NCBI RefSeq assembly: GCF_001563225.1
Contig: NZ_CP014206.1
Coordinates: forward strand, 3,513,486-3,577,485
From: Pseudodesulfovibrio indicus
Lineage (GTDB): Bacteria; Desulfobacterota; Desulfovibrionia; Desulfovibrionales; Desulfovibrionaceae
Direction of reading: 5' to 3'
DNA: 64,000 nt
The position numbers and the translations under genes were made by a program. The notes beneath the pieces are model-generated. The model saw only the letters and a program-made list of their open reading frames with translations, searched no databases and was not told the DNA's origin. Within the stretch, counting starts at the first letter, position 1. Each line of letters starts with the position of its first letter. This document shows, one piece after another, positions 1 through 64,000 of the stretch.

Positions 1-343
1 ACACCGGGATGGGCATACATGCCTGCGCCCATGCCGTGGCATAGGTGGAATGCGTGTGCGTGATGCCCCGGATTCCCGCGAACGCCCTGTACAGCACGGA
101 ATGGGTATTGGTGTCCGAAGACGGGCGCAAATCACCGTCCACCACGGCGTTGTCCAGATCGACCACGACCATGTGCTCCGGCTTCAAGTCGGCGTAGGGC
201 ACGCCCGATGGCTTGATGGCGAACACGCCCAAGTCGGGGTCATAGGCGCTGACGTTGCCGAAAGTGTATATGGCCAGCCCGAGAGCGGGAATCTGGATGT
301 TCGCCTCAAAGGCCTCCCGCCGTATCTCAGTGTAGCGTCCCAT
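1..343 (-). CDS. araD: L-ribulose-5-phosphate 4-epimerase (class II aldolase), 5' part only; gene runs off the window edge
   Basis: Manual minus-strand translation from ATG at 343: MGRYTEIRREAFEANIQIPALGLAIYTFGNVSAYDPDLGVFAIKPSGV...SSDTNTHSVLYRAF...THTHS matches AraD family motifs; 3 nt downstream of araB stop. Confidence 0.8.
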   Translation of the reverse strand, partial: MGRYTEIRREAFEANIQIPALGLAIYTFGNVSAYDPDLGVFAIKPSGVPYADLKPEHMVVVDLDNAVVDGDLRPSSDTNTHSVLYRAFAGIRGITHTHSTYATAWAQACMPIPV

Positions 344-346
344 GGC

Positions 347-2023
347 CTACTCCGTCAGGTTGTTTTCAATAAAATCGCCCACATGGCGATACTTCTCGAA
401 CAGCACCCGGTAGCGGGCGGCGCTCGCCGGGTCGGGGCTGTACACGGTGTCGAAACCGCTGCCCATGGCCTTCTGCGCTTCCATCACCGAGGGGAACAGA
501 CCGGCGGCGGTCGCGGCGAACATGGCCGCCCCGAGGGCTACCGTCTGCTCGGATTTCGCCACCTTGATGTCCATGTCCAGGACGTCGGCCAGGACCTGCA
601 TGACGAACGGCGCCTTCTTGGGCACGCCGCCGATGGCGATGACCTCCTTGATGGGGACCCCTTCCTCGCGGAACCGCTCCACGATCAGACGGGCACCATA
701 GGCGGTGGCTTCCACCAGCGCCCTGAAGATTCGGGGGGCGTCGCTGCCCAGATTCAGGCCGCACAACGCGCCCTTGAGCGCCTGGTTGGCAAAGGGCGTC
801 CGGCGTCCGTTGTGCCAGTCCACGGCCAGTTCGGCGGTCTCGCCGGGCGGGATGGCGGCCGCGGCCTCGCTCAAGGCGGGGATCAGCCTGTCGGCCAGCG
901 TCTGTTCCAGGGCCGCAGCCGCGTCGGCATCGAGGCCGGGCTGTTCGCCCAACAGGGTCAGGGGCCACAGGAGAAGCTGCTTGAACCAGGCGTAGATGTC
1001 GCCGAAAGCCGATTGCCCGGCCTCCAGGCCGATCATGCCCGGCAGAACGGACCCGTCCACCTGGCCGCAGATTCCCTTCACCAGGGTATCGCCCAGCTCG
1101 TCGGAGGGGGCCAGCAGCACGTCGCACGTCGACGTCCCGATGATCTTGACCAGGCTGTAGGGCGCTATTTCGCCGCCCACGGCTCCCATGTGCGCGTCGA
1201 ATGCGCCGACGCCCACGGCGATGCCGGGCCGCAGTCCAAGCCGCCCGGCCCATTCGTCGCTCAGGCCGCCCGCCTTGAGGTCGGCGGTATGGGTCTCCCG
1301 GTACAACCGCTCGCGCAGACCGGCCAGAAGCGGGTCCAGCGAGGCCAGGAACGTTTCGTCGGGCAGGCCGTCCCACAGCTCGTTCCACATGGCCTTGTGT
1401 CCGGCGGCACACCGGCTGCGCTTCATCGCTGCGGGGTCGGTCACGCCGGTCAGCACCGCGGGAATCCAGTCGCAATGCTCCACCCAGGACCAGGCGGCAT
1501 CGCGGACGGCTTCATCCTCGCGGAGCGTGTGCAGGATTTTGGACCAGAACCATTCGGATGAATACACCCCGCCGCTGTAACGGGTGAAGTCCTCACCGCC
1601 CCATTCCTTGGCGTGCCTGTTGATCTCCGCCGCTTCGGCAATGGCCGTGTGATCCTTCCAGAGTATGAACATCCCGTTGGGATTTTCCGCGAACTCCGGG
1701 CGAAGCGCCAAGGCGACGCCTTGCTTGTCCACGGCGACCGGGGTGGACCCGGTCGTGTCCACGCTGATGCCCGCGACCTTGGAGGCGGCACCCTTGGGTC
1801 CGCTCGCCAGGGCTCCTTTCACGGCCCCTTCCAGCCCTTCGAGATAATCCAGCGGATGTTGCCTGAAACGGTTCACCCGCGCGTCGCAATACATTCCCTT
1901 TGACCAGCGGGGATAGTAAAAGACATGGGACGAGACCTCGGTGCCGGTGGCCGTGTCCACGAGAACCGCCCGCACCGAATCCGTGCCGTAATCGAGTCCC
2001 AGGACATACTTCGAATCGCTCAT
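347..2023 (-). CDS. araB: ribulokinase (FGGY carbohydrate kinase)
   Basis: 558 aa; N-term LGLDYGTDSVRAV (FGGY motif), length and overall similarity to AraB; GGAGG RBS upstream of ATG at 2023. Confidence 0.9.
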   Translation of the reverse strand: MSDSKYVLGLDYGTDSVRAVLVDTATGTEVSSHVFYYPRWSKGMYCDARVNRFRQHPLDYLEGLEGAVKGALASGPKGAASKVAGISVDTTGSTPVAVDKQGVALALRPEFAENPNGMFILWKDHTAIAEAAEINRHAKEWGGEDFTRYSGGVYSSEWFWSKILHTLREDEAVRDAAWSWVEHCDWIPAVLTGVTDPAAMKRSRCAAGHKAMWNELWDGLPDETFLASLDPLLAGLRERLYRETHTADLKAGGLSDEWAGRLGLRPGIAVGVGAFDAHMGAVGGEIAPYSLVKIIGTSTCDVLLAPSDELGDTLVKGICGQVDGSVLPGMIGLEAGQSAFGDIYAWFKQLLLWPLTLLGEQPGLDADAAAALEQTLADRLIPALSEAAAAIPPGETAELAVDWHNGRRTPFANQALKGALCGLNLGSDAPRIFRALVEATAYGARLIVERFREEGVPIKEVIAIGGVPKKAPFVMQVLADVLDMDIKVAKSEQTVALGAAMFAATAAGLFPSVMEAQKAMGSGFDTVYSPDPASAARYRVLFEKYRHVGDFIENNLTE

Positions 2024-2047
2024 GCTCCGCTCCTCCCCTGGTTCCGG

Positions 2048-3529
2048 CTATTTGTAATAGACTTCATTGGCCCGAATCTCGCCCTTGAAAGCCCGGATAT
2101 CGGTGTTCCGGTCAATTTCCAGCATCTCGACGTCCATCATCTCCGCGAAGTCGCGCAGATGCTCGACGGTCACGCTCTGGCTGAACCCGGAGTGGTGCGC
2201 GCCGCCGCCGAGAATCCAGGCTGTCGCCGAGACCTTGAGGTTCGGCTCCGGACGCCACAGGGCGCGCGCCACCGGCAGCTTGGGCAGATCGCTGGGCGTG
2301 TCGACCACCTCCACGGGGTTGACGAGCATGCGGAACCGGTTGCCCATGTCCACGATGGTGGCGTTCAGGGCGGCTCCCTTCCTGGTGGAGAAGACCAGCC
2401 TGGCCGGGTCGTCCTTGCCGCCGATGGACAGGGGGTGCAGCTCCAGCGAGGGCTTGCCCCCGGCGATGGACGGACACACTTCCAGCATGTGCGCGCCGAG
2501 CACCAGGGCCTCGCCGTTTTCCGGCAGGTGGTAGGTGTAATCCTCCATGAACGATGTGCCGCCCTGCAATCCGGCTCCCATGACCTTCATGGAACGGACC
2601 AGCATGGCGGTCTTCCAGTCGCCCTCCGCACCGAACCCGTACCCGTCGGCCATGAGCCGCTGGCAGGCCAGGCCGGGGAGCTGGGCGAGGCCGTGCAAAT
2701 CCTCGAAGGTGGTGGTGAACGCCTTGAACCCGCCCTCCGCCAGGAACCGGCGCATGCCGACCTCGATGCGGGCCGCCTCGCGGATCATCGGGTCATCGGG
2801 CTTGGCGGTCAGCCGGGACACGTCGTAGGCCTGGAAATACTCGTCGACCATGCTCTTGATGTCCGCGTCGGAAACGGCCTTGACCCGAACGGCCAGGTCG
2901 CCCACGCCGAAGCCGTGGACCTCGTAACCGAACCGGATCTGGGCCTCCACCTTGTCGCCCTCGGTCACGGCCACGTCGCGCATGTTGTCGCCGAAACGGG
3001 CCACCTTGGCGCCGCGCGAATCCGCCACGGCGGCCGCCGCGCGCACCCAGACGCCGAGCTCGTCACGGACGTCCCGGTCCTGCCAATGCCCGACCACGAT
3101 CTTGCGGTTCAGGCGCAGGCGGGAGCAGATGAAGCCGAACTCGCGGTCGCCGTGGGCGGACTGGTTGAGATTCATGAAATCCATGTCGATGTCCGACCAG
3201 GGAATCTCGCGATTGTACTGTGTATGCAGATGGACGAAAGGCTTGTTCAGGGAGGAGAGTCCGGCGATCCACATCTTGGCCGGCGAGAACGTATGCATCC
3301 AGCAGATCAGCCCGATGCAGGCCTCTGCCGCATCGGCCTCCCGGCACACCTTGGCGATCTCATGAGACCGGGTGGCCACGATTTTGGGCACGATTTTCAC
3401 CGGCATCGCCTCGCTCAGGGCCTCGGCGATTTCCGCAGCGTTTCTCTCGACCTGTTTCAGGGTTTCCGGTCCATAGAGATGCTGACTGCCAGTCACGAAC
3501 CAAATCTCGAACTTGTCAAATGATATCAT
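2048..3529 (-). CDS. araA: L-arabinose isomerase
   Basis: [20 protein letters not shown]... is the canonical AraA N-terminus; the ORF in the track extends 25 codons upstream, but the start is probably at MISF (3529). Confidence 0.9.
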
Positions 3530-3740
3530 ACTTCTATGCCTCCTCCCGGACAGGGCTCGACCCAATGACGGCGTCGACGCGGGCCGGGTTTCGTTATCGT
3601 TCACGGTATGCCATATCTACATACCAACGCAAAATCATGTCAACCCTCGCACCACAATTGGACGGTTCGGCCCGGCTCCGTGCCGGAACGCCCCCGAACC
3701 GCTGTTTACAAACCGGCCTGAAGGCGGGTAATCAGAGGCC

Positions 3741-4787
3741 ATGACACAGCATCTGAGCCAGAAAAAGGTCACCATCAAGGACGTCGCCAGAGAGTGCAAC
3801 GTCTCCATCCAGACCGTTTCGCGCGTGTTGAACAACCGCAGCGACGTCTCCGATGCGACCCGCGACAAGGTCCAGGCGGTCATCGACGGGCTGGGCTACC
3901 AGCCGAGCATCATCGCCCGGGGCATGCGCAGGCAGAGCGACACCCTGGGCGTGATCATTTCCGGGCTCCGCTACACCGGCGTGGCCACGACCCTCAACGG
4001 CGTGGCCAGGGCCTCGGAGGAGCGGGGGTTCACCCTCATCCTCAAGGAAACGTCCTCCATGGACTGCCGCGACGTCCTGTCCTTCATCCATTCCCTGATG
4101 GCGCACCAGGTGCGCGGCATCATCTGCGCCGCCCCGCAAGTGGGCTCGAACTGGACCATCCTGCAACAATCCCTCCCGGCCAAGACCCCGCCGCTGGTCT
4201 TTCTCAAGGGCAACCCGCTGGCCGCGCCCGTGACCGTTTCCATCGACAACTATGCCGCGGGATACAAGATCACCCGGCACCTCATAGATCGGGGGTACAC
4301 CCGCATCGCCCACATCAACGGCCCGAGGGACTGGTGGGAATCCATCGAGCGGGAGCGCGGGTGGCGGCAGGCCCTGATCGAAGCCGGCTTGCCCGTCCAC
4401 GACCGGGCCGTGGTCGCCGGCGACTGGTCGCCCGCGTCCGGCAGGGAGAGCTACCTCCGCCTCCTGAAAGGCTACCCCGAAATGGACGCCGTATTCGCGG
4501 CCAACGACCAGATGGCGCTGGGCGTGCTGCACGAGGCCGGACTGCGCGGTGTGAACGTTCCCGAATCCTTGGGCGTCGCGGGCATGGACGACATCCCGGA
4601 GTCGGCGTTTTTCACCCCGGCGCTGACCACGATCCGGCAGAATTTCCACCAATTGGGCGACCTGGCGGTCCGCAAGCTCCTGTACCTTGCGGGCACCACT
4701 CCGGATGACGAATGCGTTGCCAAAGACACGATCATCATCCAGCCGGAGGTGATCGCGCGCCAATCCACCAACAGGAACGGAGAGTGA
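3741..4787 (+). CDS. LacI-family transcriptional regulator (HTH + periplasmic-binding-fold sugar sensor)
   Basis: N-term VTIKDVARECNVSIQTVSRVLNN (LacI HTH); 348 aa; divergent from araABD. Confidence 0.9.
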   Translation: MTQHLSQKKVTIKDVARECNVSIQTVSRVLNNRSDVSDATRDKVQAVIDGLGYQPSIIARGMRRQSDTLGVIISGLRYTGVATTLNGVARASEERGFTLILKETSSMDCRDVLSFIHSLMAHQVRGIICAAPQVGSNWTILQQSLPAKTPPLVFLKGNPLAAPVTVSIDNYAAGYKITRHLIDRGYTRIAHINGPRDWWESIERERGWRQALIEAGLPVHDRAVVAGDWSPASGRESYLRLLKGYPEMDAVFAANDQMALGVLHEAGLRGVNVPESLGVAGMDDIPESAFFTPALTTIRQNFHQLGDLAVRKLLYLAGTTPDDECVAKDTIIIQPEVIARQSTNRNGE

Positions 4788-4789
4788 GC

Positions 4790-5452
4790 ATGATGGAGAA
4801 CGGCAGACGCATCGGCGTCCTGTGGGACATGGACGGCGTCATCGTGGACAGCGGCGAAGCCCATTACGTTTCCTGGCAGGCGTCCCTGAAACGATACGGC
4901 CTTCCCTGCACCCGGGAGTTCTTTGACGAGACCTTCGGCATGAACAACAGGGGGATCATCTCCCTGCTCCTGAAACGCGACGCGACCGACGAGGAAGTGG
5001 ACGCCATCGGCGGTCTGAAGGAAGAGCTTTTTCGGCAGGACATCAAGGGCAACATCGCCCCCCTGCCCGGCGTGGTCGAATGGCTCGAGCGGTTCAAACG
5101 GGCGGGATTTCCCCAGGCCGTGGCCTCTTCGGCGCCTCAGGAAAACATCGACGCCATCATCGACGGCATCGGTCTGCGTGCGTCGTTTCAGGCGCTGGTC
5201 TCCGGCTCCGCGCTGCCCGGCAAGCCGGACCCGAGCACGTTCCTGTTGGCCGCCGAGCGCCTGGGCCTGCCGCCCTCCGAATGCCTGGTCATCGAAGACG
5301 CCAAGGTCGGCGTCCAGGCGGCCAAGGCGGCGGGCATGCGGTGCCTGGCCGTGTGCACCACGCACCGGGCGGAAGAACTGGCGAAAGCGGACCTGGTCCT
5401 CAAGGGGCTGGCCGACCTGACCTCCGACGCCGTGGGAACGCTGTTCCCCTGA
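4790..5452 (+). CDS. HAD-superfamily hydrolase (beta-phosphoglucomutase-like)
   Basis: Start MMENGRR with DMDGVIVDS motif I; stop of LacI gene immediately upstream. Confidence 0.8.
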   Translation: MMENGRRIGVLWDMDGVIVDSGEAHYVSWQASLKRYGLPCTREFFDETFGMNNRGIISLLLKRDATDEEVDAIGGLKEELFRQDIKGNIAPLPGVVEWLERFKRAGFPQAVASSAPQENIDAIIDGIGLRASFQALVSGSALPGKPDPSTFLLAAERLGLPPSECLVIEDAKVGVQAAKAAGMRCLAVCTTHRAEELAKADLVLKGLADLTSDAVGTLFP

Positions 5453-5466
5453 TTCAGCACCCCGTC

Positions 5467-7338
5467 TCAGTCGCGCTCATCCGGCTCGCACGGGACGCCG
5501 GGCAGGAGGATGGTGAACTCGCAGCCTCCCGCCTCCCTGTTCTTGACCTCGATGGAGCCGTTGTACTTGCTGATGATGCCGTAGCTCACCGAAAGCCCGA
5601 GCCCGAGATTGGTGTCCTTGCCGAGCTTTGACGAATAGAACGGCAGAAAGATGTTGCTCGGGTCCTCGTCGAGGATGCCGCACCCGTCGTCCATGAACCG
5701 GATGCGGGCCAGGGGCTTTCCGCCCTCCTCCACCATGTCGGTTTCGATGCGGATGGTTCCCGCGTCGCCGGCCGCCTCGAAGCTGTTTCTGAAGAGATTT
5801 AGCAGGACCTGCTTGATCTCGTTCTTTCTGGCCTCGACCACCACAGGACAATCGGGCGGCGAAAACCGGATCTCGATGTTGCGCCGCCGCGCGTCGATCC
5901 GAAGCAGGGCGATGATGGACAGCAGCAGCTCGCTGATGTCGATCTCCTCGATGACCACACGGGTTCGGTCGGAAAACGAGATCAGGTTGCTGACGATCTG
6001 CTTGATGTCCTCCAACTCTTCCTCGATGAGGTCGATGGTCTCGGCCACCTGCGTCTTTTCGAGGTTGAACTTCAGATAATTCAGGTGATTATAAATAATC
6101 TCCAAGGGGTTGTTGATCTCGTGGGCAACGCCCGCCGAGAGGATGCCCACCGAGGCCAGCTTCTCGGCCATGGTCAATTGCTGGCGCAGCGTTTCCTGCC
6201 GGGAGATGTCCTCGACGATGAGGATGTTGCCGATGAAGAACGCGCCGTCGCCGATGGGCAGGATCTTGATGTCCGCCGTGGTCTCCTTTTCACCGACCGT
6301 GGTGGGCACGGCATAAAACGCCGCCTCCCGCTGCTCCGCGAACGCGCCCTTGATCAGGGGCAGCGCTTTGCCGTCGCCCAGGGGAAACAGGTCGTCGATG
6401 CGGAGTTTCCTGTAGTCGGCATCGCCGAGCTCGAAATAATTCCGGCCATTGTCGTTGATCATCTTGATGCGGTTGTCGTTGTCCACGACCACAAGGTTGA
6501 TCGGCAGCTTTTGCAGGATGGCCTCGTTGTAGCGCAGGAGCTGATAGAACTCGCGCGAGTCCCCGGCCTTGGCATGCTCGGCCAGCTGGCTGTAGCACAG
6601 CTTGATCAGGTTGACCTTGTCCACGTTCTCGATGGATTCGGTGACGATGGTCTTGCCGTTGCGCAGGATGGTCACCCTGTCGGCCAGCGACGCCACCTCG
6701 TCGATGCCGTGGGCAAGGCAGAGGATGGCCGTGCCCTCCTCCTTCAAGGCGGCCAGGACGTGAAGCACCTTGTCCAGGTCCTCGGCGGACAGCTGCTCCA
6801 GGATGGCGTCCAGCACCAGAAGGCGCGGCTTGCGCAGGACGCTCCGCAGGAAATAGACGATGAGCTGCTCCGACGGACGCAATTCCTGAACCAGGGTCTC
6901 CGGGGAAAAATCGAAGCCGTACTTCTTCAGGATGTCCCCGCATTCCCGGTGCCACGCCCGTTTCTTGAAGAAAAACGGTTTGCTCTTGATCAGGTCGGGT
7001 ATGAGCAGATTGTCGGTCACGGTCAGGCAGTTGATAAGATGGGTCTCCTGGCAGACCAGCTCGATCTTGAGTTTCCTCGCCTCCCGCTGACTCAGGTTGG
7101 GGTATGCGGTGCCGTTGTAGAACCGCCGCCCGGAGTTGAGCCGGAGCAGCCCCGCCGTGAGGTTGGCCAGAGAGGACTTGCCCGCGCCATGATCGCCGAT
7201 GACCACATGGAATTCCCCGGGGCCGATGTCGAGGTTCACATTGCGCAGGGCATGGATGTGCCCCACGCCGCAGGCCACGTCTTCCAGCCTGAGGACCGCT
7301 TCACCCGGACCGTTCTCAGGCATATTGGTCGATCTCAT
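5467..7338 (-). CDS. Cytoplasmic sensor histidine kinase with N-terminal ABC-transporter-type ATPase domain (ABC_tran-PAS-HisKA-HATPase_c)
   Basis: Walker A GDHGAGKSSL, ABC signature LRPSEQL, Walker B LLVLD; then PAS, H-box HEINNPL, G-boxes GLGLSVSYGI; alternative start at MPENG (7323) gives ATGCCTGA overlap with upstream response regulator. Confidence 0.85.
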   Translation of the reverse strand: MRSTNMPENGPGEAVLRLEDVACGVGHIHALRNVNLDIGPGEFHVVIGDHGAGKSSLANLTAGLLRLNSGRRFYNGTAYPNLSQREARKLKIELVCQETHLINCLTVTDNLLIPDLIKSKPFFFKKRAWHRECGDILKKYGFDFSPETLVQELRPSEQLIVYFLRSVLRKPRLLVLDAILEQLSAEDLDKVLHVLAALKEEGTAILCLAHGIDEVASLADRVTILRNGKTIVTESIENVDKVNLIKLCYSQLAEHAKAGDSREFYQLLRYNEAILQKLPINLVVVDNDNRIKMINDNGRNYFELGDADYRKLRIDDLFPLGDGKALPLIKGAFAEQREAAFYAVPTTVGEKETTADIKILPIGDGAFFIGNILIVEDISRQETLRQQLTMAEKLASVGILSAGVAHEINNPLEIIYNHLNYLKFNLEKTQVAETIDLIEEELEDIKQIVSNLISFSDRTRVVIEEIDISELLLSIIALLRIDARRRNIEIRFSPPDCPVVVEARKNEIKQVLLNLFRNSFEAAGDAGTIRIETDMVEEGGKPLARIRFMDDGCGILDEDPSNIFLPFYSSKLGKDTNLGLGLSVSYGIISKYNGSIEVKNREAGGCEFTILLPGVPCEPDERD

Positions 7339-8653
7339 ATTTCTTCAGCTTGTTGTACAGCGTCTTGCGGCTGATGTTCAGGACCATGGCGGCCTTACGC
7401 TTGTTGTTCCCGGTTTCCTTGAGCGTGCGCAGGATAAGCCGCTTTTCGGCCTCCATGAGCATGGACCCCCGCCCTCCCTGCCGCTTCCTCTCCATCAGCG
7501 GGGTGGGCAGGTCTTCGAGATTGATGCAGTCGGCCACGGCCAGAGTGGCCGCATAGTTGATGGTGTTCTTCAATTCCCTGACATTGCCGGGCCAGGCGTA
7601 TTCCATGAACCGCTCCATGACCTCCCCGGACACGGAACGGACTTCCTTGGCGTTCTCCGCCGAGAACTGGGCCAGGAAATACTCGGTCAGCAGGGGGATG
7701 TCGTCGCGGCGCTCCCTCAGCGGCGGCAGCTTGAGGATGGCCGCGTTCAGCCGATAGTACAGGTCCTGCCGGAACCGTTTCTCGCTGATGAGCTTGTCCA
7801 GGTCCCTGTTGGTGGAGGTGATGAGCCGAATGTCCACCTTGATGGATTCCGTCCCGCCGATGCGGCGGATCTCCTGATTCTGGAGCGCCCGCAGGATCTT
7901 GGCCTGGGTGGACATGGACATGTCGCCGATCTCGTCCAGGTAGAGCGTCGTATCCCCCGCCCGCTCGATGATGCCGATGAACCGGCTCTGCGCGCCGGTG
8001 TACGCGCCCTTCTCATGGCCGAACAACTCGTTGTCCAGCAGGCTGTCCGGGAAAGCTGCGCTGTTGACCGTGACCATCTTTTTCGAGGCCCGGAGCGAGT
8101 TGTTGTGGATGAGGTTGGCCAGCAGCTCCTTGCCGGTGCCGTTCTCTCCCAGAATGAGGACCGAGATGTTCGTGCCCGCCAGCTTCTTGGCCTTCTCGCA
8201 CACGGCCAGGACCTCGTCGTTGCCGGTCACGATGCTGCCGGAAAGCTCCACGATCCTGTCCCGCAGGGTCGAGTTCTCCTGCTCCAGCTCCCCGAGCTTG
8301 ATGGCGTTCTCCACGATCTTCAGCAGCTTGTTGAAATCGAGCGGTTTCTGGACATAGTCGTAGGCGCCGAGCTTGACCGAGGTCACGGCGGACTCGATGG
8401 AACCGAAGCCCGTGATCATGATGACCGGCAGCCCCGGATACCGCTCGACCATGTCCTTGAGCAAGGCCAGGCCGTCCTCTTCCCCCAACATGATGTCGAG
8501 GAGCACGACCCCCACGGAACCGCTTTCCAGCGCGCCGAACGCCCGGCGCGAATTGGGCGCCTCGTGCACGAGATATCCGAGTTGCTCGAAGTTGCGGGCC
8601 AGGCTGCTCGACAGCTTGAGGTTGTCGTCGACAATCAGAATTTCCTTTCCCAT
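7316..8653 (-). CDS. sigma-54-dependent response regulator (REC-AAA+-HTH, NtrC family)
   Basis: REC (ILIVDDN...D in LLDIMLGE), AAA+ GENGTGKE, ESELFGHEKGAYTGA, C-terminal HTH; start placed at MGKEIL (GGAGAAATGGG RBS context), the ORF in the track is longer. Confidence 0.9.
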   Translation of the reverse strand: MGKEILIVDDNLKLSSSLARNFEQLGYLVHEAPNSRRAFGALESGSVGVVLLDIMLGEEDGLALLKDMVERYPGLPVIMITGFGSIESAVTSVKLGAYDYVQKPLDFNKLLKIVENAIKLGELEQENSTLRDRIVELSGSIVTGNDEVLAVCEKAKKLAGTNISVLILGENGTGKELLANLIHNNSLRASKKMVTVNSAAFPDSLLDNELFGHEKGAYTGAQSRFIGIIERAGDTTLYLDEIGDMSMSTQAKILRALQNQEIRRIGGTESIKVDIRLITSTNRDLDKLISEKRFRQDLYYRLNAAILKLPPLRERRDDIPLLTEYFLAQFSAENAKEVRSVSGEVMERFMEYAWPGNVRELKNTINYAATLAVADCINLEDLPTPLMERKRQGGRGSMLMEAEKRLILRTLKETGNNKRKAAMVLNISRKTLYNKLKKYEIDQYA

Positions 8654-8689
8654 TTCTCCACCCTGTGCCGATTGATTCGTCTGAAGAAA

Positions 8690-8740
8690 GTGTGAACCTC
8701 GGATACACACTTTCACACCATGTGTGAAAATGTTACACAT
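8690..8740. promoter_or_regulatory. Cluster of inverted GTGTGAA / TTCACAC half-sites (putative regulator binding sites) in divergent promoter region
   Basis: aaGTGTGAAcctcggatacacacTTTCACACcatGTGTGAAaatgtTACACAttc seen directly; alternating-orientation 7-mers, CRP-like TGTGA..TCACA flavour. Confidence 0.35.
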
Positions 8741-9107
8741 TCGCCATATTACGTCAACGTTCACGGAACATCTTGAAAAACGGCATAACTTACCGAAATA
8801 AAAGCTCTAATCACCGAAAGGCGAGCTTGTCCGCCAGAGAGTGATCACTTTTATTACAATCACGTCAATGCTGACAAAAACGTCGGGAACCGGCTCCATT
8901 CAACGCATTGCGAACGGACCGCCCGCTTCGCCGGGTCCAACGTCGCGATTCGGTTCGATATTTGCTCTGACTTTATGACCCGTTGCGGCGTGATAAAGCG
9001 GAATTGCTGCTTCTATCTGCGAAGTGGTTGCCCCAGTCCCGGGCAGTTGATTCAGGGACTGTTGCCTAGAGGTAGGTTTGAGTGATTCAACATCATTTGG
9101 AGGTATT

Positions 9108-10097
9108 ATGAAAAACGTGGCTACTAAATTGATGATGATTTGTGCACTGGCGCTGGCGGTCGGGATGTTCCTCGCCGCTCCGGCTCTGGCCAAAGACAAG
9201 ATCGTGGTGGGCTTTTCCCAGATCGGCGCTGAAAGCGCCTGGCGCGTCGCCAACACGGAATCCATCACTTCCGAAGCGGCCAAGCGCCCCAACATCGAAC
9301 TGAAATTCTCCGACGCCCAGCAGAAGCAGGAAAACCAGATCAAGGCCATCCGCAACTTCATCGCCCAGGGCGTTGACGTCATCGCCTTTTCCCCGGTCGT
9401 CGAAACCGGCTGGACCCCGGTCCTGAAGGAAGCCAAGCGCGCCGGCATCCCCGTGATCCTGTCCGACCGCGCCGTTGACACCGAAGACGACACCCTGTGG
9501 GTCACCTTCATGGGCTCCGACTTCGTCGAGGAAGGACGCCGCTCCGCAAAATGGCTCGCCGAAAACTATGACCGGCTCAAGAACGCCGACAAGTCTTCCG
9601 ACGTCATCAACGTCGTGGAACTCCAGGGCACCGTCGGCTCCGCTCCGGCCATCGACCGCAAGACCGGTTTTGAAGAAGTCATGAAGAACTACCCCCAGTT
9701 CAAGGTCATCAAGTCCCAGTCCGGCGACTTCACCCGCTCCAAGGGCAAGGAAGTCATGGAAGCCTTCCTGAAGGCCGAAGGCGCCAAGATCGACGTGCTC
9801 TACGCCCACAATGACGACATGGCCATCGGCGCCATCCAGGCCATCGAGGAATTCGGCCTGAAGCCCGGCAAGGACATCATCATCGTGTCCATCGACGCCG
9901 TGCGCGGCGCATTCGAAGCCATGATCGAAGGCAAGCTCAACTGCACCGTCGAGTGCAGCCCCCTGCTCGGACCCCAGCTCTTCGACGCCGTTGAAGACCT
10001 CATGGCCGGCAAGACCCTGCCCAAGCGCATCGTGACCAACGAAGGCGTCTTCCCCCAGGAAGTCGCCGCCAAGGAACTGCCTAACCGCAAGTACTAG
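9108..10097 (+). CDS. Sugar ABC transporter periplasmic binding protein (YtfQ/galactofuranose-arabinose type)
   Basis: Signal peptide, KDKIVVGFSQIGAESAWRVANT; type-I PBP fold; GGAGG RBS. Confidence 0.9.
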   Translation: MKNVATKLMMICALALAVGMFLAAPALAKDKIVVGFSQIGAESAWRVANTESITSEAAKRPNIELKFSDAQQKQENQIKAIRNFIAQGVDVIAFSPVVETGWTPVLKEAKRAGIPVILSDRAVDTEDDTLWVTFMGSDFVEEGRRSAKWLAENYDRLKNADKSSDVINVVELQGTVGSAPAIDRKTGFEEVMKNYPQFKVIKSQSGDFTRSKGKEVMEAFLKAEGAKIDVLYAHNDDMAIGAIQAIEEFGLKPGKDIIIVSIDAVRGAFEAMIEGKLNCTVECSPLLGPQLFDAVEDLMAGKTLPKRIVTNEGVFPQEVAAKELPNRKY

Positions 10098-10227
10098 CGT
10101 TGGATTTGCCCCGCCAGGGGCTCCGTAAGATCAAATCACGAGCTCCGGGCCGGCCCGCTCGGGCCGCCCGGAGCTCTCAACGCCAACCAGCGCGTCGGAC
10201 ATCTTATCACGAGTATCGGAGCAGGGA

Positions 10228-11751
10228 ATGTCGAACAACCAGGATGCGATCCTTCAAATCAAGGGCCTCAGCAAGAGTTTCCCCGGCGTAAAGGCCTTGC
10301 AGGACGTGGATTTCACGCTGCGCCGCGGGGAAATTCACGCCTTGATGGGCCAAAACGGCGCGGGGAAATCAACGCTGATCAAGGTCATGACCGGATTGTA
10401 CAAGAAGGACACCGGGGAGATGCTCCTCGAAGGGCAGCCCTTCGAGTTCGGTTCGCCCGAGCAGGCCCCCAAGCACGGCATCAGCACCGTGTACCAGGAG
10501 GTCAATCTGATCCCCCACCTGTCGGTGGCGGAGAACATCTACCTCGGCCGCCAACCGAAGCGCTTCGGGGCCATCGACTGGCCCACCCTCAACCGGCGGG
10601 CCGAGGAAGCGGTCAAGAAACTCGATCTGGACATCGACGTGACCCAGCCGGTGTCCTCCTACTCCATCGCCATCCAGCAGTTGGTGGCCATCATCCGCGC
10701 CCTGGACATCCAGGCCCGCATCCTGATCCTGGACGAGCCGACTTCGAGCCTGGACGCCGCCGAGACCGAACGTCTCTTCACCGTGCTCAAGAAACTCAAG
10801 TCCCAGGGCATCGCCATCGTCTTCGTGACGCACTTCCTCGGCCAGGTTTACGAAATTTCCGATACCATCACCGTCTTGCGAAACGGCAAACTCGTCGGCG
10901 AGAAACCGGTGGCGGAGCTGCCCAAGCTGCAGCTGATCGAGATGATGCTCGGCAAGAGCATCGAATCCCTCCAGAAAGCGGACAAAAAAGCGCCCAAGGA
11001 CTGCGGCACCGGGAACAACCTCTGCTTCCTGCGAGCCCAGGGATTGGGCCGCAAGGGGGCCATGTCGCCCTTCAACCTGGTGATCCGCAAGGGAGAGGTC
11101 ATGGGGCTGGCCGGCCTGCTCGGCTCCGGGCGGACGGAAACGGCCCGCCTGCTGTTCGGCGTGGACAAGGCGCAGCAGGGCAACCTGTACATTAACGACA
11201 AGAGCGAGGTCTTGAACTCCCCCCGCAAGGCCATCGCCCATCGTTTCGGCCTCTGCCCGGAAGACCGCAAATCGGAGGGGATCATCGAAGACCTTTCGGT
11301 CCGCGAAAACATCATCCTCGCCCTGCAGGCGCGGTCGGGAATCTTCAACAAGCTCTCCCCCAAGCGCCAGAGCGAGATCGTTGACAAGTATATCAAGATG
11401 TTGGACATCAAGGCATCGAGCCAGAACCAGAAGGTCGGCGATCTCAGCGGCGGCAACCAGCAGAAAGTTATCGTGGCCCGCTGGCTCGCCTCGGACCCGG
11501 AGTTCCTGATCCTCGACGAGCCCACCCGGGGCATCGATGTCGGCGCCAAGGCGGAGATCGAAAAACTGATCGTCGAACTCAGCCGGGCCGGAATGGCCGT
11601 GCTGTTCATATCGAGTGAGCTGGAAGAAATCATATCCTGCGCGGACAGGGTCGCCGTGCTGAGAGACCGCGAAGTCGTCGATGAGATCTCCGGCGACGAG
11701 ATAGAGGAATCCAAGATCATGAAGATTATCGCGCAGGGAGGAAAACAATGA
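10228..11751 (+). CDS. Sugar ABC transporter ATP-binding protein, duplicated ATPase domains (YtfR-like)
   Basis: Two Walker A/signature sets (GQNGAGKST..LSGGNQQK); 507 aa. Confidence 0.9.
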   Translation: MSNNQDAILQIKGLSKSFPGVKALQDVDFTLRRGEIHALMGQNGAGKSTLIKVMTGLYKKDTGEMLLEGQPFEFGSPEQAPKHGISTVYQEVNLIPHLSVAENIYLGRQPKRFGAIDWPTLNRRAEEAVKKLDLDIDVTQPVSSYSIAIQQLVAIIRALDIQARILILDEPTSSLDAAETERLFTVLKKLKSQGIAIVFVTHFLGQVYEISDTITVLRNGKLVGEKPVAELPKLQLIEMMLGKSIESLQKADKKAPKDCGTGNNLCFLRAQGLGRKGAMSPFNLVIRKGEVMGLAGLLGSGRTETARLLFGVDKAQQGNLYINDKSEVLNSPRKAIAHRFGLCPEDRKSEGIIEDLSVRENIILALQARSGIFNKLSPKRQSEIVDKYIKMLDIKASSQNQKVGDLSGGNQQKVIVARWLASDPEFLILDEPTRGIDVGAKAEIEKLIVELSRAGMAVLFISSELEEIISCADRVAVLRDREVVDEISGDEIEESKIMKIIAQGGKQ

Positions 11752-12793
11752 GCCTGAAGCCGTCCTTTCTGCAGAACGAGGCCACGGCCAAGCTGATCTG
11801 GCCGCTTGTCGCCCTTTCCGCAATCATCATATTCAACATCCTGTTCACGCCCGGCTTTTTCCACATCGAGATCAAGGACGGGCACCTGTTCGGCAGCCTT
11901 ATCGACATCCTCAACCGAGGCGCGCCGGTCATGCTCGTGTCCATCGGCATGACGCTGGTGTTCGCCACCGGCGGCGTGGACCTGTCCGTGGGCGCGGTCA
12001 TCGCCATCTCCGGGGCCATCGCCGCCCATCTCATCCGGCCGGACTACGTCAAGGGCGTCATCGAATACGGCGAGCTGACCCCCCTGTTCCAGGTCATCGC
12101 CATCCCGCTGATCGTCTCGTTGGCGGCGGGATTGTGGAACGGCGTGCTCGTGGCCTACGTCGGCGTCCAGCCCATCATCGCCACGCTCATCCTGATGGTG
12201 GCCGGGCGCGGCATCGCCCAGCTGGTCACCGAAGGCCAGATCCTGGTCTTCATCCATGAACCGTTTCAATACATCGGTGGCGGCTTTCTCTTCGGCATTC
12301 CGTTCCCCATCATCCTGGTGCTGGTCGCCCTGGCGGCGACCTACCTGCTGACTCGACGAACGGCGCTCGGCCTGTTCATCGAAGCCATCGGGGCCAACCC
12401 CAAGGCCAGCCTGTACATGGGCATACGGGCCAAGGTGATCAAGGTCGCCGTCTACATGTTCTGCGCCCTGTGCGCGGGCATCGCGGGGCTGATCATCTGC
12501 TCGGACATCAAAGCGGCCGACGCCAACAACGCGGGATTGTTTCTCGAACTGGACGCCATCGCCGCCGTCATCATCGGCGGCACGATGTGGGGCGGCCGTT
12601 TCACCGTGGCGGGCTCGATCATCGGCGCGCTGATCATCCAGTCCCTGACCACGACCATCCTGACGCGCGGCATCGCTCCTGAAATAACCCTGGTATTCAA
12701 GGCCGTGGTCATCATCTGCGTGGCCCTGATCCAATCCGAGACCTTCAGAAACATCCTGGCAGGCCGCCTGATGAAAAAGGAGGCCGGAAAATA

Positions 12794-12794
<1 letters not shown>
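11748..12794 (+). CDS. Sugar ABC transporter permease (YtfT-like)
   Basis: Polytopic membrane protein, ATGA overlap with ATPase gene. Confidence 0.9.
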
Positions 12795-13816
<1,022 letters not shown>

Positions 13817-13834
13817 GCCAAGCGAGGCATTGCG

Positions 13835-14845
13835 ATGAAAACCCTGCGTCTTTACGGCCCCGGCGACATTCGGCTCCTGGACGAGCCCGAACCGAGTCCC
13901 GCGTCCGGCGAAGCCCTGCTGCAAATCGCCTCGGTGGGCGTCTGCGGCTCGGACCTCACCTGGTTCGTCTCCTCGGGCATCGGCTCGGCCAGACTGGAGC
14001 GCCCGCTCATTCTGGGCCATGAATTCTCCGCCGTCGCCCTGACGGGACAATTCGCGGGGAAGCGCGTGGCCGTGGACCCGGCCATCCCGTGCAACCGCTG
14101 CCGCCATTGCATCGAGGGCAACCCCAACTTCTGCGAAGCCACGCGCTTCGCCGGACACGCCCCGGACGATGGCGCATTGCGTGAAAGGATGGCCTGGCCT
14201 GAAGAGCTCCTGCACCCGCTCCCCGACGAACTGTCCTTTGAGGACGGCGTGATGCTGGAACCGCTCGGCGTGGCCCTCCATGCCATGGACCTCGGCAAGA
14301 TCCGGGTGGGCGACAAGGTGGGCGTCTTCGGCTGCGGCCCCATCGGCCTGCTCATGGTGCAACTGGCCCTGGCGTCGGGCGCCGAGCGGGTGCTGGCCAC
14401 CGACCCTCTGGAGCACCGCCGCAATCTGGCCGGGACCTTCGGCGCCCAGCCGAGTTCCGCACGGAACGGCGAAGAGGTCGCTCCGCTCATCCGGTCGGAC
14501 TACAAGGGCGGCCTGGACGTGGCCTTTGAAATCGCGGGCGAGGATGATGCCGTGGAGGCCGCGATCCGCAGCCTCCGCCCGGGCGGCAAGCTCATCCTCG
14601 GCGGCATCCCCCGGGACGACAGGACCTCATTCTGCGCCTCCGAAGCCCGCCGCAAAGGGCTGACCATCAAGCTCGTGCGCCGCATGAAGCATACCTACCC
14701 GCGAGCCATCGCCTTGACCATGGCGGGAACGGTTCGGCTCCAGCCGCTGGTGACGCACGTCTTCCCCCTGGAAAAGGCTGACGAAGCATTCGCGACCGCC
14801 GTCTCCAGATCGGGACTGAAAGTCTGCCTCCGCCCGACAACGTAA
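13835..14845 (+). CDS. Zn-dependent alcohol/polyol dehydrogenase (MDR family, sorbitol/threonine dehydrogenase-like)
   Basis: GHEFSAV, VGVCGSDL zinc motif, GxGxxG GCGPIGL; last gene of transporter operon. Confidence 0.9.
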   Translation: MKTLRLYGPGDIRLLDEPEPSPASGEALLQIASVGVCGSDLTWFVSSGIGSARLERPLILGHEFSAVALTGQFAGKRVAVDPAIPCNRCRHCIEGNPNFCEATRFAGHAPDDGALRERMAWPEELLHPLPDELSFEDGVMLEPLGVALHAMDLGKIRVGDKVGVFGCGPIGLLMVQLALASGAERVLATDPLEHRRNLAGTFGAQPSSARNGEEVAPLIRSDYKGGLDVAFEIAGEDDAVEAAIRSLRPGGKLILGGIPRDDRTSFCASEARRKGLTIKLVRRMKHTYPRAIALTMAGTVRLQPLVTHVFPLEKADEAFATAVSRSGLKVCLRPTT

Positions 14846-14903
14846 TCCCGCAATACATTCGTCATCGGCAGGACGTCGGCTCGACTCCGGCCCCGGCTCC
14901 AAC

Positions 14904-14937
14904 GAAAAAGCGCTTATGAGGGATCATAAGCGCTTTT
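14904..14937. terminator. Bidirectional intrinsic terminator (perfect palindrome aaaaaGCGCTTATGAgggATCATAAGCGCttttt)
   Basis: Seen in sequence between convergent ADH (+) and MBL hydrolase (-). Confidence 0.6.
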
Positions 14938-14999
14938 TCGCGGGTCGACCTGCAAGCGGGGACAATGGGGGCCTCCGCCGGGTGCGGCAGCCCGGGCCG

Positions 15000-15872
15000 C
15001 TAGCCCCGCTCGGTGCAGAATCTGAGCGAGGGGGAGTCGGTGGTCAGGACCCGGACGGGCATGCCGGGGCGGGCGTGGCGGGACAGGGCGCGCTCCAGGG
15101 TGAACCAGAGGTGGTAGGTGTCTTTCTCGCGGTCCGGCAGGTGGCAGATGACCACCTCGCGCGGGCGGAAGACCTCGTTGATGCACCGCTGCCCTTCCGG
15201 GTTGTGGTAGAAGATGGGGTTGACGAAGGCCGCGTCCAGGCTCACGCCCGCCAGGGCCTTCTCGAAATGTTCCGGCACGTGGTCCGCGTCGCCGGTGAAG
15301 AGCAGGTTGCTGCTCCCCACCGAGACCAGGAAGCTGTCGTTGCGCACGCCGGTGAACGCCTTGCCCATGTGAACCCCGCCGATGACCGTCACGCCCAGCC
15401 CTTCGCCCAGGCCGTAGGTCTTGGCCTGGCCCGGCTCCAGGGACCCGTTCCACTGGGGCACCCCCAGCTCGCCCGCGAACCGGGCCAGCAGCACGGCCTC
15501 GACCGAGCCGCACCGGGGATCGGGCGTGAACAGCCCCTTGGTCCGCCGGTAGCGCAGGTGCTCCATGACCAGCCCCGGCGTGAAGTGGTCCGGGTGCTCG
15601 TGGGTGAAGAGCAGGTATTCCAGCTGCTGGAACGGGGCGTCCCCTTGGCGCATGCGCACCAGGGTGTCCCTGTCCACGCGGTCGAAGGGGTGGTCCCCCT
15701 GGTCGTGGATGCCGTCCACCAGCAGTCCGGTCCCGCCGCCTCGGACCAGGATGCCCGCGTTGGCCACCAAGGTCACATCTATGCACTCCGCCACGAATCG
15801 CTCCCTGTAGGTTTGTCCCGCTTTCGCACAGCGGCACTTTTCCGCCTGATTACGCCCCGCACCATTGCACAT
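15000..15872 (-). CDS. MBL-fold metallo-hydrolase
   Basis: THEHPDH (HxHxDH) motif, beta-lactamase fold pattern. Confidence 0.8.
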   Translation of the reverse strand: MCNGAGRNQAEKCRCAKAGQTYRERFVAECIDVTLVANAGILVRGGGTGLLVDGIHDQGDHPFDRVDRDTLVRMRQGDAPFQQLEYLLFTHEHPDHFTPGLVMEHLRYRRTKGLFTPDPRCGSVEAVLLARFAGELGVPQWNGSLEPGQAKTYGLGEGLGVTVIGGVHMGKAFTGVRNDSFLVSVGSSNLLFTGDADHVPEHFEKALAGVSLDAAFVNPIFYHNPEGQRCINEVFRPREVVICHLPDREKDTYHLWFTLERALSRHARPGMPVRVLTTDSPSLRFCTERG

Positions 15873-15964
15873 TCCGGACCGGGTTGACAGCGCGACAAGA
15901 CCGCGCCAGAACAGGGCGGCCGTCGAGGCCCGTCTTTTGCAAAGCCCCCGAAAAAGGAGCGGAC

Positions 15965-16942
15965 ATGCGATACATCCACAACCCGGTCACGGACCCCGCC
16001 TTCAACCTGGCAGCCGAGGAATGGCTGCTGACCCGCTCGGACGAGGACGTCTTCATGCTCTGGCGCAACCGGCCCGCGGTCATCGTCGGGCGGAACCAGA
16101 ACACCCTGGCCGAGATCGACGAAGCCTTCACCCGGACGCGCGGCATCCCCGTGGTCCGCCGCCTGAGCGGAGGCGGTGCCGTGTTCCACGACCTGGGGAA
16201 CATCAACTTCACCTTCATCACCCGGGGCAACCCCTCGCAGGGGCTGGACTTCGAGCGGTTCACCGCGCCCATCCAGCAGGCCCTCGGGGCCATGGGGGTG
16301 GCGTGCGAGTTTTCCGGCCGCAACGACCTGCTCATAGACGGAAAGAAGTTCTCCGGCAATGCCCAACATTTCCATGCCGGGCGCATCCTGCACCACGGCA
16401 CCCTGCTCTTCGCCTCGGACATGGCCGACCTGTCCGGCGCGCTGCGCACCGACCCCGAGAAGTACCGCGACAAGGCGGTGAAGAGCGTCCGCTCGCGGGT
16501 GACCAACATCTCCAGCCATCTGCCCGCGCCCATGGAAGTGACCGCCTTCATCAAGGCGCTCATGGACCACGTCTCCGGCCACACGCCCATGGACGACATG
16601 GTCTTGAGCGCCGAGGAGCAGGCGTCCATCGAGGCGCTGGCCGCCGCGCGCTACCGCACCTGGGAGTGGAACTTCGGCTCCTCGCCCGCCTACAACTTCT
16701 CCCGCCGGACCCGCACCCCCGGCGGACTGCTGGACGTGAACATGCAGGTCAAGAAGGGGCTGATCGTCAAGGCGCGGCTGTTCGGCGACTATTTCGGGGT
16801 CCGGGACATCGACCCCCTGGAGCGGCGCATCGAGGGTTGCGCCCACGAGCGAACGGCCCTTGAGGAGCGGCTTTCCGGCCTGCCGCTCGGCGAATACCTG
16901 AACGGCGTGACCCTGCCCGTCCTGCTGGACTGCCTGTTCTGA
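15965..16942 (+). CDS. lplA: lipoate-protein ligase A
   Basis: Start MRYIHNP...AAEEWLL...RRLSGGGAVFHD (LplA catalytic motif); the ORF in the track starts earlier with weak context; GGAGCGGAC ATG. Confidence 0.85.
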   Translation: MRYIHNPVTDPAFNLAAEEWLLTRSDEDVFMLWRNRPAVIVGRNQNTLAEIDEAFTRTRGIPVVRRLSGGGAVFHDLGNINFTFITRGNPSQGLDFERFTAPIQQALGAMGVACEFSGRNDLLIDGKKFSGNAQHFHAGRILHHGTLLFASDMADLSGALRTDPEKYRDKAVKSVRSRVTNISSHLPAPMEVTAFIKALMDHVSGHTPMDDMVLSAEEQASIEALAAARYRTWEWNFGSSPAYNFSRRTRTPGGLLDVNMQVKKGLIVKARLFGDYFGVRDIDPLERRIEGCAHERTALEERLSGLPLGEYLNGVTLPVLLDCLF

Positions 16943-17121
16943 GCCGAGGGGACCTGTTCGATTTTCGGGCAATGTTCGCGTTGGGAACACGGGGCGGGCC
17001 GTTTACCGGCCCTTGAAAGGATGGTTTTCTTACAAAAACATTGGATTTACAGATAAAAATTACCCGGGCATGCTCCTTGCTTTATCCCTGCATCTCAACC
17101 ACAACCTTTAGGAGAAATCCA

Positions 17122-17448
17122 ATGGATGCAGCGGAAAAAGCGGCAATGACCTTGTCCAAGATGCAGACCAAAGCCGGGAACGTGTTCCCCAATTACATTG
17201 CCTTCACCAAGGAGATCAGCCAGTTCGGTCCCATCGACCACAAGACGCAGGAACTCATCCACATCGGTTGTTCCATGATGTCGCAGTGCGAGATGTGCAT
17301 CTCCCTCCACATTCAGGGCGCGGCCAGCCACGGCGCGACCAAGGAGGAGATCATGCAGGCCGCCATGCTGGCCATAGCCATGGGCGGCTCCCCGAAGATG
17401 ATGTACATGAAGTACGTCTTCGACGAGCTGGAAGACCTGTTCGATTAA
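17122..17448 (+). CDS. carboxymuconolactone decarboxylase family (AhpD-like) protein
   Basis: CMD fold with CxxC-like CEMC...H motif. Confidence 0.8.
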   Translation: MDAAEKAAMTLSKMQTKAGNVFPNYIAFTKEISQFGPIDHKTQELIHIGCSMMSQCEMCISLHIQGAASHGATKEEIMQAAMLAIAMGGSPKMMYMKYVFDELEDLFD

Positions 17449-17529
17449 CCGAGAGGCGGATTCATGCCGGGGCCGGGGTACGCGTTTCCCCCCGGTCCCG
17501 GCGTTCGCCGCCCCCCAAAAGAGGAATGT

Positions 17530-17919
17530 ATGGATATCAAGACCCACGAAAGCATCGACCGCTCCCTGTGCGGGGAGCCCATCTCCCTGGAGCCGGGCCG
17601 AAGCGAAGTGCGCCTTCGCTGCCTGGAATCCATGGCCGCGGACGCCAGCGGGCTGGTCCACGGCGGATTCATCTTCGGCCTGGCCGACTACGCGGCCATG
17701 CTCTCCGTGAACCATCCCAACGTGGTCCTGGGCGGGGCCGAGACCCGCTTCCTGAAGCCGTCCCGCGTGGGCGACACGCTGGTGGCCAGGGCGCAGGACG
17801 AGACCCCTGACGAGCGCAGGCACCTGGTCAAGGTCGAGGTTTTCTCCGGCGAGGAGACGGTCTTTGCCGGGACCTTCACCTGCTTCGTCACCAGGGAGCA
17901 CGTCCTGGCGGGCAAATAG
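17530..17919 (+). CDS. PaaI/hotdog-fold thioesterase
   Basis: HGGFIFGLADYAA motif typical of PaaI thioesterases; start at MDIKT. Confidence 0.8.
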   Translation: MDIKTHESIDRSLCGEPISLEPGRSEVRLRCLESMAADASGLVHGGFIFGLADYAAMLSVNHPNVVLGGAETRFLKPSRVGDTLVARAQDETPDERRHLVKVEVFSGEETVFAGTFTCFVTREHVLAGK

Positions 17920-17955
17920 GATCGGGCCCCGGCGGTCCGGGACGACGCCGCGCGT

Positions 17956-18264
17956 CTAGCCGAACAGGGTGTCGCCGCTGGCGTTGCCCAGGCCGGGGTG
18001 GATGTCGAAACGGACCACGCCCACCGGGACGTTGACCGCCGCCGCCACGCGCGCGGTGCCGGCATTGCCGAACCCGCCGCACAGCTCGATGGCGGCAATC
18101 CCTTCTTTTTCCACCAGCTCGCGGGCCAGGCTCTCCGCTTGGTCATAATCCTTCACGGCCACGGCCAGGAGGTCCACGGCCCCGGTCTTCACCCAGTTGC
18201 GATGGGCGACCGGATCCGCGCCGGGCGCGATGAAGATGAACGCCGCCTTGAGTGCGCTGCTCAT
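17956..18264 (-). CDS. small conserved hypothetical protein (last gene of aco cluster)
   Basis: 102 aa ORF with good codon usage, 16 nt downstream of acoX; no recognisable family from sequence alone. Confidence 0.6.
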   Translation of the reverse strand: MSSALKAAFIFIAPGADPVAHRNWVKTGAVDLLAVAVKDYDQAESLARELVEKEGIAAIELCGGFGNAGTARVAAAVNVPVGVVRFDIHPGLGNASGDTLFG

Positions 18265-18280
18265 GATGTTTCCCCTGTGG

Positions 18281-19270
18281 TTATAATGGTTGCCTGAAAA
18301 TTCCTTCCTGCCGCGCCAGGGACAGGGTCCTGTCCACGTCCACGACCAGCGGGCCGTGGGTGTTCAGCCGTATGGCCGCGTGGGAACCGGCGTGAATCTC
18401 CACCTCGCGCTCGCCGTCCAGGGCCACCAGGCCGGGGCTGACGTCGATGGTGAACAGCTCGCCGGGAGCCATGGGGGAGACCCCGCAGACCGGGACGTCG
18501 GCGAACATGCCGGGGGCGATGGGGGCCGTGATCGTGACCGGTGCGCCGCCCCCCAGGCGCAGGGCCATGCCCTCCGGGGTTTCCGGGCGGATCTCGCGGA
18601 TCTGGCCGCCGATGGCCGACAGCCCGATGGAGCTCGCGCCGCACCGGGTCAGGAAGAGCTGCGGCACCTTGTCCATGTGCCAGACCGCCTTGGAGGCGAG
18701 GAAGACGTCGTCGTAGACCGCCGCGTCCACCAGGGCGATGTCCACCACCTGGCCGTCCAGCAGGACGTCGAACATGCAGGAGCGGTAGCAGCAGCCGTCC
18801 ACGGGCAGCTTGCCCGAGGCCACCAGCCCGGCGGCCAGCCCGGCCACCGTGGCCTCGCCCATGATCGGAAAGACGTTGTTGGTTCCCGTGGAGAGCGGCA
18901 GAAGCGGAATGGAGACCGTGCCCTTGCAGGCCGCGCGGCTGGTGCCGTCGCCGCCGAGGACGACAAGGCACTTCGCGCCCAGGGTCTCCATGATGCCCGC
19001 CGCCGTGGTGGTGTCGGTCTGGCTGTTGCGGATGGGCATCTCCACCGCCTCCACGGGAATGGAAGGCGAAATGGCGTTGAGGGCGCGCGGCACGATGCCG
19101 TACCCGTCGGGCATGTACAAGATCTTCTTCACGCCCGCCTTTTCCAGGCCGAGAATCAGCCTGCGGACCATGCGCACCTTCTCCTGATTGTCGAAGACGC
19201 TGCCGTGGGCCACCAGGCGGCGTATGTCCTTGCCGGAAGCGGGGTTTGCCAGAATGGCTGCGATGCTCAA
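18281..19270 (-). CDS. acoX: ATP-NAD kinase-like protein of acetoin cluster (AcoX-like)
   Basis: GGDGT motif, NAD kinase/DAGK fold; position downstream of acoB as in acoXABC-type clusters. Confidence 0.8.
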   Translation of the reverse strand: MSIAAILANPASGKDIRRLVAHGSVFDNQEKVRMVRRLILGLEKAGVKKILYMPDGYGIVPRALNAISPSIPVEAVEMPIRNSQTDTTTAAGIMETLGAKCLVVLGGDGTSRAACKGTVSIPLLPLSTGTNNVFPIMGEATVAGLAAGLVASGKLPVDGCCYRSCMFDVLLDGQVVDIALVDAAVYDDVFLASKAVWHMDKVPQLFLTRCGASSIGLSAIGGQIREIRPETPEGMALRLGGGAPVTITAPIAPGMFADVPVCGVSPMAPGELFTIDVSPGLVALDGEREVEIHAGSHAAIRLNTHGPLVVDVDRTLSLARQEGIFRQPL

Positions 19271-19340
19271 GGGGTCGCCCTCACGAAATGGGTTCGGCGG
19301 GGAGACGGCCGGAGCCGGCCCCCCGCCAGGGTGCTGGGGA

Positions 19341-20312
19341 TTAGCGAATGCTCTTCACGGCCGCGACGATGTCGTCGGCGTTGGGAATGTAGGCCTGCTC
19401 CAGGGGCGGCGAGAACGGCACCGGGCAGAACGGCGCGCCCACCCGCTTGACCGGGGCGTCCAGGTATTCGAGGGCCTCTTCGGCGGCCAGGGCGACGATC
19501 TCCGCGCCGGGACCGGCGAAGGACACGGCCTCGTTGGCCACCACCAGCGCGTGGGTCTTCTTCACGGACTCCAGGATGGTCTCCTTGTCCAGCGGCTGCA
19601 GGCAGCGCGGGTCCACGACCTCGGCCTCGATGCCGTCGGCCTTGAGGCGCTCGGCGGCCTCCAGGGCGGAGTAGACCATCTGGGAAGTGGCCACGATGGT
19701 CACGTCGGAACCCTCGCGCTTGACGTCGGCCTTGCCGATCTCGATGGTGTAGCTCTCGTCCGGGACCTCGCCGGTCATGCCGTAGAGCAGCTTGTGCTCC
19801 AGGAAGACCACCGGGTTGTCGTCGCGGATGGCGCTGATGAGCAGCCCCTTGGCGTCATAGGGGGTGGACGGGATGACGACCTTCAGGCCGGGGATGTTCA
19901 TGAACCAGGACTCCAGGGACTGGGAGTGCTGGGCGGCGGCGCCGATGCCCGCGCCCTGGGGCATGCGCAGGGTCATGGGAACGGTGGTCTTGCCGCCGAA
20001 CATGTAGCGCATCTTGGCGGCCTGGTTGAACAGCTGGTCCATGGCCACGCCGATGAAGTCCACGAACATCAGCTCCGCCACGGGGCGAAGCCCGGCGGCG
20101 GCGGCGCCGGTGGCGGCGCCCACGATGGTGCTCTCGGTGATCGGGGTGTCCATGACCCGCTCTTCGCCGAAGGTGTCGAACAGCCCCTGGGTGACGCCGA
20201 AGCAACCGCCGAACTGTCCCACGTCCTCGCCGAGAATGAACACGTTCGGGTCGCGTTCCATTTCCTGCCTCAACGCTTCATTGAGCGCCTGAAGATATGT
20301 TTTTTCGGACAT
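19341..20312 (-). CDS. acoB: acetoin/pyruvate dehydrogenase E1 component beta subunit (transketolase-like)
   Basis: 323 aa, typical E1-beta N-term YLQALNEAL...FILGEDVG. Confidence 0.9.
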   Translation of the reverse strand: MSEKTYLQALNEALRQEMERDPNVFILGEDVGQFGGCFGVTQGLFDTFGEERVMDTPITESTIVGAATGAAAAGLRPVAELMFVDFIGVAMDQLFNQAAKMRYMFGGKTTVPMTLRMPQGAGIGAAAQHSQSLESWFMNIPGLKVVIPSTPYDAKGLLISAIRDDNPVVFLEHKLLYGMTGEVPDESYTIEIGKADVKREGSDVTIVATSQMVYSALEAAERLKADGIEAEVVDPRCLQPLDKETILESVKKTHALVVANEAVSFAGPGAEIVALAAEEALEYLDAPVKRVGAPFCPVPFSPPLEQAYIPNADDIVAAVKSIR

Positions 20313-20357
20313 TATATTCTCCGTATGGTTTTGTAGGGATTCGTGAAAGGTGACGGC

Positions 20358-21317
20358 CTAGGCGTAGACGTCTTCCATCAGGGCGCTGACCGGAGGCATG
20401 GGGCTCTCCTTGGCGAAGGCCACGGCGGCCTCCACGTCGGCGACGATGCGCTCCTTGATGTTCTCCGCTTCCTTCTTGGTCAGGGTCTTGCTCTCCAGGA
20501 GCTTGGCCTCGAAGCGGGGCAGCGGGTCCTTGGCCATCCACTCCTCCAGTTCCTCGGTGCAGCGGTAGGTGCAGGCGTCGCCCTCGAAATGGCCGCGCCA
20601 GCGGTAGGTCTTGCACTCCACCAGGGAGGGACCCTGGCCCTTGCGGGCGCGCTTGACGGCCTCGGTCACGGCCTCGTGCACGGCCAGGACGTCGTTGCCG
20701 TCCACCACCACGCCGGGCATGTCGTAGGCGGCGGCGCGGTCGGCGATGTCGACCACGGCCATGGACTTGCACTGCGGGCAGGATATGCCGTAGCCGTTGT
20801 TCTCATTGACGAAGACCAGGGGAAGCTTCCAGGCGCTGGCCATGTTCAGGGCCTCCTGGGTGGTGCCCTGGTTGGACGCGCCGTCGCCGAAGAAGCACAC
20901 GGCCACGTCGTCGGATTTCTTGTATTTGGCGGCCAGGGCTGCGCCCACGGCCAGGGGACCGCCGCCGCCCACGATGCCGTTGGCGCCCAGGATGCCGAGG
21001 TGCATGTCGGCGATGTGCATGGAACCGCCCTTGCCCTTGCAGTAGCCGGTCTGGCGGCCGAAGATCTCGGCCATCATCAGCTTCAGGTCGCCGCCCTTGG
21101 CCAGCAGGTGGCCGTGGCCGCGGTGGGTGGAGGTGATCATGTCCGTGTCGGTCAGGGCCGCGCAGGTCCCGGTGGCCACGGCTTCCTCGCCGAGATAGAG
21201 GTGCACGAAGCCGGGAATCTCGCCCGCGGCGAAGAATTCCTGAAGCTTCTGCTCGAACAGCCTGATCCTGTTCATGGTTTCGTACATGTGAATCAATGTC
21301 TTCTTGCTGAGAGCCAT
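20358..21317 (-). CDS. acoA: acetoin/pyruvate dehydrogenase E1 component alpha subunit (TPP-binding)
   Basis: 319 aa, TPP motif GDGASNQG...NN. Confidence 0.9.
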   Translation of the reverse strand: MALSKKTLIHMYETMNRIRLFEQKLQEFFAAGEIPGFVHLYLGEEAVATGTCAALTDTDMITSTHRGHGHLLAKGGDLKLMMAEIFGRQTGYCKGKGGSMHIADMHLGILGANGIVGGGGPLAVGAALAAKYKKSDDVAVCFFGDGASNQGTTQEALNMASAWKLPLVFVNENNGYGISCPQCKSMAVVDIADRAAAYDMPGVVVDGNDVLAVHEAVTEAVKRARKGQGPSLVECKTYRWRGHFEGDACTYRCTEELEEWMAKDPLPRFEAKLLESKTLTKKEAENIKERIVADVEAAVAFAKESPMPPVSALMEDVYA

Positions 21318-21336
21318 TGCTTTCTCTCCTGTAAGG

Positions 21337-21762
21337 TTAGTCGGCCTTGGCGGCGCATCCGCAGGCCGGTTTCTTCGATCCGTCGGCCGCGCCCTCCATG
21401 TCCGTCTCCACGGACACGGTCAGCGCGGCGCAGGCCACGACGATGTTGCTCACGCCGGGGGCGAAGCAGGGAACCTCGATGCCCGGCACGCTCATGCCGC
21501 CGGGGACCAGGTTCAGGGAGGTCTCGCCGATGGGGATGCAGGCGAGCACCGCGTCCCGGTCCACCCGCTCCGGGTCGGGAACGGCCACGTCGGCATGGAC
21601 GAACACGCCCTGGAACCGATCCCGGCCGCAGATTTCCATGATCCCGCACAGGCAGACCCGGGACACGGCGTCCCGGACCGCGCGGACCGCGGCCTTTGTC
21701 ATGTCCTCGCCGTGGAGGTCCGCGGCGTAGCCGAGTTCTATGGCGAACCGTTGCCGAGCCAT
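21337..21762 (-). CDS. Lin0512-family-like small protein embedded in aco operon
   Basis: 141 aa; N-terminal LGYAADLHGED resembles the GxGxDxHG signature remembered for TIGR Lin0512_fam; assignment uncertain. Confidence 0.65.
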   Translation of the reverse strand: MARQRFAIELGYAADLHGEDMTKAAVRAVRDAVSRVCLCGIMEICGRDRFQGVFVHADVAVPDPERVDRDAVLACIPIGETSLNLVPGGMSVPGIEVPCFAPGVSNIVVACAALTVSVETDMEGAADGSKKPACGCAAKAD

Positions 21763-21771
21763 GGCGCGCCC

Positions 21772-23115
21772 CTAGACGATCATCAGGCCGGGATCTTCCA
21801 GCATGTCTCCCAGCTCGCGCAGGAAGGCCATGGCCGGGGCCCCGTCCGTGGTCATGTGGTTGAAGGTCAGGGAGAGGGTCATCATCTGCCGGACGCAGAC
21901 CGCTCCGTCCTTGACCGCGGGTTTCTCGACAATGCGGCCCACGCCGAGGATGCCGGTTTCCGGCGGATTGAGGATCGGGGTGAACCCGTCCACGCCGAGC
22001 ATGCTGACGTTGCTGATGGTGAAGGTGCCGCCGGAGATCTCGTCCATGCTCAGGCCGCCCTTGCGCGCCCGGGTGGCCACGTCGCGGACCTCGGTCCGCA
22101 GGCCTTCCAGGCCGTACTTGTCGGCGTTCTTGACGTTGGGAACGATCAGCCCGTTGTCGATGGACACGGCGATGCCGAGGTTCACGTAGTCGTGCAGGTG
22201 GATGCCGTCGTCCTGCAGGGTGGAGTTCATGATCGGATGGCGCTTGAGGGCGCGGCACACGGCGTAGGACACGATGTCGTTGTAGGAAAGCCGGTAGTCC
22301 GGGTTGCGCTTGTTGCGGGCCAGGAGCTTGCCGCGCAGCTCGACCATGCCGGTGGCGTCGATCTCCACGAACACGGTCAGCTGGGCCGCATTGGTCAGGC
22401 TCGCCTGCATGTTGTCGGCGATGAGCTTGCGCACGCCTTCCATGGGGATCACGGTGTCGGCGGCCTGGGCCGGGGCTGCGGCGGCGGGTGCTTCGGCGGC
22501 CGGATTCATGGCGCGCAGGATGTCCGCCTTGGTGATCCTGCCGTCCTCGCCGGTGCCCGCGACCTGGGTGAGGTCGATGCCCTTCTTGCGGGCGAACTCG
22601 ATGGCCTTGCGGCTGGCGTTGACGCCCGCAAAGGCGGCGTCGGCGGCCTCCTGCACGTCCTTCATGGTCACCGCGCCGTCTCGGCCCGTGCCGGTCACCG
22701 TGGACAGGTCCACTTCCAGCTCCCGGGCCAGCTTGCGTGCGGCGGGCATGGCCTTGACGAACTCGCCGTCCTTGGCCGGGCCCGCTCCCGAGGCCGCGGG
22801 CGCGGCATCGGACGACGCACCGGCCGGGGCCGGTTCGGCTGCGGCCGGAGCTCCGCCCGCAACGTCCACCGCCTCGCCCGGCGCGGCGATGACGCCAAGC
22901 ACGGCCTGGACCGCAGCGACTCCACCCTCGGGGACGATGATTTTGGCCAGGACGCCGTCAGCGGGCGCCTCGACCGAATTGGTAATCTTGTCGGTTTCCA
23001 CCTCGAACAGCGGTTCGCCGGCTTTGACCGGATCTCCTTCGGCCTTGAGCCAACGTGAGACCTTTCCTTCTTTCATGGTCAGGCCCCATTTGGGCATGAT
23101 CACTTCTTGAGCCAT
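21772..23115 (-). CDS. acoC: dihydrolipoamide acetyltransferase E2 (lipoyl domain + E3-binding + catalytic)
   Basis: Start MAQEVIMPKWGLTMKEGKV (lipoyl-lysine TMKEG), AGGAGG RBS; C-terminal DHR..DG catalytic motif. Confidence 0.9.
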   Translation of the reverse strand: MAQEVIMPKWGLTMKEGKVSRWLKAEGDPVKAGEPLFEVETDKITNSVEAPADGVLAKIIVPEGGVAAVQAVLGVIAAPGEAVDVAGGAPAAAEPAPAGASSDAAPAASGAGPAKDGEFVKAMPAARKLARELEVDLSTVTGTGRDGAVTMKDVQEAADAAFAGVNASRKAIEFARKKGIDLTQVAGTGEDGRITKADILRAMNPAAEAPAAAAPAQAADTVIPMEGVRKLIADNMQASLTNAAQLTVFVEIDATGMVELRGKLLARNKRNPDYRLSYNDIVSYAVCRALKRHPIMNSTLQDDGIHLHDYVNLGIAVSIDNGLIVPNVKNADKYGLEGLRTEVRDVATRARKGGLSMDEISGGTFTISNVSMLGVDGFTPILNPPETGILGVGRIVEKPAVKDGAVCVRQMMTLSLTFNHMTTDGAPAMAFLRELGDMLEDPGLMIV

Positions 23116-23155
23116 AACCAAGTCCTCCTGGTTGGTTTCGAATGTCACCGGAGGA

Positions 23156-23172
23156 TTGCAACGGGAGTGCCA
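23156..23172 (-). promoter_or_regulatory. sigma-54 (-24/-12) promoter of aco operon
   Basis: Reverse complement reads TGGCACtcccgTTGCAa = exact TGGCAC-N5-TTGC consensus, about 40 nt upstream of acoC start; AcoR-type activator encoded divergently. Confidence 0.7.
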
Positions 23173-23432
23173 AGGCGGTTATTGCCAGTATTTCAGTAAG
23201 ATGGGCCAATGATGAATTCCGGAACCCCGCCGTCTGTTCGGGCCTGGAACACCCGGGCCGGAATGGCCCTCAAAAATGTCGTTCGGCTCCATCAGACTGA
23301 TTTCACTGGAAGAACAACCGTCATCCGACCTTTGCACTGTTCGAAATATGAACACTTGACATGGCATTGAGGTTGGAGGAGACCGTAAGGGCGGCACAAA
23401 GAGGGTTATTAATGTGCTCCTGGAGGTTGCAC

Positions 23433-25478
23433 ATGCATTTGCTCACGAGGGAAGGCGAAGGGTTCGAGATTCGTCGCAACCCGTACATGCAGAAATCCTG
23501 TTTCCGACTCCCCACCAGCGGCGGACGGGAACAGCGCGGCGCGCAGGTGGACTACGCTTCCTGGAAGGACTTTGTGGACGGCAAGCGGGCCGCCCTTGAT
23601 ATCGATCAGGCCCTGATGGACTCATGGAGCCGCTGCCGGAGCCAGGCGGTGGACCCGGCCCCCAGGCGGTGCTGGGACTTCATGCCCATGGACCAGATGG
23701 CGGGGTTCACCACCACCCTGGAGCGCATCTGCGGAGAGGTGGAATCCACGGCGTTCGAGATCATCAAGGACAAGGGACTGCTCATCACCATTACCAACGC
23801 GGAGGGCCGCGTGGCCCGCACCCTGGGCGACCGCGACGTCCTGCGCATGGCGGACTCCCTGAATTTCGGCCCCGGGGCCAACTGGGCGGAATCGTGCGTG
23901 GGCACCAACGCCATCGGCACGGCCCTGGCCACCGGACGGCCCATGCAGGTCTTCGGCGAGGAGCACTACTGCCGCAGCCACCACGCCTGGAACTGCACGG
24001 CGGCACCGATCCTCGACCCGCGCGGCAACGTCTGGGGCAGCTTCGACATCTCCGGTCCCACCGAATCGGACCACTCCCGCGCCCTGGACATCGTGCTCAG
24101 CGCCGCCCGCGCCCTGGAGCAGCGGCTGAGCAAACTCTACTGCTCGGAGCTGGAAGGCCAGATGGCCTCGCTCTTCTCCTCCATGTTCAACTCCGCCGTG
24201 ACCGGGGTCCTGTTCCTGGACCGCGGCGGCCGGATCACCAGCGCCAACAACGCGGCCGAGCGGCTCCTGGTCGGGGCCAACAAGACCCTGCGCGGGCGCA
24301 AGGCCGATGAATTCTTCGAACTGGACACGTACCTGGCCCAGGCCAAGGACGCGGTCGGCTGCGACCCGGTCCCCCTGAAATACCGGCACGGCGGCCCCCT
24401 GTTCGCCCAGGCCTTGCCCACCTTCAGCGCGGGCGGCGACTGGCTGGACACCATCGTCACCCTGACCGAAGCACGGCCGACCAGCCCCATGGTCTCCATG
24501 GCCCCGGTCCCGAACAGCGACCGGATCAAGGGATTCGAGCACGTCCTGTACGTCAGCTCGGCCATGCGGGACACCATCCACCGCGCGGCCAACGCCGCCC
24601 GAACCCCGTCCACGGTCCTGCTGTCCGGCGAGTCCGGCACCGGCAAGGAGCTGTTCGCGCGCGGCATCCACCAGGCCGGGCCGCGCGCCGCCTACCCCTT
24701 CGTGGCCGTGAACTGCGGCGCCTTCACCGAGGAGCTGGTCCAAAGCGAGCTGTTCGGTTACCGCGAGGGGGCGTTTACCGGCGCGGCCAAGCGGGGCCGC
24801 ATCGGCAAGTTCCAGAAGGCGGACAAGGGCGTCCTGTTCCTGGACGAAATCTCCGAAATGCCCCTGTCCCAGCAGGTCAACCTGCTGCGCGCCCTGGAGG
24901 AACGGGCCATCGTGCCCGTGGGCGGCTCCACCCCCCTCCCGGTGGACGTGAAGATCGTGGCCGCCACCAACAAGGATTTGGCCGAGCTCGTGCGCCAGGG
25001 GAAATTCCGCGAAGACCTCTATTACCGGCTCAACGTGGTGGGCATCTCCATCCCGCCGCTGCGCGAGCGCGCCTCGGACGTCAACCTGCTGGCCGAATAC
25101 CACCTGCGCCAGCTGTGCACCCGGTTCGGCATCCCGGTTCCGCAGATCGGGCCGGACGCCGCTTCGGTGTTGTCCGCCCACGACTGGCCGGGTAACGTCC
25201 GCGAGCTGGTGAACTGCCTGGAATACGCGGCCAACAACCTGTCCGACGGCTGGCTGCGGGCCGAGAATCTGCCGCCCTACCTGCTGGAACGGACCGCCGG
25301 AGCCCAGCCCGCCAAGGAGACCGCCGACCGGGGATTCCTGCTCCAGGACCGTGAGGCCGAGACCATCCGGGAGGCCCTGCGCTTCCACGGCGGCAACATC
25401 AGCCAGACCGCCAAGGCCCTCGGCATCGGCCGCAACACCCTGTACGTCAAGCTCGAACGCTACGGCATAGAGACCTAA
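23433..25478 (+). CDS. acoR: sigma-54-dependent acetoin catabolism activator (GAF-AAA+-HTH)
   Basis: SWSRCRS motif, GESGTGKE, ELFGYREGAFTGA, C-terminal HTH; start chosen at ATG 23433 with GGAGG RBS (the ORF in the track begins at 23361). Confidence 0.85.
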   Translation: MHLLTREGEGFEIRRNPYMQKSCFRLPTSGGREQRGAQVDYASWKDFVDGKRAALDIDQALMDSWSRCRSQAVDPAPRRCWDFMPMDQMAGFTTTLERICGEVESTAFEIIKDKGLLITITNAEGRVARTLGDRDVLRMADSLNFGPGANWAESCVGTNAIGTALATGRPMQVFGEEHYCRSHHAWNCTAAPILDPRGNVWGSFDISGPTESDHSRALDIVLSAARALEQRLSKLYCSELEGQMASLFSSMFNSAVTGVLFLDRGGRITSANNAAERLLVGANKTLRGRKADEFFELDTYLAQAKDAVGCDPVPLKYRHGGPLFAQALPTFSAGGDWLDTIVTLTEARPTSPMVSMAPVPNSDRIKGFEHVLYVSSAMRDTIHRAANAARTPSTVLLSGESGTGKELFARGIHQAGPRAAYPFVAVNCGAFTEELVQSELFGYREGAFTGAAKRGRIGKFQKADKGVLFLDEISEMPLSQQVNLLRALEERAIVPVGGSTPLPVDVKIVAATNKDLAELVRQGKFREDLYYRLNVVGISIPPLRERASDVNLLAEYHLRQLCTRFGIPVPQIGPDAASVLSAHDWPGNVRELVNCLEYAANNLSDGWLRAENLPPYLLERTAGAQPAKETADRGFLLQDREAETIREALRFHGGNISQTAKALGIGRNTLYVKLERYGIET

Positions 25479-25516
25479 ACGGGGCACTGCCCCACGGAAC
25501 CCGCTCTTTCACGTCG

Positions 25517-25563
25517 GCGGGACCGGGACGGAGCGTCGCGGTCCCGCCGTCTTGTTTTCTCTC
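25517..25563 (+). terminator. intrinsic terminator downstream of acoR
   Basis: GGCGGGACCG-loop-CGGTCCCGCC then gtcttgttttctctc. Confidence 0.55.
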
Positions 25564-26105
25564 ATACGCCCGGCAAAGGCGCGCCCCGCGCCATGGCTCC
25601 CCCGCTGCGCGACCCGGCAGCGTCCGTCGTTCCTCACCTTCCGCCCACCCCGGCCCTCAAGGCGCAATTCCCGCCGCCGCAGGCTCGTCCGAGCGTCCCG
25701 AAAAACGCAGTCATTATGTCATTTTAGACACAACAAACAGGTCAGTGCATAACCGCGTGAAAGTCGTTTTTTTTTGCTGCCCATTTTTATTCTCCATAGG
25801 TAACAAAACCTTTTGCGTATTGGGCGCGAAGGAAAGGAGCATGGAGGTGCATTCTGGCACTCATTGAAAAACTCTCAACAGCGTGGGCCGCAGCCTGCCT
25901 CCCGTTCGGGGGGCTGGGGTTGTCCCTGGAGTCGTGTGAAGAGCATGCCCAAACGCTGCATGTCCGGGTCGTCACCCGGATTCCAGCCGCGACTTGTGAC
26001 GGCATGGCTTTTCATGAGCCTCCGGCGGCACTCTCCGGCTACAGGCTCCTTACGGTACTCGGCCGTGAGATTCGTGGACGATAACTACTACTCAAGGATG
26101 ACTGA

Positions 26106-29100
26106 ATGAAACTGAATCGTCGTGACTTTGTTAAGCTGTCTTCAGCTACCGCCATCGGCGTGGCCTTCACCGGCCTCGGTGCGGGATGCCGGAAGACGGC
26201 GGTCGAAAAAATTGCCCAGATGAAGCCGGAATGGAGTAAGGAAACGACCTCCGTCTGCGCCTACTGCTCCGTCGGCTGCGGGTTGGTGGTGACCACCTCG
26301 CTGGAGACCAAGCGGGCCATCAACGTGGAAGGTAACCCCGACCACCCCATCAACGAAGGTTCCCTCTGCGCCAAGGGCGCGAGCTCCATCCAGATGACCG
26401 AGAACGACCTGCGCACCGGCAAATGCCTGTACCGCGCGCCGTACTCCGGCCAGTGGGAGGAGAAGAGCTGGGAATGGTGCAAGAAGCGCATCGCCAAGCT
26501 CGCCAAGGAATCCCGCGACAAGTCTTTCCAGGTCAAGAACGAAAAGGGCCAGGTCGTCAACCGCAACATGGGCGTGGCCTCCCTCGGCTCCGCCGCTCTG
26601 GACAACGAGGAATGCTATGCCATGCATGCGTTCATGCGCGCCCAGGGCATAGTCTATCTCGAACATCAGGCCCGTATCTGACACAGCGCCACTGTTGCGG
26701 CTCTGGGAGAGTCGTTCGGACGCGGTGCGATGACCAATCACTGGAATGATCTGCAGAACAGTGATTGCATTTTGATCATGGGCAGCAATGCTGCCGAAAA
26801 CCATCCCATTTCCTTCAAATGGGCTTTGAAAGCGCAAGCCAAGGGCGGAAAGATCATTCACGTTGATCCGCGTTACACACGCACGTCCGCTCGTTCCGAC
26901 AAGTTCATTGCGCTTCGTTCCGGTTCCGATATCGCCGTCCTCGGCGGTATGATTAAGTATATTATCGAAAACAAGCGCTACTTCCTCGACTACGTGCGCG
27001 ACTACACCAACGCCTCTTTCATCGTTGGCAAGGACTACACGTTCGAGGACGGCCTCTTCGCCGGTTTTGATTCCAAGACCAGCTCCTACGACAAGTCCAA
27101 ATGGGCCTTCGAGTACGACGAGAACGGCATTCCGAAAAAGGACATGACCCTGGAAGACCCCCGCTGCGTGTTCCAGATCGTCAAGAAGCACTACGAGCGC
27201 TACACCCTGGAGAACGTCTCCAGGATGTCGGGCATTTCCCACGAGGATCTGACCGAACTCTACTCCCTGTACTCCGCCACCGGCACGCCGAAAAAGGCGG
27301 GCACCATCATGTACGCCATGGGTTGGACCCAGCACTCCGTGGGTGTCCAGAACATCCGCGCCATGGCCATGATCCAGCTCCTGCTCGGCAACATCGGCAT
27401 CGCGGGCGGCGGCGTCAACGCCCTGCGCGGCGAATGCAACGTGCAGGGTTCCACCGACTACGCCCTGCTCTACCACATCCTGCCGGGATACATCGCGACC
27501 CCCCTTGCCGGACTGGACACCCTTGACCAGTACAACAAGAAGTTCGCGCCGGTGACCAAGGACCCGATGAGCGCCAACTGGTGGCAGAACTACTCCAAGT
27601 ACTCCGCCAGCCTGCTCAAGGCCATGTACTCCGACGACGATCCCAAGGATGCGTACAGCTACCTGCCGAAGCTGGAAAACCACAACGCCAGCGAATACTC
27701 CTGGATTCCGCTCATCGACCGCATGTACAAGGGCGGTTTCACCGGCGCGTGGATCTGGGGCATGAACCCGGCCTGTTCCAGCTCCGACTCCATCAAGACC
27801 CGCAAGGCCCTTGCCGAGCTCGACTGGATGGTCAACGTCAACGTCTTCGACTGCGAGACCTCCAGCTTCTGGAAGGGCCCGGGCATGGACCCGGCCAAGG
27901 TCAAGACCGAAACCTTCTTCATCCCGTGCGCGACCGCAATCGAGAAGGAAGGCTCGGTGGCCAACTCCGGCCGCTGGATGCAGTGGCGCTATGCCGGTCC
28001 GGAACCCAAGGACGGCGTGCTCACCGACGGCCACTACTTCCACGAGCTGTGGGAGGAGATGGCCCACCTCTACAAGACGGAGGGCGGCGCGTACCCCGAG
28101 CCGATCACCCGCCTGAGCTTCGAGAACATGTGCGAGATGAATGCCCATGGCCACATGGAATTCAGCGCGCGCAAGACCGCGAAGCTCTGCAACGGCTGGT
28201 TCACCCGGGACGTCGAGATCAAGGGCAAGACCTACAAGAAGGGGCAGCAGGTTCCCAGCTTCGCCTTCCTCCAGGACGACGGCTCCACCACCTCGGGCAA
28301 CTGGCTGTACTGCAACTCGGTGAGCGACACCGAGAACAAGGCCATGCGCCACGACGCCACCCAGACCCCGCTGCAGGAAAAGATCGGGCTGTTCCCGAAC
28401 TGGACCTGGTGCTGGCCCGTCAACCGCCGGATCCTCTACAACAGAGCCTCCGTCGACCTGCAGGGCAAGCCCTGGAACCCCGAGCGGACCGTCATCGAGT
28501 GGGACGGCAAGAAGTGGGTGGGCGACGTCCCCGACGGCGGATGGGCACCCGGCACCAAGCACCCGTTCATCATGCGCAAGCATGGTTTCGGCCAGCTCTT
28601 CGGCCCCGGCCGCGCCGACGGCCCCCTGCCCGAATACTACGAACCCCTGGAGTGCCCGGTGGAGAAGCATCCCTTCTCCAGCACGCTCCACAACCCGACC
28701 GCGGTTCAGATCCAAGGTGAAGAGAAGGCGGTCTGCGATCCCCGCTACCCGTTCATCGGCACCACCTACCGCCTGACCGAACACTGGCAGACCGGCTCCA
28801 TGACCCGCTGGTGCAGCTGGCTGGTCGAGGCCGAACCGCAGATGTTCGTCGAAATCAGCCCGCAGCTCGCGGAACTCAGGGGCATCGAGAACGGTGAGAA
28901 GGTCACCATCGAGAGCGTCCGTGGTTCCCTGTGGGCCATCGCCATGGTCACCGAGCGCATCCAGCCGTACAAGATCGACGGCAACGACGTGCACATGGTC
29001 GGCATGCCCTGGCACTACGGCTGGGTCATGCCCGTCGACGGCGGCGATTCCGCGAACATCGTAACTCCCAACGTGGGCGACCCCAACACCGGCATCCCGG

Positions 29101-29153
29101 AATACAAGGCGTTCATGGTCAACCTGCGCAAGTGGCAAGAAGGGGATAAATAA
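26106..29153 (+). CDS. fdhA: periplasmic formate dehydrogenase catalytic subunit, selenocysteine-containing (TAT signal, Mo-bisPGD)
   Basis: Two ORFs in the track (26106..26681 and 26730..29153) are in the same frame, separated only by TGA at 26679; context EHQARI-U-HSATVAALGESFGRGAMTNHW matches FdnG/FdhA Sec site; RRDFVK twin-arginine signal; CAYCSVGC FeS motif. Confidence 0.9.
26679..26740 (+). other. in-frame UGA selenocysteine codon plus expected downstream SECIS hairpin
   Basis: UGA at 26679-26681 in conserved Sec position; the immediately downstream GC-rich segment cacagcgccactgttgcggctctggg should fold as a bacterial SECIS (not folded here). Confidence 0.7.
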
Positions 29154-29905
29154 TGAACGGTAAAAGCTTCTTCGTTGACTTGTCCCTTTGTACGGCGTGT
29201 CGCGGGTGCCAGGTTGCCTGCAAGCAGTGGAAGAACCTACCCGCGGAAAAGACCCGCAACGTCGGTTCCCACCAGAACCCGCAGGACCTGTCCTTCAACA
29301 CCATCCGCCTCGTCCGGTTCAACGAGGGGCGGACGGCCGATGACAAGCTGCAGTGGTACTTCTTCCCGGAGCAGTGCCGCCATTGCATCGAACCGCCCTG
29401 CAAGTACATCGGAAACATGTACTGCGACAACGGCATCAAGCAGGACGCCGAGACCGGCGCGGTGGTCATGAACAGCCGCACCGCCGGTATCGGCAACAAG
29501 GTCGAAAGCCAGGAGCTGTGCCCGTACAACGTGCCCCGCATGGACGAGAAGTCCGGCCAGTGGGCCAAGTGCGACATGTGCCTGGACCGCGTCCAGGCCG
29601 GCCGTCTGCCCGCCTGTGTTCAGAGCTGCCCCACCGGCACCATGAACTTCGGCGACCGTGCCGAGATGCTGGCCCTGGCCGAAAAGCGCCTCGCGGAAGT
29701 GCAGAAGACCAATCCGGACGCCTACCTGGCCGACCCCGAATCCGTGCGCGTCATCTACCTGTGCACGGCTTCGCCGGAGAGCTACAACGGCAACCTGCTC
29801 GCCTCCGTTGACGGCCGCAAGATGATCAACAAGGCCCTGGCCAAAGGTGGCGTCAACCGCCGCGACTTGCTCGCCGGTCGTCTCCGCCCCGGAAAGAACG
29901 CGTAA
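29153..29905 (+). CDS. fdhB: formate dehydrogenase iron-sulfur subunit (4x[4Fe-4S])
   Basis: Multiple CxxCxxC..CP ferredoxin motifs; start overlaps fdhA stop. Confidence 0.9.
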   Translation: MNGKSFFVDLSLCTACRGCQVACKQWKNLPAEKTRNVGSHQNPQDLSFNTIRLVRFNEGRTADDKLQWYFFPEQCRHCIEPPCKYIGNMYCDNGIKQDAETGAVVMNSRTAGIGNKVESQELCPYNVPRMDEKSGQWAKCDMCLDRVQAGRLPACVQSCPTGTMNFGDRAEMLALAEKRLAEVQKTNPDAYLADPESVRVIYLCTASPESYNGNLLASVDGRKMINKALAKGGVNRRDLLAGRLRPGKNA

Positions 29906-29929
29906 GGTCGCATACTAAAAGGAAATAAT

Positions 29930-30346
29930 ATGAAAAAAATATTCATTTTGTCCCTGCTGTGCGTGTGCCTTACCGCTGTCCTGGCCTTTGCCCAGACAGC
30001 GCTGGAGTCCGCCATCGACGCCCCTGACGACGATCTGGAAATCAACGTCATCAAGGGCAACAGCGAGCGCGACCTCGGCGTGGTCTTCAATCATTCGAGC
30101 CACGACAGCATCGATTGCTTCACCTGTCACCACAAGAACACCGTTGCGAACCAGCCCGAGTCCTGCGCCAACTGTCACACCGACACGGCCCCGGACGCCC
30201 AGGGCTACAAGTCCTTCTTCCGTGCCATGCACCTGAAGGGCGCGAAGCAGACCACCTGCCTCGCCTGCCACGGTGAGGAGTTCGAGGGCGACAAGGACCT
30301 GACCGGATGCACCAACTCGGCCTGCCATCCGACCGGCCTGTACTAG
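29930..30346 (+). CDS. tetraheme cytochrome c3 (Fdh-associated)
   Basis: Signal peptide; CFTCHH, CANCH, CLACH, CTNSACH heme motifs in 138 aa. Confidence 0.9.
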   Translation: MKKIFILSLLCVCLTAVLAFAQTALESAIDAPDDDLEINVIKGNSERDLGVVFNHSSHDSIDCFTCHHKNTVANQPESCANCHTDTAPDAQGYKSFFRAMHLKGAKQTTCLACHGEEFEGDKDLTGCTNSACHPTGLY

Positions 30347-30360
30347 AAACCGCAACCCCC

Positions 30361-30393
30361 GGGGCGGAGGTCCGCCTCCGCCCCGGGTTTCCC
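30361..30393 (+). terminator. GC-rich hairpin (weak terminator) after cytochrome c3
   Basis: GGGGCGGAGG-tccg-CCTCCGCCCC then gggtttcc. Confidence 0.4.
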
Positions 30394-30564
30394 CCCCGGC
30401 TTCACAGTCTGCTCAAAAGGATCGCGGACAGGACCAGGGACCCCCGTCCAAGGGACGGACGTCTCCGAACCGCCGCGCTCGGCGATCCTTTCGAAGAGAC
30501 TGTCGAACACCTCCGTAAGCCGTCGCGCAGGACCTTGCGACACCTGGCGAACGGAGTTTCCATC

Positions 30565-30607
30565 GGCCCCGCGCAGCGTGCTATCTGCGTGGGGCCTCTT
30601 TTTTTTC
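30565..30607 (+). terminator. strong rho-independent terminator
   Basis: GGCCCCGCGCAG-cgtgctat-CTGCGTGGGGCC followed by tcTTTTTTTTc. Confidence 0.65.
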
Positions 30608-30785
30608 AGGGCATGGGGCTCGGGTTCGGAACGAGCGAAACGGCGGGGGCGCGTCCGCGCTGGAGCGCGGGCGCGGACGGCGAGCGGCGGGCGCGAGGCC
30701 CGACCGGGCAGGATGGCCGCCGCCATCCTGTCCGATCGGATCAGATCTCGCGAGTCGCCGTGCCGGCGATTATCCGCAGGGCGGT

Positions 30786-33215
30786 TTAGGCGGCGGAGAC
30801 CGCCTTGCCCTTGCCGTTGGGCTTGGCAGCTCCCGCAGGGGCCGCTTTCTGGGCCGCGCCCTTTGCGGGCTTCGGACCGTCGGCCTTGGCCTGGGGGTTG
30901 GCCGCAACGGTTTTTACGGCGGCCTTTGCAGCGGCCTTGGCCGGTTGGCCCGCCGCCGGGGACTTGGCCGGGGTCGCCGGAGACGGCTTTGCCGCCGGTT
31001 TGGGCGCATCGGCCTTGTCTGGCTGCTGCGCCTTGGCCGCCGGTGCCGTGGCCACCTGCATCTCGGGCGACAGGACGGTCGCCGGAGGCTGGGCCGGTTT
31101 TTCCGGGGACGGTTTCACCGCGGTTGCGGCGGGTTCCGTTCCGGCCCGGGGTTTGGCAGCGGCGGGCGCCTGGGCCGCAGGCAGCTTGGGAGACGGCGCG
31201 GGAGCCGCCGGTTTCCGGGTTGCCCCTCGTTCCGGGGAAGCCTGGATCGCGCGGGCCGGTGCGGACCACCCTTTCCCGTCCCGGACAAGCTGGGCCAGGA
31301 CCACGTCCATGAGCCCGCCCTGGCCTGCTCCGGCCATCACTTCCGGGGTGATCTTGATCTTGCCTTCCGCGACCTGCCGGATAATCTCGATGGCGGTTAT
31401 CGCCTCTTCGCCGAGGATTTCGCTCTGGAGTCGGTAGGCGTCGGCCTTTGCCTGGCTGATGACCTCGATCTCCCTGGCCTTGCCTTCCGCGATGGTGATG
31501 GTCGTCGACTTGACCTCGTAGGCCGCCTTGGAGTCGATCTCCGCCCGGACCAGGTCGATCTGCTGGTCCGCCGTGGCGCGGGTCTTCTCGGTGGCGATGC
31601 GCGCTTCTTCGGCCACCTGCTGGCGGGCGAACATCTCCGTCTGCTGTTCCGCGATGATCCTTCGGGTCTGGGTCTGCATCAGCTCTTCGGGGAGGCTGAC
31701 CTGGCAGATCAGCACGGACACGCATTCCACATAGTACTTCCGAAGCTCCGCCCGGACCTGCTTGTGCGCCCTGGCCTGCTCGTCCTCGCGGTTCAGGAGG
31801 AAGTTCATGGCCGAGATGGAGGACGCCTGGTTGCGGAACTGGGATTCGATCATCGGATGGATGACGTCCTGGGCCAGGATGTCGACGCTGCCGACCTTGG
31901 CCACCAGGTAGGGGCATTGCTCCGGCCAGACGCGGACAACGATCTTGAGCGTGATGTCGATCAGGAAGCCGTCCTTGGAGATGACCTTGAGGCTGTCGAA
32001 CCGGGTCTTGGCCGAGTTTTCCCACTCGAAGGTCTGGTTGGTCGTCCTGATGATGTGCGGGATGTACGCCCACCGGTTCAGGTAGTAGTGACCCGGACCG
32101 GCCACCTCTTCCCAGATGCCCCGGTATCCCTTGGGCACCACGTACCGCTCGCCGACCCCGGCTTCCTGGTGGACGCTGGAGTTGTCGAAGGTCGCCTGAT
32201 GGGCCTTCATTTCCTCGGTCGGCGGCAACCCCACGTTGGAGATGTAGACCGCGACTTCGCCCCGTTCCACCTCGATGATGTCGTCCAGCTCGACCTTGAA
32301 CATCAGGGGATTGATGTAATAGGTTCCCGGACGCAGGATTTCGAGCTGCGGTCCACGCTGCCCTCCCTGGGCCAGGAACTTGTGCGCGTTCTGGTAATCG
32401 TCATGGCCGGAGACCATCTTGGCGATGCGCTCTCCGTCGGGAAGGGGCAGGCCGTCCTTGGCCAGCACCAGGCCGACCTGGCTCGGGGGAACCACCATGG
32501 CCTCCTTGATCCCGACCTTGAACAGCGCCGTGTTGATGCGGTAGGTGCCGGGCAGGAGGATGTCGAGCTGCGGCCCGCGCTGCCCTCCGTTCTCCAGGAA
32601 GGCCTGACCGTCCTGGAAGTTGTCGTGCCCCGGCACGCTCTCGCCGAGCAGCTTGCCCGAGGGGATCGGCTGGCCGTCCATGGCCGTGACGATGCCGATC
32701 TGTCCCGTGCCGACGACGATGGGCTTGACCTTGTTCACATGGAACAGGTTGGAGTTGATGCGGTAGGTGCCGGGAGGCAGGATCTGGAGCTGCGGCCCCT
32801 TCTGGCCGCCGTTGGCCAGAAATTTCACGCCGTCCTGGAAGGCGTCGTGCTCCGGCACGACCTTGGCGAAGATGCGGCCGGTGGGGACCGGCTCGCCGTC
32901 GATGCTTTCGACAAGGCCCACCTCGCCCACGCCGATCTGCTGGAAGGCGATCTTGCGCACGGTAAACACGAAGGGCAGTATGAAGTGCAGTCCCGGCTCC
33001 AGCGTCTTGGCCAGGATACCCACCTGGCCCGGCATGGCAACGACCCTGCCCCTGGGCATCTTGCGGCCGAGCCAGCGGCGCTCGACAATGGCGATCTTGT
33101 TGCCCGGGACCAGAACGATGCTCAGCCCGATCAGGCACAACACCACGATCAGGACGAGCAGGACCACTCCCACCATCTCCCGGCTTGAAATAAGCATATT
33201 CAGAAAATTATTCAT
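30786..33215 (-). CDS. flotillin/SPFH (band 7) family membrane protein with three tandem N-terminal repeats and Ala/Pro/Lys-rich C-terminal tail
   Basis: Start MNNFLNML (TM), three ~70-aa repeats each ending GGQxGPQLxILxPGTYxIN..F.V, SPFH core, coiled coil, then ~180 aa KPAA/AKPA low-complexity tail. Confidence 0.85.
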   Translation of the reverse strand: MNNFLNMLISSREMVGVVLLVLIVVLCLIGLSIVLVPGNKIAIVERRWLGRKMPRGRVVAMPGQVGILAKTLEPGLHFILPFVFTVRKIAFQQIGVGEVGLVESIDGEPVPTGRIFAKVVPEHDAFQDGVKFLANGGQKGPQLQILPPGTYRINSNLFHVNKVKPIVVGTGQIGIVTAMDGQPIPSGKLLGESVPGHDNFQDGQAFLENGGQRGPQLDILLPGTYRINTALFKVGIKEAMVVPPSQVGLVLAKDGLPLPDGERIAKMVSGHDDYQNAHKFLAQGGQRGPQLEILRPGTYYINPLMFKVELDDIIEVERGEVAVYISNVGLPPTEEMKAHQATFDNSSVHQEAGVGERYVVPKGYRGIWEEVAGPGHYYLNRWAYIPHIIRTTNQTFEWENSAKTRFDSLKVISKDGFLIDITLKIVVRVWPEQCPYLVAKVGSVDILAQDVIHPMIESQFRNQASSISAMNFLLNREDEQARAHKQVRAELRKYYVECVSVLICQVSLPEELMQTQTRRIIAEQQTEMFARQQVAEEARIATEKTRATADQQIDLVRAEIDSKAAYEVKSTTITIAEGKAREIEVISQAKADAYRLQSEILGEEAITAIEIIRQVAEGKIKITPEVMAGAGQGGLMDVVLAQLVRDGKGWSAPARAIQASPERGATRKPAAPAPSPKLPAAQAPAAAKPRAGTEPAATAVKPSPEKPAQPPATVLSPEMQVATAPAAKAQQPDKADAPKPAAKPSPATPAKSPAAGQPAKAAAKAAVKTVAANPQAKADGPKPAKGAAQKAAPAGAAKPNGKGKAVSAA

Positions 33216-33277
33216 GCGGTCATCCTTGATACAGAAGTCCCCGCCCCCGGCATGCGGAGGGTCCGGACGGACACCGG

Positions 33278-33297
33278 CCGGAGGAGGCATCCTCCGG
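33278..33297. other. perfect hairpin CCGGAGGA-ggca-TCCTCCGG in flotillin 5' leader region
   Basis: seen in sequence ~65 nt upstream of flotillin start. Confidence 0.3.
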
Positions 33298-33546
33298 CGA
33301 GAACCGTTCGGAACGTTGACTTTGCGCTTGCGGTAAAGCCCCCGGAAACGCCGGTGGCCGGTTGCGACACCCGGCTTGGGGGGAGGTTGATGCCGGTGTT
33401 CCCAGAAGGACGCCCGGCAGCCTTTGCGCTCAATGGCAGACGGTCTCGGGACCCCAATCGCCCGGAACCGGACAGGGACAGGCCGTCAGGCGGTCATCCG
33501 CCGTGATGCGCCGGGCCGTTGCCGGACAGGGGAAAAGGGTGCGGGA

Positions 33547-33939
33547 TCAGCCCAGCGGAGGCGGGCGGGGGAGAAATCGGGAAAGATGTTCTTCGGAATT
33601 GGGGAGCAGGGTCGCGGCCAGGGAAAAGAACCCGTGGGACCCATGGGGCGGCAGTGACGGGATGAAGCACCAGGCTTCGACCGACAGGACGTGGTGCAGG
33701 TCGTCTTCCCCGTTGTCGGTGTCCCCCAGATCCGCCAGGCTGACCAGCGGACCGGTGTCGACGGATAGCGCCCGCGCGGCAAGGTTGTGGCCGAACTGGT
33801 GCGACAAACGATGGACCTGGCCGGTGGCCGAAGCCATCAGCAGGCATATCGCCAGCACGAGTCCGATTTTGCTGTATCGTCTGAAGCTTGCCGCCACTGG
33901 AATCAAGACCTTTGCCGAGGTGGTTAGACACGGTGCCAT
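33547..33939 (-). CDS. possible small secreted His-rich protein (hypothetical)
   Basis: ORF with signal-peptide-like RRYSKIGLVLAICLLMASA/TGQ and His-rich mature part; lower GC3 than neighbours, no clear RBS. Confidence 0.25.
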   Translation of the reverse strand: MAPCLTTSAKVLIPVAASFRRYSKIGLVLAICLLMASATGQVHRLSHQFGHNLAARALSVDTGPLVSLADLGDTDNGEDDLHHVLSVEAWCFIPSLPPHGSHGFFSLAATLLPNSEEHLSRFLPRPPPLG

Positions 33940-34255
33940 TCAGGCCTGAGACGCCCTCGTTCCGGGAGCTGCGCCGTTGCATCGATTCAGGGGAATCCCC
34001 CGGATTGCCCGACGCCCGGCAGGCAAACCTCGTCTAATCCGAAGTCCGGCCGGGTTCCCGTTGAACGATCCGTCCATTACCACAATCACCGGCGCAATAA
34101 AAGGTAATATACCCCGCCCCGAAATCCGGGACGCGCCCCCCGCCGAAACCGAGCCCGAGATCGAACCTCCGCCCGATTTTGGAAACTTTCATGAAAATCT
34201 TGAATCACGGGAAAGAAATTGCTAAAAGGGTGTAACGAACGTCAAGGAGCCGACC

Positions 34256-34810
34256 ATGAACGAACAGAACGTCCTCGGACATCACATCCGCCAACTGCGC
34301 AAGGCCCAGGGGATGACCCTCCGCGATCTCGCCGAAAAGGCGGGCTGCTCCGAAAGCATGCTGTCCAAGATCGAGAACGGGAAGGGCAACCCGTCCATCA
34401 AGGCGTTGCAGGGCATCTCCAAGGCCCTGGGCACCAACATGGGAGCCCTGTTCCAGCCCGACGCCGCGCCGGGCATCGTCTCCCACTGGGGCGAGCGGCA
34501 CATGGCCCAGATGACCACGGGCAGGGGCGTGGTCCTCGAATACCTGTCGCCCCACCTGCCCGGCCACACCCTCCAGGCCCACATCCACGTGGTCGAACCG
34601 GGCGGCAGCAGCCTCGGCGAAATCTCCCACGAGGGCGAGGAAGTCGGCTACGTCCTGACCGGAGAGCTGGAGCTGACCGTGGACGACCAGACCTACCACG
34701 TCAAGGAAGGCGACTCCTTCTTCTTCAGCTCCGAACTCCCCCACGCCTTCCGCAACAACGGCGCCGTCACCGCCCGAGTCCTCTGGGTCAACACCCCGCC
34801 GACCTACTGA
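34256..34810 (+). CDS. XRE-family HTH + cupin-domain transcriptional regulator
   Basis: HHIRQLRKAQGMTLRDLAEKAGCSESMLSKIENG (HTH_XRE) and C-terminal cupin. Confidence 0.85.
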   Translation: MNEQNVLGHHIRQLRKAQGMTLRDLAEKAGCSESMLSKIENGKGNPSIKALQGISKALGTNMGALFQPDAAPGIVSHWGERHMAQMTTGRGVVLEYLSPHLPGHTLQAHIHVVEPGGSSLGEISHEGEEVGYVLTGELELTVDDQTYHVKEGDSFFFSSELPHAFRNNGAVTARVLWVNTPPTY

Positions 34811-35071
34811 TCCCGCCTTGCCGCGCCGCCTCGCGGCTGCCCATAATTGTCATTTCCTCTCAGGAAATTTTCTCAATTTTCCCATATTTGTCACACACCC
34901 CTTTAAACCCCTTTCCCCGGTTGCCCATAGGCACCCTTCCAAACCTCAGTCTTTTCAACATATTCCCGGAGAATTTTCCCTACACGAAAGTTTTGGCACG
35001 AGAGCTGCTAAAATCAGTCAAGTTTTTAGTCGCGACCGCGCAGCCAACTCAACCGTATTAGGAGAACAAGA

Positions 35072-35926
35072 ATGACCCGTCCCCCCCTTTTCAAACGCAG
35101 CGTCAGGTGCATGGCCGTGGCCTTGGCCGTTCTGCTTCTCACCGTCACCGCCGCCTGGGCCGACCTGCTCCAGGACATCAAGGACAAGGGAGAGATCACC
35201 ATCGGCACCGAGGCCGCCTTCCCGCCCTTCGAGTTCGTGGAGAACGGCAAGATCGTGGGCTATTCCGCCGACCTGCTCGAACTGATCATGAAGGACCTGC
35301 CCGGCGTCAAGCTCAACCGCCTGGACGTGCCCTGGCAGGGCATCCTGCCGGGCCTGGCCGCCGGCAAATTCGACTACATCGTGACCTCGGTCACCGCCAC
35401 CAAGGAGCGGTATGACCGCTACGCCCTCTCCCTGCCCATCGCCGACGCCACGGTCGCCCTCCTGGTGCGCAAGGACTCCGACATCAAGACCGCCGGGGAC
35501 GCGGCCGGAAAGGTCGTCGCCTCCCAGACCGGTTCCGCCCAGCTCAAGGCCCTGCTCGGCCTCGGGGAGAAGCTCGCGGCCGAGGGCAAATCCTTCAAGG
35601 ACGTGCGGGAATACGTGTCCTTTGACGAGGCCTACGCCGACCTGGCCGCCGGGCGGCTGGACGCGGTGGCCCAGGCCTTTCCCAACCTGGCCGACGCGGT
35701 CAAGAAGCGCCCCGACGCCTTCCGCATCATCACCCCGCCCTTCGGCCCCGCCGTGTACTTCTCCTGGGCCGCCCGCAAGGACGCGGAATCCAAGTCCCTG
35801 GCCGACTTCTTCGACGCGGGCCTGCGCAAGCTCAACGAGTCCGGCAAGATGAAGGAACTCCAAATGAAGTGGTTCGGCTTCGAGATGCCGGTCCCCGCCG
35901 ACGCGCTGCCCGTCCCCGTCCAGTAG
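35072..35926 (+). CDS. polar amino acid ABC transporter substrate-binding protein (SBP_bac_3)
   Basis: Signal peptide, ITIGTEAAFPPFEF motif. Confidence 0.9.
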   Translation: MTRPPLFKRSVRCMAVALAVLLLTVTAAWADLLQDIKDKGEITIGTEAAFPPFEFVENGKIVGYSADLLELIMKDLPGVKLNRLDVPWQGILPGLAAGKFDYIVTSVTATKERYDRYALSLPIADATVALLVRKDSDIKTAGDAAGKVVASQTGSAQLKALLGLGEKLAAEGKSFKDVREYVSFDEAYADLAAGRLDAVAQAFPNLADAVKKRPDAFRIITPPFGPAVYFSWAARKDAESKSLADFFDAGLRKLNESGKMKELQMKWFGFEMPVPADALPVPVQ

Positions 35927-35948
35927 CCATCCAGGGAAACGACCCGAC

Positions 35949-36623
35949 ATGAACGCGTCATTGGACTACACGGTCGTCATCGACAACCTCCCCCTCTTGA
36001 TACAGGGAGCGGGGGTCACCCTTGCGGTGGCCCTCGCCTCCATCACGGCGGGGCTGGCGGTCGGCATGGCGGTCTGCCTGGGCAGGCTCTCGGGCAACCG
36101 CGTGCTGCGCGGGCTGATGAAGGTCTACATCAGCGCCCTGCGCGGCATTCCCATCCTGGTCATGCTGATGATCGTCTTCTACATGCTCCCGCTGGTGGGG
36201 CTGGAGGTGCCGCCGGTGCTGGCCGCCATCCTCGGCCTGAGCCTCAACTCCGCCGCCTTCCAGGCCGAGATATTTCGCGGCGGGTTCAACAGCCTTCCCA
36301 AGGGACAGCTGGAGGCGGCCCGCGCCCTGGGCATGGCCGAGACGCGCATCCTGACGCGCATCGTCATCCCCCAGGTCCTGCTCCGCGTCCTGCCGTCCCT
36401 GGTGAACGAACTCATCGTGCTCCTCAAGAACACCTCCCTGGCCTCGACCATCACGGTCATCGAACTGCTGCGCACCAGCCAGCAGCTCGTCTCCTCCACC
36501 TACCGGCCCACGGAGATCTATTCCGCGGCGGCCCTGCTCTACATCCTGATGTGCTTCGGCCTCTCGGTCCTGGGATCGTCGGTCCGCAGCAGATTGAGCG
36601 GCCACGAGGAGGGTGCGGCATGA
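35949..36623 (+). CDS. amino acid ABC transporter permease (HisQ/M type)
   Basis: polar amino acid permease fold, EAARALG motif. Confidence 0.9.
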   Translation: MNASLDYTVVIDNLPLLIQGAGVTLAVALASITAGLAVGMAVCLGRLSGNRVLRGLMKVYISALRGIPILVMLMIVFYMLPLVGLEVPPVLAAILGLSLNSAAFQAEIFRGGFNSLPKGQLEAARALGMAETRILTRIVIPQVLLRVLPSLVNELIVLLKNTSLASTITVIELLRTSQQLVSSTYRPTEIYSAAALLYILMCFGLSVLGSSVRSRLSGHEEGAA

Positions 36624-37291
36624 ACCTCTCCGTGCTCGACAGCTACTGGCCGATCATCCTCGGCGGCCTCCGCACCACGGTGGTCATCTGCACCCTCAGC
36701 ATCCTGCTCGGCCTGGTCCTGGGGCTCGGCCTGGAGCTTGTGCGCCGCAACCTGCGCTGGCTCCGGGTTCCGTGCCGGATCTACGTGGAGTTCTTTCGCG
36801 GCTCGCCCATCCTGCTCCAGCTCTTCCTGCTCTATTACGCGGGACCGAGCTTCGGCCTGGTCCTCGACCCGGACACGGCCGGAGTGGTCGGCCTGGCCCT
36901 CTACGGCGCGGCCTATTTCGCGGAAATCTTCCGGGGCGGCTTCGACGCCATCCCCGCGGGGCAGCTGGAAGCGGCCGAGAGCCTGGGCATCCCGCCCTTC
37001 CGGTCCCTGTGGCGCATCCAGCTGCCGCAGATGATGGCCATGGTCCTTCCGGCCCTCGTCAACCAGGCCATCATCCTGGTCAAGGACTCGGCCGTGCTGT
37101 CCATCATCACGGTCCCGGACCTGACCAAGCAGACCGCCAAGATCATCAACGAAACCTTCACCATCTCCGAGCCGCTGCTGGCCCTGGCCCTGCTCTACTG
37201 GCTGCTGGTGGAAACCCTGTCCAGGGGCGGCGCCAAGCTGGAGGCCATGGTCACGAAGCATCTCAAACCGCTCCGAGGGAAATCATCATGA
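36620..37291 (+). CDS. amino acid ABC transporter permease
   Basis: Start MNLSVLDSYW with ATGA overlap; EAAESLG motif; the ORF in the track starts earlier in-frame. Confidence 0.9.
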   Translation: MNLSVLDSYWPIILGGLRTTVVICTLSILLGLVLGLGLELVRRNLRWLRVPCRIYVEFFRGSPILLQLFLLYYAGPSFGLVLDPDTAGVVGLALYGAAYFAEIFRGGFDAIPAGQLEAAESLGIPPFRSLWRIQLPQMMAMVLPALVNQAIILVKDSAVLSIITVPDLTKQTAKIINETFTISEPLLALALLYWLLVETLSRGGAKLEAMVTKHLKPLRGKSS

Positions 37292-38118
37292 CCAAGAAAC
37301 ACGTAGCCAAGGCCCTGGCCATCCAGATCCAGGGACTGCACAAACGGTTCGGGGACATCGAGGTGCTCAAGGGCATCGACCTGGACATCCACCAGGGCGA
37401 AGTGGTCTGCCTCATCGGCCCCTCCGGCTCGGGCAAGAGCACGCTGCTGCGCTGCATCAACCTCCTGGAGACCTACGACGAGGGCGCCGTGCTCATCGAC
37501 GGCAACTGCATCGGCTATTCCGAGACCTACGACGGCAAGCGCGTCCCGGCCTCGGCCGCGTCCGTGCGCGACGCGCGCCGGGACCTCGGCATGGTCTTCC
37601 AGCAGTTCAATCTCTGGCCCCACATGAGCGTGCTCCACAACGTCACCGAGGCCCTCCGCTCGGTCAAGCGGGCCGGACGCAGGGAGGCCGAGGCACGGGG
37701 CGCGGCCATGCTGGAGAAGGTCGGGCTGGGCGACAAGCTGCACAGCTATCCGGCCAACCTCTCCGGCGGCCAGGCACAGCAGCGGGTGGCCATTGCCCGC
37801 GCCCTGGCCATGGAGCCGTCCATCATGCTCTTCGACGAGCCGACCTCCGCCCTCGACCCCGAGCTGGTCGACGACGTGCTCAACGTCATGCGCAACCTGG
37901 CCGACGAAGGCATGACCATGATCGTCGTCACCCACGAGATGGGCTTCGCCGCCGAGGTGGCGGACCGCGTCGTCTTCCTCGAAGACGGCAGGCTCGTCAT
38001 CCAGGGCAGCCCGGACGCCATTTTCAACGCATCGGACGATCCCCGGCTCGAAAGGTTCCTCGGTTCCTGGAACCGGCGCAACGTCAGTGCACCAAACCAC
38101 AAAGAAAGGAGTCTATAA
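37288..38118 (+). CDS. amino acid ABC transporter ATP-binding protein
   Basis: Start MTKKHVAKAL; GPSGSGKST, LSGGQAQQRVAIARA; track ORF 36613..38118 is a wrong-frame fusion. Confidence 0.9.
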   Translation: MTKKHVAKALAIQIQGLHKRFGDIEVLKGIDLDIHQGEVVCLIGPSGSGKSTLLRCINLLETYDEGAVLIDGNCIGYSETYDGKRVPASAASVRDARRDLGMVFQQFNLWPHMSVLHNVTEALRSVKRAGRREAEARGAAMLEKVGLGDKLHSYPANLSGGQAQQRVAIARALAMEPSIMLFDEPTSALDPELVDDVLNVMRNLADEGMTMIVVTHEMGFAAEVADRVVFLEDGRLVIQGSPDAIFNASDDPRLERFLGSWNRRNVSAPNHKERSL

Positions 38119-38723
38119 TGACAACCGCCCCCACCCGCATTCCCCCCAGGACCGGAAAGGCCGTGTTCCTCAAGGCCGGCCAGGCCATCAAGATCATCAA
38201 CACCCACGGGCAGCAGATCGTCGACACCTGGGCCTTCAACCCCTATGACATGAGCGAATACCTGTCCATGCAGCACACCCGGGCCTATCTGAACAAGGTC
38301 ATCCCCGGGGTGGGCGACGCCCTGGTCTCCAACCGCCGCCGCCCCCTGCTGCACCTGGAGGAGGACACCTCCCCGGGCGTCCACGACACCCTGATCGCCG
38401 CCTGCGACATCTACCGCTACATCGGCCTGGGCGTGGACGAATACCACGACAACTGCCAGGACAACATGTACGCGGCCATGGCCGCCCTGGGCCACACGCC
38501 GTGCACCTGCCCCAGCCCCCTGAACCTGTGGATGAACACCCCGGCCACGGACAACGTCGTCGAGTGGCTGCCCCCGGTCTCCAAGCCCGGGGACTATGTG
38601 GTCCTGCGCGCGGCCGTCGACTGCGTGGTGGCCATGTCCAACTGCCCCCAGGACATCCTGCCCATCAACGGGGAGGCCTGCGATCCCACCGAAACCCACT
38701 TCGAGATTCTCGAGGCGAAATAA
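38118..38723 (+). CDS. conserved protein, DUF1989/urea-carboxylase-associated-like (assignment tentative)
   Basis: 201 aa, good codon usage, start overlaps ATPase stop. Confidence 0.75.
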   Translation: MTTAPTRIPPRTGKAVFLKAGQAIKIINTHGQQIVDTWAFNPYDMSEYLSMQHTRAYLNKVIPGVGDALVSNRRRPLLHLEEDTSPGVHDTLIAACDIYRYIGLGVDEYHDNCQDNMYAAMAALGHTPCTCPSPLNLWMNTPATDNVVEWLPPVSKPGDYVVLRAAVDCVVAMSNCPQDILPINGEACDPTETHFEILEAK

Positions 38724-39851
38724 ATGGACGTCATCGACCTGGCCCGGCGGCTCATCCGGATCGACACCACCAATCCTCCGGGTCGCGAACGGGATGCGCT
38801 CGACCTCCTGGCCCCCCTGCTCTCCTCCGGCGGGGCCCGCGTGACGCTGGACCGGTTCGATGAAGGCAGAGGGAGCCTGGTGGCCCGCTTCAACGCGGGG
38901 CACCGGGCTCCGGCCCTGTGCTTCGCCGGACACATAGACACCGTGCCGTTCGGCGGGCAGACCTGGTCGCACCCGCCGCTGGGCGCGGAAGAGGCGGCGG
39001 GGAAGATCTACGGCCGGGGGGCCAGCGACATGAAGTCCGGCATCGCGGCCATGTGCATCGCGGCCCTCGAGATGATCGCCGAGGGCATGGACCGCGAGCT
39101 GGCCCTGTACGTCTTCGGCGGCGAGGAAACCGGCTGCACCGGGTCCTTCCACGCTCTGGCGGACCCGGCCCTGCTCGGCGAGCCCGGGGCCGTCGTGGTC
39201 GCCGAACCGACCTCCTGCCGCCCGCTCCTGGGACACAAGGGAGCGCTCTGGCTGCGCTGCACCGCCACGGGCACCACGGCCCACGGCGCCATGCCCGAGC
39301 TGGGGGACAACGCGCTGTACAAGGCGGTGGACGCCATCCGGGCCATCCGGGACATCGACTGGGCCGTGCCCGACCACGCCCACCTGGGCCCCATGACCCT
39401 CTCGGTCAACACCCTGCATTCGGGCATGAACACCAATTCCGTGCCGGACCGGGCCACCTTCGACATCGACATGCGGACCCTGCCCGGCCAGCACGGCCCG
39501 GACATCGTGGACAGGATCATCCGGGCGGCGCCTCCCGGGACCATCGCCGCGCAGCTCCTGGACATCCCGGCGGTCTGGACCGAGCCGTCCGAGCCGTGGA
39601 TCGAAAGCGCCTTCCAGGTCCTGACGCCCCTGCTGGACGCGCCCCCGGCCATTGAAACCGTCCAGTTCTTCACGGACGCCGCCGCATTCCGGCGCGCCCT
39701 CCCCGACGTTCCCATCCTTGTTCTCGGACCGGGCGATCCGGCCATGGCCCACCAGACGGACGAGTACTGCGCCATCCGGGAGATCCGCCAGGCCGTGCGC
39801 CTGTACAAGGCCATCGGAGCCGCCTGGGCCGCCGCCCCCGACAACCCCTGA
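38724..39851 (+). CDS. M20-family metallopeptidase/deacylase (ArgE/DapE-like)
   Basis: LIRIDTTNPPG, GHIDTVP, GRGASDMK motifs. Confidence 0.9.
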   Translation: MDVIDLARRLIRIDTTNPPGRERDALDLLAPLLSSGGARVTLDRFDEGRGSLVARFNAGHRAPALCFAGHIDTVPFGGQTWSHPPLGAEEAAGKIYGRGASDMKSGIAAMCIAALEMIAEGMDRELALYVFGGEETGCTGSFHALADPALLGEPGAVVVAEPTSCRPLLGHKGALWLRCTATGTTAHGAMPELGDNALYKAVDAIRAIRDIDWAVPDHAHLGPMTLSVNTLHSGMNTNSVPDRATFDIDMRTLPGQHGPDIVDRIIRAAPPGTIAAQLLDIPAVWTEPSEPWIESAFQVLTPLLDAPPAIETVQFFTDAAAFRRALPDVPILVLGPGDPAMAHQTDEYCAIREIRQAVRLYKAIGAAWAAAPDNP

Positions 39852-40269
39852 CCGGCCCCGAACCGGCGTCCCGTCCGGCCTTCCCGCCGTGCCATGTCGT
39901 GGGAAAGAGTGGACTTTTGAAAGCACCTGTGCTGAAATTCCGCAAATTTGAGAAGGGGTGGCCTGCAGCCGCCCGGGTTCAAGCCCTTCGGGCGCGGCGT
40001 GGGATGGGGTATCGCTGCCGCTGCCGGGGTTTCCAGGTTATTCGAGAGCGTCAGCCGCCGCCGGGCTTCCCGGTGCCGTCCCGGGTCCCCGGAACGGCGG
40101 GAATGTCGCGGCCTTGGGCCGGTGCCGGTCTTTCCGGCGCGGACAGGGCGGAGCGCGGCGGGCCGCTCATTACATATAGCTCTTGTCGGGGCACCCGCGC
40201 CGGGCCGTTTTTCATCGAGCCGGGCGCACCGCTTCCGGCAGTAATTTATTGCAGTGGAGAGTTGGTTGC

Positions 40270-41340
40270 ATGTCTAATCTCAAAATGATGCGTAAAGCGG
40301 TCGCGTTCGCGGTCGTGGCCATCCTCATGACGGCGCTGTCCGCCGGGGCCGCCGGGTTCAAGAAAGAATACAAGATGCAGGTCACGGTCGGGCCGAAGCT
40401 CTACTGGGGCATGGGCGCCACCAAGTTCGCCGAGCTGGTCGGCGAAAAGACCAACGGCCAGATCAACGTCAAACCGTACTTCGGGTCCGCCCTGCTCAAG
40501 GGCGCGCAGCTCAAGAGCTCGCAGATGGTCGCCAAGGGCGTCATCGACTGCGCCATCGATTCGACCATCAACATCAGCCCGGTCATCCCCGAAGCCAATA
40601 TTTTTCATCTTCCCTTCTTCCTGAACGACTTCGAGACCCTGGACAAGGTCAAGTACGGCCAGGCGGGCGAGGCCGTGTTTGCGGCCATGCGCGCCAAGCG
40701 CATCGAGCCGTTGGCCTGGGCCGAGAACGGCTTCCGCCAGCTGACCAACTCCAAGGTCGCGGTCAGGACCCCCGCCGACATGAAGGGTCTGCGCATCCGC
40801 GTGGTCGGCAACCCGCTGTTCATCGACACCTTCCGCCAGCTGGGCGCCGACCCGGTGAACATGAACTGGGGCGACGCGGTCGCCGGTTTCCAGCAGGGCG
40901 TGGTCGACGGCCAGGAGAACCCGGTCGGCGTGCTCATCCCCATCCAGATCTACCAGTACCACAAGTACGCGACCATGTGGAATTACCTGGTCGATCCGCT
41001 GATCATCTACTGGAACCAGCAGGAGTGGAACGGTTTCCCCGAGGAGATCCAAAACGCGATCATGGAGGCCGCCAACGAGGCGGGCCGCTTCGAAACCGCC
41101 CTGAGCCGCGCCGGACTTGACGGCGACGTCTCCCTGAACATCCTCAAGAACGAATTCAACTACACCATGGAAGTTCCGGACCCCATCGCTTTCCTGGAAA
41201 GCAAGGGCATGGAAGTCCACATGCTTACCGACGAGGAGCGGGCCGCCTTTGCCGAGGTCACCCGTCCCGTCTACGACAAGTGGGTCAAGGAGATCGGTAC
41301 CGATCTCTATGAGAAGGCCAAGGCCGACATCGGCCAATAA
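40270..41340 (+). CDS. TRAP transporter substrate-binding protein (DctP family)
   Basis: Start MSNLKMMRK signal peptide; DctP-family fold. Confidence 0.9.
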   Translation: MSNLKMMRKAVAFAVVAILMTALSAGAAGFKKEYKMQVTVGPKLYWGMGATKFAELVGEKTNGQINVKPYFGSALLKGAQLKSSQMVAKGVIDCAIDSTINISPVIPEANIFHLPFFLNDFETLDKVKYGQAGEAVFAAMRAKRIEPLAWAENGFRQLTNSKVAVRTPADMKGLRIRVVGNPLFIDTFRQLGADPVNMNWGDAVAGFQQGVVDGQENPVGVLIPIQIYQYHKYATMWNYLVDPLIIYWNQQEWNGFPEEIQNAIMEAANEAGRFETALSRAGLDGDVSLNILKNEFNYTMEVPDPIAFLESKGMEVHMLTDEERAAFAEVTRPVYDKWVKEIGTDLYEKAKADIGQ

Positions 41341-41442
41341 GCCCTTCCCTTGCCGACGATTGCGTCCCGCCCCGGAGTGGTTCTCCGGGGCGGGCTCTCT
41401 CACGGGGTTTCGCCTGCGGAACCCGAATAGCGGAGTAAGCGT

Positions 41443-41922
41443 GTGAAAAAGTTACTGTTTGGTTTCAGCCTCGAGCACTGGCTCGTGGCCCTCTGCATGG
41501 CCGGCATGGTGATCATCGCCTTCCTCAACGTCCTGAGCCGGTACATCTTTCATTTCTCCCTGGCCGCCACCGAGGAGATCACCATCAACCTCTTCGTCTG
41601 GATGACCGTCATCGGCATCGGCATCGCCTTCAAGCGGGGCGGACACATGGGCATGGTGACCTTCTTCAACCATTTCCCCCGGCGCGCGCAGAAGACGTGC
41701 ATCGTCATCTATTCCCTGCTCGCCGCCCTGCTCTTCCTGGTCCTGGACTACTACATGATCCAGGCCATCTACGACGAGATCACCCTGTTCGAGGCCAAGT
41801 CCGCCGCCCTGAACATCCCGGTGTGGATCTACTACCTGGGGCTGCCGGTCCTGTCGGTCTTCATCTTCCACGGCATCTACTGCGACGCCGTGCGCAAGCT
41901 GGCCGACCCGGAGGAGGAGTAA
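41443..41922 (+). CDS. TRAP transporter small permease (DctQ)
   Basis: GTG start with GGAG RBS; 4 TM ~160 aa. Confidence 0.8.
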   Translation: MKKLLFGFSLEHWLVALCMAGMVIIAFLNVLSRYIFHFSLAATEEITINLFVWMTVIGIGIAFKRGGHMGMVTFFNHFPRRAQKTCIVIYSLLAALLFLVLDYYMIQAIYDEITLFEAKSAALNIPVWIYYLGLPVLSVFIFHGIYCDAVRKLADPEEE

Positions 41923-41925
41923 GCC

Positions 41926-43215
41926 ATGGAATTCCTGCTCATCCTGGTCCTCTTCCTGGTGCTCATGGTCATGGGCGCGCCCATCGGCACGTCGCTCGGC
42001 GTGTCCGCGGTGGCCACCATCCTGTACTTCGACCTGGGAGCGGAGATGCTCGGCGTGAACTTCGCCTCGGGCATCGCCTCCTTCCCGCTGCTGGCCATCC
42101 CGTTCTTCGTCCTGGCGGGCGTCATCCTGGAACGGGCGGGCATCGCGGCGCACATCGCCAACTTCTTCGAGCTGCTGGTGGGCCGCGCCACGGGCGGGCT
42201 GTCCATCGTGGCCGTGCTGACCTGCATGTTCTGGGGCGCCATGTCCGGCTCCGGCCCGGCCACCACCGCCGCCGTGGGCCTGATCCTGCTCACCCCCATG
42301 CTCAAGAACGGCTACGACAAGGCCTTTGCCGGGGCGACCATCGCCAACGCCTCGGACCTGTCCATCATCATCCCGCCGTCCATCGCCTTCATCATCTACG
42401 GCAACATCACCTCGGTGTCCGTGTCCGCGCTGTTCGTGGCGGGCATCATCCCCGGCATCCTGACCGGGCTGGCGACCATGCTCGTGGCCTGGTACATCTC
42501 CTACCGCCGGGGCTACCGGGGGCTGGTCTGCCGAGGCTGCATGACCGACCTGCTCAAGGCCCTGCGCCAGTCCTTCTGGGCGATCATGGCCCCGGTGGTC
42601 ATCCTGGGCGGCATCTACACCGGCATCTTCACGCCCACCGAGGCGGCGGTGGTGGCGGTCTTCTACAGCCTGTTCGTGGCCGTGGTCGTCTACCGCTCCA
42701 TCGGCTGGCGCGACCTGATCGAGATCCTGGTGGACTCCGCCGTGACCAGCTCGGTGATCATGTTCATCGTGGCCTTCGCGGGCATCTTCACCTGGGCCGC
42801 CTCGGTCACCGGGGTCATCGACGCCATGGCCGACCTGATCATCCGCATCTCGCCCAACGCCGTGGTCATGATCATCCTGGTCAACGTCCTGCTCTTCGGC
42901 CTGGGCATGATCCTGGACGCCATCTCCATCTCGTACCTGCTCATGCCGATCCTCATCCCGGTGCTCTCCGCGTTCCACGTGGACCCGGTGTTCTACGGGG
43001 TCATCTTCATCTCGGCCCTGGCCATCGGCCAGGCCACGCCGCCGGTGGGCGTCAACCTGTTCACCGCCGCCAACCTGGTGGGCTGCGATGTGGACGAGAT
43101 CGCCAAGGAGGCGATCCCCTACGTGGTCATGGACTTCGTGGTCCTGATCATCATCTCGCTCATTCCGGCGCTGTCGCTGGTGCTGCCCCAGTGGGCCGGA
43201 CTGTATACGCCGTAA
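41926..43215 (+). CDS. TRAP transporter large permease (DctM)
   Basis: 429 aa polytopic membrane protein. Confidence 0.9.
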   Translation: MEFLLILVLFLVLMVMGAPIGTSLGVSAVATILYFDLGAEMLGVNFASGIASFPLLAIPFFVLAGVILERAGIAAHIANFFELLVGRATGGLSIVAVLTCMFWGAMSGSGPATTAAVGLILLTPMLKNGYDKAFAGATIANASDLSIIIPPSIAFIIYGNITSVSVSALFVAGIIPGILTGLATMLVAWYISYRRGYRGLVCRGCMTDLLKALRQSFWAIMAPVVILGGIYTGIFTPTEAAVVAVFYSLFVAVVVYRSIGWRDLIEILVDSAVTSSVIMFIVAFAGIFTWAASVTGVIDAMADLIIRISPNAVVMIILVNVLLFGLGMILDAISISYLLMPILIPVLSAFHVDPVFYGVIFISALAIGQATPPVGVNLFTAANLVGCDVDEIAKEAIPYVVMDFVVLIIISLIPALSLVLPQWAGLYTP

Positions 43216-43220
43216 GGCCG

Positions 43221-43255
43221 GGGGCCTTCCCGTGGCGGGGAGGCCCCTTTTTTTT
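43221..43255 (+). terminator. rho-independent terminator after dctM
   Basis: GGGGCCTtcccgtggcggggAGGCCCC followed by TTTTTTTT. Confidence 0.7.
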
Positions 43256-43513
43256 ACGCCCGGTTTTGTCTCGAACCATTTTACAATCCCGTTAAATACC
43301 CTTGATCCGAACACCAGATAATTTCAAAAATGTAACCTTTCCGGACCGCGCGAGCCGCGCTTCCGGGCGGGCTTCACATCACAGGGGCCGGGGTTTGCTG
43401 GCAATAAGCCGGGCCGCGTCTTCTGGCACTGCCATTGCACCTTCCACCGGGCCGGGACGCCATCGTCACGGCCGCGCGACATTCCATACCATCAACCGCA
43501 AGAGAGGATTTTA

Positions 43514-44506
43514 ATGAAACGCATTCTGACCATCGCGGCGGCGCTCTGCCTGGCGGTCGCCCTGTTCGCGGGCTCCGCCATGGCCGCGGGCAAGCTCAAG
43601 GTGGCGGGCATCTACACCCAGCCCATCCAGCAGAAATGGGACGCCTGCCTGCACAAGGCCCTGCAAAAGGCCGCCGACGCGGGCGAAATCGAGTACGTGT
43701 ACTCCGAGAAGGTATCCAACACCGACTACATCCGCGTGCTGCGCGAGTACTCCGAGAAGGGCGTGAACCTGATCGTGGGCGAGGCCTTCGGCATCTCCCG
43801 CGACGTGACCAAGGTGGCCAAGGACTACCCGAACGTGGCCTACCTCATGGGCGACTCCTTCGGCCCGCGCGGCGACAATCTTTCCGTGTTCGACAACTAC
43901 ATCCACGAGCCGTGCTACCTGATGGGCATGGTCGCGGGCAAGATGACCAAGACCAACAAGATCGGCATGGTCGGCGGCTATCCCATCGGCGAATGCAACC
44001 GGCTGTTCAACGCCTTCATGGCCGGGGCCAAATCCGTGAACCCGGACGTCCAGTTCAAGGTCTCCTTCATCGGCTCCTGGTATGATCCGCCCAAGGCCAA
44101 GGAATTCGCCTTCGCCCAGGTGGAGTCCGGCGTGGACGTGCTCTACGCCGAGCGCGCGGGCGTGGTCGACGCGGCCCGCGAAAAGGGCATCATCGCCTTC
44201 GGCAACGTCAACGACATGAACAAGGAAGAGAACGGCAAGGACGTGGTCGTGGCCTCCGCCCTGTGGAGCATGGACGCCGCCATCGGCCACGCCGTGCAGC
44301 TGGTCGAGGCGGGCCAGTTCAAGGCCGAGGACTACCGCGAGTGGACCATGATGGCCAAGGGCGGCGCGTCCCTGTCCCCGTTCTACGAGTTCGAGGACAA
44401 GATTCCCGCCGACGTCAAGGCGGCCGTGGCGCAGAAAGCCGACGAGATCAAGGCCGGGACCTTCACCGTCGCCATCGACGACGCCGAGCCCAAGTCCACC
44501 TTCTAA
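43514..44506 (+). CDS. BMP-family (PnrA-like) nucleoside ABC transporter substrate-binding lipoprotein
   Basis: Signal peptide, KVAGIYTQPIQQKWD, BMP fold. Confidence 0.9.
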   Translation: MKRILTIAAALCLAVALFAGSAMAAGKLKVAGIYTQPIQQKWDACLHKALQKAADAGEIEYVYSEKVSNTDYIRVLREYSEKGVNLIVGEAFGISRDVTKVAKDYPNVAYLMGDSFGPRGDNLSVFDNYIHEPCYLMGMVAGKMTKTNKIGMVGGYPIGECNRLFNAFMAGAKSVNPDVQFKVSFIGSWYDPPKAKEFAFAQVESGVDVLYAERAGVVDAAREKGIIAFGNVNDMNKEENGKDVVVASALWSMDAAIGHAVQLVEAGQFKAEDYREWTMMAKGGASLSPFYEFEDKIPADVKAAVAQKADEIKAGTFTVAIDDAEPKSTF

Positions 44507-44567
44507 ACGAACCCTCACGGCGGGCCGCTTCCCCTTGTCGGGGGAGCGGCCCGTTTTCCGGAGCTCC

Positions 44568-46106
44568 ATGCAGGACCCCATCCTGACCCTGAACGGCATC
44601 ACCAAGACCTTCGGGCCGGTGGTCGCCAACCAAGACGTGACCCTGACCCTCCATCGCGGCGAGATGCTCGCCCTGCTGGGCGAGAACGGCGCGGGCAAGA
44701 CCACCCTCATGTCCATCCTGTTCGGCCATTACGTGGCCGACGCGGGCACGGTGGAGGTGGACGGCGCGCCCCTGCCCCAGGGGTCGCCCCGCGCCGCGTT
44801 GAACGCGGGCGTGGGCATGGTCCACCAGCACTTCACCCTGGCCGGAAACATGTCCGTGCTCGAAAACGTCATGCTCGGCACCGAACCCCTGACCGCGCTC
44901 AGGCACGACCGCAAGACCGCCCTGGCCAAGCTCACGGCCCTGATGGCCCGCTTCGGCCTGGACGTGAACCCCTCGGCCAAGGTCAACGCCCTGTCCGTGG
45001 GCGAACGCCAGCGGGTGGAGATATTAAAGGTCCTGTACCGCGACGCACGCATCCTCATCCTGGACGAGCCGACCTCGGTGCTCACCCCGCAGGAGGCGGA
45101 CCACCTGTTCCACACCCTGCGCCAGATGGTCGGCGAGGGGCTGTCCGTGATCTTCATCACCCACAAGATGCGCGAGGTCATGGCCGCGTCCGACCGCTGC
45201 GCCGTGCTCCGCCAGGGGCGCGTGGTCTTCGAGTCGGCCACGGCGGACACCACCGCCGGGGAGCTGGCCCGGGCCATGGTCGGCAGCGACATCCCCAAGG
45301 CGCGCCGCCCGGAGCCGAAGCAGGGCAAGGAGATCCTGTACCTCGACTCCATCCGGGTGGATGACGCGCGCGGCAAACCGCTCCTGGACAACCTCTCCCT
45401 GAGCCTCAAGAGCCACGAAATCCTGGGCATCGCCGGGGTCTCCGGCAACGGCCAGGCCCAGCTGGCCGACCTGCTCTCCGGGCTGATCGCGCCCCGCTGC
45501 GGGCAGATCGTCATCCGGGGCAAGGCCGTGCACAACCCCACCCCGGCGGCCATGCTGGAGCGCGGCGTGGGCCGCGTGCCCGACGACCGCACCGGCACCG
45601 GCCTGGTGGCGGACATGACCGTCATGGAGAACCTGGCCACCGAGACCTACCGGCTGCCCGGCTTCGCCCGGCGCGGCGTGCTGAATTTCAAGGCGCTGGC
45701 CTCCCGCGCCAAACAACTGGTGGAAACCTTCGACATCCGCTGCCCCGGCATCGATACCCCGGTGCGCAAGCTGTCCGGCGGCAACATGCAAAAGCTCATC
45801 CTGGCCCGCGTGTTTTCGAGCGCGCCCGCCATCATCATGGTCAACCAGCCCACCTGGGGGCTGGACGTGGGGGCCACCGCCTACGTCCACCAGCAGCTCC
45901 TGAACGGGGCCGAACGCGGCGCGGGCATCATCCTCATCTCCGAGGACCTCGACGAACTGCTCCAGGTGGCGGACCGCATCCAGGTCATGTACCAGGGGTC
46001 CCTGTCCGACCCGGTTCCCACCTCCGGGGTGGACCGCGCCGGGCTGGGCCTGCTCATGTCCGGCAACCGGCCCAAGGGTGCCGGGGGAGGCGTAGCATGC
46101 GCATAG
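44568..46106 (+). CDS. nucleoside/sugar ABC transporter ATP-binding protein (two ATPase domains)
   Basis: Start MQDPILTLNGI; GENGAGKTT, LSVGERQRVEI; second domain LSGGNMQK. Confidence 0.9.
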   Translation: MQDPILTLNGITKTFGPVVANQDVTLTLHRGEMLALLGENGAGKTTLMSILFGHYVADAGTVEVDGAPLPQGSPRAALNAGVGMVHQHFTLAGNMSVLENVMLGTEPLTALRHDRKTALAKLTALMARFGLDVNPSAKVNALSVGERQRVEILKVLYRDARILILDEPTSVLTPQEADHLFHTLRQMVGEGLSVIFITHKMREVMAASDRCAVLRQGRVVFESATADTTAGELARAMVGSDIPKARRPEPKQGKEILYLDSIRVDDARGKPLLDNLSLSLKSHEILGIAGVSGNGQAQLADLLSGLIAPRCGQIVIRGKAVHNPTPAAMLERGVGRVPDDRTGTGLVADMTVMENLATETYRLPGFARRGVLNFKALASRAKQLVETFDIRCPGIDTPVRKLSGGNMQKLILARVFSSAPAIIMVNQPTWGLDVGATAYVHQQLLNGAERGAGIILISEDLDELLQVADRIQVMYQGSLSDPVPTSGVDRAGLGLLMSGNRPKGAGGGVACA

Positions 46107-47146
46107 AAGCGCGGGAGAATGTCTCCCTGGCCCGCAAGGCCCTGGCCCCGGTCCTGGCCGTGGGCGCGGCCATGGTCGTCTGTTCCGCCCTGCTCGTCTG
46201 GGCCGGGGCGTCCCCCCTGGAGGGCTGGGCGCTGATGCTCAAGGGCGCGCTGGGTTCCACCTTCGCCCTGACCGAGACCCTGACCCGCGCCACCCCGCTG
46301 ATCTTCACCGGGCTGGCCGCGGCCGTGGCCTTCCGGGCCAAGCTCTGGAACATCGGGGCCGAGGGACAGCTGTACATCGGCGCGGTGGTCGCCACCTGGC
46401 TCGGCGCGGGGTCCTTCGAGATGCCCGCCTTCCTGATGATCCCCTACCTCTTCCTGGCCGGAGCCGTGGGCGGGGGGCTGCTCCTGCTCCTGCCCACCCT
46501 GCTCAAGACCAAGCTCCAGGTGGACGAGGTGGTCACCACCCTGCTGCTCAACTTCATCGTCCTGCTGTTCGTCAACTGGCTGGTCTTCGGGCCGTGGAAG
46601 GACCCCATGGCCATGGGCTGGCCCCAGGCCGCGCCGGTGGTCGATTCCGCCCTGCTGCCCCAGCTCCTGGCCAAGACCCGGCTGCACCTGGGGTTCGTCA
46701 TCGCCCTGGCCTGCGCCGTGGGCGCGTGGTGGTTCATGCGCGCCACCACCTGGGGATTCGAGATCCGGGCCGTGGGCGCGAGCCCCCGCGCCAGTCGGTT
46801 CGCGGGCATGCCGGTGAACGCGGTCATCGTGCGCACCGCCCTGCTCTCCGGCGGGCTGGCCGCCATGGCGGGCGTGTCCGAGCTGCTCGGGGTCAAGGAG
46901 TACCTGACCCTCGACCTCTCCCCCGGCTTCGGCTACTCCGGCATCGTGGTCGCCATGCTCGCGGCCCTGCACCCGCTGGGCGTGGTCGCCTCGTCCCTGT
47001 TCGTGGCGGTCATCTACATCGGCGCGGACTCCATGAGCCGGGCCATCAACATCTCCAACTACATCGCGGACGTGACCACGGCGGTCTGTCTGCTCTCGGT
47101 GCTGGTCTCCATGTTCCTGACCCGCTACCGCATCCGGTGGAGGTAG
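46097..47146 (+). CDS. ABC transporter permease
   Basis: polytopic membrane protein. Confidence 0.9.
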   Translation: MRIEARENVSLARKALAPVLAVGAAMVVCSALLVWAGASPLEGWALMLKGALGSTFALTETLTRATPLIFTGLAAAVAFRAKLWNIGAEGQLYIGAVVATWLGAGSFEMPAFLMIPYLFLAGAVGGGLLLLLPTLLKTKLQVDEVVTTLLLNFIVLLFVNWLVFGPWKDPMAMGWPQAAPVVDSALLPQLLAKTRLHLGFVIALACAVGAWWFMRATTWGFEIRAVGASPRASRFAGMPVNAVIVRTALLSGGLAAMAGVSELLGVKEYLTLDLSPGFGYSGIVVAMLAALHPLGVVASSLFVAVIYIGADSMSRAINISNYIADVTTAVCLLSVLVSMFLTRYRIRWR

Positions 47147-47147
47147 C

Positions 47148-48089
47148 ATGAACCTGTTCGACTTCCTTCTTGAGACCGGTTTCTGGATGGCCACCATCCG
47201 GATGGCCTCGCCGCTCATCTTCGGCACCCTGGGCGAGCTGATCTGCGAGCGCGCGGGCGTGCTCAACCTCGGCATCGAGGGCATCATGTCCGCCGGGTGC
47301 ATGGCGGGCTGGATGTGGGTCTACCTCGGCGGCGACCTGTGGACCGGCGTGCTCTTCGCGGCCTTTGTGGGCGCGATGTTCGGGCTGCTCCACGCCCTGT
47401 TCACCGTGCACCTGGGGCTGTCCCAGCACGTCACGGGCCTGGGCATCACCATGCTCGGATCGAGCCTCGCGGCCTTCGTCTTCCGCATGCTCCTGCCCAA
47501 GGCCACCACCCCGCCCAAGATCGTGCCGTTCACCCCGCTCAAGGTCCCGTTCCTGTCCGACCTGCCCTTCCTGGGCGAGACCCTGTTCAACCAGACCGCC
47601 CTCACCTATCTGGCCCTCGCCATGGTCGTGGTGGTCGCCTACCTGCTCTTCCGCACCCCGCTGGGGCTGGCCGTGCGCATGGTCGGCGAAAACCCCATGG
47701 CCGCCGAGGCGCAGGGATTGTCCGTGTTCTCCATCCGCACCGGCGCGGTCATGGCGGGCAGCGCGCTCATGGCCGTGGGCGGCGCGTTCCTGACCATGTC
47801 CGCCTTTGACGCGCACTACATCGGCATGGTCAACGGACGCGGCTGGATCTGCATCGCCCTGGTGGTCTTCTCGTCCTGGAAACCGGCCAAGGCGCTGCTG
47901 GGCTGCGTGCTCTTCGCGGCCTTCGACGCCATCCAGATGCGCGTGCAGCAGCAGTCCGGCATGGCCATCCCGTACCAATTCTACTTGATGATGCCCTACG
48001 TTTTCTCCATCATAGCGCTCATCGTCATGTCGCGCCGCGCGGCCTACCCCAAGGCCCTGCTCATCCCCTTCCGCAGGGGCGAACGCTAA
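47148..48089 (+). CDS. ABC transporter permease
   Basis: polytopic membrane protein. Confidence 0.9.
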   Translation: MNLFDFLLETGFWMATIRMASPLIFGTLGELICERAGVLNLGIEGIMSAGCMAGWMWVYLGGDLWTGVLFAAFVGAMFGLLHALFTVHLGLSQHVTGLGITMLGSSLAAFVFRMLLPKATTPPKIVPFTPLKVPFLSDLPFLGETLFNQTALTYLALAMVVVVAYLLFRTPLGLAVRMVGENPMAAEAQGLSVFSIRTGAVMAGSALMAVGGAFLTMSAFDAHYIGMVNGRGWICIALVVFSSWKPAKALLGCVLFAAFDAIQMRVQQQSGMAIPYQFYLMMPYVFSIIALIVMSRRAAYPKALLIPFRRGER

Positions 48090-48105
48090 CGAAAGGGAGA
48101 ACCCC

Positions 48106-49371
48106 ATGCTCGACCTGCTGGTCAAGAACGCGCGCATCGCCGGGCGCGAAACCACGGCGGACATCGCCTGCCGGGACGGGAAGATCGTCGAGGTCGCCCC
48201 GTGCATCGAGGGCGAGGCCGCTCGGACCATTGACGCCGACGGCTGCCTGGTCACGCCCCCCTTCGTGGACTCCCACTTCCACATGGACGCCACCCTGTCC
48301 ATGGGCATGCCGCGCCTGAACCGGTCCGGCACCCTGCTGGAGGGCATCCGCATCTGGGGCGAGCTCAAGCCCGACCTGACCCCCGAGGGGTTGAAGGAAC
48401 GCGCCCTCAAGCTCTGCTCCTGGGCCGTGGCCAAGGGCAACCTGGCCATCCGCACCCACGTGGACACCACGGACCCGACCCTGATGGCCGTGGACATGCT
48501 CCTGGAGGTGCGCGAGGAGATGAAGGAGTTCATCGACATCCAGCTGGTGGCCTTTCCCCAGGACGGCGTGCTGCGCTGCGAACGCGGCGTGGAGCTCTTG
48601 AAGCGCGCCCTGGACAAGGGCGTGGACGTGGTCGGCGGCATCCCGCACTTCGAGCGGACCATGGACGAGGGCCGAAGGTCCGTGGAGATCCTCTGCGAGA
48701 TCGCGGCGGACCGGGGGCTGATGGTCGACATGCACTGCGACGAGTCCGACGACCCGCACTCGCGGCACATCGAATCCCTGACCTTCCAGACGCAACGGCT
48801 GGGCATGCAGGGCCGCGTCACCGGCTCGCACCTGACCTCCATGCACTCCATGGACAACTACTACGTGTCCAAGCTCCTGCCGCTCATGGCCGAGGCCGGG
48901 ATCAACTGCGTGTGCAACCCGCTGGTGAACATGAACCTCCAAGGCCGCCACGACACCTATCCCAAGCGGCGCGGGCTGATGCGCGTGCCCGAGCTGACGG
49001 CCATGGGGATCAACGTGTCGCTCGGCCACGACGACGTCATGGACCCGTGGTATCCCATGGGCACCCACGACATGCTGGAGGTCGCCCACATGGGCGCGCA
49101 CGCCCTGCACATGACCGGCACGGACCAGCAGGAAGCGTTGTTCGACGCGGTCACCGTCAACGGCGCGAAGACCCTGAACCTCGCGGGCTACGGGCTGGCC
49201 CCGGGCGACAACGCGGACATGGTCGTGCTCCAGGCCGCTAACCGGCTGGAGGCGCTCAGGCTGCACCCCGCCCGGCTGTTCGTCATCCGGCGCGGCAAGG
49301 TCATCTCCACCACCCCGCCGGTGCGCGCCACCGTGGAGCTGGGACGAACCCTGACCGTGGATTTCCGCTGA
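48106..49371 (+). CDS. codA: cytosine deaminase-like amidohydrolase
   Basis: 421 aa, DSHFHMD metal motif, HxH..H..D pattern of CodA family. Confidence 0.85.
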   Translation: MLDLLVKNARIAGRETTADIACRDGKIVEVAPCIEGEAARTIDADGCLVTPPFVDSHFHMDATLSMGMPRLNRSGTLLEGIRIWGELKPDLTPEGLKERALKLCSWAVAKGNLAIRTHVDTTDPTLMAVDMLLEVREEMKEFIDIQLVAFPQDGVLRCERGVELLKRALDKGVDVVGGIPHFERTMDEGRRSVEILCEIAADRGLMVDMHCDESDDPHSRHIESLTFQTQRLGMQGRVTGSHLTSMHSMDNYYVSKLLPLMAEAGINCVCNPLVNMNLQGRHDTYPKRRGLMRVPELTAMGINVSLGHDDVMDPWYPMGTHDMLEVAHMGAHALHMTGTDQQEALFDAVTVNGAKTLNLAGYGLAPGDNADMVVLQAANRLEALRLHPARLFVIRRGKVISTTPPVRATVELGRTLTVDFR

Positions 49372-49435
49372 GAGCGGTTCGCCGCCGGCAAGCACCACCC
49401 GACCTTGTACCGGCGCGGCCCGCGCCACGCAAAAA

Positions 49436-49468
49436 GGCCCGGAGTCCGAGGACCCCGGGCCGTGTTTT
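49436..49468. terminator. bidirectional terminator between convergent codA and multiheme cytochrome
   Basis: aaaaaGGCCCGG...CCGGGCCgtgtttt. Confidence 0.5.
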
Positions 49469-49483
49469 CCGGCGCGTGCGCCG

Positions 49484-51778
49484 TTACTTCTTTGTCAGGC
49501 CATAGCCCAGCGGCAGCTTCTTGAACCGGCCGCCGTAGACGATGGGATCGCCCTTGTAGCCGAGCTTCCTGAAGTCGATGTAGTCGGTGGAGCCGATCAG
49601 GTCGTCCACGTCGCGGCCCATCATCTTGAGCAGCTCGAAGTCCGCGCCCTGCTCCACCAGCTCCCGGAACTTGACCTCGCGGGAATCCTGGTGGCAGCGG
49701 TCGCAGGTCCGCTCGCCCTTGAGGCTCTCGTGGCACTGGACGCAGGACAGGGCGTGCTCCTTGGGCATGACCTCGTGCTCGATGCGCCAGTACATGTTGG
49801 TGGCGACCCACATGTACTCGCCGCTGTAGGGCAGATTGGCCTTGGCCATGCCTTCCTTGAACGCGGCCTGCCAGTCGGTCCCCTTCCAGAAGGCGGACGT
49901 GTCCTCCTTGCCGTAGGGGAACAGGTGCGGCACCAGCAGATAGCGGTGCTTGGCGTCCGCGGGCTGGATGCCGGCCATGATCTTGAACGGCGTGATCTTG
50001 GAGTGCGGGTCGTCCAGGGCGCCCACCGGACGGGTGATGTCCGTGACGACCATGGCCGCCTTCTGCTCCGGGGTCGGCTGCTCGCCCGGCAGGAACCCCT
50101 TGGCCTCCGGATTGATGGGGTCGCCCAGCAGGCGGCGCTCCATGAACCCGTTGTACCAGGCGTAGACGGGCTTGGCCGCCTCCTTCCAGCGGAAGTCGCC
50201 CTTCATCCAGTTGTAGTCCGGCTTGCCGTACTTGTCCTTGCGCACCTCGCGCTTCTTGTCCCCGGCCGTGGACCAGTCCCACCAGGTCTTCGTCGCCGCG
50301 CACTTGGAGTAGATGGGCGAGTGGCAGGCGTTGCAGGCCACGGTCTCGCAGTGCATGTTCAGGTGATGGTCGAGCAGGCTCTCGCCGTAGTGCGGCTTGG
50401 ACGTATGGCAGTCCTCGCAGGCGCGGGACCCTTCGGCCACGGGCACGGAGGTGGACCGGCCCGATATCTTGTGGTTCCGGGTCTCGTGGCACTCCGTGCA
50501 GCTGAAGTCGTAGCCGCCCATGTGGATGTCGCAGTTGCGGTCGGGCCAGTTGAGCTCGGCCGACATGTCCGCGTGCTTGACCGCGTCCCCGCCGCCGCCC
50601 GCGAAGTGGCAGACGCCGCAGGTCTGGCGGCTGGAGGGGCCGACGTTTTGGGCGACGAAGACCATGTCCACCTTGGGGTCGGGCATGCCCGCCGCGGGCG
50701 GTGCCTTGCGATAGCTGCCCGTGGTGTCGTGGCAGACCAGGCAGTCCATGTTCTCCTTGTTGGAGAAGTCGAAGGTGTTGTCCTTCCAGCCGTACCCGGC
50801 GTGGCAGGAGGTGCAGCGGGATTCGTTGCTGAGCACCGACAGGCAGAAGTTGTTCAGCGTGGTGGTGCCCTTGCCGGACAGGACGCTCTTGCGGTGCTCC
50901 ACGGTGTACGGAGACGGGCCGCGCCACAGCCAGTGGGCCGTGGTCAGCATGTCCTCGCCCGCCTGTTCGTGGCAGCGCAGGCATTCCCGCGTGACCTCCT
51001 GCGGAGAGGGGTTGTCCGGGAGCTTGACCAGCTCCTTGTGGTCCACCGGGCGCTTGGCGTGGCACCCTTCGCAACTGACCGGCCCCTGCTTCATCTGCTC
51101 ATGGCAGTCCATGCACTGCATGTGGTAGGCGGCCTTGAGCCCGATGCGCTCGGGGTCCTTCTCGGAGAAGGCGTCCTGGTGGCAGGAGCGGCAGGCCACG
51201 ATCTCGGCGGCCTCGGGGTCCTCGGGGCGGTAGTGGTGGCAGGAGGCGCAATCGCCGTTCAGGGCGGCCGAATGCTTGGCGTGCATGAACCGCACGGGCT
51301 CGTACTTGCGGTCAAAGGTGTCCACGAACTCGCTGTCCAGCAGGATGTAGCTCTGCTTCATGTCCTTGGGGCCGATGCCCAGCTTGCGCAGCCGCTGCTG
51401 GCGCAGGGGCAGGTCCTCCATGAGCACCTTGTCCACGTAGGGGTGTTCCTTGCGGGCCAGCTCCTCCGCCTTGACCTGGTCCACGGGCGACCAGCTCTCG
51501 GGCCTGGGAGTCAGATCCTTGCGCGACTTGGCCACGGGCTCGGCCTCACCGGCCGGGGGCGTGGCGGTCCAGGCCGGGGCCAGCGCCCACAGGACCGTGA
51601 CCGCGACGGCCAGGACCGACCAACCGATTATCTTCCTCGGCTTCGTCTTCATCGGGAACACCGTGCGTCCGGGGGACAACGGGGGCGTGGCGGTCCAGGC
51701 CGGGGCCAGCGCCCACAGGACCGTGACCGCGACGGCCAGGACCGACCAACCGATTATCTTCCTCGGCTTCGTCTTCAT
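49484..51778 (-). CDS. 13-heme periplasmic multiheme cytochrome c with duplicated N-terminal signal peptide
   Basis: 13 CxxCH motifs (CASCHH...CDRCHQ); true ATG at 51778 forms ATGA overlap with NrfD stop and has AGGAGG RBS; track ORF 49484..52537 is an upstream wrong-frame extension. Confidence 0.85.
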   Translation of the reverse strand: MKTKPRKIIGWSVLAVAVTVLWALAPAWTATPPLSPGRTVFPMKTKPRKIIGWSVLAVAVTVLWALAPAWTATPPAGEAEPVAKSRKDLTPRPESWSPVDQVKAEELARKEHPYVDKVLMEDLPLRQQRLRKLGIGPKDMKQSYILLDSEFVDTFDRKYEPVRFMHAKHSAALNGDCASCHHYRPEDPEAAEIVACRSCHQDAFSEKDPERIGLKAAYHMQCMDCHEQMKQGPVSCEGCHAKRPVDHKELVKLPDNPSPQEVTRECLRCHEQAGEDMLTTAHWLWRGPSPYTVEHRKSVLSGKGTTTLNNFCLSVLSNESRCTSCHAGYGWKDNTFDFSNKENMDCLVCHDTTGSYRKAPPAAGMPDPKVDMVFVAQNVGPSSRQTCGVCHFAGGGGDAVKHADMSAELNWPDRNCDIHMGGYDFSCTECHETRNHKISGRSTSVPVAEGSRACEDCHTSKPHYGESLLDHHLNMHCETVACNACHSPIYSKCAATKTWWDWSTAGDKKREVRKDKYGKPDYNWMKGDFRWKEAAKPVYAWYNGFMERRLLGDPINPEAKGFLPGEQPTPEQKAAMVVTDITRPVGALDDPHSKITPFKIMAGIQPADAKHRYLLVPHLFPYGKEDTSAFWKGTDWQAAFKEGMAKANLPYSGEYMWVATNMYWRIEHEVMPKEHALSCVQCHESLKGERTCDRCHQDSREVKFRELVEQGADFELLKMMGRDVDDLIGSTDYIDFRKLGYKGDPIVYGGRFKKLPLGYGLTKK

Positions 51779-51788
51779 CGGGACACCT
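51555..51788. repeat. 126-bp in-frame tandem direct duplication (about 1.85 copies) spanning start codon and signal peptide of the cytochrome gene
   Basis: Unit gggggcgtggcggtccaggccggggccagcgcccacaggaccgtgaccgcgacggccaggaccgaccaaccgattatcttcctcggcttcgtcttcatcggga... occurs at 51555 and again at 51681; encodes [33 protein letters not shown] twice. Confidence 0.85.
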
Positions 51789-52938
51789 CCTGTCGTTGGG
51801 CGGAAAGCACCGGGAACCAGGTCACGAACAGACGGTACAGGAAGAAGATCGCGGCCACGGACCCGGCGGTGACCAGAATCTCGCCGATGGCCGGGTAGTA
51901 CGGACTCGTCGCATACGGAGCCTTGAACGAGACCACGAACACGTTGAAGCGGTTGAGCATCACGCCCGAGACGATGAGCAGGGCCGCCGTGAAGAGCAGC
52001 CTGCGCGACCGGCGCACCGCCGGGAAGAGCAGCATGACCCAGGGCAGGATCACGCCGAGCCCCACTTCCACCAGGAAGGAACCGCTCTGGGCCGAGCCGT
52101 CCAGCAGGGTGGCGTAGGCCCCGCGCCAGATCAGGTCCCCGACCTTGAGGAACAGGTAGACGCCGAGCAGCAGGATGGTGATCCTGGACAGCGGGGTGAG
52201 CACGTTCATCTCCGACTCCAGCTTGAGCGAGGAGGTGGCGATGGTCGTCTCGACCACGACCATGGGATAGCCCACGGCAAAGGCCGAAGTCAGGAAGAGC
52301 AGCGGTTGCAGCGGCGTGGCCCACAGGGGCGACGTCTTGGTCGGCGCGATGACCATCAGGGTGCCGAGGCTCGACTGGTGCATGCAGGACAGCACCACCC
52401 CGAGGATGATGAAGACCCACATGGTCTTGTCCAGGATGCGGTCCAGGAAGGCCAGCAGCCTGATCTTGTGGCCCAGCTTTTCCGCCAGGACCGGGATGAA
52501 CTCGATCCACAGCACGGTGACGTAGGTCATGACGCACATGGCCACCTCGAACAGGGCCGAGGTGTGGTTCTGGTAGATGACCACCTTCCAGATGGCCCAG
52601 GAGCGGCCGATGTCGAAGAACACGGCCAGGGCCACGAAGGTGTAGCCCAGGGCGGCGGTCAGCAGCGCGGGCCGGGTCACGGCCTCGTAATAGTGGCGGC
52701 CCAGGATGTGGGCCAGGAAGGCGGTGGTGAAGCCGCCCGCGGCCAGGGCCACGCCCGAGGCCACGTCCAGGCCGATCCAGATGCCCCAGGGGTAGTGGTT
52801 GTTCAGGTTGGTCACGGCGGACAGGCCGTAGGTGTAGCGGACGACCAGGGTCACGCCCGCAGCGATCATCAGGGCCAGCATGACCAGGACGCCGGGTGTC
52901 CAGAAGGGTTGTGCGACGGGTTGGGGCCTATGCGTCAT
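51775..52938 (-). CDS. NrfD/PsrC-family polytopic membrane quinone-interacting subunit
   Basis: 387 aa, ~10 TM, AAGGAGGA RBS; start overlaps FeS gene stop. Confidence 0.9.
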
Positions 52939-53836
52939 GGCCGTCCTCCTTGTCGTGCTTGCGGCTGGTGTAGCCCATGACCGCGCCGAGGACCCCGAAC
53001 AGGGCCAGCGGGGACCACAGGTAGCTGAACAGCCCGCTCTGGATGGTCTCCGTGGTCTGCGGCATGGGCCGGGTGGGCAGGGCCTGGAAGCCGACCTTCC
53101 CGAAATCCACGTTGGAGATGTACATCCAGCTCGTGCCGCCCACTTCCCGCTCGCCGTAGATGTGGTCGTTGTACTTGCCGGGATCGCCCTTGATGCGCTC
53201 GCGGGCCTGGCCGAGCAGCTCGGACCGTTTGCCGAAGGTGATGGCCTCCACCGGACAGATGGACGCGCAGCCGGGCTTGCCCCCCTCCTTGGAGATGCGC
53301 TCGAAACAGAAGGTGCACTTGCGCACCCTGGGCAGGACGGGCCGGTCGTACTCGTAGGCCGGAATCTCGAAGGGACAGGCGGCCATGCAGTAGCGGCAGC
53401 CGATACACTTGTCCACGTCGTAATGCACGGCCCCGTTCTCCTTCTTGCTCAGGGCCCCGGTGATGCACGCCGAGGCGCAGGCCGGGTCCTGGCAATGCAT
53501 GCACTGCACCTTGACGAAGGTGGGGACCAGCTTGTCCCGGTCGTCGATGCGGCCGGAATAGTAGCGGTTGATGACGGTAAAGGCGTTCTGGTCCGGGCGG
53601 CGCTTGACGTCGAGGATGGTCAGGTCGTCGAACTTGATCGCGGGCTCGGGCAGGTCGTTGACCTCCTTGCAGGCCTGCTCGCACTTGCGGCAGCCGACGC
53701 AGCGGGTCAGGTCCACCAGGCATCCGTAGGGGTCCGGCGGCGCCTTCGACTGCCAGGCCTCCGCATTCTTGGGCGCCGCAGCGGTCGCCCCGGCAATCCC
53801 CAATGCGGCCAGAAAACTTCTGCGGGTAATCGGCAT
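52928..53836 (-). CDS. TAT-exported 4x[4Fe-4S] ferredoxin-type subunit (PsrB/NrfC/HmcB-like)
   Basis: [22 protein letters not shown] twin-arginine signal; four Cx2Cx2Cx3CP motifs. Confidence 0.9.
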
Positions 53837-53947
53837 TTCATTCTCCTATTAAAAGCAGACAGTTATGAATTATTCACGCACATACCATAGGGAAATTTTC
53901 GAAACAGCGCATTGATCGCGATCAAATTTTATGAAAAACCTGCACCT

Positions 53948-54628
53948 ATGAGCACATATGAAAACCTGCGACGGATTCCGCTGTTCACCGGTCTCAACGA
54001 CCAGGCGCTCCAGGCCTTGGCCGACCGGGCGAGAATGAGCGAATACGGGGCCGAAGAACGGATTGTCAGCCAATCCGACGACGTACAGGCCTTCTTCATC
54101 GTCCTGTCGGGGAGAGTGAAGATTTCCAGAAGCTCGCCCAGGGGCAAGGAGCAGATTCTCTATCTGGTGGAGGAGGGGCAGCCGTTCTGCTTCTGCACCG
54201 CGTTCACCGACCGCCCCTACCCGGTGGACGTGACCGCGCTGGAGCCGTCGCTGGTGGCCATGATCCCGGCCAGGGACATGGAAGACCTGGCCCGCAACGC
54301 GCCGGGGCTGATGCTCAAGATCGTCCAGATTCTCTCCGGACGGCTCCTGGAGGCCATGAATCTGGTCGAGGCCCTGGCCCTGCAGGGGACCCAGGAGCGC
54401 ATAGCCGGTTTCCTGCTCCACGCGGAGTCCTGCTTCGCCGACGAGCCGGGGACCGCCTTCAGCCTGCCCATCTCGCACCGTGAAATGGCCAAGATCGTGG
54501 GCACCACCTCGGAGACCCTTTCGCGGGTCATCCAGAAACTCAAGCGGCGCAACCTCATTGAAGCAAGCGGCAGGGTTATCCGGGTGGTCGACCATGCCGA
54601 ATTGTCCGACGCCGACTACGGGGAATAG
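53948..54628 (+). CDS. Crp/Fnr-family transcriptional regulator
   Basis: cNMP-binding domain plus C-terminal HTH (MAKIVGTTSETLSRVIQKL); start at MSTYENL. Confidence 0.85.
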   Translation: MSTYENLRRIPLFTGLNDQALQALADRARMSEYGAEERIVSQSDDVQAFFIVLSGRVKISRSSPRGKEQILYLVEEGQPFCFCTAFTDRPYPVDVTALEPSLVAMIPARDMEDLARNAPGLMLKIVQILSGRLLEAMNLVEALALQGTQERIAGFLLHAESCFADEPGTAFSLPISHREMAKIVGTTSETLSRVIQKLKRRNLIEASGRVIRVVDHAELSDADYGE

Positions 54629-54730
54629 GCCGATTCGCCTCGAAATGCCTGATAATAATTGAACACGGGTCGGTTTCCGGGTATTCAAGTCAATACCACC
54701 CATTGCATGGCGGTAACGGCGGAACCGGAC

Positions 54731-57948
<3,218 letters not shown>

Positions 57949-57973
57949 CTTCTTTCAACCAGGGAGAACACCG

Positions 57974-59095
57974 ATGATGCGCAAGATCATACCCGGAAAT
58001 AGGCTGAGCAAGGAAGCGATCGAGCGGCAGCACGACGAGCTGCGCAAACGCTCACCCTCCGAGTTCTTCAACTCCTTTCCGCTGCCCATGGCGGTGCTCA
58101 ACCCCCTGCGTCAGATCGTCTTCTGCAACGAACTGTTCCTGCGCACGGCGGGAATGGACGACCAGGACATCCTGGGCAAGCGGCCCGGCGAGGCCATGCG
58201 CTGTATCTACGCCGGCGACACCGAAGACGGCTGCGGCACCACGCCCCATTGCCGGGTGTGCGGCGCCCTTCGGGCCGTGATCGAGGCCATTGACGAAAAC
58301 CGGGCCTGCGAGCGGGAATGCCAATTGCTGGTCCAAGACGAGCCGGGCATCAAGGCCCGGGACCTCCGGGTCAACGCCTCCCCCTGGGTCACCCCGGACG
58401 GCCCGTTCTACATCGTGACCATCGCCGACATCGAAGACCAGAAGCGCAGGCAGACCCTGGAGCACATCTTTTTCCACGACATCCTGAACACCGCCGGCGG
58501 GGCCAAGGGACTGACCCGGATGCTGTTGGAAGCCCCGGAGGAAGACCCGCGCGAAGCCGCCGAACTGCTCGATTCCGCCCTGTTCGGGTTGGTCGAGGAG
58601 ATCAAAAAACAAAAGGACTTGCTGCTCATGGAACAGGGCCAGTTCGCCACGTCCCTGTCGGACATCGAGGGGCTGGCTGCTGTCAGGAGGCTGGCCCGCG
58701 AATTCAGGGCCCACCCCAAGAGCGAAGGCCGCACCCTTCGCCTGGCGCCGGATGCGGCCGAGGTCTCCCTCTCGACGGACCCGGTCCTGCTCCGGCGGAC
58801 GCTGGTGAACATGCTCCTGAACGCCATGGAGGCCACCCCAGCGGGCGGCACGGTGACCATCGGCGTGCGCCCGGACAACGGCGACGCCCTGTTCTGGGTG
58901 CACAACAAGACGGTCATGGACGAACCGACCAGGCTCCAGGTGTTCAAGCGCTCCTTCTCCACCAAGGGACCGGGCCGGGGGCTTGGCACCTACTCCATCC
59001 GCATGCTGACCAAAAACTACCTCCACGGCGAGGTGGATTTCACCTCCGAGGAGGGCGAAGGCACCACCTTCCGGATACGCCTCAAGGCGAGCTGA
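57974..59095 (+). CDS. cytoplasmic sensor kinase-like protein (PAS with Cys cluster + HATPase_c)
   Basis: PAS with CIYAGDTEDGCGTTPHCRVCG; HIFFHDILN H-box-like, G-box GRGLGTYS. Confidence 0.85.
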   Translation: MMRKIIPGNRLSKEAIERQHDELRKRSPSEFFNSFPLPMAVLNPLRQIVFCNELFLRTAGMDDQDILGKRPGEAMRCIYAGDTEDGCGTTPHCRVCGALRAVIEAIDENRACERECQLLVQDEPGIKARDLRVNASPWVTPDGPFYIVTIADIEDQKRRQTLEHIFFHDILNTAGGAKGLTRMLLEAPEEDPREAAELLDSALFGLVEEIKKQKDLLLMEQGQFATSLSDIEGLAAVRRLAREFRAHPKSEGRTLRLAPDAAEVSLSTDPVLLRRTLVNMLLNAMEATPAGGTVTIGVRPDNGDALFWVHNKTVMDEPTRLQVFKRSFSTKGPGRGLGTYSIRMLTKNYLHGEVDFTSEEGEGTTFRIRLKAS

Positions 59096-59107
59096 GACCG
59101 AAGCAAA

Positions 59108-59145
59108 GGGCGGCGCGCCAACCGGCGCGCCGCCCCATTTTTTCG
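59108..59145. terminator. bidirectional terminator GGGCGGCGCGCC-aacc-GGCGCGCCGCCC + T6
   Basis: perfect 12-bp palindrome between convergent kinase (+) and MCP (-). Confidence 0.6.
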
Positions 59146-59160
59146 TTTATCCGTCGAGGG

Positions 59161-61128
59161 TCAGAACCGTTCGAACTCCGCTTCCTTGTCGCCGGCCATG
59201 GACAGGTTCATGCCGAGCTGCCCCCCGCCCTGCGGCAGGGCCGCACGAGGCCTGGACGCGGATCCGACCTTGGCGGGCTTGCGCTGCCGGACCCCTGTGG
59301 TCGGGCCGCCCACGTTGAAGAAGGCCATGGTCGACTGCAACTGCTGGCCCTGGGCCGACAGCTCCTCACTGGTGGAGGCCATCTCCTCCGAGGCGGAGGC
59401 GTTCTGCTGGATGACGGTGTCCAGCTGGCTGATGGCCTGATTGATCTGGGCCGCCCCGGCGTTCTGCTCGTTGGACGCGGCCGCGATCTCCTGGACCAGG
59501 GAAGCGGTCCGCTCGATGTCCGGGACCAGGGCGTGGAGCATGGTCCCGGCCTTTTCGGCCACGGCCACGCTGTTCACGGACAGCTCACTGATCTCGGAGG
59601 CTGCCTCGCCGCTGCGCTCGGCCAGCTTGCGGACCTCGGCGGCGACCACCGCGAACCCCTTGCCGTGCTCTCCCGCGCGAGCGGCCTCAATGGCGGCGTT
59701 CAACGCGAGCAGGTTGGTCTGGCGGGCGATCTCCTCGATGATCGAGATCTTCTCGGCGATGCTGTTCATGGCCTCCACGGTCTGGCGCACGGCCTCGCCC
59801 GACTCCTTGGCGTCGCGCGCGGCCTTGTTGGCCAGGCCGTCGGTCTCCTCGGCGTTCTGGGCGTTCTGGCTGATGTTGGCGGCCATCTGCTCCATGGAGG
59901 AGGAGACCTCCTCGATGGCCGCGGCCTGCTCGGTGGCGCCCTGGGACAGGGACTCGGAGGAAGCGGACAGCTCTTCGCTGCCGGAGGCCACGTTGTCCGT
60001 GGCGCTGCCGACCTCGGCCACGACCTCGCGCAGCTTCACGACCATGTTGTTCAGGGCCGACGCCAGCACGCCGATCTCGTCCTTCTGATCGATATCCAGG
60101 GTCTTTGAGAAGTCGCCCATGGACATCTCCTTGGCAAAGCTGACGCCCTTGGCGATGGGCCGGGTGATGCCCCGGGTCAGGAACACGGCGGCCAACAGCC
60201 CCAGGAGCAGGGCCCCGGCGGAGACCACCCCGCTGGTAAGGTTTGCGGATGCAATGTCGCCGAGCATCAGCGCCTTCTGGCTGGCGCGCACGGCGCGGCA
60301 GAGTTCGTCTGCCTTGCGCGCGGCGGCCAGCATGACCTCGCCCGCCTTCCCCTGAGCAACGAGACTGGACGCGAACCTGTCGCGGTCCTCCCTATAGCTG
60401 TGCACGGCCTTTTCCACCGCCTTCAGCTGTTCGATATTCGTGGTATCCTTGAACCTGGTTCTCAGCTCTGCGGCCAGATTCAGGATGTTGTCCAGGTTTT
60501 CGTCGCTCTTGGCGATGGACTCATCGGTCATGTCCAGCATGTACGACAAGACGTGGATCCGGTTGTTGAGAAACCACTTGATCATCCGGTTGGCCTCGTC
60601 CGCCTTGAGCAGCTTGTCCTCAAGCAACTCGCGCGAGGTATCGCCCGCGGCCAGGAGCTCGCCGAACTGGGCCTTCTGCTCGAAGCGAAGGTTCTCCGTC
60701 TCGGCCATGACCTCCTCGGAACTGCCGCGCATGCCGCTCAGGGCCTCCGCCTTCTGCTTCTCCAGGGCCACGTAGTCGGCGAACCCCTTTTCATAGGCCT
60801 TCACCGACTGGACCACCTCGGCCATGCTGTCCTTGTTCGCCTGCTGATTGAGCTTTTCCGTGGTCGTCGCCACCTGCTCATAGAGCTTCTTCAAGGCCTC
60901 GGCGTGGGTAGCGAGAATCTTGTCGTCCTTGCGGAGCATGTAGTTCTTCTCCTGGACCCGCGCCTCGAGGATGTACCGGACCAACCGGTTCACGTCGTCC
61001 GCCTTGTCCACGCGGTCCGCCACGCTGACCATGCCGCGATAGCCGATGACGGCCACCAGAGCCGTCAGGATCAGCACCAAACCGAAGCCCGCCCCCAGTT
61101 TGATTCCCAACCTCAAATTATTGATCAT
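59161..61128 (-). CDS. methyl-accepting chemotaxis protein
   Basis: Start MINNLRL (GGGAGG RBS), N-terminal TM + periplasmic 4HB-like, HAMP, MCP signalling domain with methylation heptads. Confidence 0.9.
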
Positions 61129-61235
61129 AATGCCTCCCGTGGATTGACTAGTTGGTTGATGTGTACTAGTTAGTACACTGTGTACAACCAGGTCCACGGC
61201 TTGTAAACAGACACCGCGAAGATTATAATGGTTCA

Positions 61236-63146
61236 ATGATAACATTCGGCGACTACATACGGAACAAACGCCTCGAATTGTTGGAAGGGGACAAGGCCTA
61301 TTCCCTGCGCCAGGTCAGCCAGCGCATCGGAGTGGAGCCGTCCTATCTGAGCAAGATTGAGCGCGGGCTGCCCGTGACCCTTTCCGAGGAGAAGATCGTG
61401 GCCCTTGCCGGGGAGCTCGGCATCGACGCGGACTATCTCCTGGCGCTGGGCGGCAAGATTTCCGACGACGTCCAGCGGATCATCAAGAACCGCCCCGAAT
61501 TGTTCGCGCGGATCGTCCGCGAGATGCAGCGCATGCCCGACGCGGTCATCGAAGAGAAGACCTTTTTTCAATCCATGGCCGCCACCCTGGACCGGTTGCA
61601 CGACCTGGCCTCCATCGGGGCGTTCCGCTTCCCGGCGAACGGCGAGGCCGCCTTCTGGACCGAACAGGTCCCGAGAATCCTTGGGCTGGCCCCCGACACG
61701 CCGCCCTCGCTGGCCGCCATCGGTTCCGGGCTTGCAGCGGAATCCGCCGAGCGGCTGCTCAGGGTGACCGGCGAACACCTCTCCGGCTACGGGGCGTACC
61801 GCTGCGAGGTCCGCACCCTGACGAACCCGCCCGCCACCCTCCTGGTCTGGGGGTGCGCAGAGGACGCTGGGTCCGGGCCGGTCCACCTGGGCATCGTCCA
61901 GGACGTGACCCACTACGCCGCCCTGCGCGACCAGATCCGCTCGGCCCGCGACGAGCTGCAGTTGAAGGTGGACGAACAGCACACCGAGATCGCGACCTCC
62001 ATCCGCAAGCTCAACGAGGAGATCCGCCGCCGCCACCTGCTGGAAATCAACCTCCAGGTGGTCAACCGCAAGATCGCCCGCCAGGCCAAGGAGCAGAAGC
62101 TGTTCTTCAGGAAACACGCCTTCGAGCTGCGCTCGCTGATGACCCGCCTCGACCCGGCGGGGGGCGGCGCGCAAAGCGACGGCGGAATGAAGCCGGCCAT
62201 CGACCGCATCCTGCCCAAAATCGACGACCTGGGCGACTTTCTGACCGACCCGGAAGCCATTGTCCCGACCCTGGCCGACACGGACGTGCACCGCCTCCTT
62301 GAGGACGTGCGGTCGGCCTTCGCCTTCGACGCCGAGGAGGCGGGCCTGAGCCTGATCACCGCCGTCTCCCCGTCCCTGCCCGCAATGGTGCGCACGGACG
62401 AACGGCGGCTGCGCCAGATGCTGACCGCCCTCATGGAGCTCTTCGTGGCGAACACCGAGTGGGGAGCGGTCCAGCTGTCCGCCTGCGTCTCACCCGGGCC
62501 CGAAGGCCGGCTCGTGCTGTCCGTGTCCGCCCCGTCGGCCAAGGTGCCGGTGGACGAAACCCTGTTCTCCGCCGATCCCGGCGACGGCGACGACCGCCTG
62601 TCCCTGTCCGGCCCGGTGCGCATGGTCGCTCCCCTGACCCGGCTGCTCGACGGAGACCTGACCGTGAACCACACCCCCGGGGCCGGGGGATCGGTGGTCC
62701 TCTCCCTGCCCTTCGAGGAAGGGTCCGGACAGGAACCGGCCGCCATCCCCGGCGACAAAGTGAGCCGCGCAGCGCTGGTCGTCGAGGACGCCCCCTACAA
62801 CCGGCTCTTCGCCCGCCGGGCCATGGAGAGGACCGGATTCGAGGTGGCCGAGGCCGTGAGCGGGGCCGAGGCCGAAGCCCGGCTTCGGGAGCGGCGCTTC
62901 GACGTCATCCTCCTGGACATCCAGCTCCCGGACATCGACGGGACCGAGCTGGCCAAAGCACTGCGCGCCGACCGGGAATCCCCGAACCGCGAGACCCCGG
63001 TGATCGCGGTCACCGCCCACGCCGACCTCTCGGACCAGGATGAATTTCTGCGCGCCGGGATCGACGGGATAGTGACGAAACCCTACGAGATGGAAGACCT
63101 CGTCGCCGAGGTGGCCCGGCTCCTGGCCGACCGTCCGCAGTCCTGA
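61236..63146 (+). CDS. hybrid histidine kinase with N-terminal XRE-type HTH (HTH-PAS-kinase-REC)
   Basis: [23 protein letters not shown] (HTH_XRE), PAS, H-box-like KHAFELRS, HATPase, C-terminal REC ([14 protein letters not shown] at VTKP). Confidence 0.85.
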
Positions 63147-63335
63147 CCGCCCGCTTCCGAACCCCTTGTCCGCATAGCGTTTTCCGCACTCCGCGCCGTA
63201 GCAGAAATATAACACTTCTTCGCCATTTTTCTCTTGCAAGTGGCGGCCTTTTCCTATCAACTCGAACCATGGGAAAATCCCCTCTAAAGCGGGGATGATC
63301 GATCGTGCTCAACCATTTTCCATCGGTGGAACATC

Positions 63336-64000
63336 ATGCTGCGAATACCCAGAGACGAATGCGTCAACACCGAGACGGCGACACGCAAGGAATGGATCGA
63401 TACCAACGGGCTGGGCGGTTACGCCTCCAGCACGGTCATCAACTGCCACACCCGAAAATACCACGGGCTGCTGGTGGCTGCCCTCAAGGAGCCCAGGGGA
63501 CGGTTCGTCCTGCTCTCCAAGCTGGAGACCTCGGTCGTCGCCAACGACAAGGAGTTCCTGCTCTCCTCCAACAAGTTCCCCGGCGTGTACCATCCCACCG
63601 GGCACCAGTTCGTGGACCAGTTCGAACAGGGACTGTACCCGGCGACCACCTACCGCATCGGCGACGCCCTGATCCGCAAGTCCTTCCTCATGATCCACGG
63701 CCAGAACACCGTGCTGGTCTGCTACGAGCTGCTGGAGGGCAAGGTGAAACCCGCGCTCCGGCTGCGGCCCATGCTCGCCTACCGCGACGTCCACAAGCTG
63801 ACCCGCGAGAACATGTTCCTGCGCCCCAAGTCCTATCCGGAGAAGAACGGCCGCAAGATACAGCCCTATGAGGGCATGCCGCCGCTGTACATGGGGACCA
63901 ACCGCAAGTCCGAATTTTTCCCCGGCCCCAAGTGGGTCTACAGCGTGGAGTACCTCATGGAACGGGCGCGCGGCTTCGACTACCAGGAGGACCTGTTCTG
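63336..64000 (+). CDS. glycogen debranching enzyme N-terminal-domain protein (amylo-alpha-1,6-glucosidase family), 5' part only
   Basis: Open frame from ATG 63336 to window end: MLRIPRDECVNTETATRKEWIDTNGLGGYASSTVINCHTRKYHGLLVAALKEP matches GDE_N; not in ORF track because unterminated. Confidence 0.7.
   Translation, partial: MLRIPRDECVNTETATRKEWIDTNGLGGYASSTVINCHTRKYHGLLVAALKEPRGRFVLLSKLETSVVANDKEFLLSSNKFPGVYHPTGHQFVDQFEQGLYPATTYRIGDALIRKSFLMIHGQNTVLVCYELLEGKVKPALRLRPMLAYRDVHKLTRENMFLRPKSYPEKNGRKIQPYEGMPPLYMGTNRKSEFFPGPKWVYSVEYLMERARGFDYQEDLF

Follow-up and report, generated by a model that had tools for sequence, protein, structure and literature searches.

How might a histidine kinase with no membrane or periplasmic domain be informed about the sugar importer encoded beside it? 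The question is raised by a locus of Pseudodesulfovibrio indicus, analysed here within a 64-kb stretch of DNA (the window), in which the genes for a response regulator and a kinase both lie on the minus strand. The regulator gene (7316..8653; 445 aa, WP_066806151.1) is upstream and encodes, by Pfam, an NtrC-type response regulator, a sigma-54 enhancer-binding protein. The kinase gene (5467..7323) is downstream and encodes a cytoplasmic protein of 618 aa (WP_066806149.1, A0A126QR29) with an ABC nucleotide-binding domain (NBD) at its N terminus and the domain order NBD-PAS-HisKA-HATPase_c. The first-pass annotation had reported an overlap of the two genes, and this is real: the kinase start and the regulator stop share ATGCCTGA at 7323-7316, and the kinase start was therefore placed at 7323. 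This start (MPEN..., 618 aa), which is also that of the NCBI model WP_066806149.1, is most likely the correct one. The open reading frame had been given as 5467..7338; it exists, but on the minus strand and with the start most likely at 7323. A second in-frame ATG is found at 7338.

The importer operon is on the plus strand. Its first gene, which is the sole binding-protein gene in the window, encodes a YtfQ-like periplasmic sugar-binding protein (9108..10097; Pfam Peripla_BP_4), with an NCBIfam YtfQ score of 384 bits that does not reach the cut-off of 510. It is followed by a YtfR-like tandem-NBD CUT2 ATPase (10228..11751; Pfam, NCBIfam) and two BPD_transp_2 permeases (11748..13816; Pfam, NCBIfam), the first YtfT-like (11748-12794) and the second YjfF-like (12794-13816; NCBIfam YjfF 451 bits, above the cut-off of 363). 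The importer identity proposed earlier, YtfQ/YtfR/YtfT/YjfF-like, thus agrees with the NCBIfam matches. In the tandem ATPase, the NBD1 signature is degenerate (YSIAIQQ), while NBD2 has LSGGNQQK and a degenerate Walker A (GSGRT). A gene for a Zn-dependent alcohol or polyol dehydrogenase (13835..14845, plus strand; Pfam) starts 19 nt past the permease gene and probably belongs to the importer operon; in the orthologous loci L081 and L083 it likewise lies downstream of the importer. On the other side of the kinase, the minus strand carries AraA (2048..3604) and AraB (347..2023). The AraD that had been assigned to this neighbourhood is instead a HAD-family phosphatase (4712..5452; Pfam/NCBIfam). 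Because araA and araB are adjacent, the importer substrate is probably L-arabinose or another furanose or pentose.

The domain order proposed for the kinase, with PAS, HisKA and HATPase behind an ABC domain, was borne out by Pfam, NCBIfam and the fold of the AlphaFold (AF2) model. A search of the N-terminal region against ABC_tran, which had been suggested as a check, gave a match at residues 31-177 with 60.4 bits (E 3.7e-16, cut-off 25). PAS_4 matched at 276-381 with 22.1 bits, slightly short of its cut-off of 23.1, HisKA at 400-457 with 33.2 bits (cut-off 26.9) and HATPase_c at 506-613 with 65.2 bits (cut-off 26.4). The NBD was delimited to residues 10-235 (6619..7296) from Pfam, NCBIfam, BLASTP and AF2/Foldseek. 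In the AF2 model this region has an NBD fold (pLDDT ~85-92), which superposes on FtsE (8ymc; TM 0.85, rmsd 2.6 A) and LptB (6mbn), with rmsd values of 2.6-2.8 A. The PAS domain (residues 276-372, 6208..6498; Pfam PAS_4, AF2, Foldseek) has a PAS fold in the model, and its Foldseek matches are the PAS-kinases 4gcz and 9a5d. The kinase core (5488..6207; Pfam) comprises DHp/HisKA (373-452) and HATPase_c (453-612), with the phospho-acceptor His401 (codon 6121-6123) in the DHp. This is a class I (HisKA) kinase with intact H box and N, G1, F and G2 boxes, and H401, N509/N513, D545-G547-G549, F559-P561-F562 and G574-L575-G576 are invariant in 108 kinase homologues. Neither a Kyte-Doolittle profile nor the AF2 model contains a transmembrane or N-terminal hydrophobic segment; the single hydropathy peak, of 1.90, sits inside the folded HATPase domain, in keeping with the earlier description of the kinase as lacking a membrane segment. 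The NBD is the sole obvious input module.

Sequence comparison places this NBD specifically with NBD1 of the CUT2 ATPases. Residues 8-250 of the kinase match the N-terminal half of the NCBIfam YtfR model (E 8e-36), and the scores for YtfR (123.5 bits), AlsA (121.9) and AraG (116.6) exceed that of the best non-CUT2 model, FtsE (83.7). These CUT2 scores cover only model positions ~5-241 and are far under the cut-offs of 586-850; a CUT2 ATPase has two NBDs in ~500 aa, and the kinase has one. Among 1.84 billion representatives, the nearest proteins outside the family are 500-aa tandem ATPases, aligned at their first NBD, and BLASTP of the kinase NBD against NBD1 of the window's YtfR-like ATPase gave 27% identity and 110 bits. 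The likeness extends beyond the NBD. The NBD-PAS junction (residues 231-280, NVDKVNLIKLCYSQ ... EFYQLLRYNEAILQKLPINLVV, 6484..6633), defined from a conservation profile, BLASTP and a joint alignment, has its homologue in the linker that joins NBD1 and NBD2 in tandem CUT2 ATPases, and the BLASTP alignment is collinear through it, so that NBD1 plus linker of YtfR, RbsA, AraG, XylG, MglA and AlsA (TC 3.A.1.2) run alongside the first 250 residues of the kinase. Few segments of the family are better conserved than this junction, although it contains a poorly conserved loop at ~246-257. Common to the kinase family and the CUT2 ATPases are GE-HA-x-G-E-x-GAGKS, IDP ahead of the signature, I-[ST]-H-R-x-x-[DE] and a degenerate NBD1 signature. 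Unlike the CUT2 ATPases, however, the kinase has PAS-HisKA-HATPase in place of NBD2 and is encoded with a response regulator, outside the transporter operon. Furthermore, the Walker A Asn, present in 100% of CUT2 ATPases, is His in 98% of the kinase family, and elements of the NBD-NBD interface have been remodelled, with LSDR as signature, DEAL for DEPT and EKLS as D-loop. A sequence search found no solved structure of a CUT2 permease or ATPase.

The NBD had been called complete, a description that does not hold. Walker A (GDHGAGKS, 43-50; 7174-7197), the Q-loop (Q92) and the H-loop (H205) are in place, but the signature position (148-153) reads LRPSEQ, Val takes the place of the A-loop aromatic residue, EQLS replaces SALD in the D-loop, and Walker B (LLVLD-A, 168-173; 6805-6822) has Ala at residue 173 in place of the catalytic Glu. 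The window's kinase therefore has neither the LSGGQ signature nor the catalytic Glu of a hydrolysis-competent site. Across the family, the signature consensus is L-x-L-S-[DE]-[RQK], never LSGGQ. The catalytic Glu is present in 82 of the 108 homologues, Ala or Thr in 24, and lost in 26 altogether (24%, the window's member included), unlike in the CUT2 ATPases. On the other hand, the ATP-binding residues, whose absence had been named as grounds for giving up the first-pass reading, are present and strongly selected: the Walker A Gly and Lys and the Walker B Asp are conserved in all 108 homologues, the Q-loop Gln in 107 and the H-loop His in 97. This retention of motifs, together with loss of the Glu in 26/108, suggests that nucleotide binding, not turnover, is under selection.

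The architecture defines a conserved family that occurs in Desulfobacterota, Spirochaetota, KSB3 and Verrucomicrobia and, at 50% identity, comprises at least 72 clusters; no publication on it was found. Full-length members are uniform, with ~600-645 aa, the same architecture and 42% overall identity across several phyla. A sigma-54 regulator gene lies directly upstream of the kinase gene in 65 of 66 non-redundant informative loci. The co-occurrence with sugar importers predicted earlier was also seen, a CUT2 importer (tandem ATPase plus permease) being adjacent at all 44 non-redundant loci with enough flank, 40 of them divergent. Each of these 44 importers retains its own tandem ATPase. The importers served by the family have widely diverged binding proteins, with 23-32% identity to one another. 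More than one paralogous set of kinase, regulator and importer is present in several genomes, and some related loci carry additional importer sets.

The regulator has REC (5-114), an AAA+ sigma-54 interaction domain (143-305), a lid and HTH_8 (401-439), with Pfam scores of 86.9 bits for Response_reg, 211 for Sigma54_activat and 46.4 for HTH_8. It belongs to the NtrC family, having a REC with acceptor Asp, the AAA+ sigma-54 domain and a Fis-type HTH; its GAFTGA loop reads GAYTGA in the translation, a conservative variant. Its best NCBIfam match is AtoC, but since the score of 420 bits falls short of the cut-off of 714 it is not an AtoC equivalog.

The region 8654..9107, where sigma-54 targets of the regulator had been expected, yielded a candidate. 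A -24/-12 element, CGGTTCGATATTTGCT (8951..8966, plus strand; GG 8952-8953, TTGC 8962-8965), faces the importer operon 141 nt ahead of the binding-protein gene. Its match to the consensus is weak (9/12), which counts against this detail of the circuit, and its position is conserved. Importer-facing -24/-12 elements were found in 49 of 51 related intergenic regions, most matching 10-12 of 12 positions, and occur there at 1.19 per kb against a background of 0.158 per kb. A perfect palindrome, TTTCACAC-CAT-GTGTGAAA (8711..8729, within a wider inverted repeat at 8707-8733), is a putative enhancer site (UAS) for the regulator. It occurs once in the 64-kb window, where 0.11 matches are expected by chance, and is conserved in orthologous loci; palindrome and sigma-54 element form conserved islands in an intergenic alignment that has otherwise diverged. 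Adjoining the palindrome, a consensus scan gave a tentative sigma-70-like promoter for the regulator-kinase operon (8730..8757, minus strand; TTGACG, 16 nt spacer, TAACAT), whose -35 box (plus-strand GTCAA) is invariant in the orthologue alignment. The likely target of the regulator, judged from these sites, is the sigma-54 promoter before the importer operon.

Taken together, the intact domains and catalytic boxes, the overlap of the two genes, regulator synteny (65/66), importer adjacency (44/44), the -24/-12 elements (49/51) and the conserved palindrome give good support to a circuit from kinase to regulator to sigma-54 to importer, and the locus is very probably a three-part, self-contained module for control of sugar uptake. 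The soluble, dimeric class I kinase would phosphorylate its co-translated NtrC-type regulator, which would bind the palindrome at 8711-8729 and activate the sigma-54 promoter at 8951-8966, and this in turn would drive the divergent ytfQRT-yjfF-like operon. Such a circuit already explains the synteny of kinase and importer by itself, because the regulator targets the importer promoter. Nevertheless, with the importer constantly adjacent and its sigma-54 promoter most likely switched by the regulator, the NBD-kinase may represent an undescribed coupling of gene control to a transporter.

As to the input, our best guess, put forward tentatively, is that the NBD of the kinase docks on the importer permeases. 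The NBD would descend from NBD1 of a tandem CUT2 ATPase and bind nucleotide without being a competent ATPase alone. In a kinase dimer, the two NBDs would bind the coupling helices of the permease dimer, taking turns with the YtfR-like ATPase or standing in for it. When the sugar-loaded binding protein docks, it would drive the NBDs to close, and this movement would reach the DHp helices by way of the conserved NBD-PAS junction and turn the kinase on. The divergence of the binding proteins and the paralogous sets call for a signal that is sugar-specific while the cytoplasmic sensor is generic, and the binding protein plus permeases could act as the transmembrane receptor, so that one cytoplasmic sensor design might serve the importers of many sugars. 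The points counted in favour of docking were the CUT2 NBD1 ancestry, the retained binding motifs, the conserved junction and the lack of a membrane or periplasmic domain in the kinase. Against it were counted the remodelled interface elements (LSDR, DEAL, EKLS), and the finding that in the window's clade (Pseudodesulfovibrio), in which the NBD is also without catalytic Glu and A-loop aromatic residue, no other component evolves as fast as the NBD (44-88% identity, against 82-93% for the binding protein). Since every importer has its own tandem ATPase, transport does not depend on the kinase NBD, which would face competition for the permeases. In a partial-Mantel (mirror-tree) analysis, the residual correlation with the permease was alike for the NBD (0.38) and the DHp (0.37). 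The full form of the proposal, an 'NBD swap' in which the two non-hydrolytic NBD1-type domains sit beneath the permease dimer where the ATPase would be and read binding-protein docking as NBD closure and kinase activation, is possible but doubtful. If true, it would be a generic, substrate-agnostic wiring of any CUT2 importer to sigma-54 transcription, and the first two-component sensor to have an ABC NBD for its input domain.

Alternatively, the kinase could be an ATP-gated switch without importer contact, a reading that is the chief competitor of docking but that we consider rather unlikely. Here the PAS would sense the sugar, or its first metabolite, inside the cell after basal uptake, while the NBD pair would serve as a nucleotide clamp, joined by ATP without hydrolysis and released in the ADP or empty state, so that activity would follow the energy state. 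Invariant cis-acting nucleotide-binding residues with a dispensable catalytic Glu fit this scheme, degenerate ATP sites that bind without hydrolysing being well known in ABC proteins, as does the possession of an ATPase by each importer. The PAS, not the NBD, is moreover the most or joint most divergent domain between same-genome paralogues (30, 38 and 47%, with a fourth pair, at 28%, about equal to the other domains, versus 53, 45, 28 and 56% for the NBD). This counts against docking, and the PAS could thus carry sugar specificity as a ligand pocket would. However, the best conserved PAS residues are in the DHp-facing strands and do not form an obviously variable pocket. The ATP sandwich would have to be made by a signature and a D-loop that are both non-canonical, and ABC NBDs are usually saturated far below cellular ATP and so are poor energy sensors. 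The switch also leaves the CUT2 NBD1 origin and the CUT2-only neighbourhood of the family unexplained.

Contact of the NBD with the YtfR-like tandem ATPase instead of the permeases would make the kinase a true flux sensor reading the ATPase duty cycle, for example by pairing with an NBD that has an open partner site. The kinase NBD has a good Walker A and no consensus signature, the only one in the system (LSGGNQQK) being in NBD2 of the tandem ATPase, and the synteny is strict. Yet the tethered NBD1 and NBD2 pair intramolecularly and leave scant space for a third NBD, and the Mantel residual correlations with them (0.30-0.35) are not above that of the DHp, making this improbable. Equally improbable is a vestigial NBD, a gene-fusion relic now used as a folding or dimerisation scaffold with the PAS or a partner protein as the true input: its rapid evolution and its loss of catalytic Glu and A-loop aromatic residue in Pseudodesulfovibrio would suit such a relic, but the conservation of its nucleotide-binding motifs across several phyla, of the junction and of length and architecture indicates purifying selection on nucleotide binding and mechanical coupling.

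Docking on the permeases can be set against several known systems. Sensor kinases that depend on a binding protein include XylFII-LytS-YesN, LuxPQ, TorTS and ChvE-VirA (PMC8050422). XylFII-LytS-YesN resembles the present locus in being a two-component system that lies beside, and controls, a CUT2-type importer (xylFGH), with a Peripla_BP_4 protein giving sugar specificity (PMC8050422). However, kinases of this type are membrane proteins whose periplasmic domain binds a dedicated, transport-inactive binding protein (PMC8050422), whereas the NBD-kinase is wholly cytoplasmic. The P. indicus window has no second binding-protein gene for such a role, and the output is a sigma-54 activator instead of an AraC-type regulator. 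BceRS-BceAB is similar in concept, in that a kinase without its own ligand-binding domain lies beside an ABC transporter that signals to it and that it induces (PMC4513084, PMC10314905). The sensing parts are nevertheless not homologous: BceS, an intramembrane-sensing kinase, uses its two transmembrane helices to contact BceB, a permease of the MacB/FtsX type, and has no NBD, while the NBD-kinase has no transmembrane segment. BceAB is an exporter or target-protection pump paired with an OmpR-type regulator, in contrast to the BPD_transp_2/Peripla_BP_4 CUT2 importer here.

In its output half, the system follows AtoS-AtoC, NtrB-NtrC and ZraS-ZraR, with a PAS-HisKA-HATPase core, a REC-AAA+-HTH_8 regulator and the logic of a UAS plus a -24/-12 promoter. 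The best NCBIfam match of the kinase core is AtoS, at 186 bits far under the equivalog cut-off of 646; AtoS is a membrane protein, and AtoS, NtrB and ZraS all lack an NBD input. NBDs do have a part in signalling elsewhere. In MalK-MalT and PstB-PhoU-PhoR, the nucleotide-binding subunit of an ABC importer relays the state of the transporter to a transcription regulator or a kinase. There the NBD that signals is also the ATPase that powers the transporter, and it acts in trans, whereas the NBD-kinase has a separate, catalytically compromised NBD copy fused in cis.

The regulator and the kinase are encoded on the minus strand, the 445-aa regulator first (8653..7316) and the 618-aa kinase second (7323..5467, the start being that of the NCBI model). 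The proteins are 100% identical to WP_066806151.1 and to WP_066806149.1/AMK12513.1, respectively. The first-pass annotation had placed the kinase ORF at 5467..7338; this ORF is real, but it lies on the minus strand and its start needs correcting. Because the regulator stop codon TGA (7318–7316) overlaps the ATG at 7323–7321 within ATGCCTGA, translation of the kinase most likely begins at 7323 and not at 7338, the start of the 623-aa longest ORF. The overlap on which the proposed translational coupling of the two genes rests is thus real.

Pfam assigned REC, Sigma54_activat, AAA_lid and HTH_8 domains to the regulator. For the kinase, Pfam, hydropathy and AlphaFold2 agreed with the proposal of an ABC domain fused ahead of PAS-HisKA-HATPase, without a membrane sensor. 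The N-terminus matched the ABC_tran profile over residues 31–177 (60 bits, E 4e-16), followed by PAS_4 (276–381, with a score slightly below the Pfam threshold), HisKA and HATPase_c. The AlphaFold2 model, built from 108 homologues with a mean pLDDT of 77, consists of a confident NBD (residues 10–235, pLDDT about 85–92), a disordered loop (239–259), a PAS fold and then a long DHp hairpin and the catalytic domain. Foldseek matched the N-terminal 230 residues to the isolated ABC NBDs FtsE, LptB and MacB (TM 0.82–0.85, rmsd 2.6–3.1 Å) and the remainder to PAS-kinases such as YF1 and WalK; it returned no PDB chain spanning both parts of the kinase model. Neither hydropathy nor the model revealed a membrane segment in the kinase, in which the NBD begins at about residue 10. 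The only hydropathy peak, at residue 456, was rejected as a transmembrane segment because it falls within the folded HATPase domain. In databases the protein is named ‘ATP-binding protein’, ‘histidine kinase’ or ‘ATP-binding cassette domain-containing protein’.

More than 120 proteins came back from a first homologue search, all of the same architecture, about 615 aa long and with 41–100% identity. The hosts were Desulfovibrionales, other Desulfobacterota, Spirochaetota, KSB3/Modulibacteria and Verrucomicrobia, and the family spans at least four phyla. When a 50%-identity library was searched, at least 72 of the best 150 matches belonged to the family, members of which still appeared at rank 148. 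Full-length members measured 585–646 aa, and no other output domain was seen among them. Within the window, the kinase query also matched a large ORF (54886–57945, plus strand; about 1000 aa) that contains a histidine-kinase core.

Seven annotated contexts, at 42–75% identity, shared one arrangement, in which the regulator–kinase operon is divergent from an importer operon encoding a Peripla_BP_4 binding protein, a tandem ABC ATPase of about 500 aa and one or two BPD_transp_2 permeases. Genome and metagenome contigs were then surveyed by searching stop-to-stop ORFs with the window's proteins. Scanning the genome contigs with a full-length alignment detected generic HisKA patterns, mostly of unrelated kinases, and family members at loci L001–L006 only; the metagenome contigs were scanned with an alignment of the N-terminal part alone. 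In all, the survey covered 96 kinase genes of the family, which fall into 80 clusters at 90% identity. A sigma-54 regulator lay immediately upstream of the kinase in 65 of 66 informative clusters, the lone exception being an ORF-parsing artefact. Co-occurrence with sugar importers, suggested as a check of the first-pass annotation, was found in 44/44 clusters with enough flank (at least 6.5 kb upstream): the CUT2 importer was upstream of the kinase in 43 (divergent in 40), downstream in one and absent in none. Every surveyed importer had its own tandem ATPase. At least two complete kinase–regulator–importer sets were found in several genomes or contigs (P0046 and P0059 in one KSB3 genome; loci L006, L112 and L162; GCA_040772385.1 with L084 and L085).

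At L006 (4944–11788) two regulator–kinase operons lie head to head, each beside its own importer. Several distant loci have an additional BPD_transp_2 permease gene that is convergent with the kinase gene or overlaps its 3′ end (L086 11790–12857, L114 10326–11387, L122 4954–6054, L150 10376–11344); at L086 this gene closes a sugar-catabolic operon without an ATPase or binding-protein gene. Its product may be another membrane subunit of the importer, or may serve the kinase alone.

The importer adjoining the kinase in the window is, as first described, YtfQ/YtfR/YtfT/YjfF-like, YjfF passing its NCBIfam cut-off and the other three missing theirs. The reported araABD neighbours were recovered in part: araA (2048–3604) and araB (347–2023, score above cut-off) are present on the minus strand, but AraD at 4712–5452 was rejected, this gene encoding a HAD phosphatase. 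Its longest ORF, on the plus strand, overlaps the end of a LacI-type regulator gene (3741–4787) by 76 nt. The true start is probably further downstream, because the Pfam match begins only at residue 35; the orthologue at locus L082 has 220 aa. YtfQ of E. coli binds galactofuranose and arabinofuranose, and these ligands together with the ara neighbours make L-arabinose, or a related furanose or pentose, the likely substrate. In distant family loci the binding proteins are 23–32% identical to that of the window and the adjoining catabolic genes differ, so the family serves importers of differing specificity. Within the YtfQ-type clade (L081–L083, L088 and L092–L097 compared with the window), identity is 82–93% for the binding protein and 73–91% for the permeases, and lower for the kinase NBD (44–88%) and the regulator (59–90%). 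This pattern may be a sign that selection on the sensor is relaxed or diversifying, or that the importer has been exchanged horizontally.

A strict sigma-54 consensus search allowing up to two mismatches gave no site in 8654–9107, where targets of the regulator had been suspected. However, a relaxed search, in which GG and GC were fixed, 9/12 matches were permitted and orthologues were compared, gave a single −24/−12 candidate facing the importer, CGGTTCGATATTTGCT at 8951–8966, 141 nt ahead of the binding-protein start at 9108. Alone, this element is a weak consensus match (9/12). The identical 16-mer is found in the orthologous loci L081 and L088, and more distant loci have progressively better versions, for example TGGTACGCTATTTGCT and TGGCACGATTGTTGCA. 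An element aimed at the importer was present in 49 of 51 non-redundant divergent intergenic regions, mostly with 10–12 of 12 matches, and the density was 1.19 per kb in these regions versus 0.158 per kb elsewhere in the loci. When six orthologous intergenic regions were aligned, the conserved islands were the GG and TTGC of the element, a palindrome and a GTCAA box. The palindrome, TTTCACAC-CAT-GTGTGAAA (8711–8729), is perfect and occurs once in the 64-kb window; lying about 220 nt upstream of the −24/−12 element, in the usual place for an enhancer, it is a putative regulator site. Comparative genomics thus gives strong support to a regulatory circuit that ends at a sigma-54 promoter of the neighbouring importer. 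A sigma-70-like promoter on the minus strand (8757–8730), with the conserved GTCAA box as its −35, abuts the palindrome and may tentatively be assigned to the regulator–kinase operon, permitting autoregulation. There is also a 21-nt direct repeat, 76% identical (8879–8899 and 8939–8959, spacing 60 nt), whose second copy overlaps the −24 element and which may have arisen by chance.

P. indicus clearly uses sigma-54, since two perfect TGGCAC-N5-TTGCA promoters occur elsewhere in the window. The first, TGGCACTCCCGTTGCA (23157–23172, minus strand), precedes a 2-oxoacid or acetoin dehydrogenase operon (E2 21772–23148, E1 20358–21317, minus strand), from which the gene for an AcoR-like activator with GAF-PAS-Sigma54_activat-HTH_8 domains diverges (23361–25478, plus strand); a lipoate-protein ligase is encoded at 15884–16942. 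The second, TGGCACTGCCATTGCA (43424–43439, plus strand), is followed after 75 nt by a Bmp/PnrA-type ABC importer (binding protein 43514–44506, tandem ATPase 44535–46106, two permeases 46097–48089) and then by an amidohydrolase (48106–49371). The kinase–regulator palindrome is absent from this locus (43424–49371). A sigma-54-like site with one mismatch, TGGCACGAGAGCTGCT, is found at 34994–35009 (plus strand).

In NCBIfam, kinase residues 8–250 map to the N-terminal half of the CUT2 tandem-NBD ATPases (model positions about 5–241 of about 500). YtfR (123 bits), AlsA (122) and AraG (117) score highest, then GguA, LsrA, XylG, MglA and RbsA; the top match outside CUT2 is FtsE, at 84 bits. The domain is collinear with NBD1 of the window's YtfR-like ATPase, encoded 3 kb from the kinase gene (27% identity, 110 bits), the alignment extending through the segment that links NBD1 to NBD2, and matches NBD2 weakly (56 bits). 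With a profile of the first 293 residues as query, a search of 1.84 billion representative proteins returned family members first and then 500-aa two-NBD proteins, aligned at their first NBD. CUT2 ATPases are asymmetric. In the window's YtfR-like ATPase, the Walker A, Walker B and H-loop of NBD1 follow the consensus and its signature is degenerate (YSIAIQQ); NBD2 has LSGGNQQK, lacks the H-loop His and is degenerate in Walker A (GSGRT). The kinase domain belongs to the NBD1 type.

The ATP-binding residues proposed as a check are present. Walker A G43 and K49 and the Walker B Asp, D172, were kept in 108/108 family members, Q-loop Q92 in 107/108, Walker A H45 in 106/108 and H-loop H205 in 97/108. 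The ABC domain had been called complete, which is right for Walker A and Walker B but not for the signature or the catalytic Glu. The signature (148–153) reads L-x-L-S-[DE]-[RQK] throughout the 108 members and LSGGQ in none; position 173 is Glu in 82/108 and Ala or Thr in 24/108, the P. indicus kinase being among the latter. The A-loop aromatic (position 20) is Tyr or Phe in 73/108, and Val in the window's clade. A joint alignment of family NBDs with 60 cognate CUT2 NBD1 sequences revealed common hallmarks (a GE-HA-x-G motif, IDP preceding the signature and an ISHR-like H-loop) and family-specific switches, namely Asn to His in Walker A, DEPT to DEAL and the D-loop to EKLS, all at dimer-facing elements. 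It follows from the motif conservation and the switches that selection acts strongly on nucleotide binding in cis, that part of the family can do without hydrolysis and that the canonical sandwich interface is remodelled. Few kinase segments are as well conserved as the NBD-to-PAS junction (231–245, 258–280), which argues for mechanical coupling of the NBD to the kinase.

We infer that the input of the circuit has to be specific to the sugar; the paralogous sets within one genome speak against a purely global cue such as energy charge. The candidate input modules of this cytoplasmic kinase are the NBD and PAS only. Transporter-coupled sensing via the NBD is plausible and attractive, and we give somewhat less than even credence to its specific form, that the kinase NBDs report on the importer permeases. 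Like NBD1 and NBD2 of the ATPase, the NBD pair of a kinase dimer would dock on the permease dimer and report the closure induced by the binding protein, which would supply sugar specificity ‘for free’. Docking would explain the choice of a CUT2 NBD1 in particular as input domain, and the fact that family members are never met without a CUT2 importer nearby. It would also account for the retention of the nucleotide-binding and Q-loop residues despite dispensable catalysis, and for the strong conservation of the NBD-to-PAS junction. In a partial-Mantel/mirror-tree analysis of NBD–permease co-evolution at 42 loci, the partial r against the permease was 0.38 for the NBD and 0.37 for DHp, with only 0.18 for the true-partner control DHp–REC, values that do not separate sensing by the NBD from sensing by PAS.

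Alternatively, PAS may bind the imported sugar or a metabolite, with the NBDs acting as an ATP-dependent clamp; we hold this to be rather unlikely, though a serious competitor. PAS is the most, or joint most, divergent domain between paralogues (30, 38, 28 and 47%, versus 53, 45, 28 and 56% for the NBD), a test of specificity that is suggestive for PAS and not decisive. A clamp also fits the non-canonical dimer-interface motifs of the NBD, the retention by each importer of its own ATPase and the faster evolution of the NBD (44–88%) than of the transporter proteins (binding protein 82–93%) in the window's clade. Contact of the kinase NBD with the importer's ATPase is improbable, and we doubt as strongly that the NBD is a vestigial scaffold.

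If the NBD does read the importer directly, this would be a new transmembrane signalling principle, in which membrane domain–NBD coupling is as in a transporter and the output is phosphotransfer, not ATP hydrolysis. It would also offer a natural modular handle for sugar biosensors and a soluble dimeric reporter of NBD closure for CUT2 importers, for which a PDB sequence search found no solved permease or tandem ATPase structure. Read conservatively, the results assign a regulon and promoter to about 100 genes annotated generically as ‘ATP-binding protein’, and explain the control of sugar uptake in Pseudodesulfovibrio, a sulfate reducer.

The classification of two-component sensors goes by input domain. 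In literature searches, no account came up of an ABC_tran + HisKA architecture or NBD-fused kinase, and nothing relevant on Pseudodesulfovibrio indicus or Desulfovibrio sigma-54 regulons. We therefore class the system as two-component, with an input domain for which these searches gave no precedent and with a strict link to one importer class; the synteny of the kinase with its sigma-54 regulator and with a CUT2 importer preceded by a sigma-54 promoter is unusually strict. Functionally, the nearest systems are of two types. In systems such as XylFII-LytS-YesN, which acts on xylFGH, two-component control of a sugar ABC importer is exerted via a periplasmic binding protein (PMC8050422), whereas the P. 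indicus system has neither a membrane kinase nor a dedicated sensor binding protein. In Bce-type modules, a ligand-blind kinase reads its own ABC transporter (PMC4513084, PMC10314905); unlike these, the P. indicus system has no membrane kinase and no FtsX-type permease. The kinase system belongs to neither group: by homology, the kinase joins a CUT2 NBD1 to an AtoS/NtrB-like PAS-kinase and its partner regulator is AtoC/NtrC-like, with CUT2, AtoS and AtoC scores all far under the equivalog cut-offs.

Follow-up and report, generated by a model that had tools for sequence, protein, structure and literature searches.

The closest described counterparts of the locus treated here are of two biological kinds. 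The first is the octahaem cytochrome OTR of Shewanella oneidensis (PDB 1SP3; TIGR04315); Otr has been proposed to act in nitrite reduction in bacteria without NrfA (PMC5276818). The second comprises the Hmc/Nhc-type complexes of the Desulfovibrionaceae, with the 16-haem cytochrome HmcA, HmcB-like iron-sulfur and HmcC/NrfD-like membrane subunits, and HmcD, HmcE and HmcF. A third point of reference is technical, namely the residual errors of low-coverage PacBio CLR assemblies produced with HGAP and Quiver and left unpolished by short reads.

The stretch of DNA analysed (64,000 nucleotides of Pseudodesulfovibrio indicus, hereafter the window) carries the following genes of interest:

49484 to 51652, minus strand: almost certainly the real cytochrome gene, encoding a 722-aa periplasmic multihaem cytochrome c (AMK13040.1 / WP_066807331.1 / TDT90862.1)
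51775 to 52938, minus strand: NrfD/HmcC-like integral membrane subunit of the HybB/HmcC-like NrfD family, 387 aa (AMK12552.1)
52928 to 53836, minus strand: periplasmic 4Fe-4S protein resembling HmcB, exported by a twin-arginine leader, 302 aa (AMK12553.1)

The 722-aa protein begins with a single Sec signal peptide, which is followed by a c3-like tetrahaem domain (matching PF02085, HmcA and TmcA), an octahaem domain of the OTR family and one additional CxxCH motif, and its public record is annotated as a ‘tetrathionate reductase family octaheme c-type cytochrome’ of P. indicus. It scored 480.4 bits against TIGR04315 (cut-off 375) and 203 bits against PF11783 (Cytochrome_cB; cut-off 22.1). Residues 205-645 matched residues 4-417 of 1SP3 (E = 1.4e-114), and eight CxxCH motifs (positions 224, 280, 304, 345, 385, 412, 440, and 637) are located inside this aligned region. 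The protein thus shares the eight-CxxCH octahaem domain and the Cytochrome_cB match with the S. oneidensis OTR, but differs from it by the extra N-terminal c3-like tetrahaem domain, by a 13th CxxCH near the C-terminus, and by being encoded together with HmcB-like and NrfD/HmcC-like subunits.

These two subunits are also the likeness to the Hmc/Nhc-type complexes. The best NCBIfam similarity of the iron-sulfur protein was to HmcB, with 346 bits for an equivalog cut-off of 420, and the NrfD-like protein was strongly similar to HmcC, with 255 bits for a cut-off of 550; both scores stay under the equivalog thresholds. In contrast to those complexes, the cytochrome is of the OTR type instead of the 16-haem HmcA, and no hmcD, hmcE or hmcF genes follow. 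The gene order (iron-sulfur protein, NrfD-like protein, cytochrome) and the overlapping stop and start codons suggest that the three products belong to a single complex. The cytochrome appears to be co-transcribed with a Tat-exported HmcB-like iron-sulfur protein and an NrfD/HmcC-like, putatively quinone-interacting protein, and the three look like a predicted quinol-linked periplasmic reductase module. Genes for a Crp/Fnr-family regulator and a hybrid sensor kinase were observed upstream on the opposite strand.

At the junction between the nrfD-like gene and the cytochrome gene the window contains a repeat that far exceeds what is expected by chance. Tandem Repeats Finder reported an array with a period of 126 nt at positions 51554-51787 (1.9 copies, score 459), the sole array scoring at least 60 in the 64-kb window. 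A base-by-base comparison resolved the junction into these features:

51786 to 51791, minus strand: AGGAGG Shine-Dalgarno sequence inside the terminal part of nrfD, 7 nt upstream of the first start codon (ATG1), conserved in orthologues
51680 to 51783, minus strand: copy 1 of a 104-nt repeat, with TCCCG, ATG1 (51778-51776) and codons 1-33, which encode the signal peptide
51658 to 51679, minus strand: 22-nt spacer TTGTCCCCCGGACGCACGGTGT, unique in the window and encoding most of an LSPGRTVFP linker
51554 to 51657, minus strand: copy 2 of the repeat, containing the second start codon (ATG2, 51652-51650), at which the deposited 722-aa protein begins
51554 to 51679, minus strand: the 126 nt in excess of an independent assembly and of all relatives, seen as a 126-column alignment gap in every sequence except the window
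49484 to 51778, minus strand: apparent 764-aa open reading frame from ATG1 with a doubled signal peptide, present in this assembly only

The two copies are identical over all 104 nt, beginning with TCCCG 5 nt 5' of the ATG and ending after codon 33, and because of the repeat the 126-nt insertion can be placed equally well at 51658-51783. The spacer that separates them occurs once, with no second match anywhere in the 64-kb window at up to three mismatches (CCCCGTTGTCCCCCGGACGCACGGT is an example of a 25-mer that spans it). A first-pass annotation of the window had described a 126-bp unit with two differences near its end, starting exactly at the gene junction. The period of 126 nt (42 codons) and the conserved reading frame are as described there; the unit is instead a perfect 104-nt repeat plus a unique 22-nt spacer, and it starts 5 nt ahead of the ATG. 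Other parts of that description were borne out: the start codon and the entire signal peptide are present twice, the open reading frame has 13 CxxCH motifs as expected for the 13-haem cytochrome proposed, its N-terminus translates as MKTK...TATPP-LSPGRTVFP-MKTK...TATPP-AGEAEP in line with the predicted order of signal peptide, linker, signal peptide and mature protein, and translational coupling to nrfD is indicated by the AGGAGG sequence and by ATG1 overlapping the nrfD stop codon (51777-51775) in an ATGA at 51778-51775 on the minus strand.

A genuine tandem duplication, whether formed by slippage or by unequal recombination, holds parental sequence only. Here 104 of the 126 nt are repeated and the remaining 22 nt have no exact parent. 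Aligned to the 22-24 nt directly 5' of copy 1, the spacer gave 18 matches, 2 mismatches and 6 single-base indels; the global alignment had p ~0.01 against shuffled spacers and the fit score of 10 was among the top 0.15% of window positions, a significance that is modest. The spacer resembles these upstream 22 nt, garbled by many indels. Three other origins were considered and rejected. Derivation of the spacer from the 3' flank of copy 2 gave a score of -1 (p = 0.89 against shuffles; fit score 6 compared with 10 for the 5' flank). For a copy from elsewhere in the window, scores of 11-15 arise at other positions by chance. Slippage at a GGTG microhomology predicts a period of 111 nt and a 7-nt junction, unlike those observed. 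Unpolished read sequence would explain why 104 nt show no difference at all next to 22 nt that are scrambled; divergence after duplication would not, as an old duplication is expected to differ across its whole unit. A junction that is underivable from the genome, with an indel-rich pattern resembling read errors, is what an assembly artefact would leave behind.

The window represents CP014206, the genome of P. indicus J2T, which was assembled from two PacBio SMRT cells using HGAP 2.3 with default settings at 32x coverage and contains 90 pseudogenes; short-read polishing was not reported (PMC4824256). We compared it with independently built contigs of the run SRR8436391 (Logan), which covered window positions 2794-23816 and 37824-57777; positions 1-2793, 23817-37823 and 57778-64000 lay outside the comparison, as exact look-ups of the open reading frames at 26730-29153 and 59161-61245 gave no record, probably owing to differently called starts. 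There were no substitutions over 41 kb, and on this basis we infer that SRR8436391 stems from the same strain; the sequence identity and the accession context point to JGI Illumina data of DSM 101483. The contigs and the window differed at two places only, namely the 126 nt and one homopolymer base. In the contig the 126 nt are absent, there is one copy and no spacer, and nrfD ends 4 nt into the single-copy cytochrome gene, with its stop codon overlapping the single ATG.

This comparison also bears on the explanation that the duplication is real throughout strain J2T and was collapsed by the short-read assembly, which we consider very improbable. Tandem repeats can indeed be collapsed by short-read assemblers, and the Logan contigs are built from a small-k de Bruijn graph. 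Such a graph should, however, branch at both ends of the repeat owing to the unique 22-nt spacer and break the contig there, whereas the observed contig runs for 21.7 kb through a single copy. Moreover, the 722-aa cytochrome (TDT90862) and nrfD (TDT90863) are listed as consecutive genes in the strain's JGI assembly, and three more independent assemblies, of close relatives, hold one copy.

The second difference between the contigs and the window is found 3.6 kb from the repeat, in the hybrid sensor kinase gene:

55352 to 55356, plus strand: run of five C (C5) where the independent assembly has six (C6); lack of the sixth breaks the kinase gene

The contig with C6 restores a kinase open reading frame of 1080 codons (54707-57948), which in CP014206 is split into AMK12555.1 (213 aa) and AMK12556.1 (852 aa, the rest of the kinase gene). 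AMK12555.1 terminates in ...VLPPREPSRARRARA, the out-of-frame tail encoded by the C5 run of the window, and the window therefore carries the CP014206 version of this site. In the second assembly of the strain the kinase is intact as a single protein (TDT90866.1, 1072 aa). A one-base homopolymer deletion is a familiar residual error of PacBio consensus sequences, and by comparison of the assemblies the C5 run is best read as a second consensus error close to the repeat.

The same two differences can be read otherwise. The insertion could be real but confined to the particular culture or DNA preparation from which the PacBio data were obtained. It would then be a recent in-frame insertion of 126 nt, made up of 104 duplicated nt and 22 nt of filler, that arose in the laboratory stock, was missing from the stock behind SRR8436391 and gave a precursor with two Sec signal peptides in tandem; the cells used for the two sequencing projects probably came from different subcultures. 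We regard this as unlikely, although several observations speak for it. The insertion is in frame (a chance of 1 in 3) and both 104-nt copies are perfect, as a recent event would look. Long reads normally span short repeats and usually resolve structures of 250 bp, so that correct assembly of a real duplication would be expected. Two assembly differences within 3.6 kb, affecting the operon and the neighbouring sensor kinase, could reflect selection in culture and not locally low coverage, and apparent misassemblies are sometimes genuine subpopulation variants (PMC9176272). Against this, the 22-nt junction has no exact parent and resembles an indel-riddled copy of its flank, the second difference amounts to one lost homopolymer base in a genome assembly that counts 90 pseudogenes, nothing alike was found in any relative or homologue, and the product would probably be mis-sorted.

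The taxonomic distribution of the doubled signal peptide was determined in genome contigs and protein collections. Three assemblies of close relatives (a JGI metagenome with 99.3% and two ENA assemblies with 96.5% DNA identity) had one copy and the ATGA overlap. A protein search of genome contigs matched 79 relatives, and in all 26 orthologous loci (Desulfovibrionaceae, Desulfobacterales, Syntrophobacterales, and others) the cytochrome begins with one signal peptide, usually after ...GGVPM or ...GGxxM, which corresponds to a GGAGG-type ribosome-binding site read in the cytochrome frame. None of the 118 scored homologues of at least 600 aa had an N-terminal self-repeat (the best diagonal had 8 of 15 identical residues, compared with 15 of 15 in the open reading frame of the window), and 108 of them had exactly one N-terminal hydrophobic segment. 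The comparison of orthologues for single versus double signal peptides, which the first-pass annotation had proposed, thus turned out in favour of a single one.

The 764-aa precursor was absent from a collection of 15 billion proteins by exact look-up, and a search of 5.8 billion protein clusters gave no match covering more than 96% of it, whereas the 722-aa form is present in public records. Neither a junction-specific 35-mer nor a 30-mer at the ATG had a match in the metagenome contigs scanned. The duplication was accordingly not reproduced in independent data of the strain or of its relatives, and it is the 722-aa form, and not the 764-aa open reading frame, that has a single N-terminal export signal.

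It had also been suggested that after cleavage of the first signal peptide the second hydrophobic segment could remain as an N-terminal membrane anchor. Each signal peptide has an n-region with a charge of +4 (MKTKPRK) and a 19-residue hydrophobic core, and by comparison with the VWA-A and AWS-A sites of the orthologues it is probably cleaved at AWT-A. The linker between this cleavage site and the second segment is 20 residues long and has a net charge of +5, so that its export is disfavoured, and the second segment is no more than a borderline membrane helix (~+1.3 kcal/mol on a crude scale). The topology can be predicted from what is established about Sec export, the positive-inside rule and the maturation of c-type cytochromes. 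Signal peptidase cuts at the periplasmic face, which leaves the new N-terminus in the periplasm. The second segment could then only span the membrane from out to in, and the 13-haem domain would be placed in the cytoplasm. Haem cannot be attached there, as the machinery for cytochrome c haem attachment is periplasmic. A signal-anchored periplasmic cytochrome has an uncleaved helix with the N-terminus inside and the C-terminus outside and a periplasmic haem domain, an arrangement that the predicted topology does not provide. If the precursor were real, only the second peptide might engage Sec, and the mature protein would then be the normal one.

The anchor is therefore unsupported and, on the predicted topology, unfavourable, and no homologue or close relative with a second hydrophobic segment or a self-repeat was found. 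This leaves an old, functional duplication that anchors the cytochrome in the membrane as the least probable of all explanations, to the point of being scarcely credible. Nothing but the open reading frame itself speaks for it; the copies are identical at 104 of 104 positions where divergence is expected, the duplication is missing from the other assembly of the strain and from every relative, and the haem domain would end up in the cytoplasm.

Based on the comparison of assemblies, we consider it very probable that the 126-nt ‘duplication’ arose locally in the PacBio-only CP014206, as an error of assembly or consensus calling, and is not a feature of the organism. The first-pass annotation had named recent slippage or an assembly artefact as an alternative, and only the latter half of it holds: the SRR8436391 contigs have a single unit, the source is a PacBio-only assembly at 32x with a second error 3.6 kb away, and the junction lacks the exact parent that slippage would require. 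A failed merge of overlapping reads is the most probable route to the observed structure. Two error-corrected long reads that truly overlapped would have been joined end to end in the draft instead of being merged, and 22 nt plus 104 nt would consequently have been written twice. Polishing would then have made both of the well-covered 104-nt copies perfect, while the 22-nt junction, with no real read spanning it, would have kept raw, indel-rich single-molecule sequence.

Such an error shares several properties with the residual errors of PacBio CLR assemblies produced with HGAP and Quiver, namely the PacBio-only HGAP 2.3 source at 32x with its 90 pseudogenes, the gene-breaking one-base homopolymer deletion 3.6 kb away, and the indel-dominated pattern at the junction. 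It differs from them in that the usual error is a homopolymer indel and here a 126-nt tandem copy is found mid-contig, which is less common. A literature search for spurious small tandem duplications produced by HGAP retrieved nothing specific to this kind. The real locus almost certainly has one ATG that overlaps the nrfD stop codon (ATGA) and is preceded by AGGAGG, and its product is a 722-aa precursor that bears a single Sec signal peptide.

The practical value of this result is a flag on the reference genome of the type strain (CP014206, together with its RefSeq version), which appears to carry a spurious 126-nt insertion at the nrfD/cytochrome junction and at least one homopolymer frameshift nearby. 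Unusual duplications in long-read-only assemblies of that period should be checked against independent data before they are interpreted. If the insertion were real after all, it would be a rare natural precursor with tandem signal peptides, probably a loss-of-function allele and not a new targeting device, and the adjoining frameshifted sensor kinase would hint at laboratory selection against the respiratory module. As biology the doubled signal peptide matters very little; the gene almost certainly encodes a multihaem cytochrome of the OTR family that is ordinary in having a single signal peptide, and it is translationally coupled to HmcB/HmcC-like genes.

Two further genes, both on the forward strand and close to the cytochrome operon, are given here by their positions in the window.
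53912-54628, + strand: Crp/Fnr-family regulator adjoining the operon, longest open reading frame 238 aa with a TTG start
54707-57948, + strand: hybrid sensor histidine kinase gene, 1080 aa, with SBP_bac_3, PAS, HisKA, HATPase and receiver domains

The homopolymer at positions 55352-55356 was C5 in the window versus C6 in the independent assembly, a one-base deletion that breaks the 1080-aa kinase into the two pieces annotated in CP014206 (AMK12555.1, 213 aa; AMK12556.1, 852 aa). The split is probably a PacBio consensus error and not a real pseudogene. For the regulator, the 238-aa TTG-start version had no database record and other assemblies called a protein of 226 aa, and therefore the real start probably lies 12 codons downstream of the TTG.

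The accession of the cytochrome CDS (AMK13040.1, window 49484-51652, - strand) was observed to break the number series of the adjoining genes in CP014206.
AMK12551: amidohydrolase
AMK12552: NrfD
AMK12553: FeS protein
Since the same genes are numbered without a break in the JGI assembly (TDT90861-90864), special handling or late addition of this CDS in the PacBio record is suggested, perhaps caused by the 126-nt duplication.

A relative of the OTR-type octahaem domain, at 45% identity, is encoded in the complete genome of a methanogenic archaeon, Methanolobus sp. WCC5 (locus match L031, NZ_CP146981.1); the remaining matches alongside it were bacterial. One protein homologue from an Acidobacteriota MAG (P0052, 1043 aa) carries the annotation of an NrfD-cytochrome fusion in one polypeptide, with PF03916 and OTR domains; either the two genes are truly fused where the ATGA overlap would lie, or the MAG has a one-base error.

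In the alignment of the window junction with its relatives (A1, columns 14-66, seven sequences), all but one position were invariant across the final ~50 nt of nrfD, the ribosome site and the ATGA (window 51775-51827, - strand); the cytochromes of these seven sequences were only 80-100% identical. The invariance of the junction is consistent with three constraints acting together: on the C-terminus of NrfD, on the Shine-Dalgarno site and on translational coupling.

Follow-up and report, generated by a model that had tools for sequence, protein, structure and literature searches.

In Shewanella oneidensis, octaheme tetrathionate reductase (Otr; SO_4144; crystal structure PDB 1SP3; NCBIfam TIGR04315) is a soluble octaheme cytochrome of ~460 aa; genes for a monoheme cytochrome and a DUF3373 protein lie upstream of its gene, with no iron-sulfur (FeS) or NrfD gene beside it. 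The catalytic heme of Otr is heme II, and the small tetraheme cytochrome (STC) docks to the enzyme (PMC4484225); the penta-coordinate heme has been placed in the N-terminal module (PMC9250108). Tetrathionate, nitrite and hydroxylamine are in vitro substrates for reduction by enzymes of the Otr type (PMC6449678; PMC12949373), while an otr deletion in Shewanella had no tetrathionate phenotype and a role with sulfite has been suggested (PMC12949373). [quoted passage not shown] 3, Microbiology 2024), and was also noted in the genome paper of Thermosulfurimonas dismutans (PMC4911364).

We analyzed a stretch of 64,000 nucleotides of Pseudodesulfovibrio indicus DNA, hereafter the window, which carries three minus-strand open reading frames in the order FeS, NrfD and cytochrome, each overlapping the next:

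53836..52928, minus strand: FeS subunit gene, 302 aa, HmcB/HybA type
52938..51775, minus strand: NrfD-family membrane subunit gene, 387 aa, NrfD/PsrC family, HybB type
51778..49484, minus strand: cytochrome gene, 764 aa from the first ATG, 13 CXXCH motifs

Judged by sequence, the locus is another member of the published module, and the RefSeq names of its proteins agree with the Otr-module identity. The operon is ordinary and already annotated, and its cytochrome is a known enzyme type fused to a small four-heme domain. The original prediction, made from the letters of the window alone, described a translationally coupled triad of a Tat-exported FeS protein, an NrfD membrane subunit and a 13-heme cytochrome, and in this it was right: the nrfD ATG (52938) overlaps the FeS stop codon by 11 nt and has AAGGAGGA before it, and the nrfD stop codon in turn shares the sequence ATGA with the first cytochrome ATG (51778), which is preceded by GGAGG. 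The ribosome-binding sites predicted for the overlapping genes are good.

At the start of the cytochrome gene, the signal peptide is present twice through an in-frame insertion:

51554..51783, minus strand: region of the 126-nt in-frame insertion, a direct repeat around filler

Two perfect 104-nt copies (51680-51783 and 51554-51657) flank 22 nt of filler (51658-51679). If the duplication is real and the first ATG is used, export might be spoiled. Another reading is that the gene is damaged or mis-assembled here: the duplication would have arisen during assembly, or it would be a recent mutation whose tandem signal peptides send the protein to the wrong place. The insertion is missing from five sequences that are otherwise 99.4-100% identical, drawn from the same-species draft genome GCA_004365595.1, a Logan run assembly and JGI metagenome contigs, and no public database lists a product of 764 aa; moreover, genetic instability is to be expected of a perfect tandem repeat of 104 nt. 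Against this, the insertion is in frame, and a second ATG at 51652 keeps the normal 722-aa product, which is the public-database form for P. indicus. We regard damage or mis-assembly as very unlikely, and it has no bearing on the identity of the operon.

The original prediction had also placed the triad beside a Crp/Fnr regulator and signaling genes. This is indeed the case, the divergent Crp/Fnr gene being followed by genes for a hybrid sensor kinase and a chemoreceptor. The elements around the operon are:

53948..54628, plus strand: divergent Crp/Fnr-family regulator, 226 aa, PF00027 and PF13545
53912..53925, no strand assigned: FNR-type palindromic box TTGATCGCGATCAA, predicted Crp/Fnr binding and operon activator site
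53884..53889, minus strand: predicted -10 hexamer TATGGT, 22 nt downstream of the box
49436..49461, minus strand: intrinsic-terminator-like hairpin, 23 nt past the cytochrome stop codon

The regulator gene starts at ATG 53948 rather than at TTG 53912 of the automatic ORF list. Its product lacks the N-terminal Cys cluster of FNR, having a conserved PFC(F/L)C motif instead, and reaches the cut-off of no NCBIfam equivalog; an ortholog occupies the same position in seven related loci. The E--SR motif of the FNR family is linked to TTGAT half-sites, and this motif is found in the recognition helix of the adjacent regulator. No other place in the 64-kb window matches TTGAYNNNNATCAA, for which chance alone would give 0.11 matches; a TTGAY-N4-ATCAA box lies at the same position in five other Desulfovibrionaceae-type loci, with near-matches in two more, and the 22-nt spacing from box to hexamer (TAnnnT-like) is repeated in most orthologous loci. 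The predicted promoter geometry is class II, with the box centered at about -41.5 if transcription starts near 53877. The hairpin has an 11-bp stem with 9 G-C pairs followed by TTTTTG. We infer that the operon is regulated by the Crp/Fnr protein and would form a single transcription unit running from an FNR-type class II promoter to the intrinsic terminator. Dedicated divergent regulators are conserved, as Crp/Fnr proteins in Desulfovibrionaceae and as a Cys-rich PAS sigma-54 activator in ~40 other loci.

In the FeS subunit, 16 Cys fall into four clusters of the CxxCxxCxxxC type; with its twin-arginine signal and a C-terminal membrane helix (residues 269-287), it is predicted to be a Tat-exported, C-tail-anchored ferredoxin-type protein with four [4Fe-4S] motifs. 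It matches PF13247 (64 bits, Pfam) and, among NCBIfam models, scores 346 bits against HmcB (cut-off 420), 258 bits against HybA (cut-off 263) and 101 bits against NrfC (cut-off 378). The membrane subunit has ~10 hydrophobic helices in its hydropathy profile and matches PF03916 (75 bits); its best NCBIfam match is HybB (327 bits, cut-off 450), and HmcC scores 255 bits (cut-off 550). The family matches lie far beyond chance (E 1e-144, 1e-104 and 1e-98). On these scores, both subunits group with HybAB/HmcBC and not with NrfCD. The family of the membrane subunit is cofactor-less, and this subunit presumably provides the menaquinol site.

Most of the evidence on identity comes from the cytochrome, whose features are as follows:

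51059..51307, minus strand: tetraheme cytochrome c3-type domain, residues 158-240 of the 764-aa form, hemes 1-4
49718..51043, minus strand: Otr module, residues 246-687, hemes 5-12
50870-50872, minus strand: Lys303, invariant, aligned with position 56 of 1SP3
50843-50845, minus strand: Cys312 of the Otr module, nearly invariant, aligned with position 64 (Cys) of 1SP3
50801-50815, minus strand: heme II motif CTSCH of the Otr module, residue 322
49724..50290, minus strand: PF11783 (Cytochrome_cB) region, residues 497-685, E 3e-60
49487..49705, minus strand: 13th heme and C-terminal tail, beyond the end of the 1SP3 alignment
49691-49705, minus strand: 13th heme motif CDRCH

The protein contains exactly 13 CXXCH motifs and no CXXCK. 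It can be read as a c3 domain (four hemes), a complete Otr module (eight hemes), one extra heme and a conserved tail, preceded by a conserved N-terminal region of ~110 aa. The c3 domain matches PF02085 (E 1e-11) and is most similar to the final domains of HmcA and the nine-heme cytochrome, with a sequence match to cytochrome c3 as well; its Foldseek matches include 1DUW and 3CAO. The Otr module scores 480 bits against TIGR04315, above the cut-off of 375, and aligns with 1SP3 over its full length (E 1.6e-114) with all eight heme motifs matched. This full-length family membership overturns the claim that the cytochrome is uncharacterized. By analogy with Otr, its catalytic heme would be heme II.

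The original prediction noted that only two hemes lie in a large C-terminal part and proposed a catalytic or substrate-binding domain there rather than a heme wire. The count holds, with residues 487-678 free of heme motifs and motifs following at 679 and 692, and the C-terminal half indeed belongs to an enzyme and not to a simple wire. It is, however, no novel catalytic domain: this is the PF11783 region, which supplies the beta-rich portion that the Otr fold has between its hemes VII and VIII and which aligns to 1SP3 over its whole length, and both the heme II motif and the invariant Lys precede the last 300 residues. The structure prediction proposed as a check likewise gives a normal Otr fold (AF2 model against 1SP3: TM 0.85, rmsd 2.5 A). 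What extends beyond this fold on the C-terminal side is the 13th heme and a conserved tail of ~70 aa (TDYIDF..LGYKGDPI..GGRFKKLPLG), which are absent from octaheme-only Otr and modeled with a pLDDT of ~84-95. Across 109 homologues, all 13 CXXCH motifs, the Lys56 equivalent and the c3-type distal histidines are invariant, as are the C, R, C and H of the 13th motif, and the residue matching Cys64 of 1SP3 is nearly so.

The suggested synteny check confirmed the arrangement: in 67 of 69 loci, each a species representative with enough upstream DNA, the FeS, NrfD and cytochrome genes are contiguous, in this order and on the same strand. Triad-bearing loci come from Desulfovibrionaceae, Desulfobacterales, Syntrophobacterales, Desulfarculaceae and Acidobacteriota. 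Because octaheme-only Otr genes (453-470 aa; Shewanella, Desulfuromonas, Malonomonas) have no FeS or NrfD neighbor in any of the three loci checked, the fusion and the partner genes go together. As an alternative, the cytochrome might be a periplasmic Otr that receives its electrons straight from soluble cytochrome c3 through its own c3 domain, the FeS and NrfD proteins being a mere membrane dock or a separate module sharing the operon; soluble Shewanella Otr, fed by a tetraheme shuttle, works without a dedicated membrane partner (PMC4484225), and one locus (L020) encodes the fused cytochrome but, within 8 kb, neither an FeS nor an NrfD protein. The strictly kept presence, order and overlap of the genes, the partnerless octaheme-only Otr genes and one MAG (P0032) in which NrfD and the cytochrome form a single ORF all speak against direct feeding, which we consider quite improbable. 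Among flanking genes, hcp adjoins the cytochrome gene in L020 and lies close to it in L033, and aprBA adjoins the triad in L048 and sits inside it in L082; as hints, these neighbors are mixed, and they count against the reading favored below.

We favor the reading that the triad is a membrane-bound, three-subunit periplasmic reductase with an Otr-type catalytic cytochrome, in which the membrane module probably feeds the cytochrome with electrons from quinol. Menaquinol would be oxidized at the cofactor-less HybB/NrfD-type subunit, and the electrons would cross the four [4Fe-4S] clusters of the tail-anchored ferredoxin subunit, enter the cytochrome through the fused c3 domain, possibly also through the 13th heme beside heme VIII, and follow the Otr heme chain to heme II, catalytic and lysine-ligated in Otr, where a small sulfur or nitrogen oxyanion would be reduced. 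The fused c3 domain would stand in for the separate STC of Shewanella; it could also take electrons straight from the periplasmic cytochrome c3 pool, bypassing quinol. We infer both the association of the three subunits into a complex and the direction of electron flow from quinol to cytochrome, the two grounds for the latter being thermodynamics and analogy with Nrf and Mcc. The potential of menaquinone lies well under +198 mV. That is the value of the tetrathionate/thiosulfate couple (cited in PMC8528874), so tetrathionate reduction by menaquinol would be downhill. Tetrathionate or related thionates are a tentative candidate for the substrate; nitrite, hydroxylamine or another nitrogen oxide is an equally tentative one, and sulfite or something else appears less likely still. 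The quinol-linked periplasmic oxidoreductase of the original prediction is the most likely reading; its novelty falls away, given the Otr family and the published module.

Counting against this direction, HybAB of hydrogenase-2 and HmcBC/NhcBC, to which the two partner subunits are most closely related, are thought to run the opposite way, from periplasm to quinone, and the literature classes Hmc and Nhc as cytochrome c3:quinone or H2:quinone oxidoreductases (PMC8076601). The triad could accordingly be an Hmc/Nhc-like input complex, in which electrons that hydrogenases and formate dehydrogenases deliver to the periplasmic pool of type I cytochrome c3 pass through the c3 domain, the FeS protein and the HybB-like subunit to menaquinone, with the Otr module as a side branch or overflow valve. 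The highest scores of the two membrane-module subunits (HmcB/HybA and HybB/HmcC) and the kinship of the c3 domain with HmcA and the nine-heme cytochrome fit such a complex. A wire, however, would have no need of the complete Otr module, invariant Lys and nearly invariant Cys kept by 109 homologues; every Hmc and Nhc equivalog score is under its cut-off (cytochrome against HmcA 64 of 400 bits, against the nine-heme cytochrome 41 of 640); the HmcDEF and NhcD genes were not found at the locus; and the triad extends to Acidobacteriota. We judge an input complex improbable and retain the quinol-fed reductase.

Among known systems, identity with Hmc, Nhc, Tmc or Qrc was rejected, all NCBIfam equivalog models scoring far below their cut-offs, as the original prediction had held. 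Ohc (ohcBAC) of Desulfovibrio vulgaris was rejected on subunit composition and gene order. Its three genes likewise include those for an FeS protein and a periplasmic multiheme cytochrome, and in Desulfovibrionales a divergent sigma-54 activator controls them; however, they run B-A-C, and OhcC is described as a membrane protein with heme b rather than one of the NrfD type (PMC4641369). HmcABCDEF and NhcABCD of Desulfovibrio share HmcB-like and HmcC-like subunits and c3-type tetraheme domains in the cytochrome, whereas in P. indicus the cytochrome comes last, D/E/F subunits are lacking and the cytochrome is an enzyme module. HybA of Escherichia coli hydrogenase-2, the second-best match of the FeS subunit, shares its Tat signal and C-terminal anchor; unlike hydrogenase-2 HybA/HybB, the operon and its flanks contain no hydrogenase gene, nor is hmcA, D, E or F found near the triad.

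In overall logic the system would resemble E. coli NrfABCD and MccACD/SirACD, which share a catalytic multiheme cytochrome, a Tat-exported protein with four [4Fe-4S] clusters and a cofactor-less NrfD-type quinol dehydrogenase (PMC8076601). The P. indicus catalytic subunit is neither NrfA, having no CXXCK, nor MccA, and the fused c3 domain takes the place of the intermediate cytochrome NrfB. Orthology to a characterized complex, which the original prediction had named as its refutation, was not found for the whole complex but holds for the enzyme family of the catalytic subunit. With Shewanella Otr this subunit shares the Otr module, including the PF11783 region and the Lys56 and Cys64 equivalents; it adds the N-terminal region, the c3 domain, the 13th heme and the tail, and is co-encoded with a quinol-dehydrogenase-type module. 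The module of PMC10924467 has the identical three proteins, order and predicted topology; there the cytochrome is called octahaem, with no conserved neighbors reported and no function assigned, whereas the P. indicus locus has 13 hemes, through the c3 fusion and one extra, and conserved, dedicated divergent regulators.

Three minus-strand open reading frames fill positions 53836-49484, exactly the span for which the original prediction had described a three-gene redox module. Together they form a real and well delimited operon whose catalytic subunit comes from a known enzyme family.

Features of the operon and its surroundings (window coordinates)
53948: start codon (ATG) of a divergent Crp/Fnr-type regulator gene, 226 aa, with the same start as in its orthologs
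53912-53925: predicted FNR-type box, a perfect palindrome, TTGATCGCGATCAA
53889-53884: TAnnnT-like hexamer TATGGT, 22 nt after the box
53836-52928, minus strand: first gene, FeS protein of 302 aa with a twin-arginine signal (RRSFL) and four ferredoxin-type Cys clusters
52938-51775, minus strand: second gene, NrfD/PsrC-family membrane protein of 387 aa (PF03916) with about 10 hydrophobic helices
51778-49484, minus strand: third gene, cytochrome with 13 CXXCH motifs
51680-51783 and 51554-51657, minus strand: perfect 104-nt direct repeat, its copies separated by 22 nt of unique filler
49461-49436: strong terminator-like hairpin after the cytochrome gene

The FeS protein has, by hydropathy, a C-terminal membrane helix at residues 269-287. 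Its top model matches are HmcB (346 bits, cut-off 420) and HybA (258 bits, cut-off 263), and neither equivalog cut-off is reached. The membrane protein matches PF03916 with 75 bits against a gathering threshold of 25.8, and its top matches, HybB (327 bits, cut-off 450) and HmcC (255 bits, cut-off 550), are both under cut-off as well. The three genes are tightly packed: the ATG of the NrfD-type gene lies within an 11-nt overlap with the FeS stop and is preceded by AAGGAGGA, while the first cytochrome ATG overlaps the NrfD-type stop as ATGA and is preceded by GGAGG. RefSeq holds P. indicus proteins identical to all three products and to the regulator, under the names ‘4Fe-4S dicluster domain-containing protein’, ‘Ni/Fe-hydrogenase cytochrome b subunit / NrfD/PsrC family...’ and, for the cytochrome, ‘tetrathionate reductase family octaheme c-type cytochrome’.

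The FNR-type box is the only one found in the 64-kb window, where 0.11 would be expected by chance. Other Desulfovibrionaceae-type loci have a TTGAY-N4-ATCAA box in the equivalent position, and most of the loci with the box also carry a TAnnnT-like hexamer 22 nt past it; judged from the sequence, this spacing would correspond to the class II activation geometry, and in the window transcription is predicted to start near 53877. ORF calling places the start of the Crp/Fnr gene at a TTG, but this triplet belongs to the first half-site of the box. A PFC(F/L)C motif is conserved in the Crp/Fnr protein, which is without the N-terminal Cys cluster of FNR; its recognition helix reads E--SR, which we take to indicate FNR-type recognition. 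Outside Desulfovibrionaceae the divergent regulator is usually, in about 40 loci of other families, a sigma-54 activator with four to five conserved cysteines in its N-terminal PAS domain (for example at L013:3881-5290, L024:3806-5206 and L060:2360-3748, homologous loci from other genomes, and in about 37 more), the cysteines following a pattern of about C-x5-C-x2-C-x12-C. Such a Cys-bearing PAS domain suggests FeS- or redox-sensing. Both types of regulator have the look of sensors for redox state or gases and not for a particular substrate, so they give no guide to the substrate.

Convergent with the operon, positions 44535-49371 hold a cytosine deaminase gene (725 bits) and ABC transporter genes, namely two BPD_transp_2 permeases and a double ABC ATPase, with a Bmp-type binding protein in the homologous locus L001. 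This looks like a nucleobase/nucleoside salvage cluster unrelated to the redox module.

The cytochrome is a mosaic of known parts, its 13 hemes being the sum of four from a cytochrome c3-type domain, eight from octaheme tetrathionate reductase (Otr) and one more. Numbering residues on the 764-aa form that starts at the first ATG, residues 158-240 are a tetraheme c3-type domain by their match to PF02085, with the final domain of HmcA, the nine-heme cytochrome and cytochrome c3 as its nearest sequences. A complete Otr occupies residues 246-687, scoring 480 bits against a cut-off of 375 for TIGR04315 and covering model positions 2-429 of 440. In a phmmer comparison with the Otr crystal structure from Shewanella oneidensis (1SP3), this module gave an E-value of 1.6e-114, with all eight CXXCH motifs aligned column for column. 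Past heme VIII comes a 13th CXXCH (CDRCH), invariant among the homologues, and then a conserved tail of about 70 aa; octaheme-only Otr proteins, in contrast, are without both this motif and the tail.

The original prediction had seen in the heme-poor C-terminal region a catalytic or substrate-binding domain and had suggested structure prediction as a check. An AlphaFold2 model built from 109 homologues (pLDDT 86.5) superposes on 1SP3 with an E-value of 1e-41, a target-normalised TM-score of 0.85 and an rmsd of 2.5 A. Neither the cytochrome nor this region is novel: the protein is a member of TIGR04315, and the heme-free stretch matches Pfam PF11783 (E 3e-60), which makes up the beta-rich portion of the Otr fold lying between hemes VII and VIII. 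In a Foldseek search of the model, the N-terminal heme domain matched nine-heme cytochrome and c3 structures, and no structural relative was found for the conserved N-terminal region or the C-terminal tail.

Heme II of Otr is said by Mowat et al. in 2004 to be ligated by Lys56, a residue remote from the heme motif. Position 56 of 1SP3 aligns with K303 of the P. indicus cytochrome, and the nearby active-site Cys at position 64 with C312; among the 109 homologues the lysine is invariant and the cysteine nearly so. The cytochrome belongs to the Otr family by score, motif register, Lys/Cys pair and fold alike. In Otr, catalysis takes place at heme II (PMC4484225), so the catalytic centre lies outside the last 300 residues. 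An active site like that of NrfA or MccA was ruled out: the cytochrome contains no CXXCK, the NrfA active-site motif; a search for CX15CH, the motif that MccA has together with a Cu site, gave only C-x11-17-CH matches that span adjoining CXXCH motifs; and in the NCBIfam search no NrfA or MccA model matched.

The direct repeat and its filler make up a 126-nt in-frame insertion at the 5' end of the cytochrome gene, in which the signal peptide is duplicated. The insertion is absent from the P. indicus draft genome GCA_004365595.1, a Logan assembly and JGI metagenome contigs, all of them 99.4-100% identical apart from it, and the 22-nt filler was found nowhere else in the window. The database record holds the 722-aa cytochrome, which would start at the second ATG (51652), and not the 764-aa product. 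The insertion arose either as an artefact of assembly or as an unstable duplication of very recent date; in both cases, the identity of the operon is unaffected.

The original prediction set the triad apart from Hmc, Nhc, Ohc, Tmc and Qrc, and this distinction stands. More specifically, Hmc is ruled out by scores under cut-off for the 16-heme HmcA (64/400), HmcB (346/420) and HmcC (255/550); furthermore, the operon has only three genes between its predicted promoter and terminator, whereas HmcD, HmcE and HmcF would be expected in Hmc. Nhc is ruled out by the 41 bits obtained with nine-heme NhcA against a cut-off of 640, and a Tmc or Qrc variant by NCBIfam cut-offs and gene content. Ohc of D. 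vulgaris has the order ohcBAC and a heme b membrane subunit, OhcC (PMC4641369), whereas the P. indicus order is FeS protein, membrane subunit, cytochrome and the membrane subunit is of NrfD type; Ohc is accordingly ruled out on subunit type and gene order, as taken from its published description. Accessory subunits of hydrogenase-2 were also rejected, with HybB at 327/450 and HybA at 258/263, and no hydrogenase genes such as hybO or hybC were found near the triad.

The locus is a further member of a three-gene module that is already in print and already annotated. The module has been described, with no function assigned, from examples such as Desulfosarcina ovata and Humidesulfovibrio mexicanus (PMC10924467). 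As in that description, the FeS protein carries a Tat signal and a C-terminal helix, a HybB/NrfD-like gene comes next, and the third gene encodes a tetrathionate-reductase-family cytochrome. An Otr complex is not among the complexes given in a review of the NrfD family (PMC8076601). For the window, the result is mostly a correction: an ordinary, annotated locus, published as a module of unknown function.

Homologues were scanned with one genome per species, and the best 80 of more than 580 relatives returned were kept. Among the 69 of these 80 loci with at least 2.25 kb upstream, FeS and NrfD genes lie directly upstream in the same order and strand in 67. The triad ranges over Desulfovibrionaceae, Desulfobacterales, Desulfohalobiaceae, Syntrophobacterales, Desulfarculaceae, Desulfatiglandales and Acidobacteriota. 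Two loci depart from the arrangement: L020, a fused cytochrome without FeS/NrfD partners that has directly upstream, at 6077-7723, the hybrid cluster protein gene hcp (842 bits; its product is annotated as a hydroxylamine reductase), and L082, a Desulfohalobiaceae MAG in which aprBA is inserted at 4891-7448 between the NrfD-type and cytochrome genes. The APS reductase genes aprBA also adjoin the triad in another Desulfohalobiaceae MAG (L048, 2021-4572), and in Desulfobacter curvatus (L033) hcp is found at a distance of 2.4 kb from the triad. Taken as pointers to the substrate, hcp and aprBA, at two loci each, disagree, and across the loci only regulators recur among the flanking genes.

At all three of the octaheme-only Otr loci examined (453-470 aa; Shewanella, Desulfuromonas, Malonomonas), no FeS/NrfD neighbours were found. 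The c3 fusion and the extra heme thus accompany the membrane module, and this co-occurrence supports a fused c3 domain that connects the cytochrome to it. One Acidobacteriota MAG has a 1043-aa ORF (P0032) joining the NrfD-type protein and the c3-Otr cytochrome, either because the two are genuinely fused or through a sequencing error where the stop and start codons overlap. Octaheme-only Otr genes of the Shewanella type have a DUF3373 gene and a gene for a small monoheme cytochrome upstream of them (L084:2694-4957), and a metagenome contig (L113:524-2176) carries the same pairing of DUF3373 and cytochrome genes in a Shewanella-like arrangement.

The original proposal of a quinol-linked periplasmic oxidoreductase is, in our judgement, most likely right. 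The analysis establishes the domain content, the conserved active site and the synteny; that the three products form a complex is inferred, and so are the direction of electron flow and the substrate. Menaquinol would be oxidised at the HybB-like subunit, and electrons would pass along the ferredoxin subunit's four clusters into the cytochrome, by way of the fused c3 domain and perhaps also the 13th heme, and arrive at heme II, where a small oxyanion would be reduced. The small tetraheme cytochrome STC is an electron donor to soluble Otr (PMC4484225), and the fused c3 domain would be a covalent counterpart of STC. Of these steps the direction of electron flow is the least secure, since quinone reduction is the role ascribed to the closest relatives of the FeS/NrfD pair (PMC8076601); in favour of quinol oxidation stands the high potential of likely acceptors, such as +198 mV for the tetrathionate/thiosulfate couple (cited in PMC8528874).

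In vitro, Otr reduces tetrathionate, nitrite and hydroxylamine (PMC6449678; PMC12949373), yet two decades of crystal structure and in vitro activities have given it no established cellular job. Recent genetics in Shewanella ANA-3 argue against tetrathionate respiration by Otr, which was dispensable for it, and suggest a role with sulfite (PMC12949373). In an acidobacterium (Ca. Sulfomarinibacter), otr was induced 36-fold by tetrathionate (PMC8528874). The published qPCR primers gave only chance matches in the homologous loci and metagenome contigs, so this induction is not transferable to the fused clade.

A tentative reading, which we hold to be possible rather than probable, is that the c3-Otr cytochrome and its HybAB-type module are a terminal reductase of respiration, dependent on menaquinol and possibly energy-conserving, whose substrate could be a sulfur-cycle intermediate (tetrathionate, another thionate or sulfite) or a nitrogen oxide. 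If true, it would fill a gap that has stood since 2004, the physiological role of Otr, and the cryptic sulfur or nitrogen cycle of sediments would gain an electron-accepting branch not recognised before; the fused module is found widely in sulfate reducers and marine Acidobacteriota.

The interest that remains lies in the physiological role of Otr-type enzymes, for which the fused, membrane-linked form is a good experimental entry. It has its own quinol module and regulator and is conserved in many Desulfobacterota, and there are genetically tractable strains among its Pseudodesulfovibrio relatives, P. mercurii ND132 for one; it is therefore a cleaner system in which to address substrate and electron direction. 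Set beside NrfABCD and MccACD, the proposed complex would follow the same design, with the P. indicus version assembled from HybAB/HmcBC-type parts.
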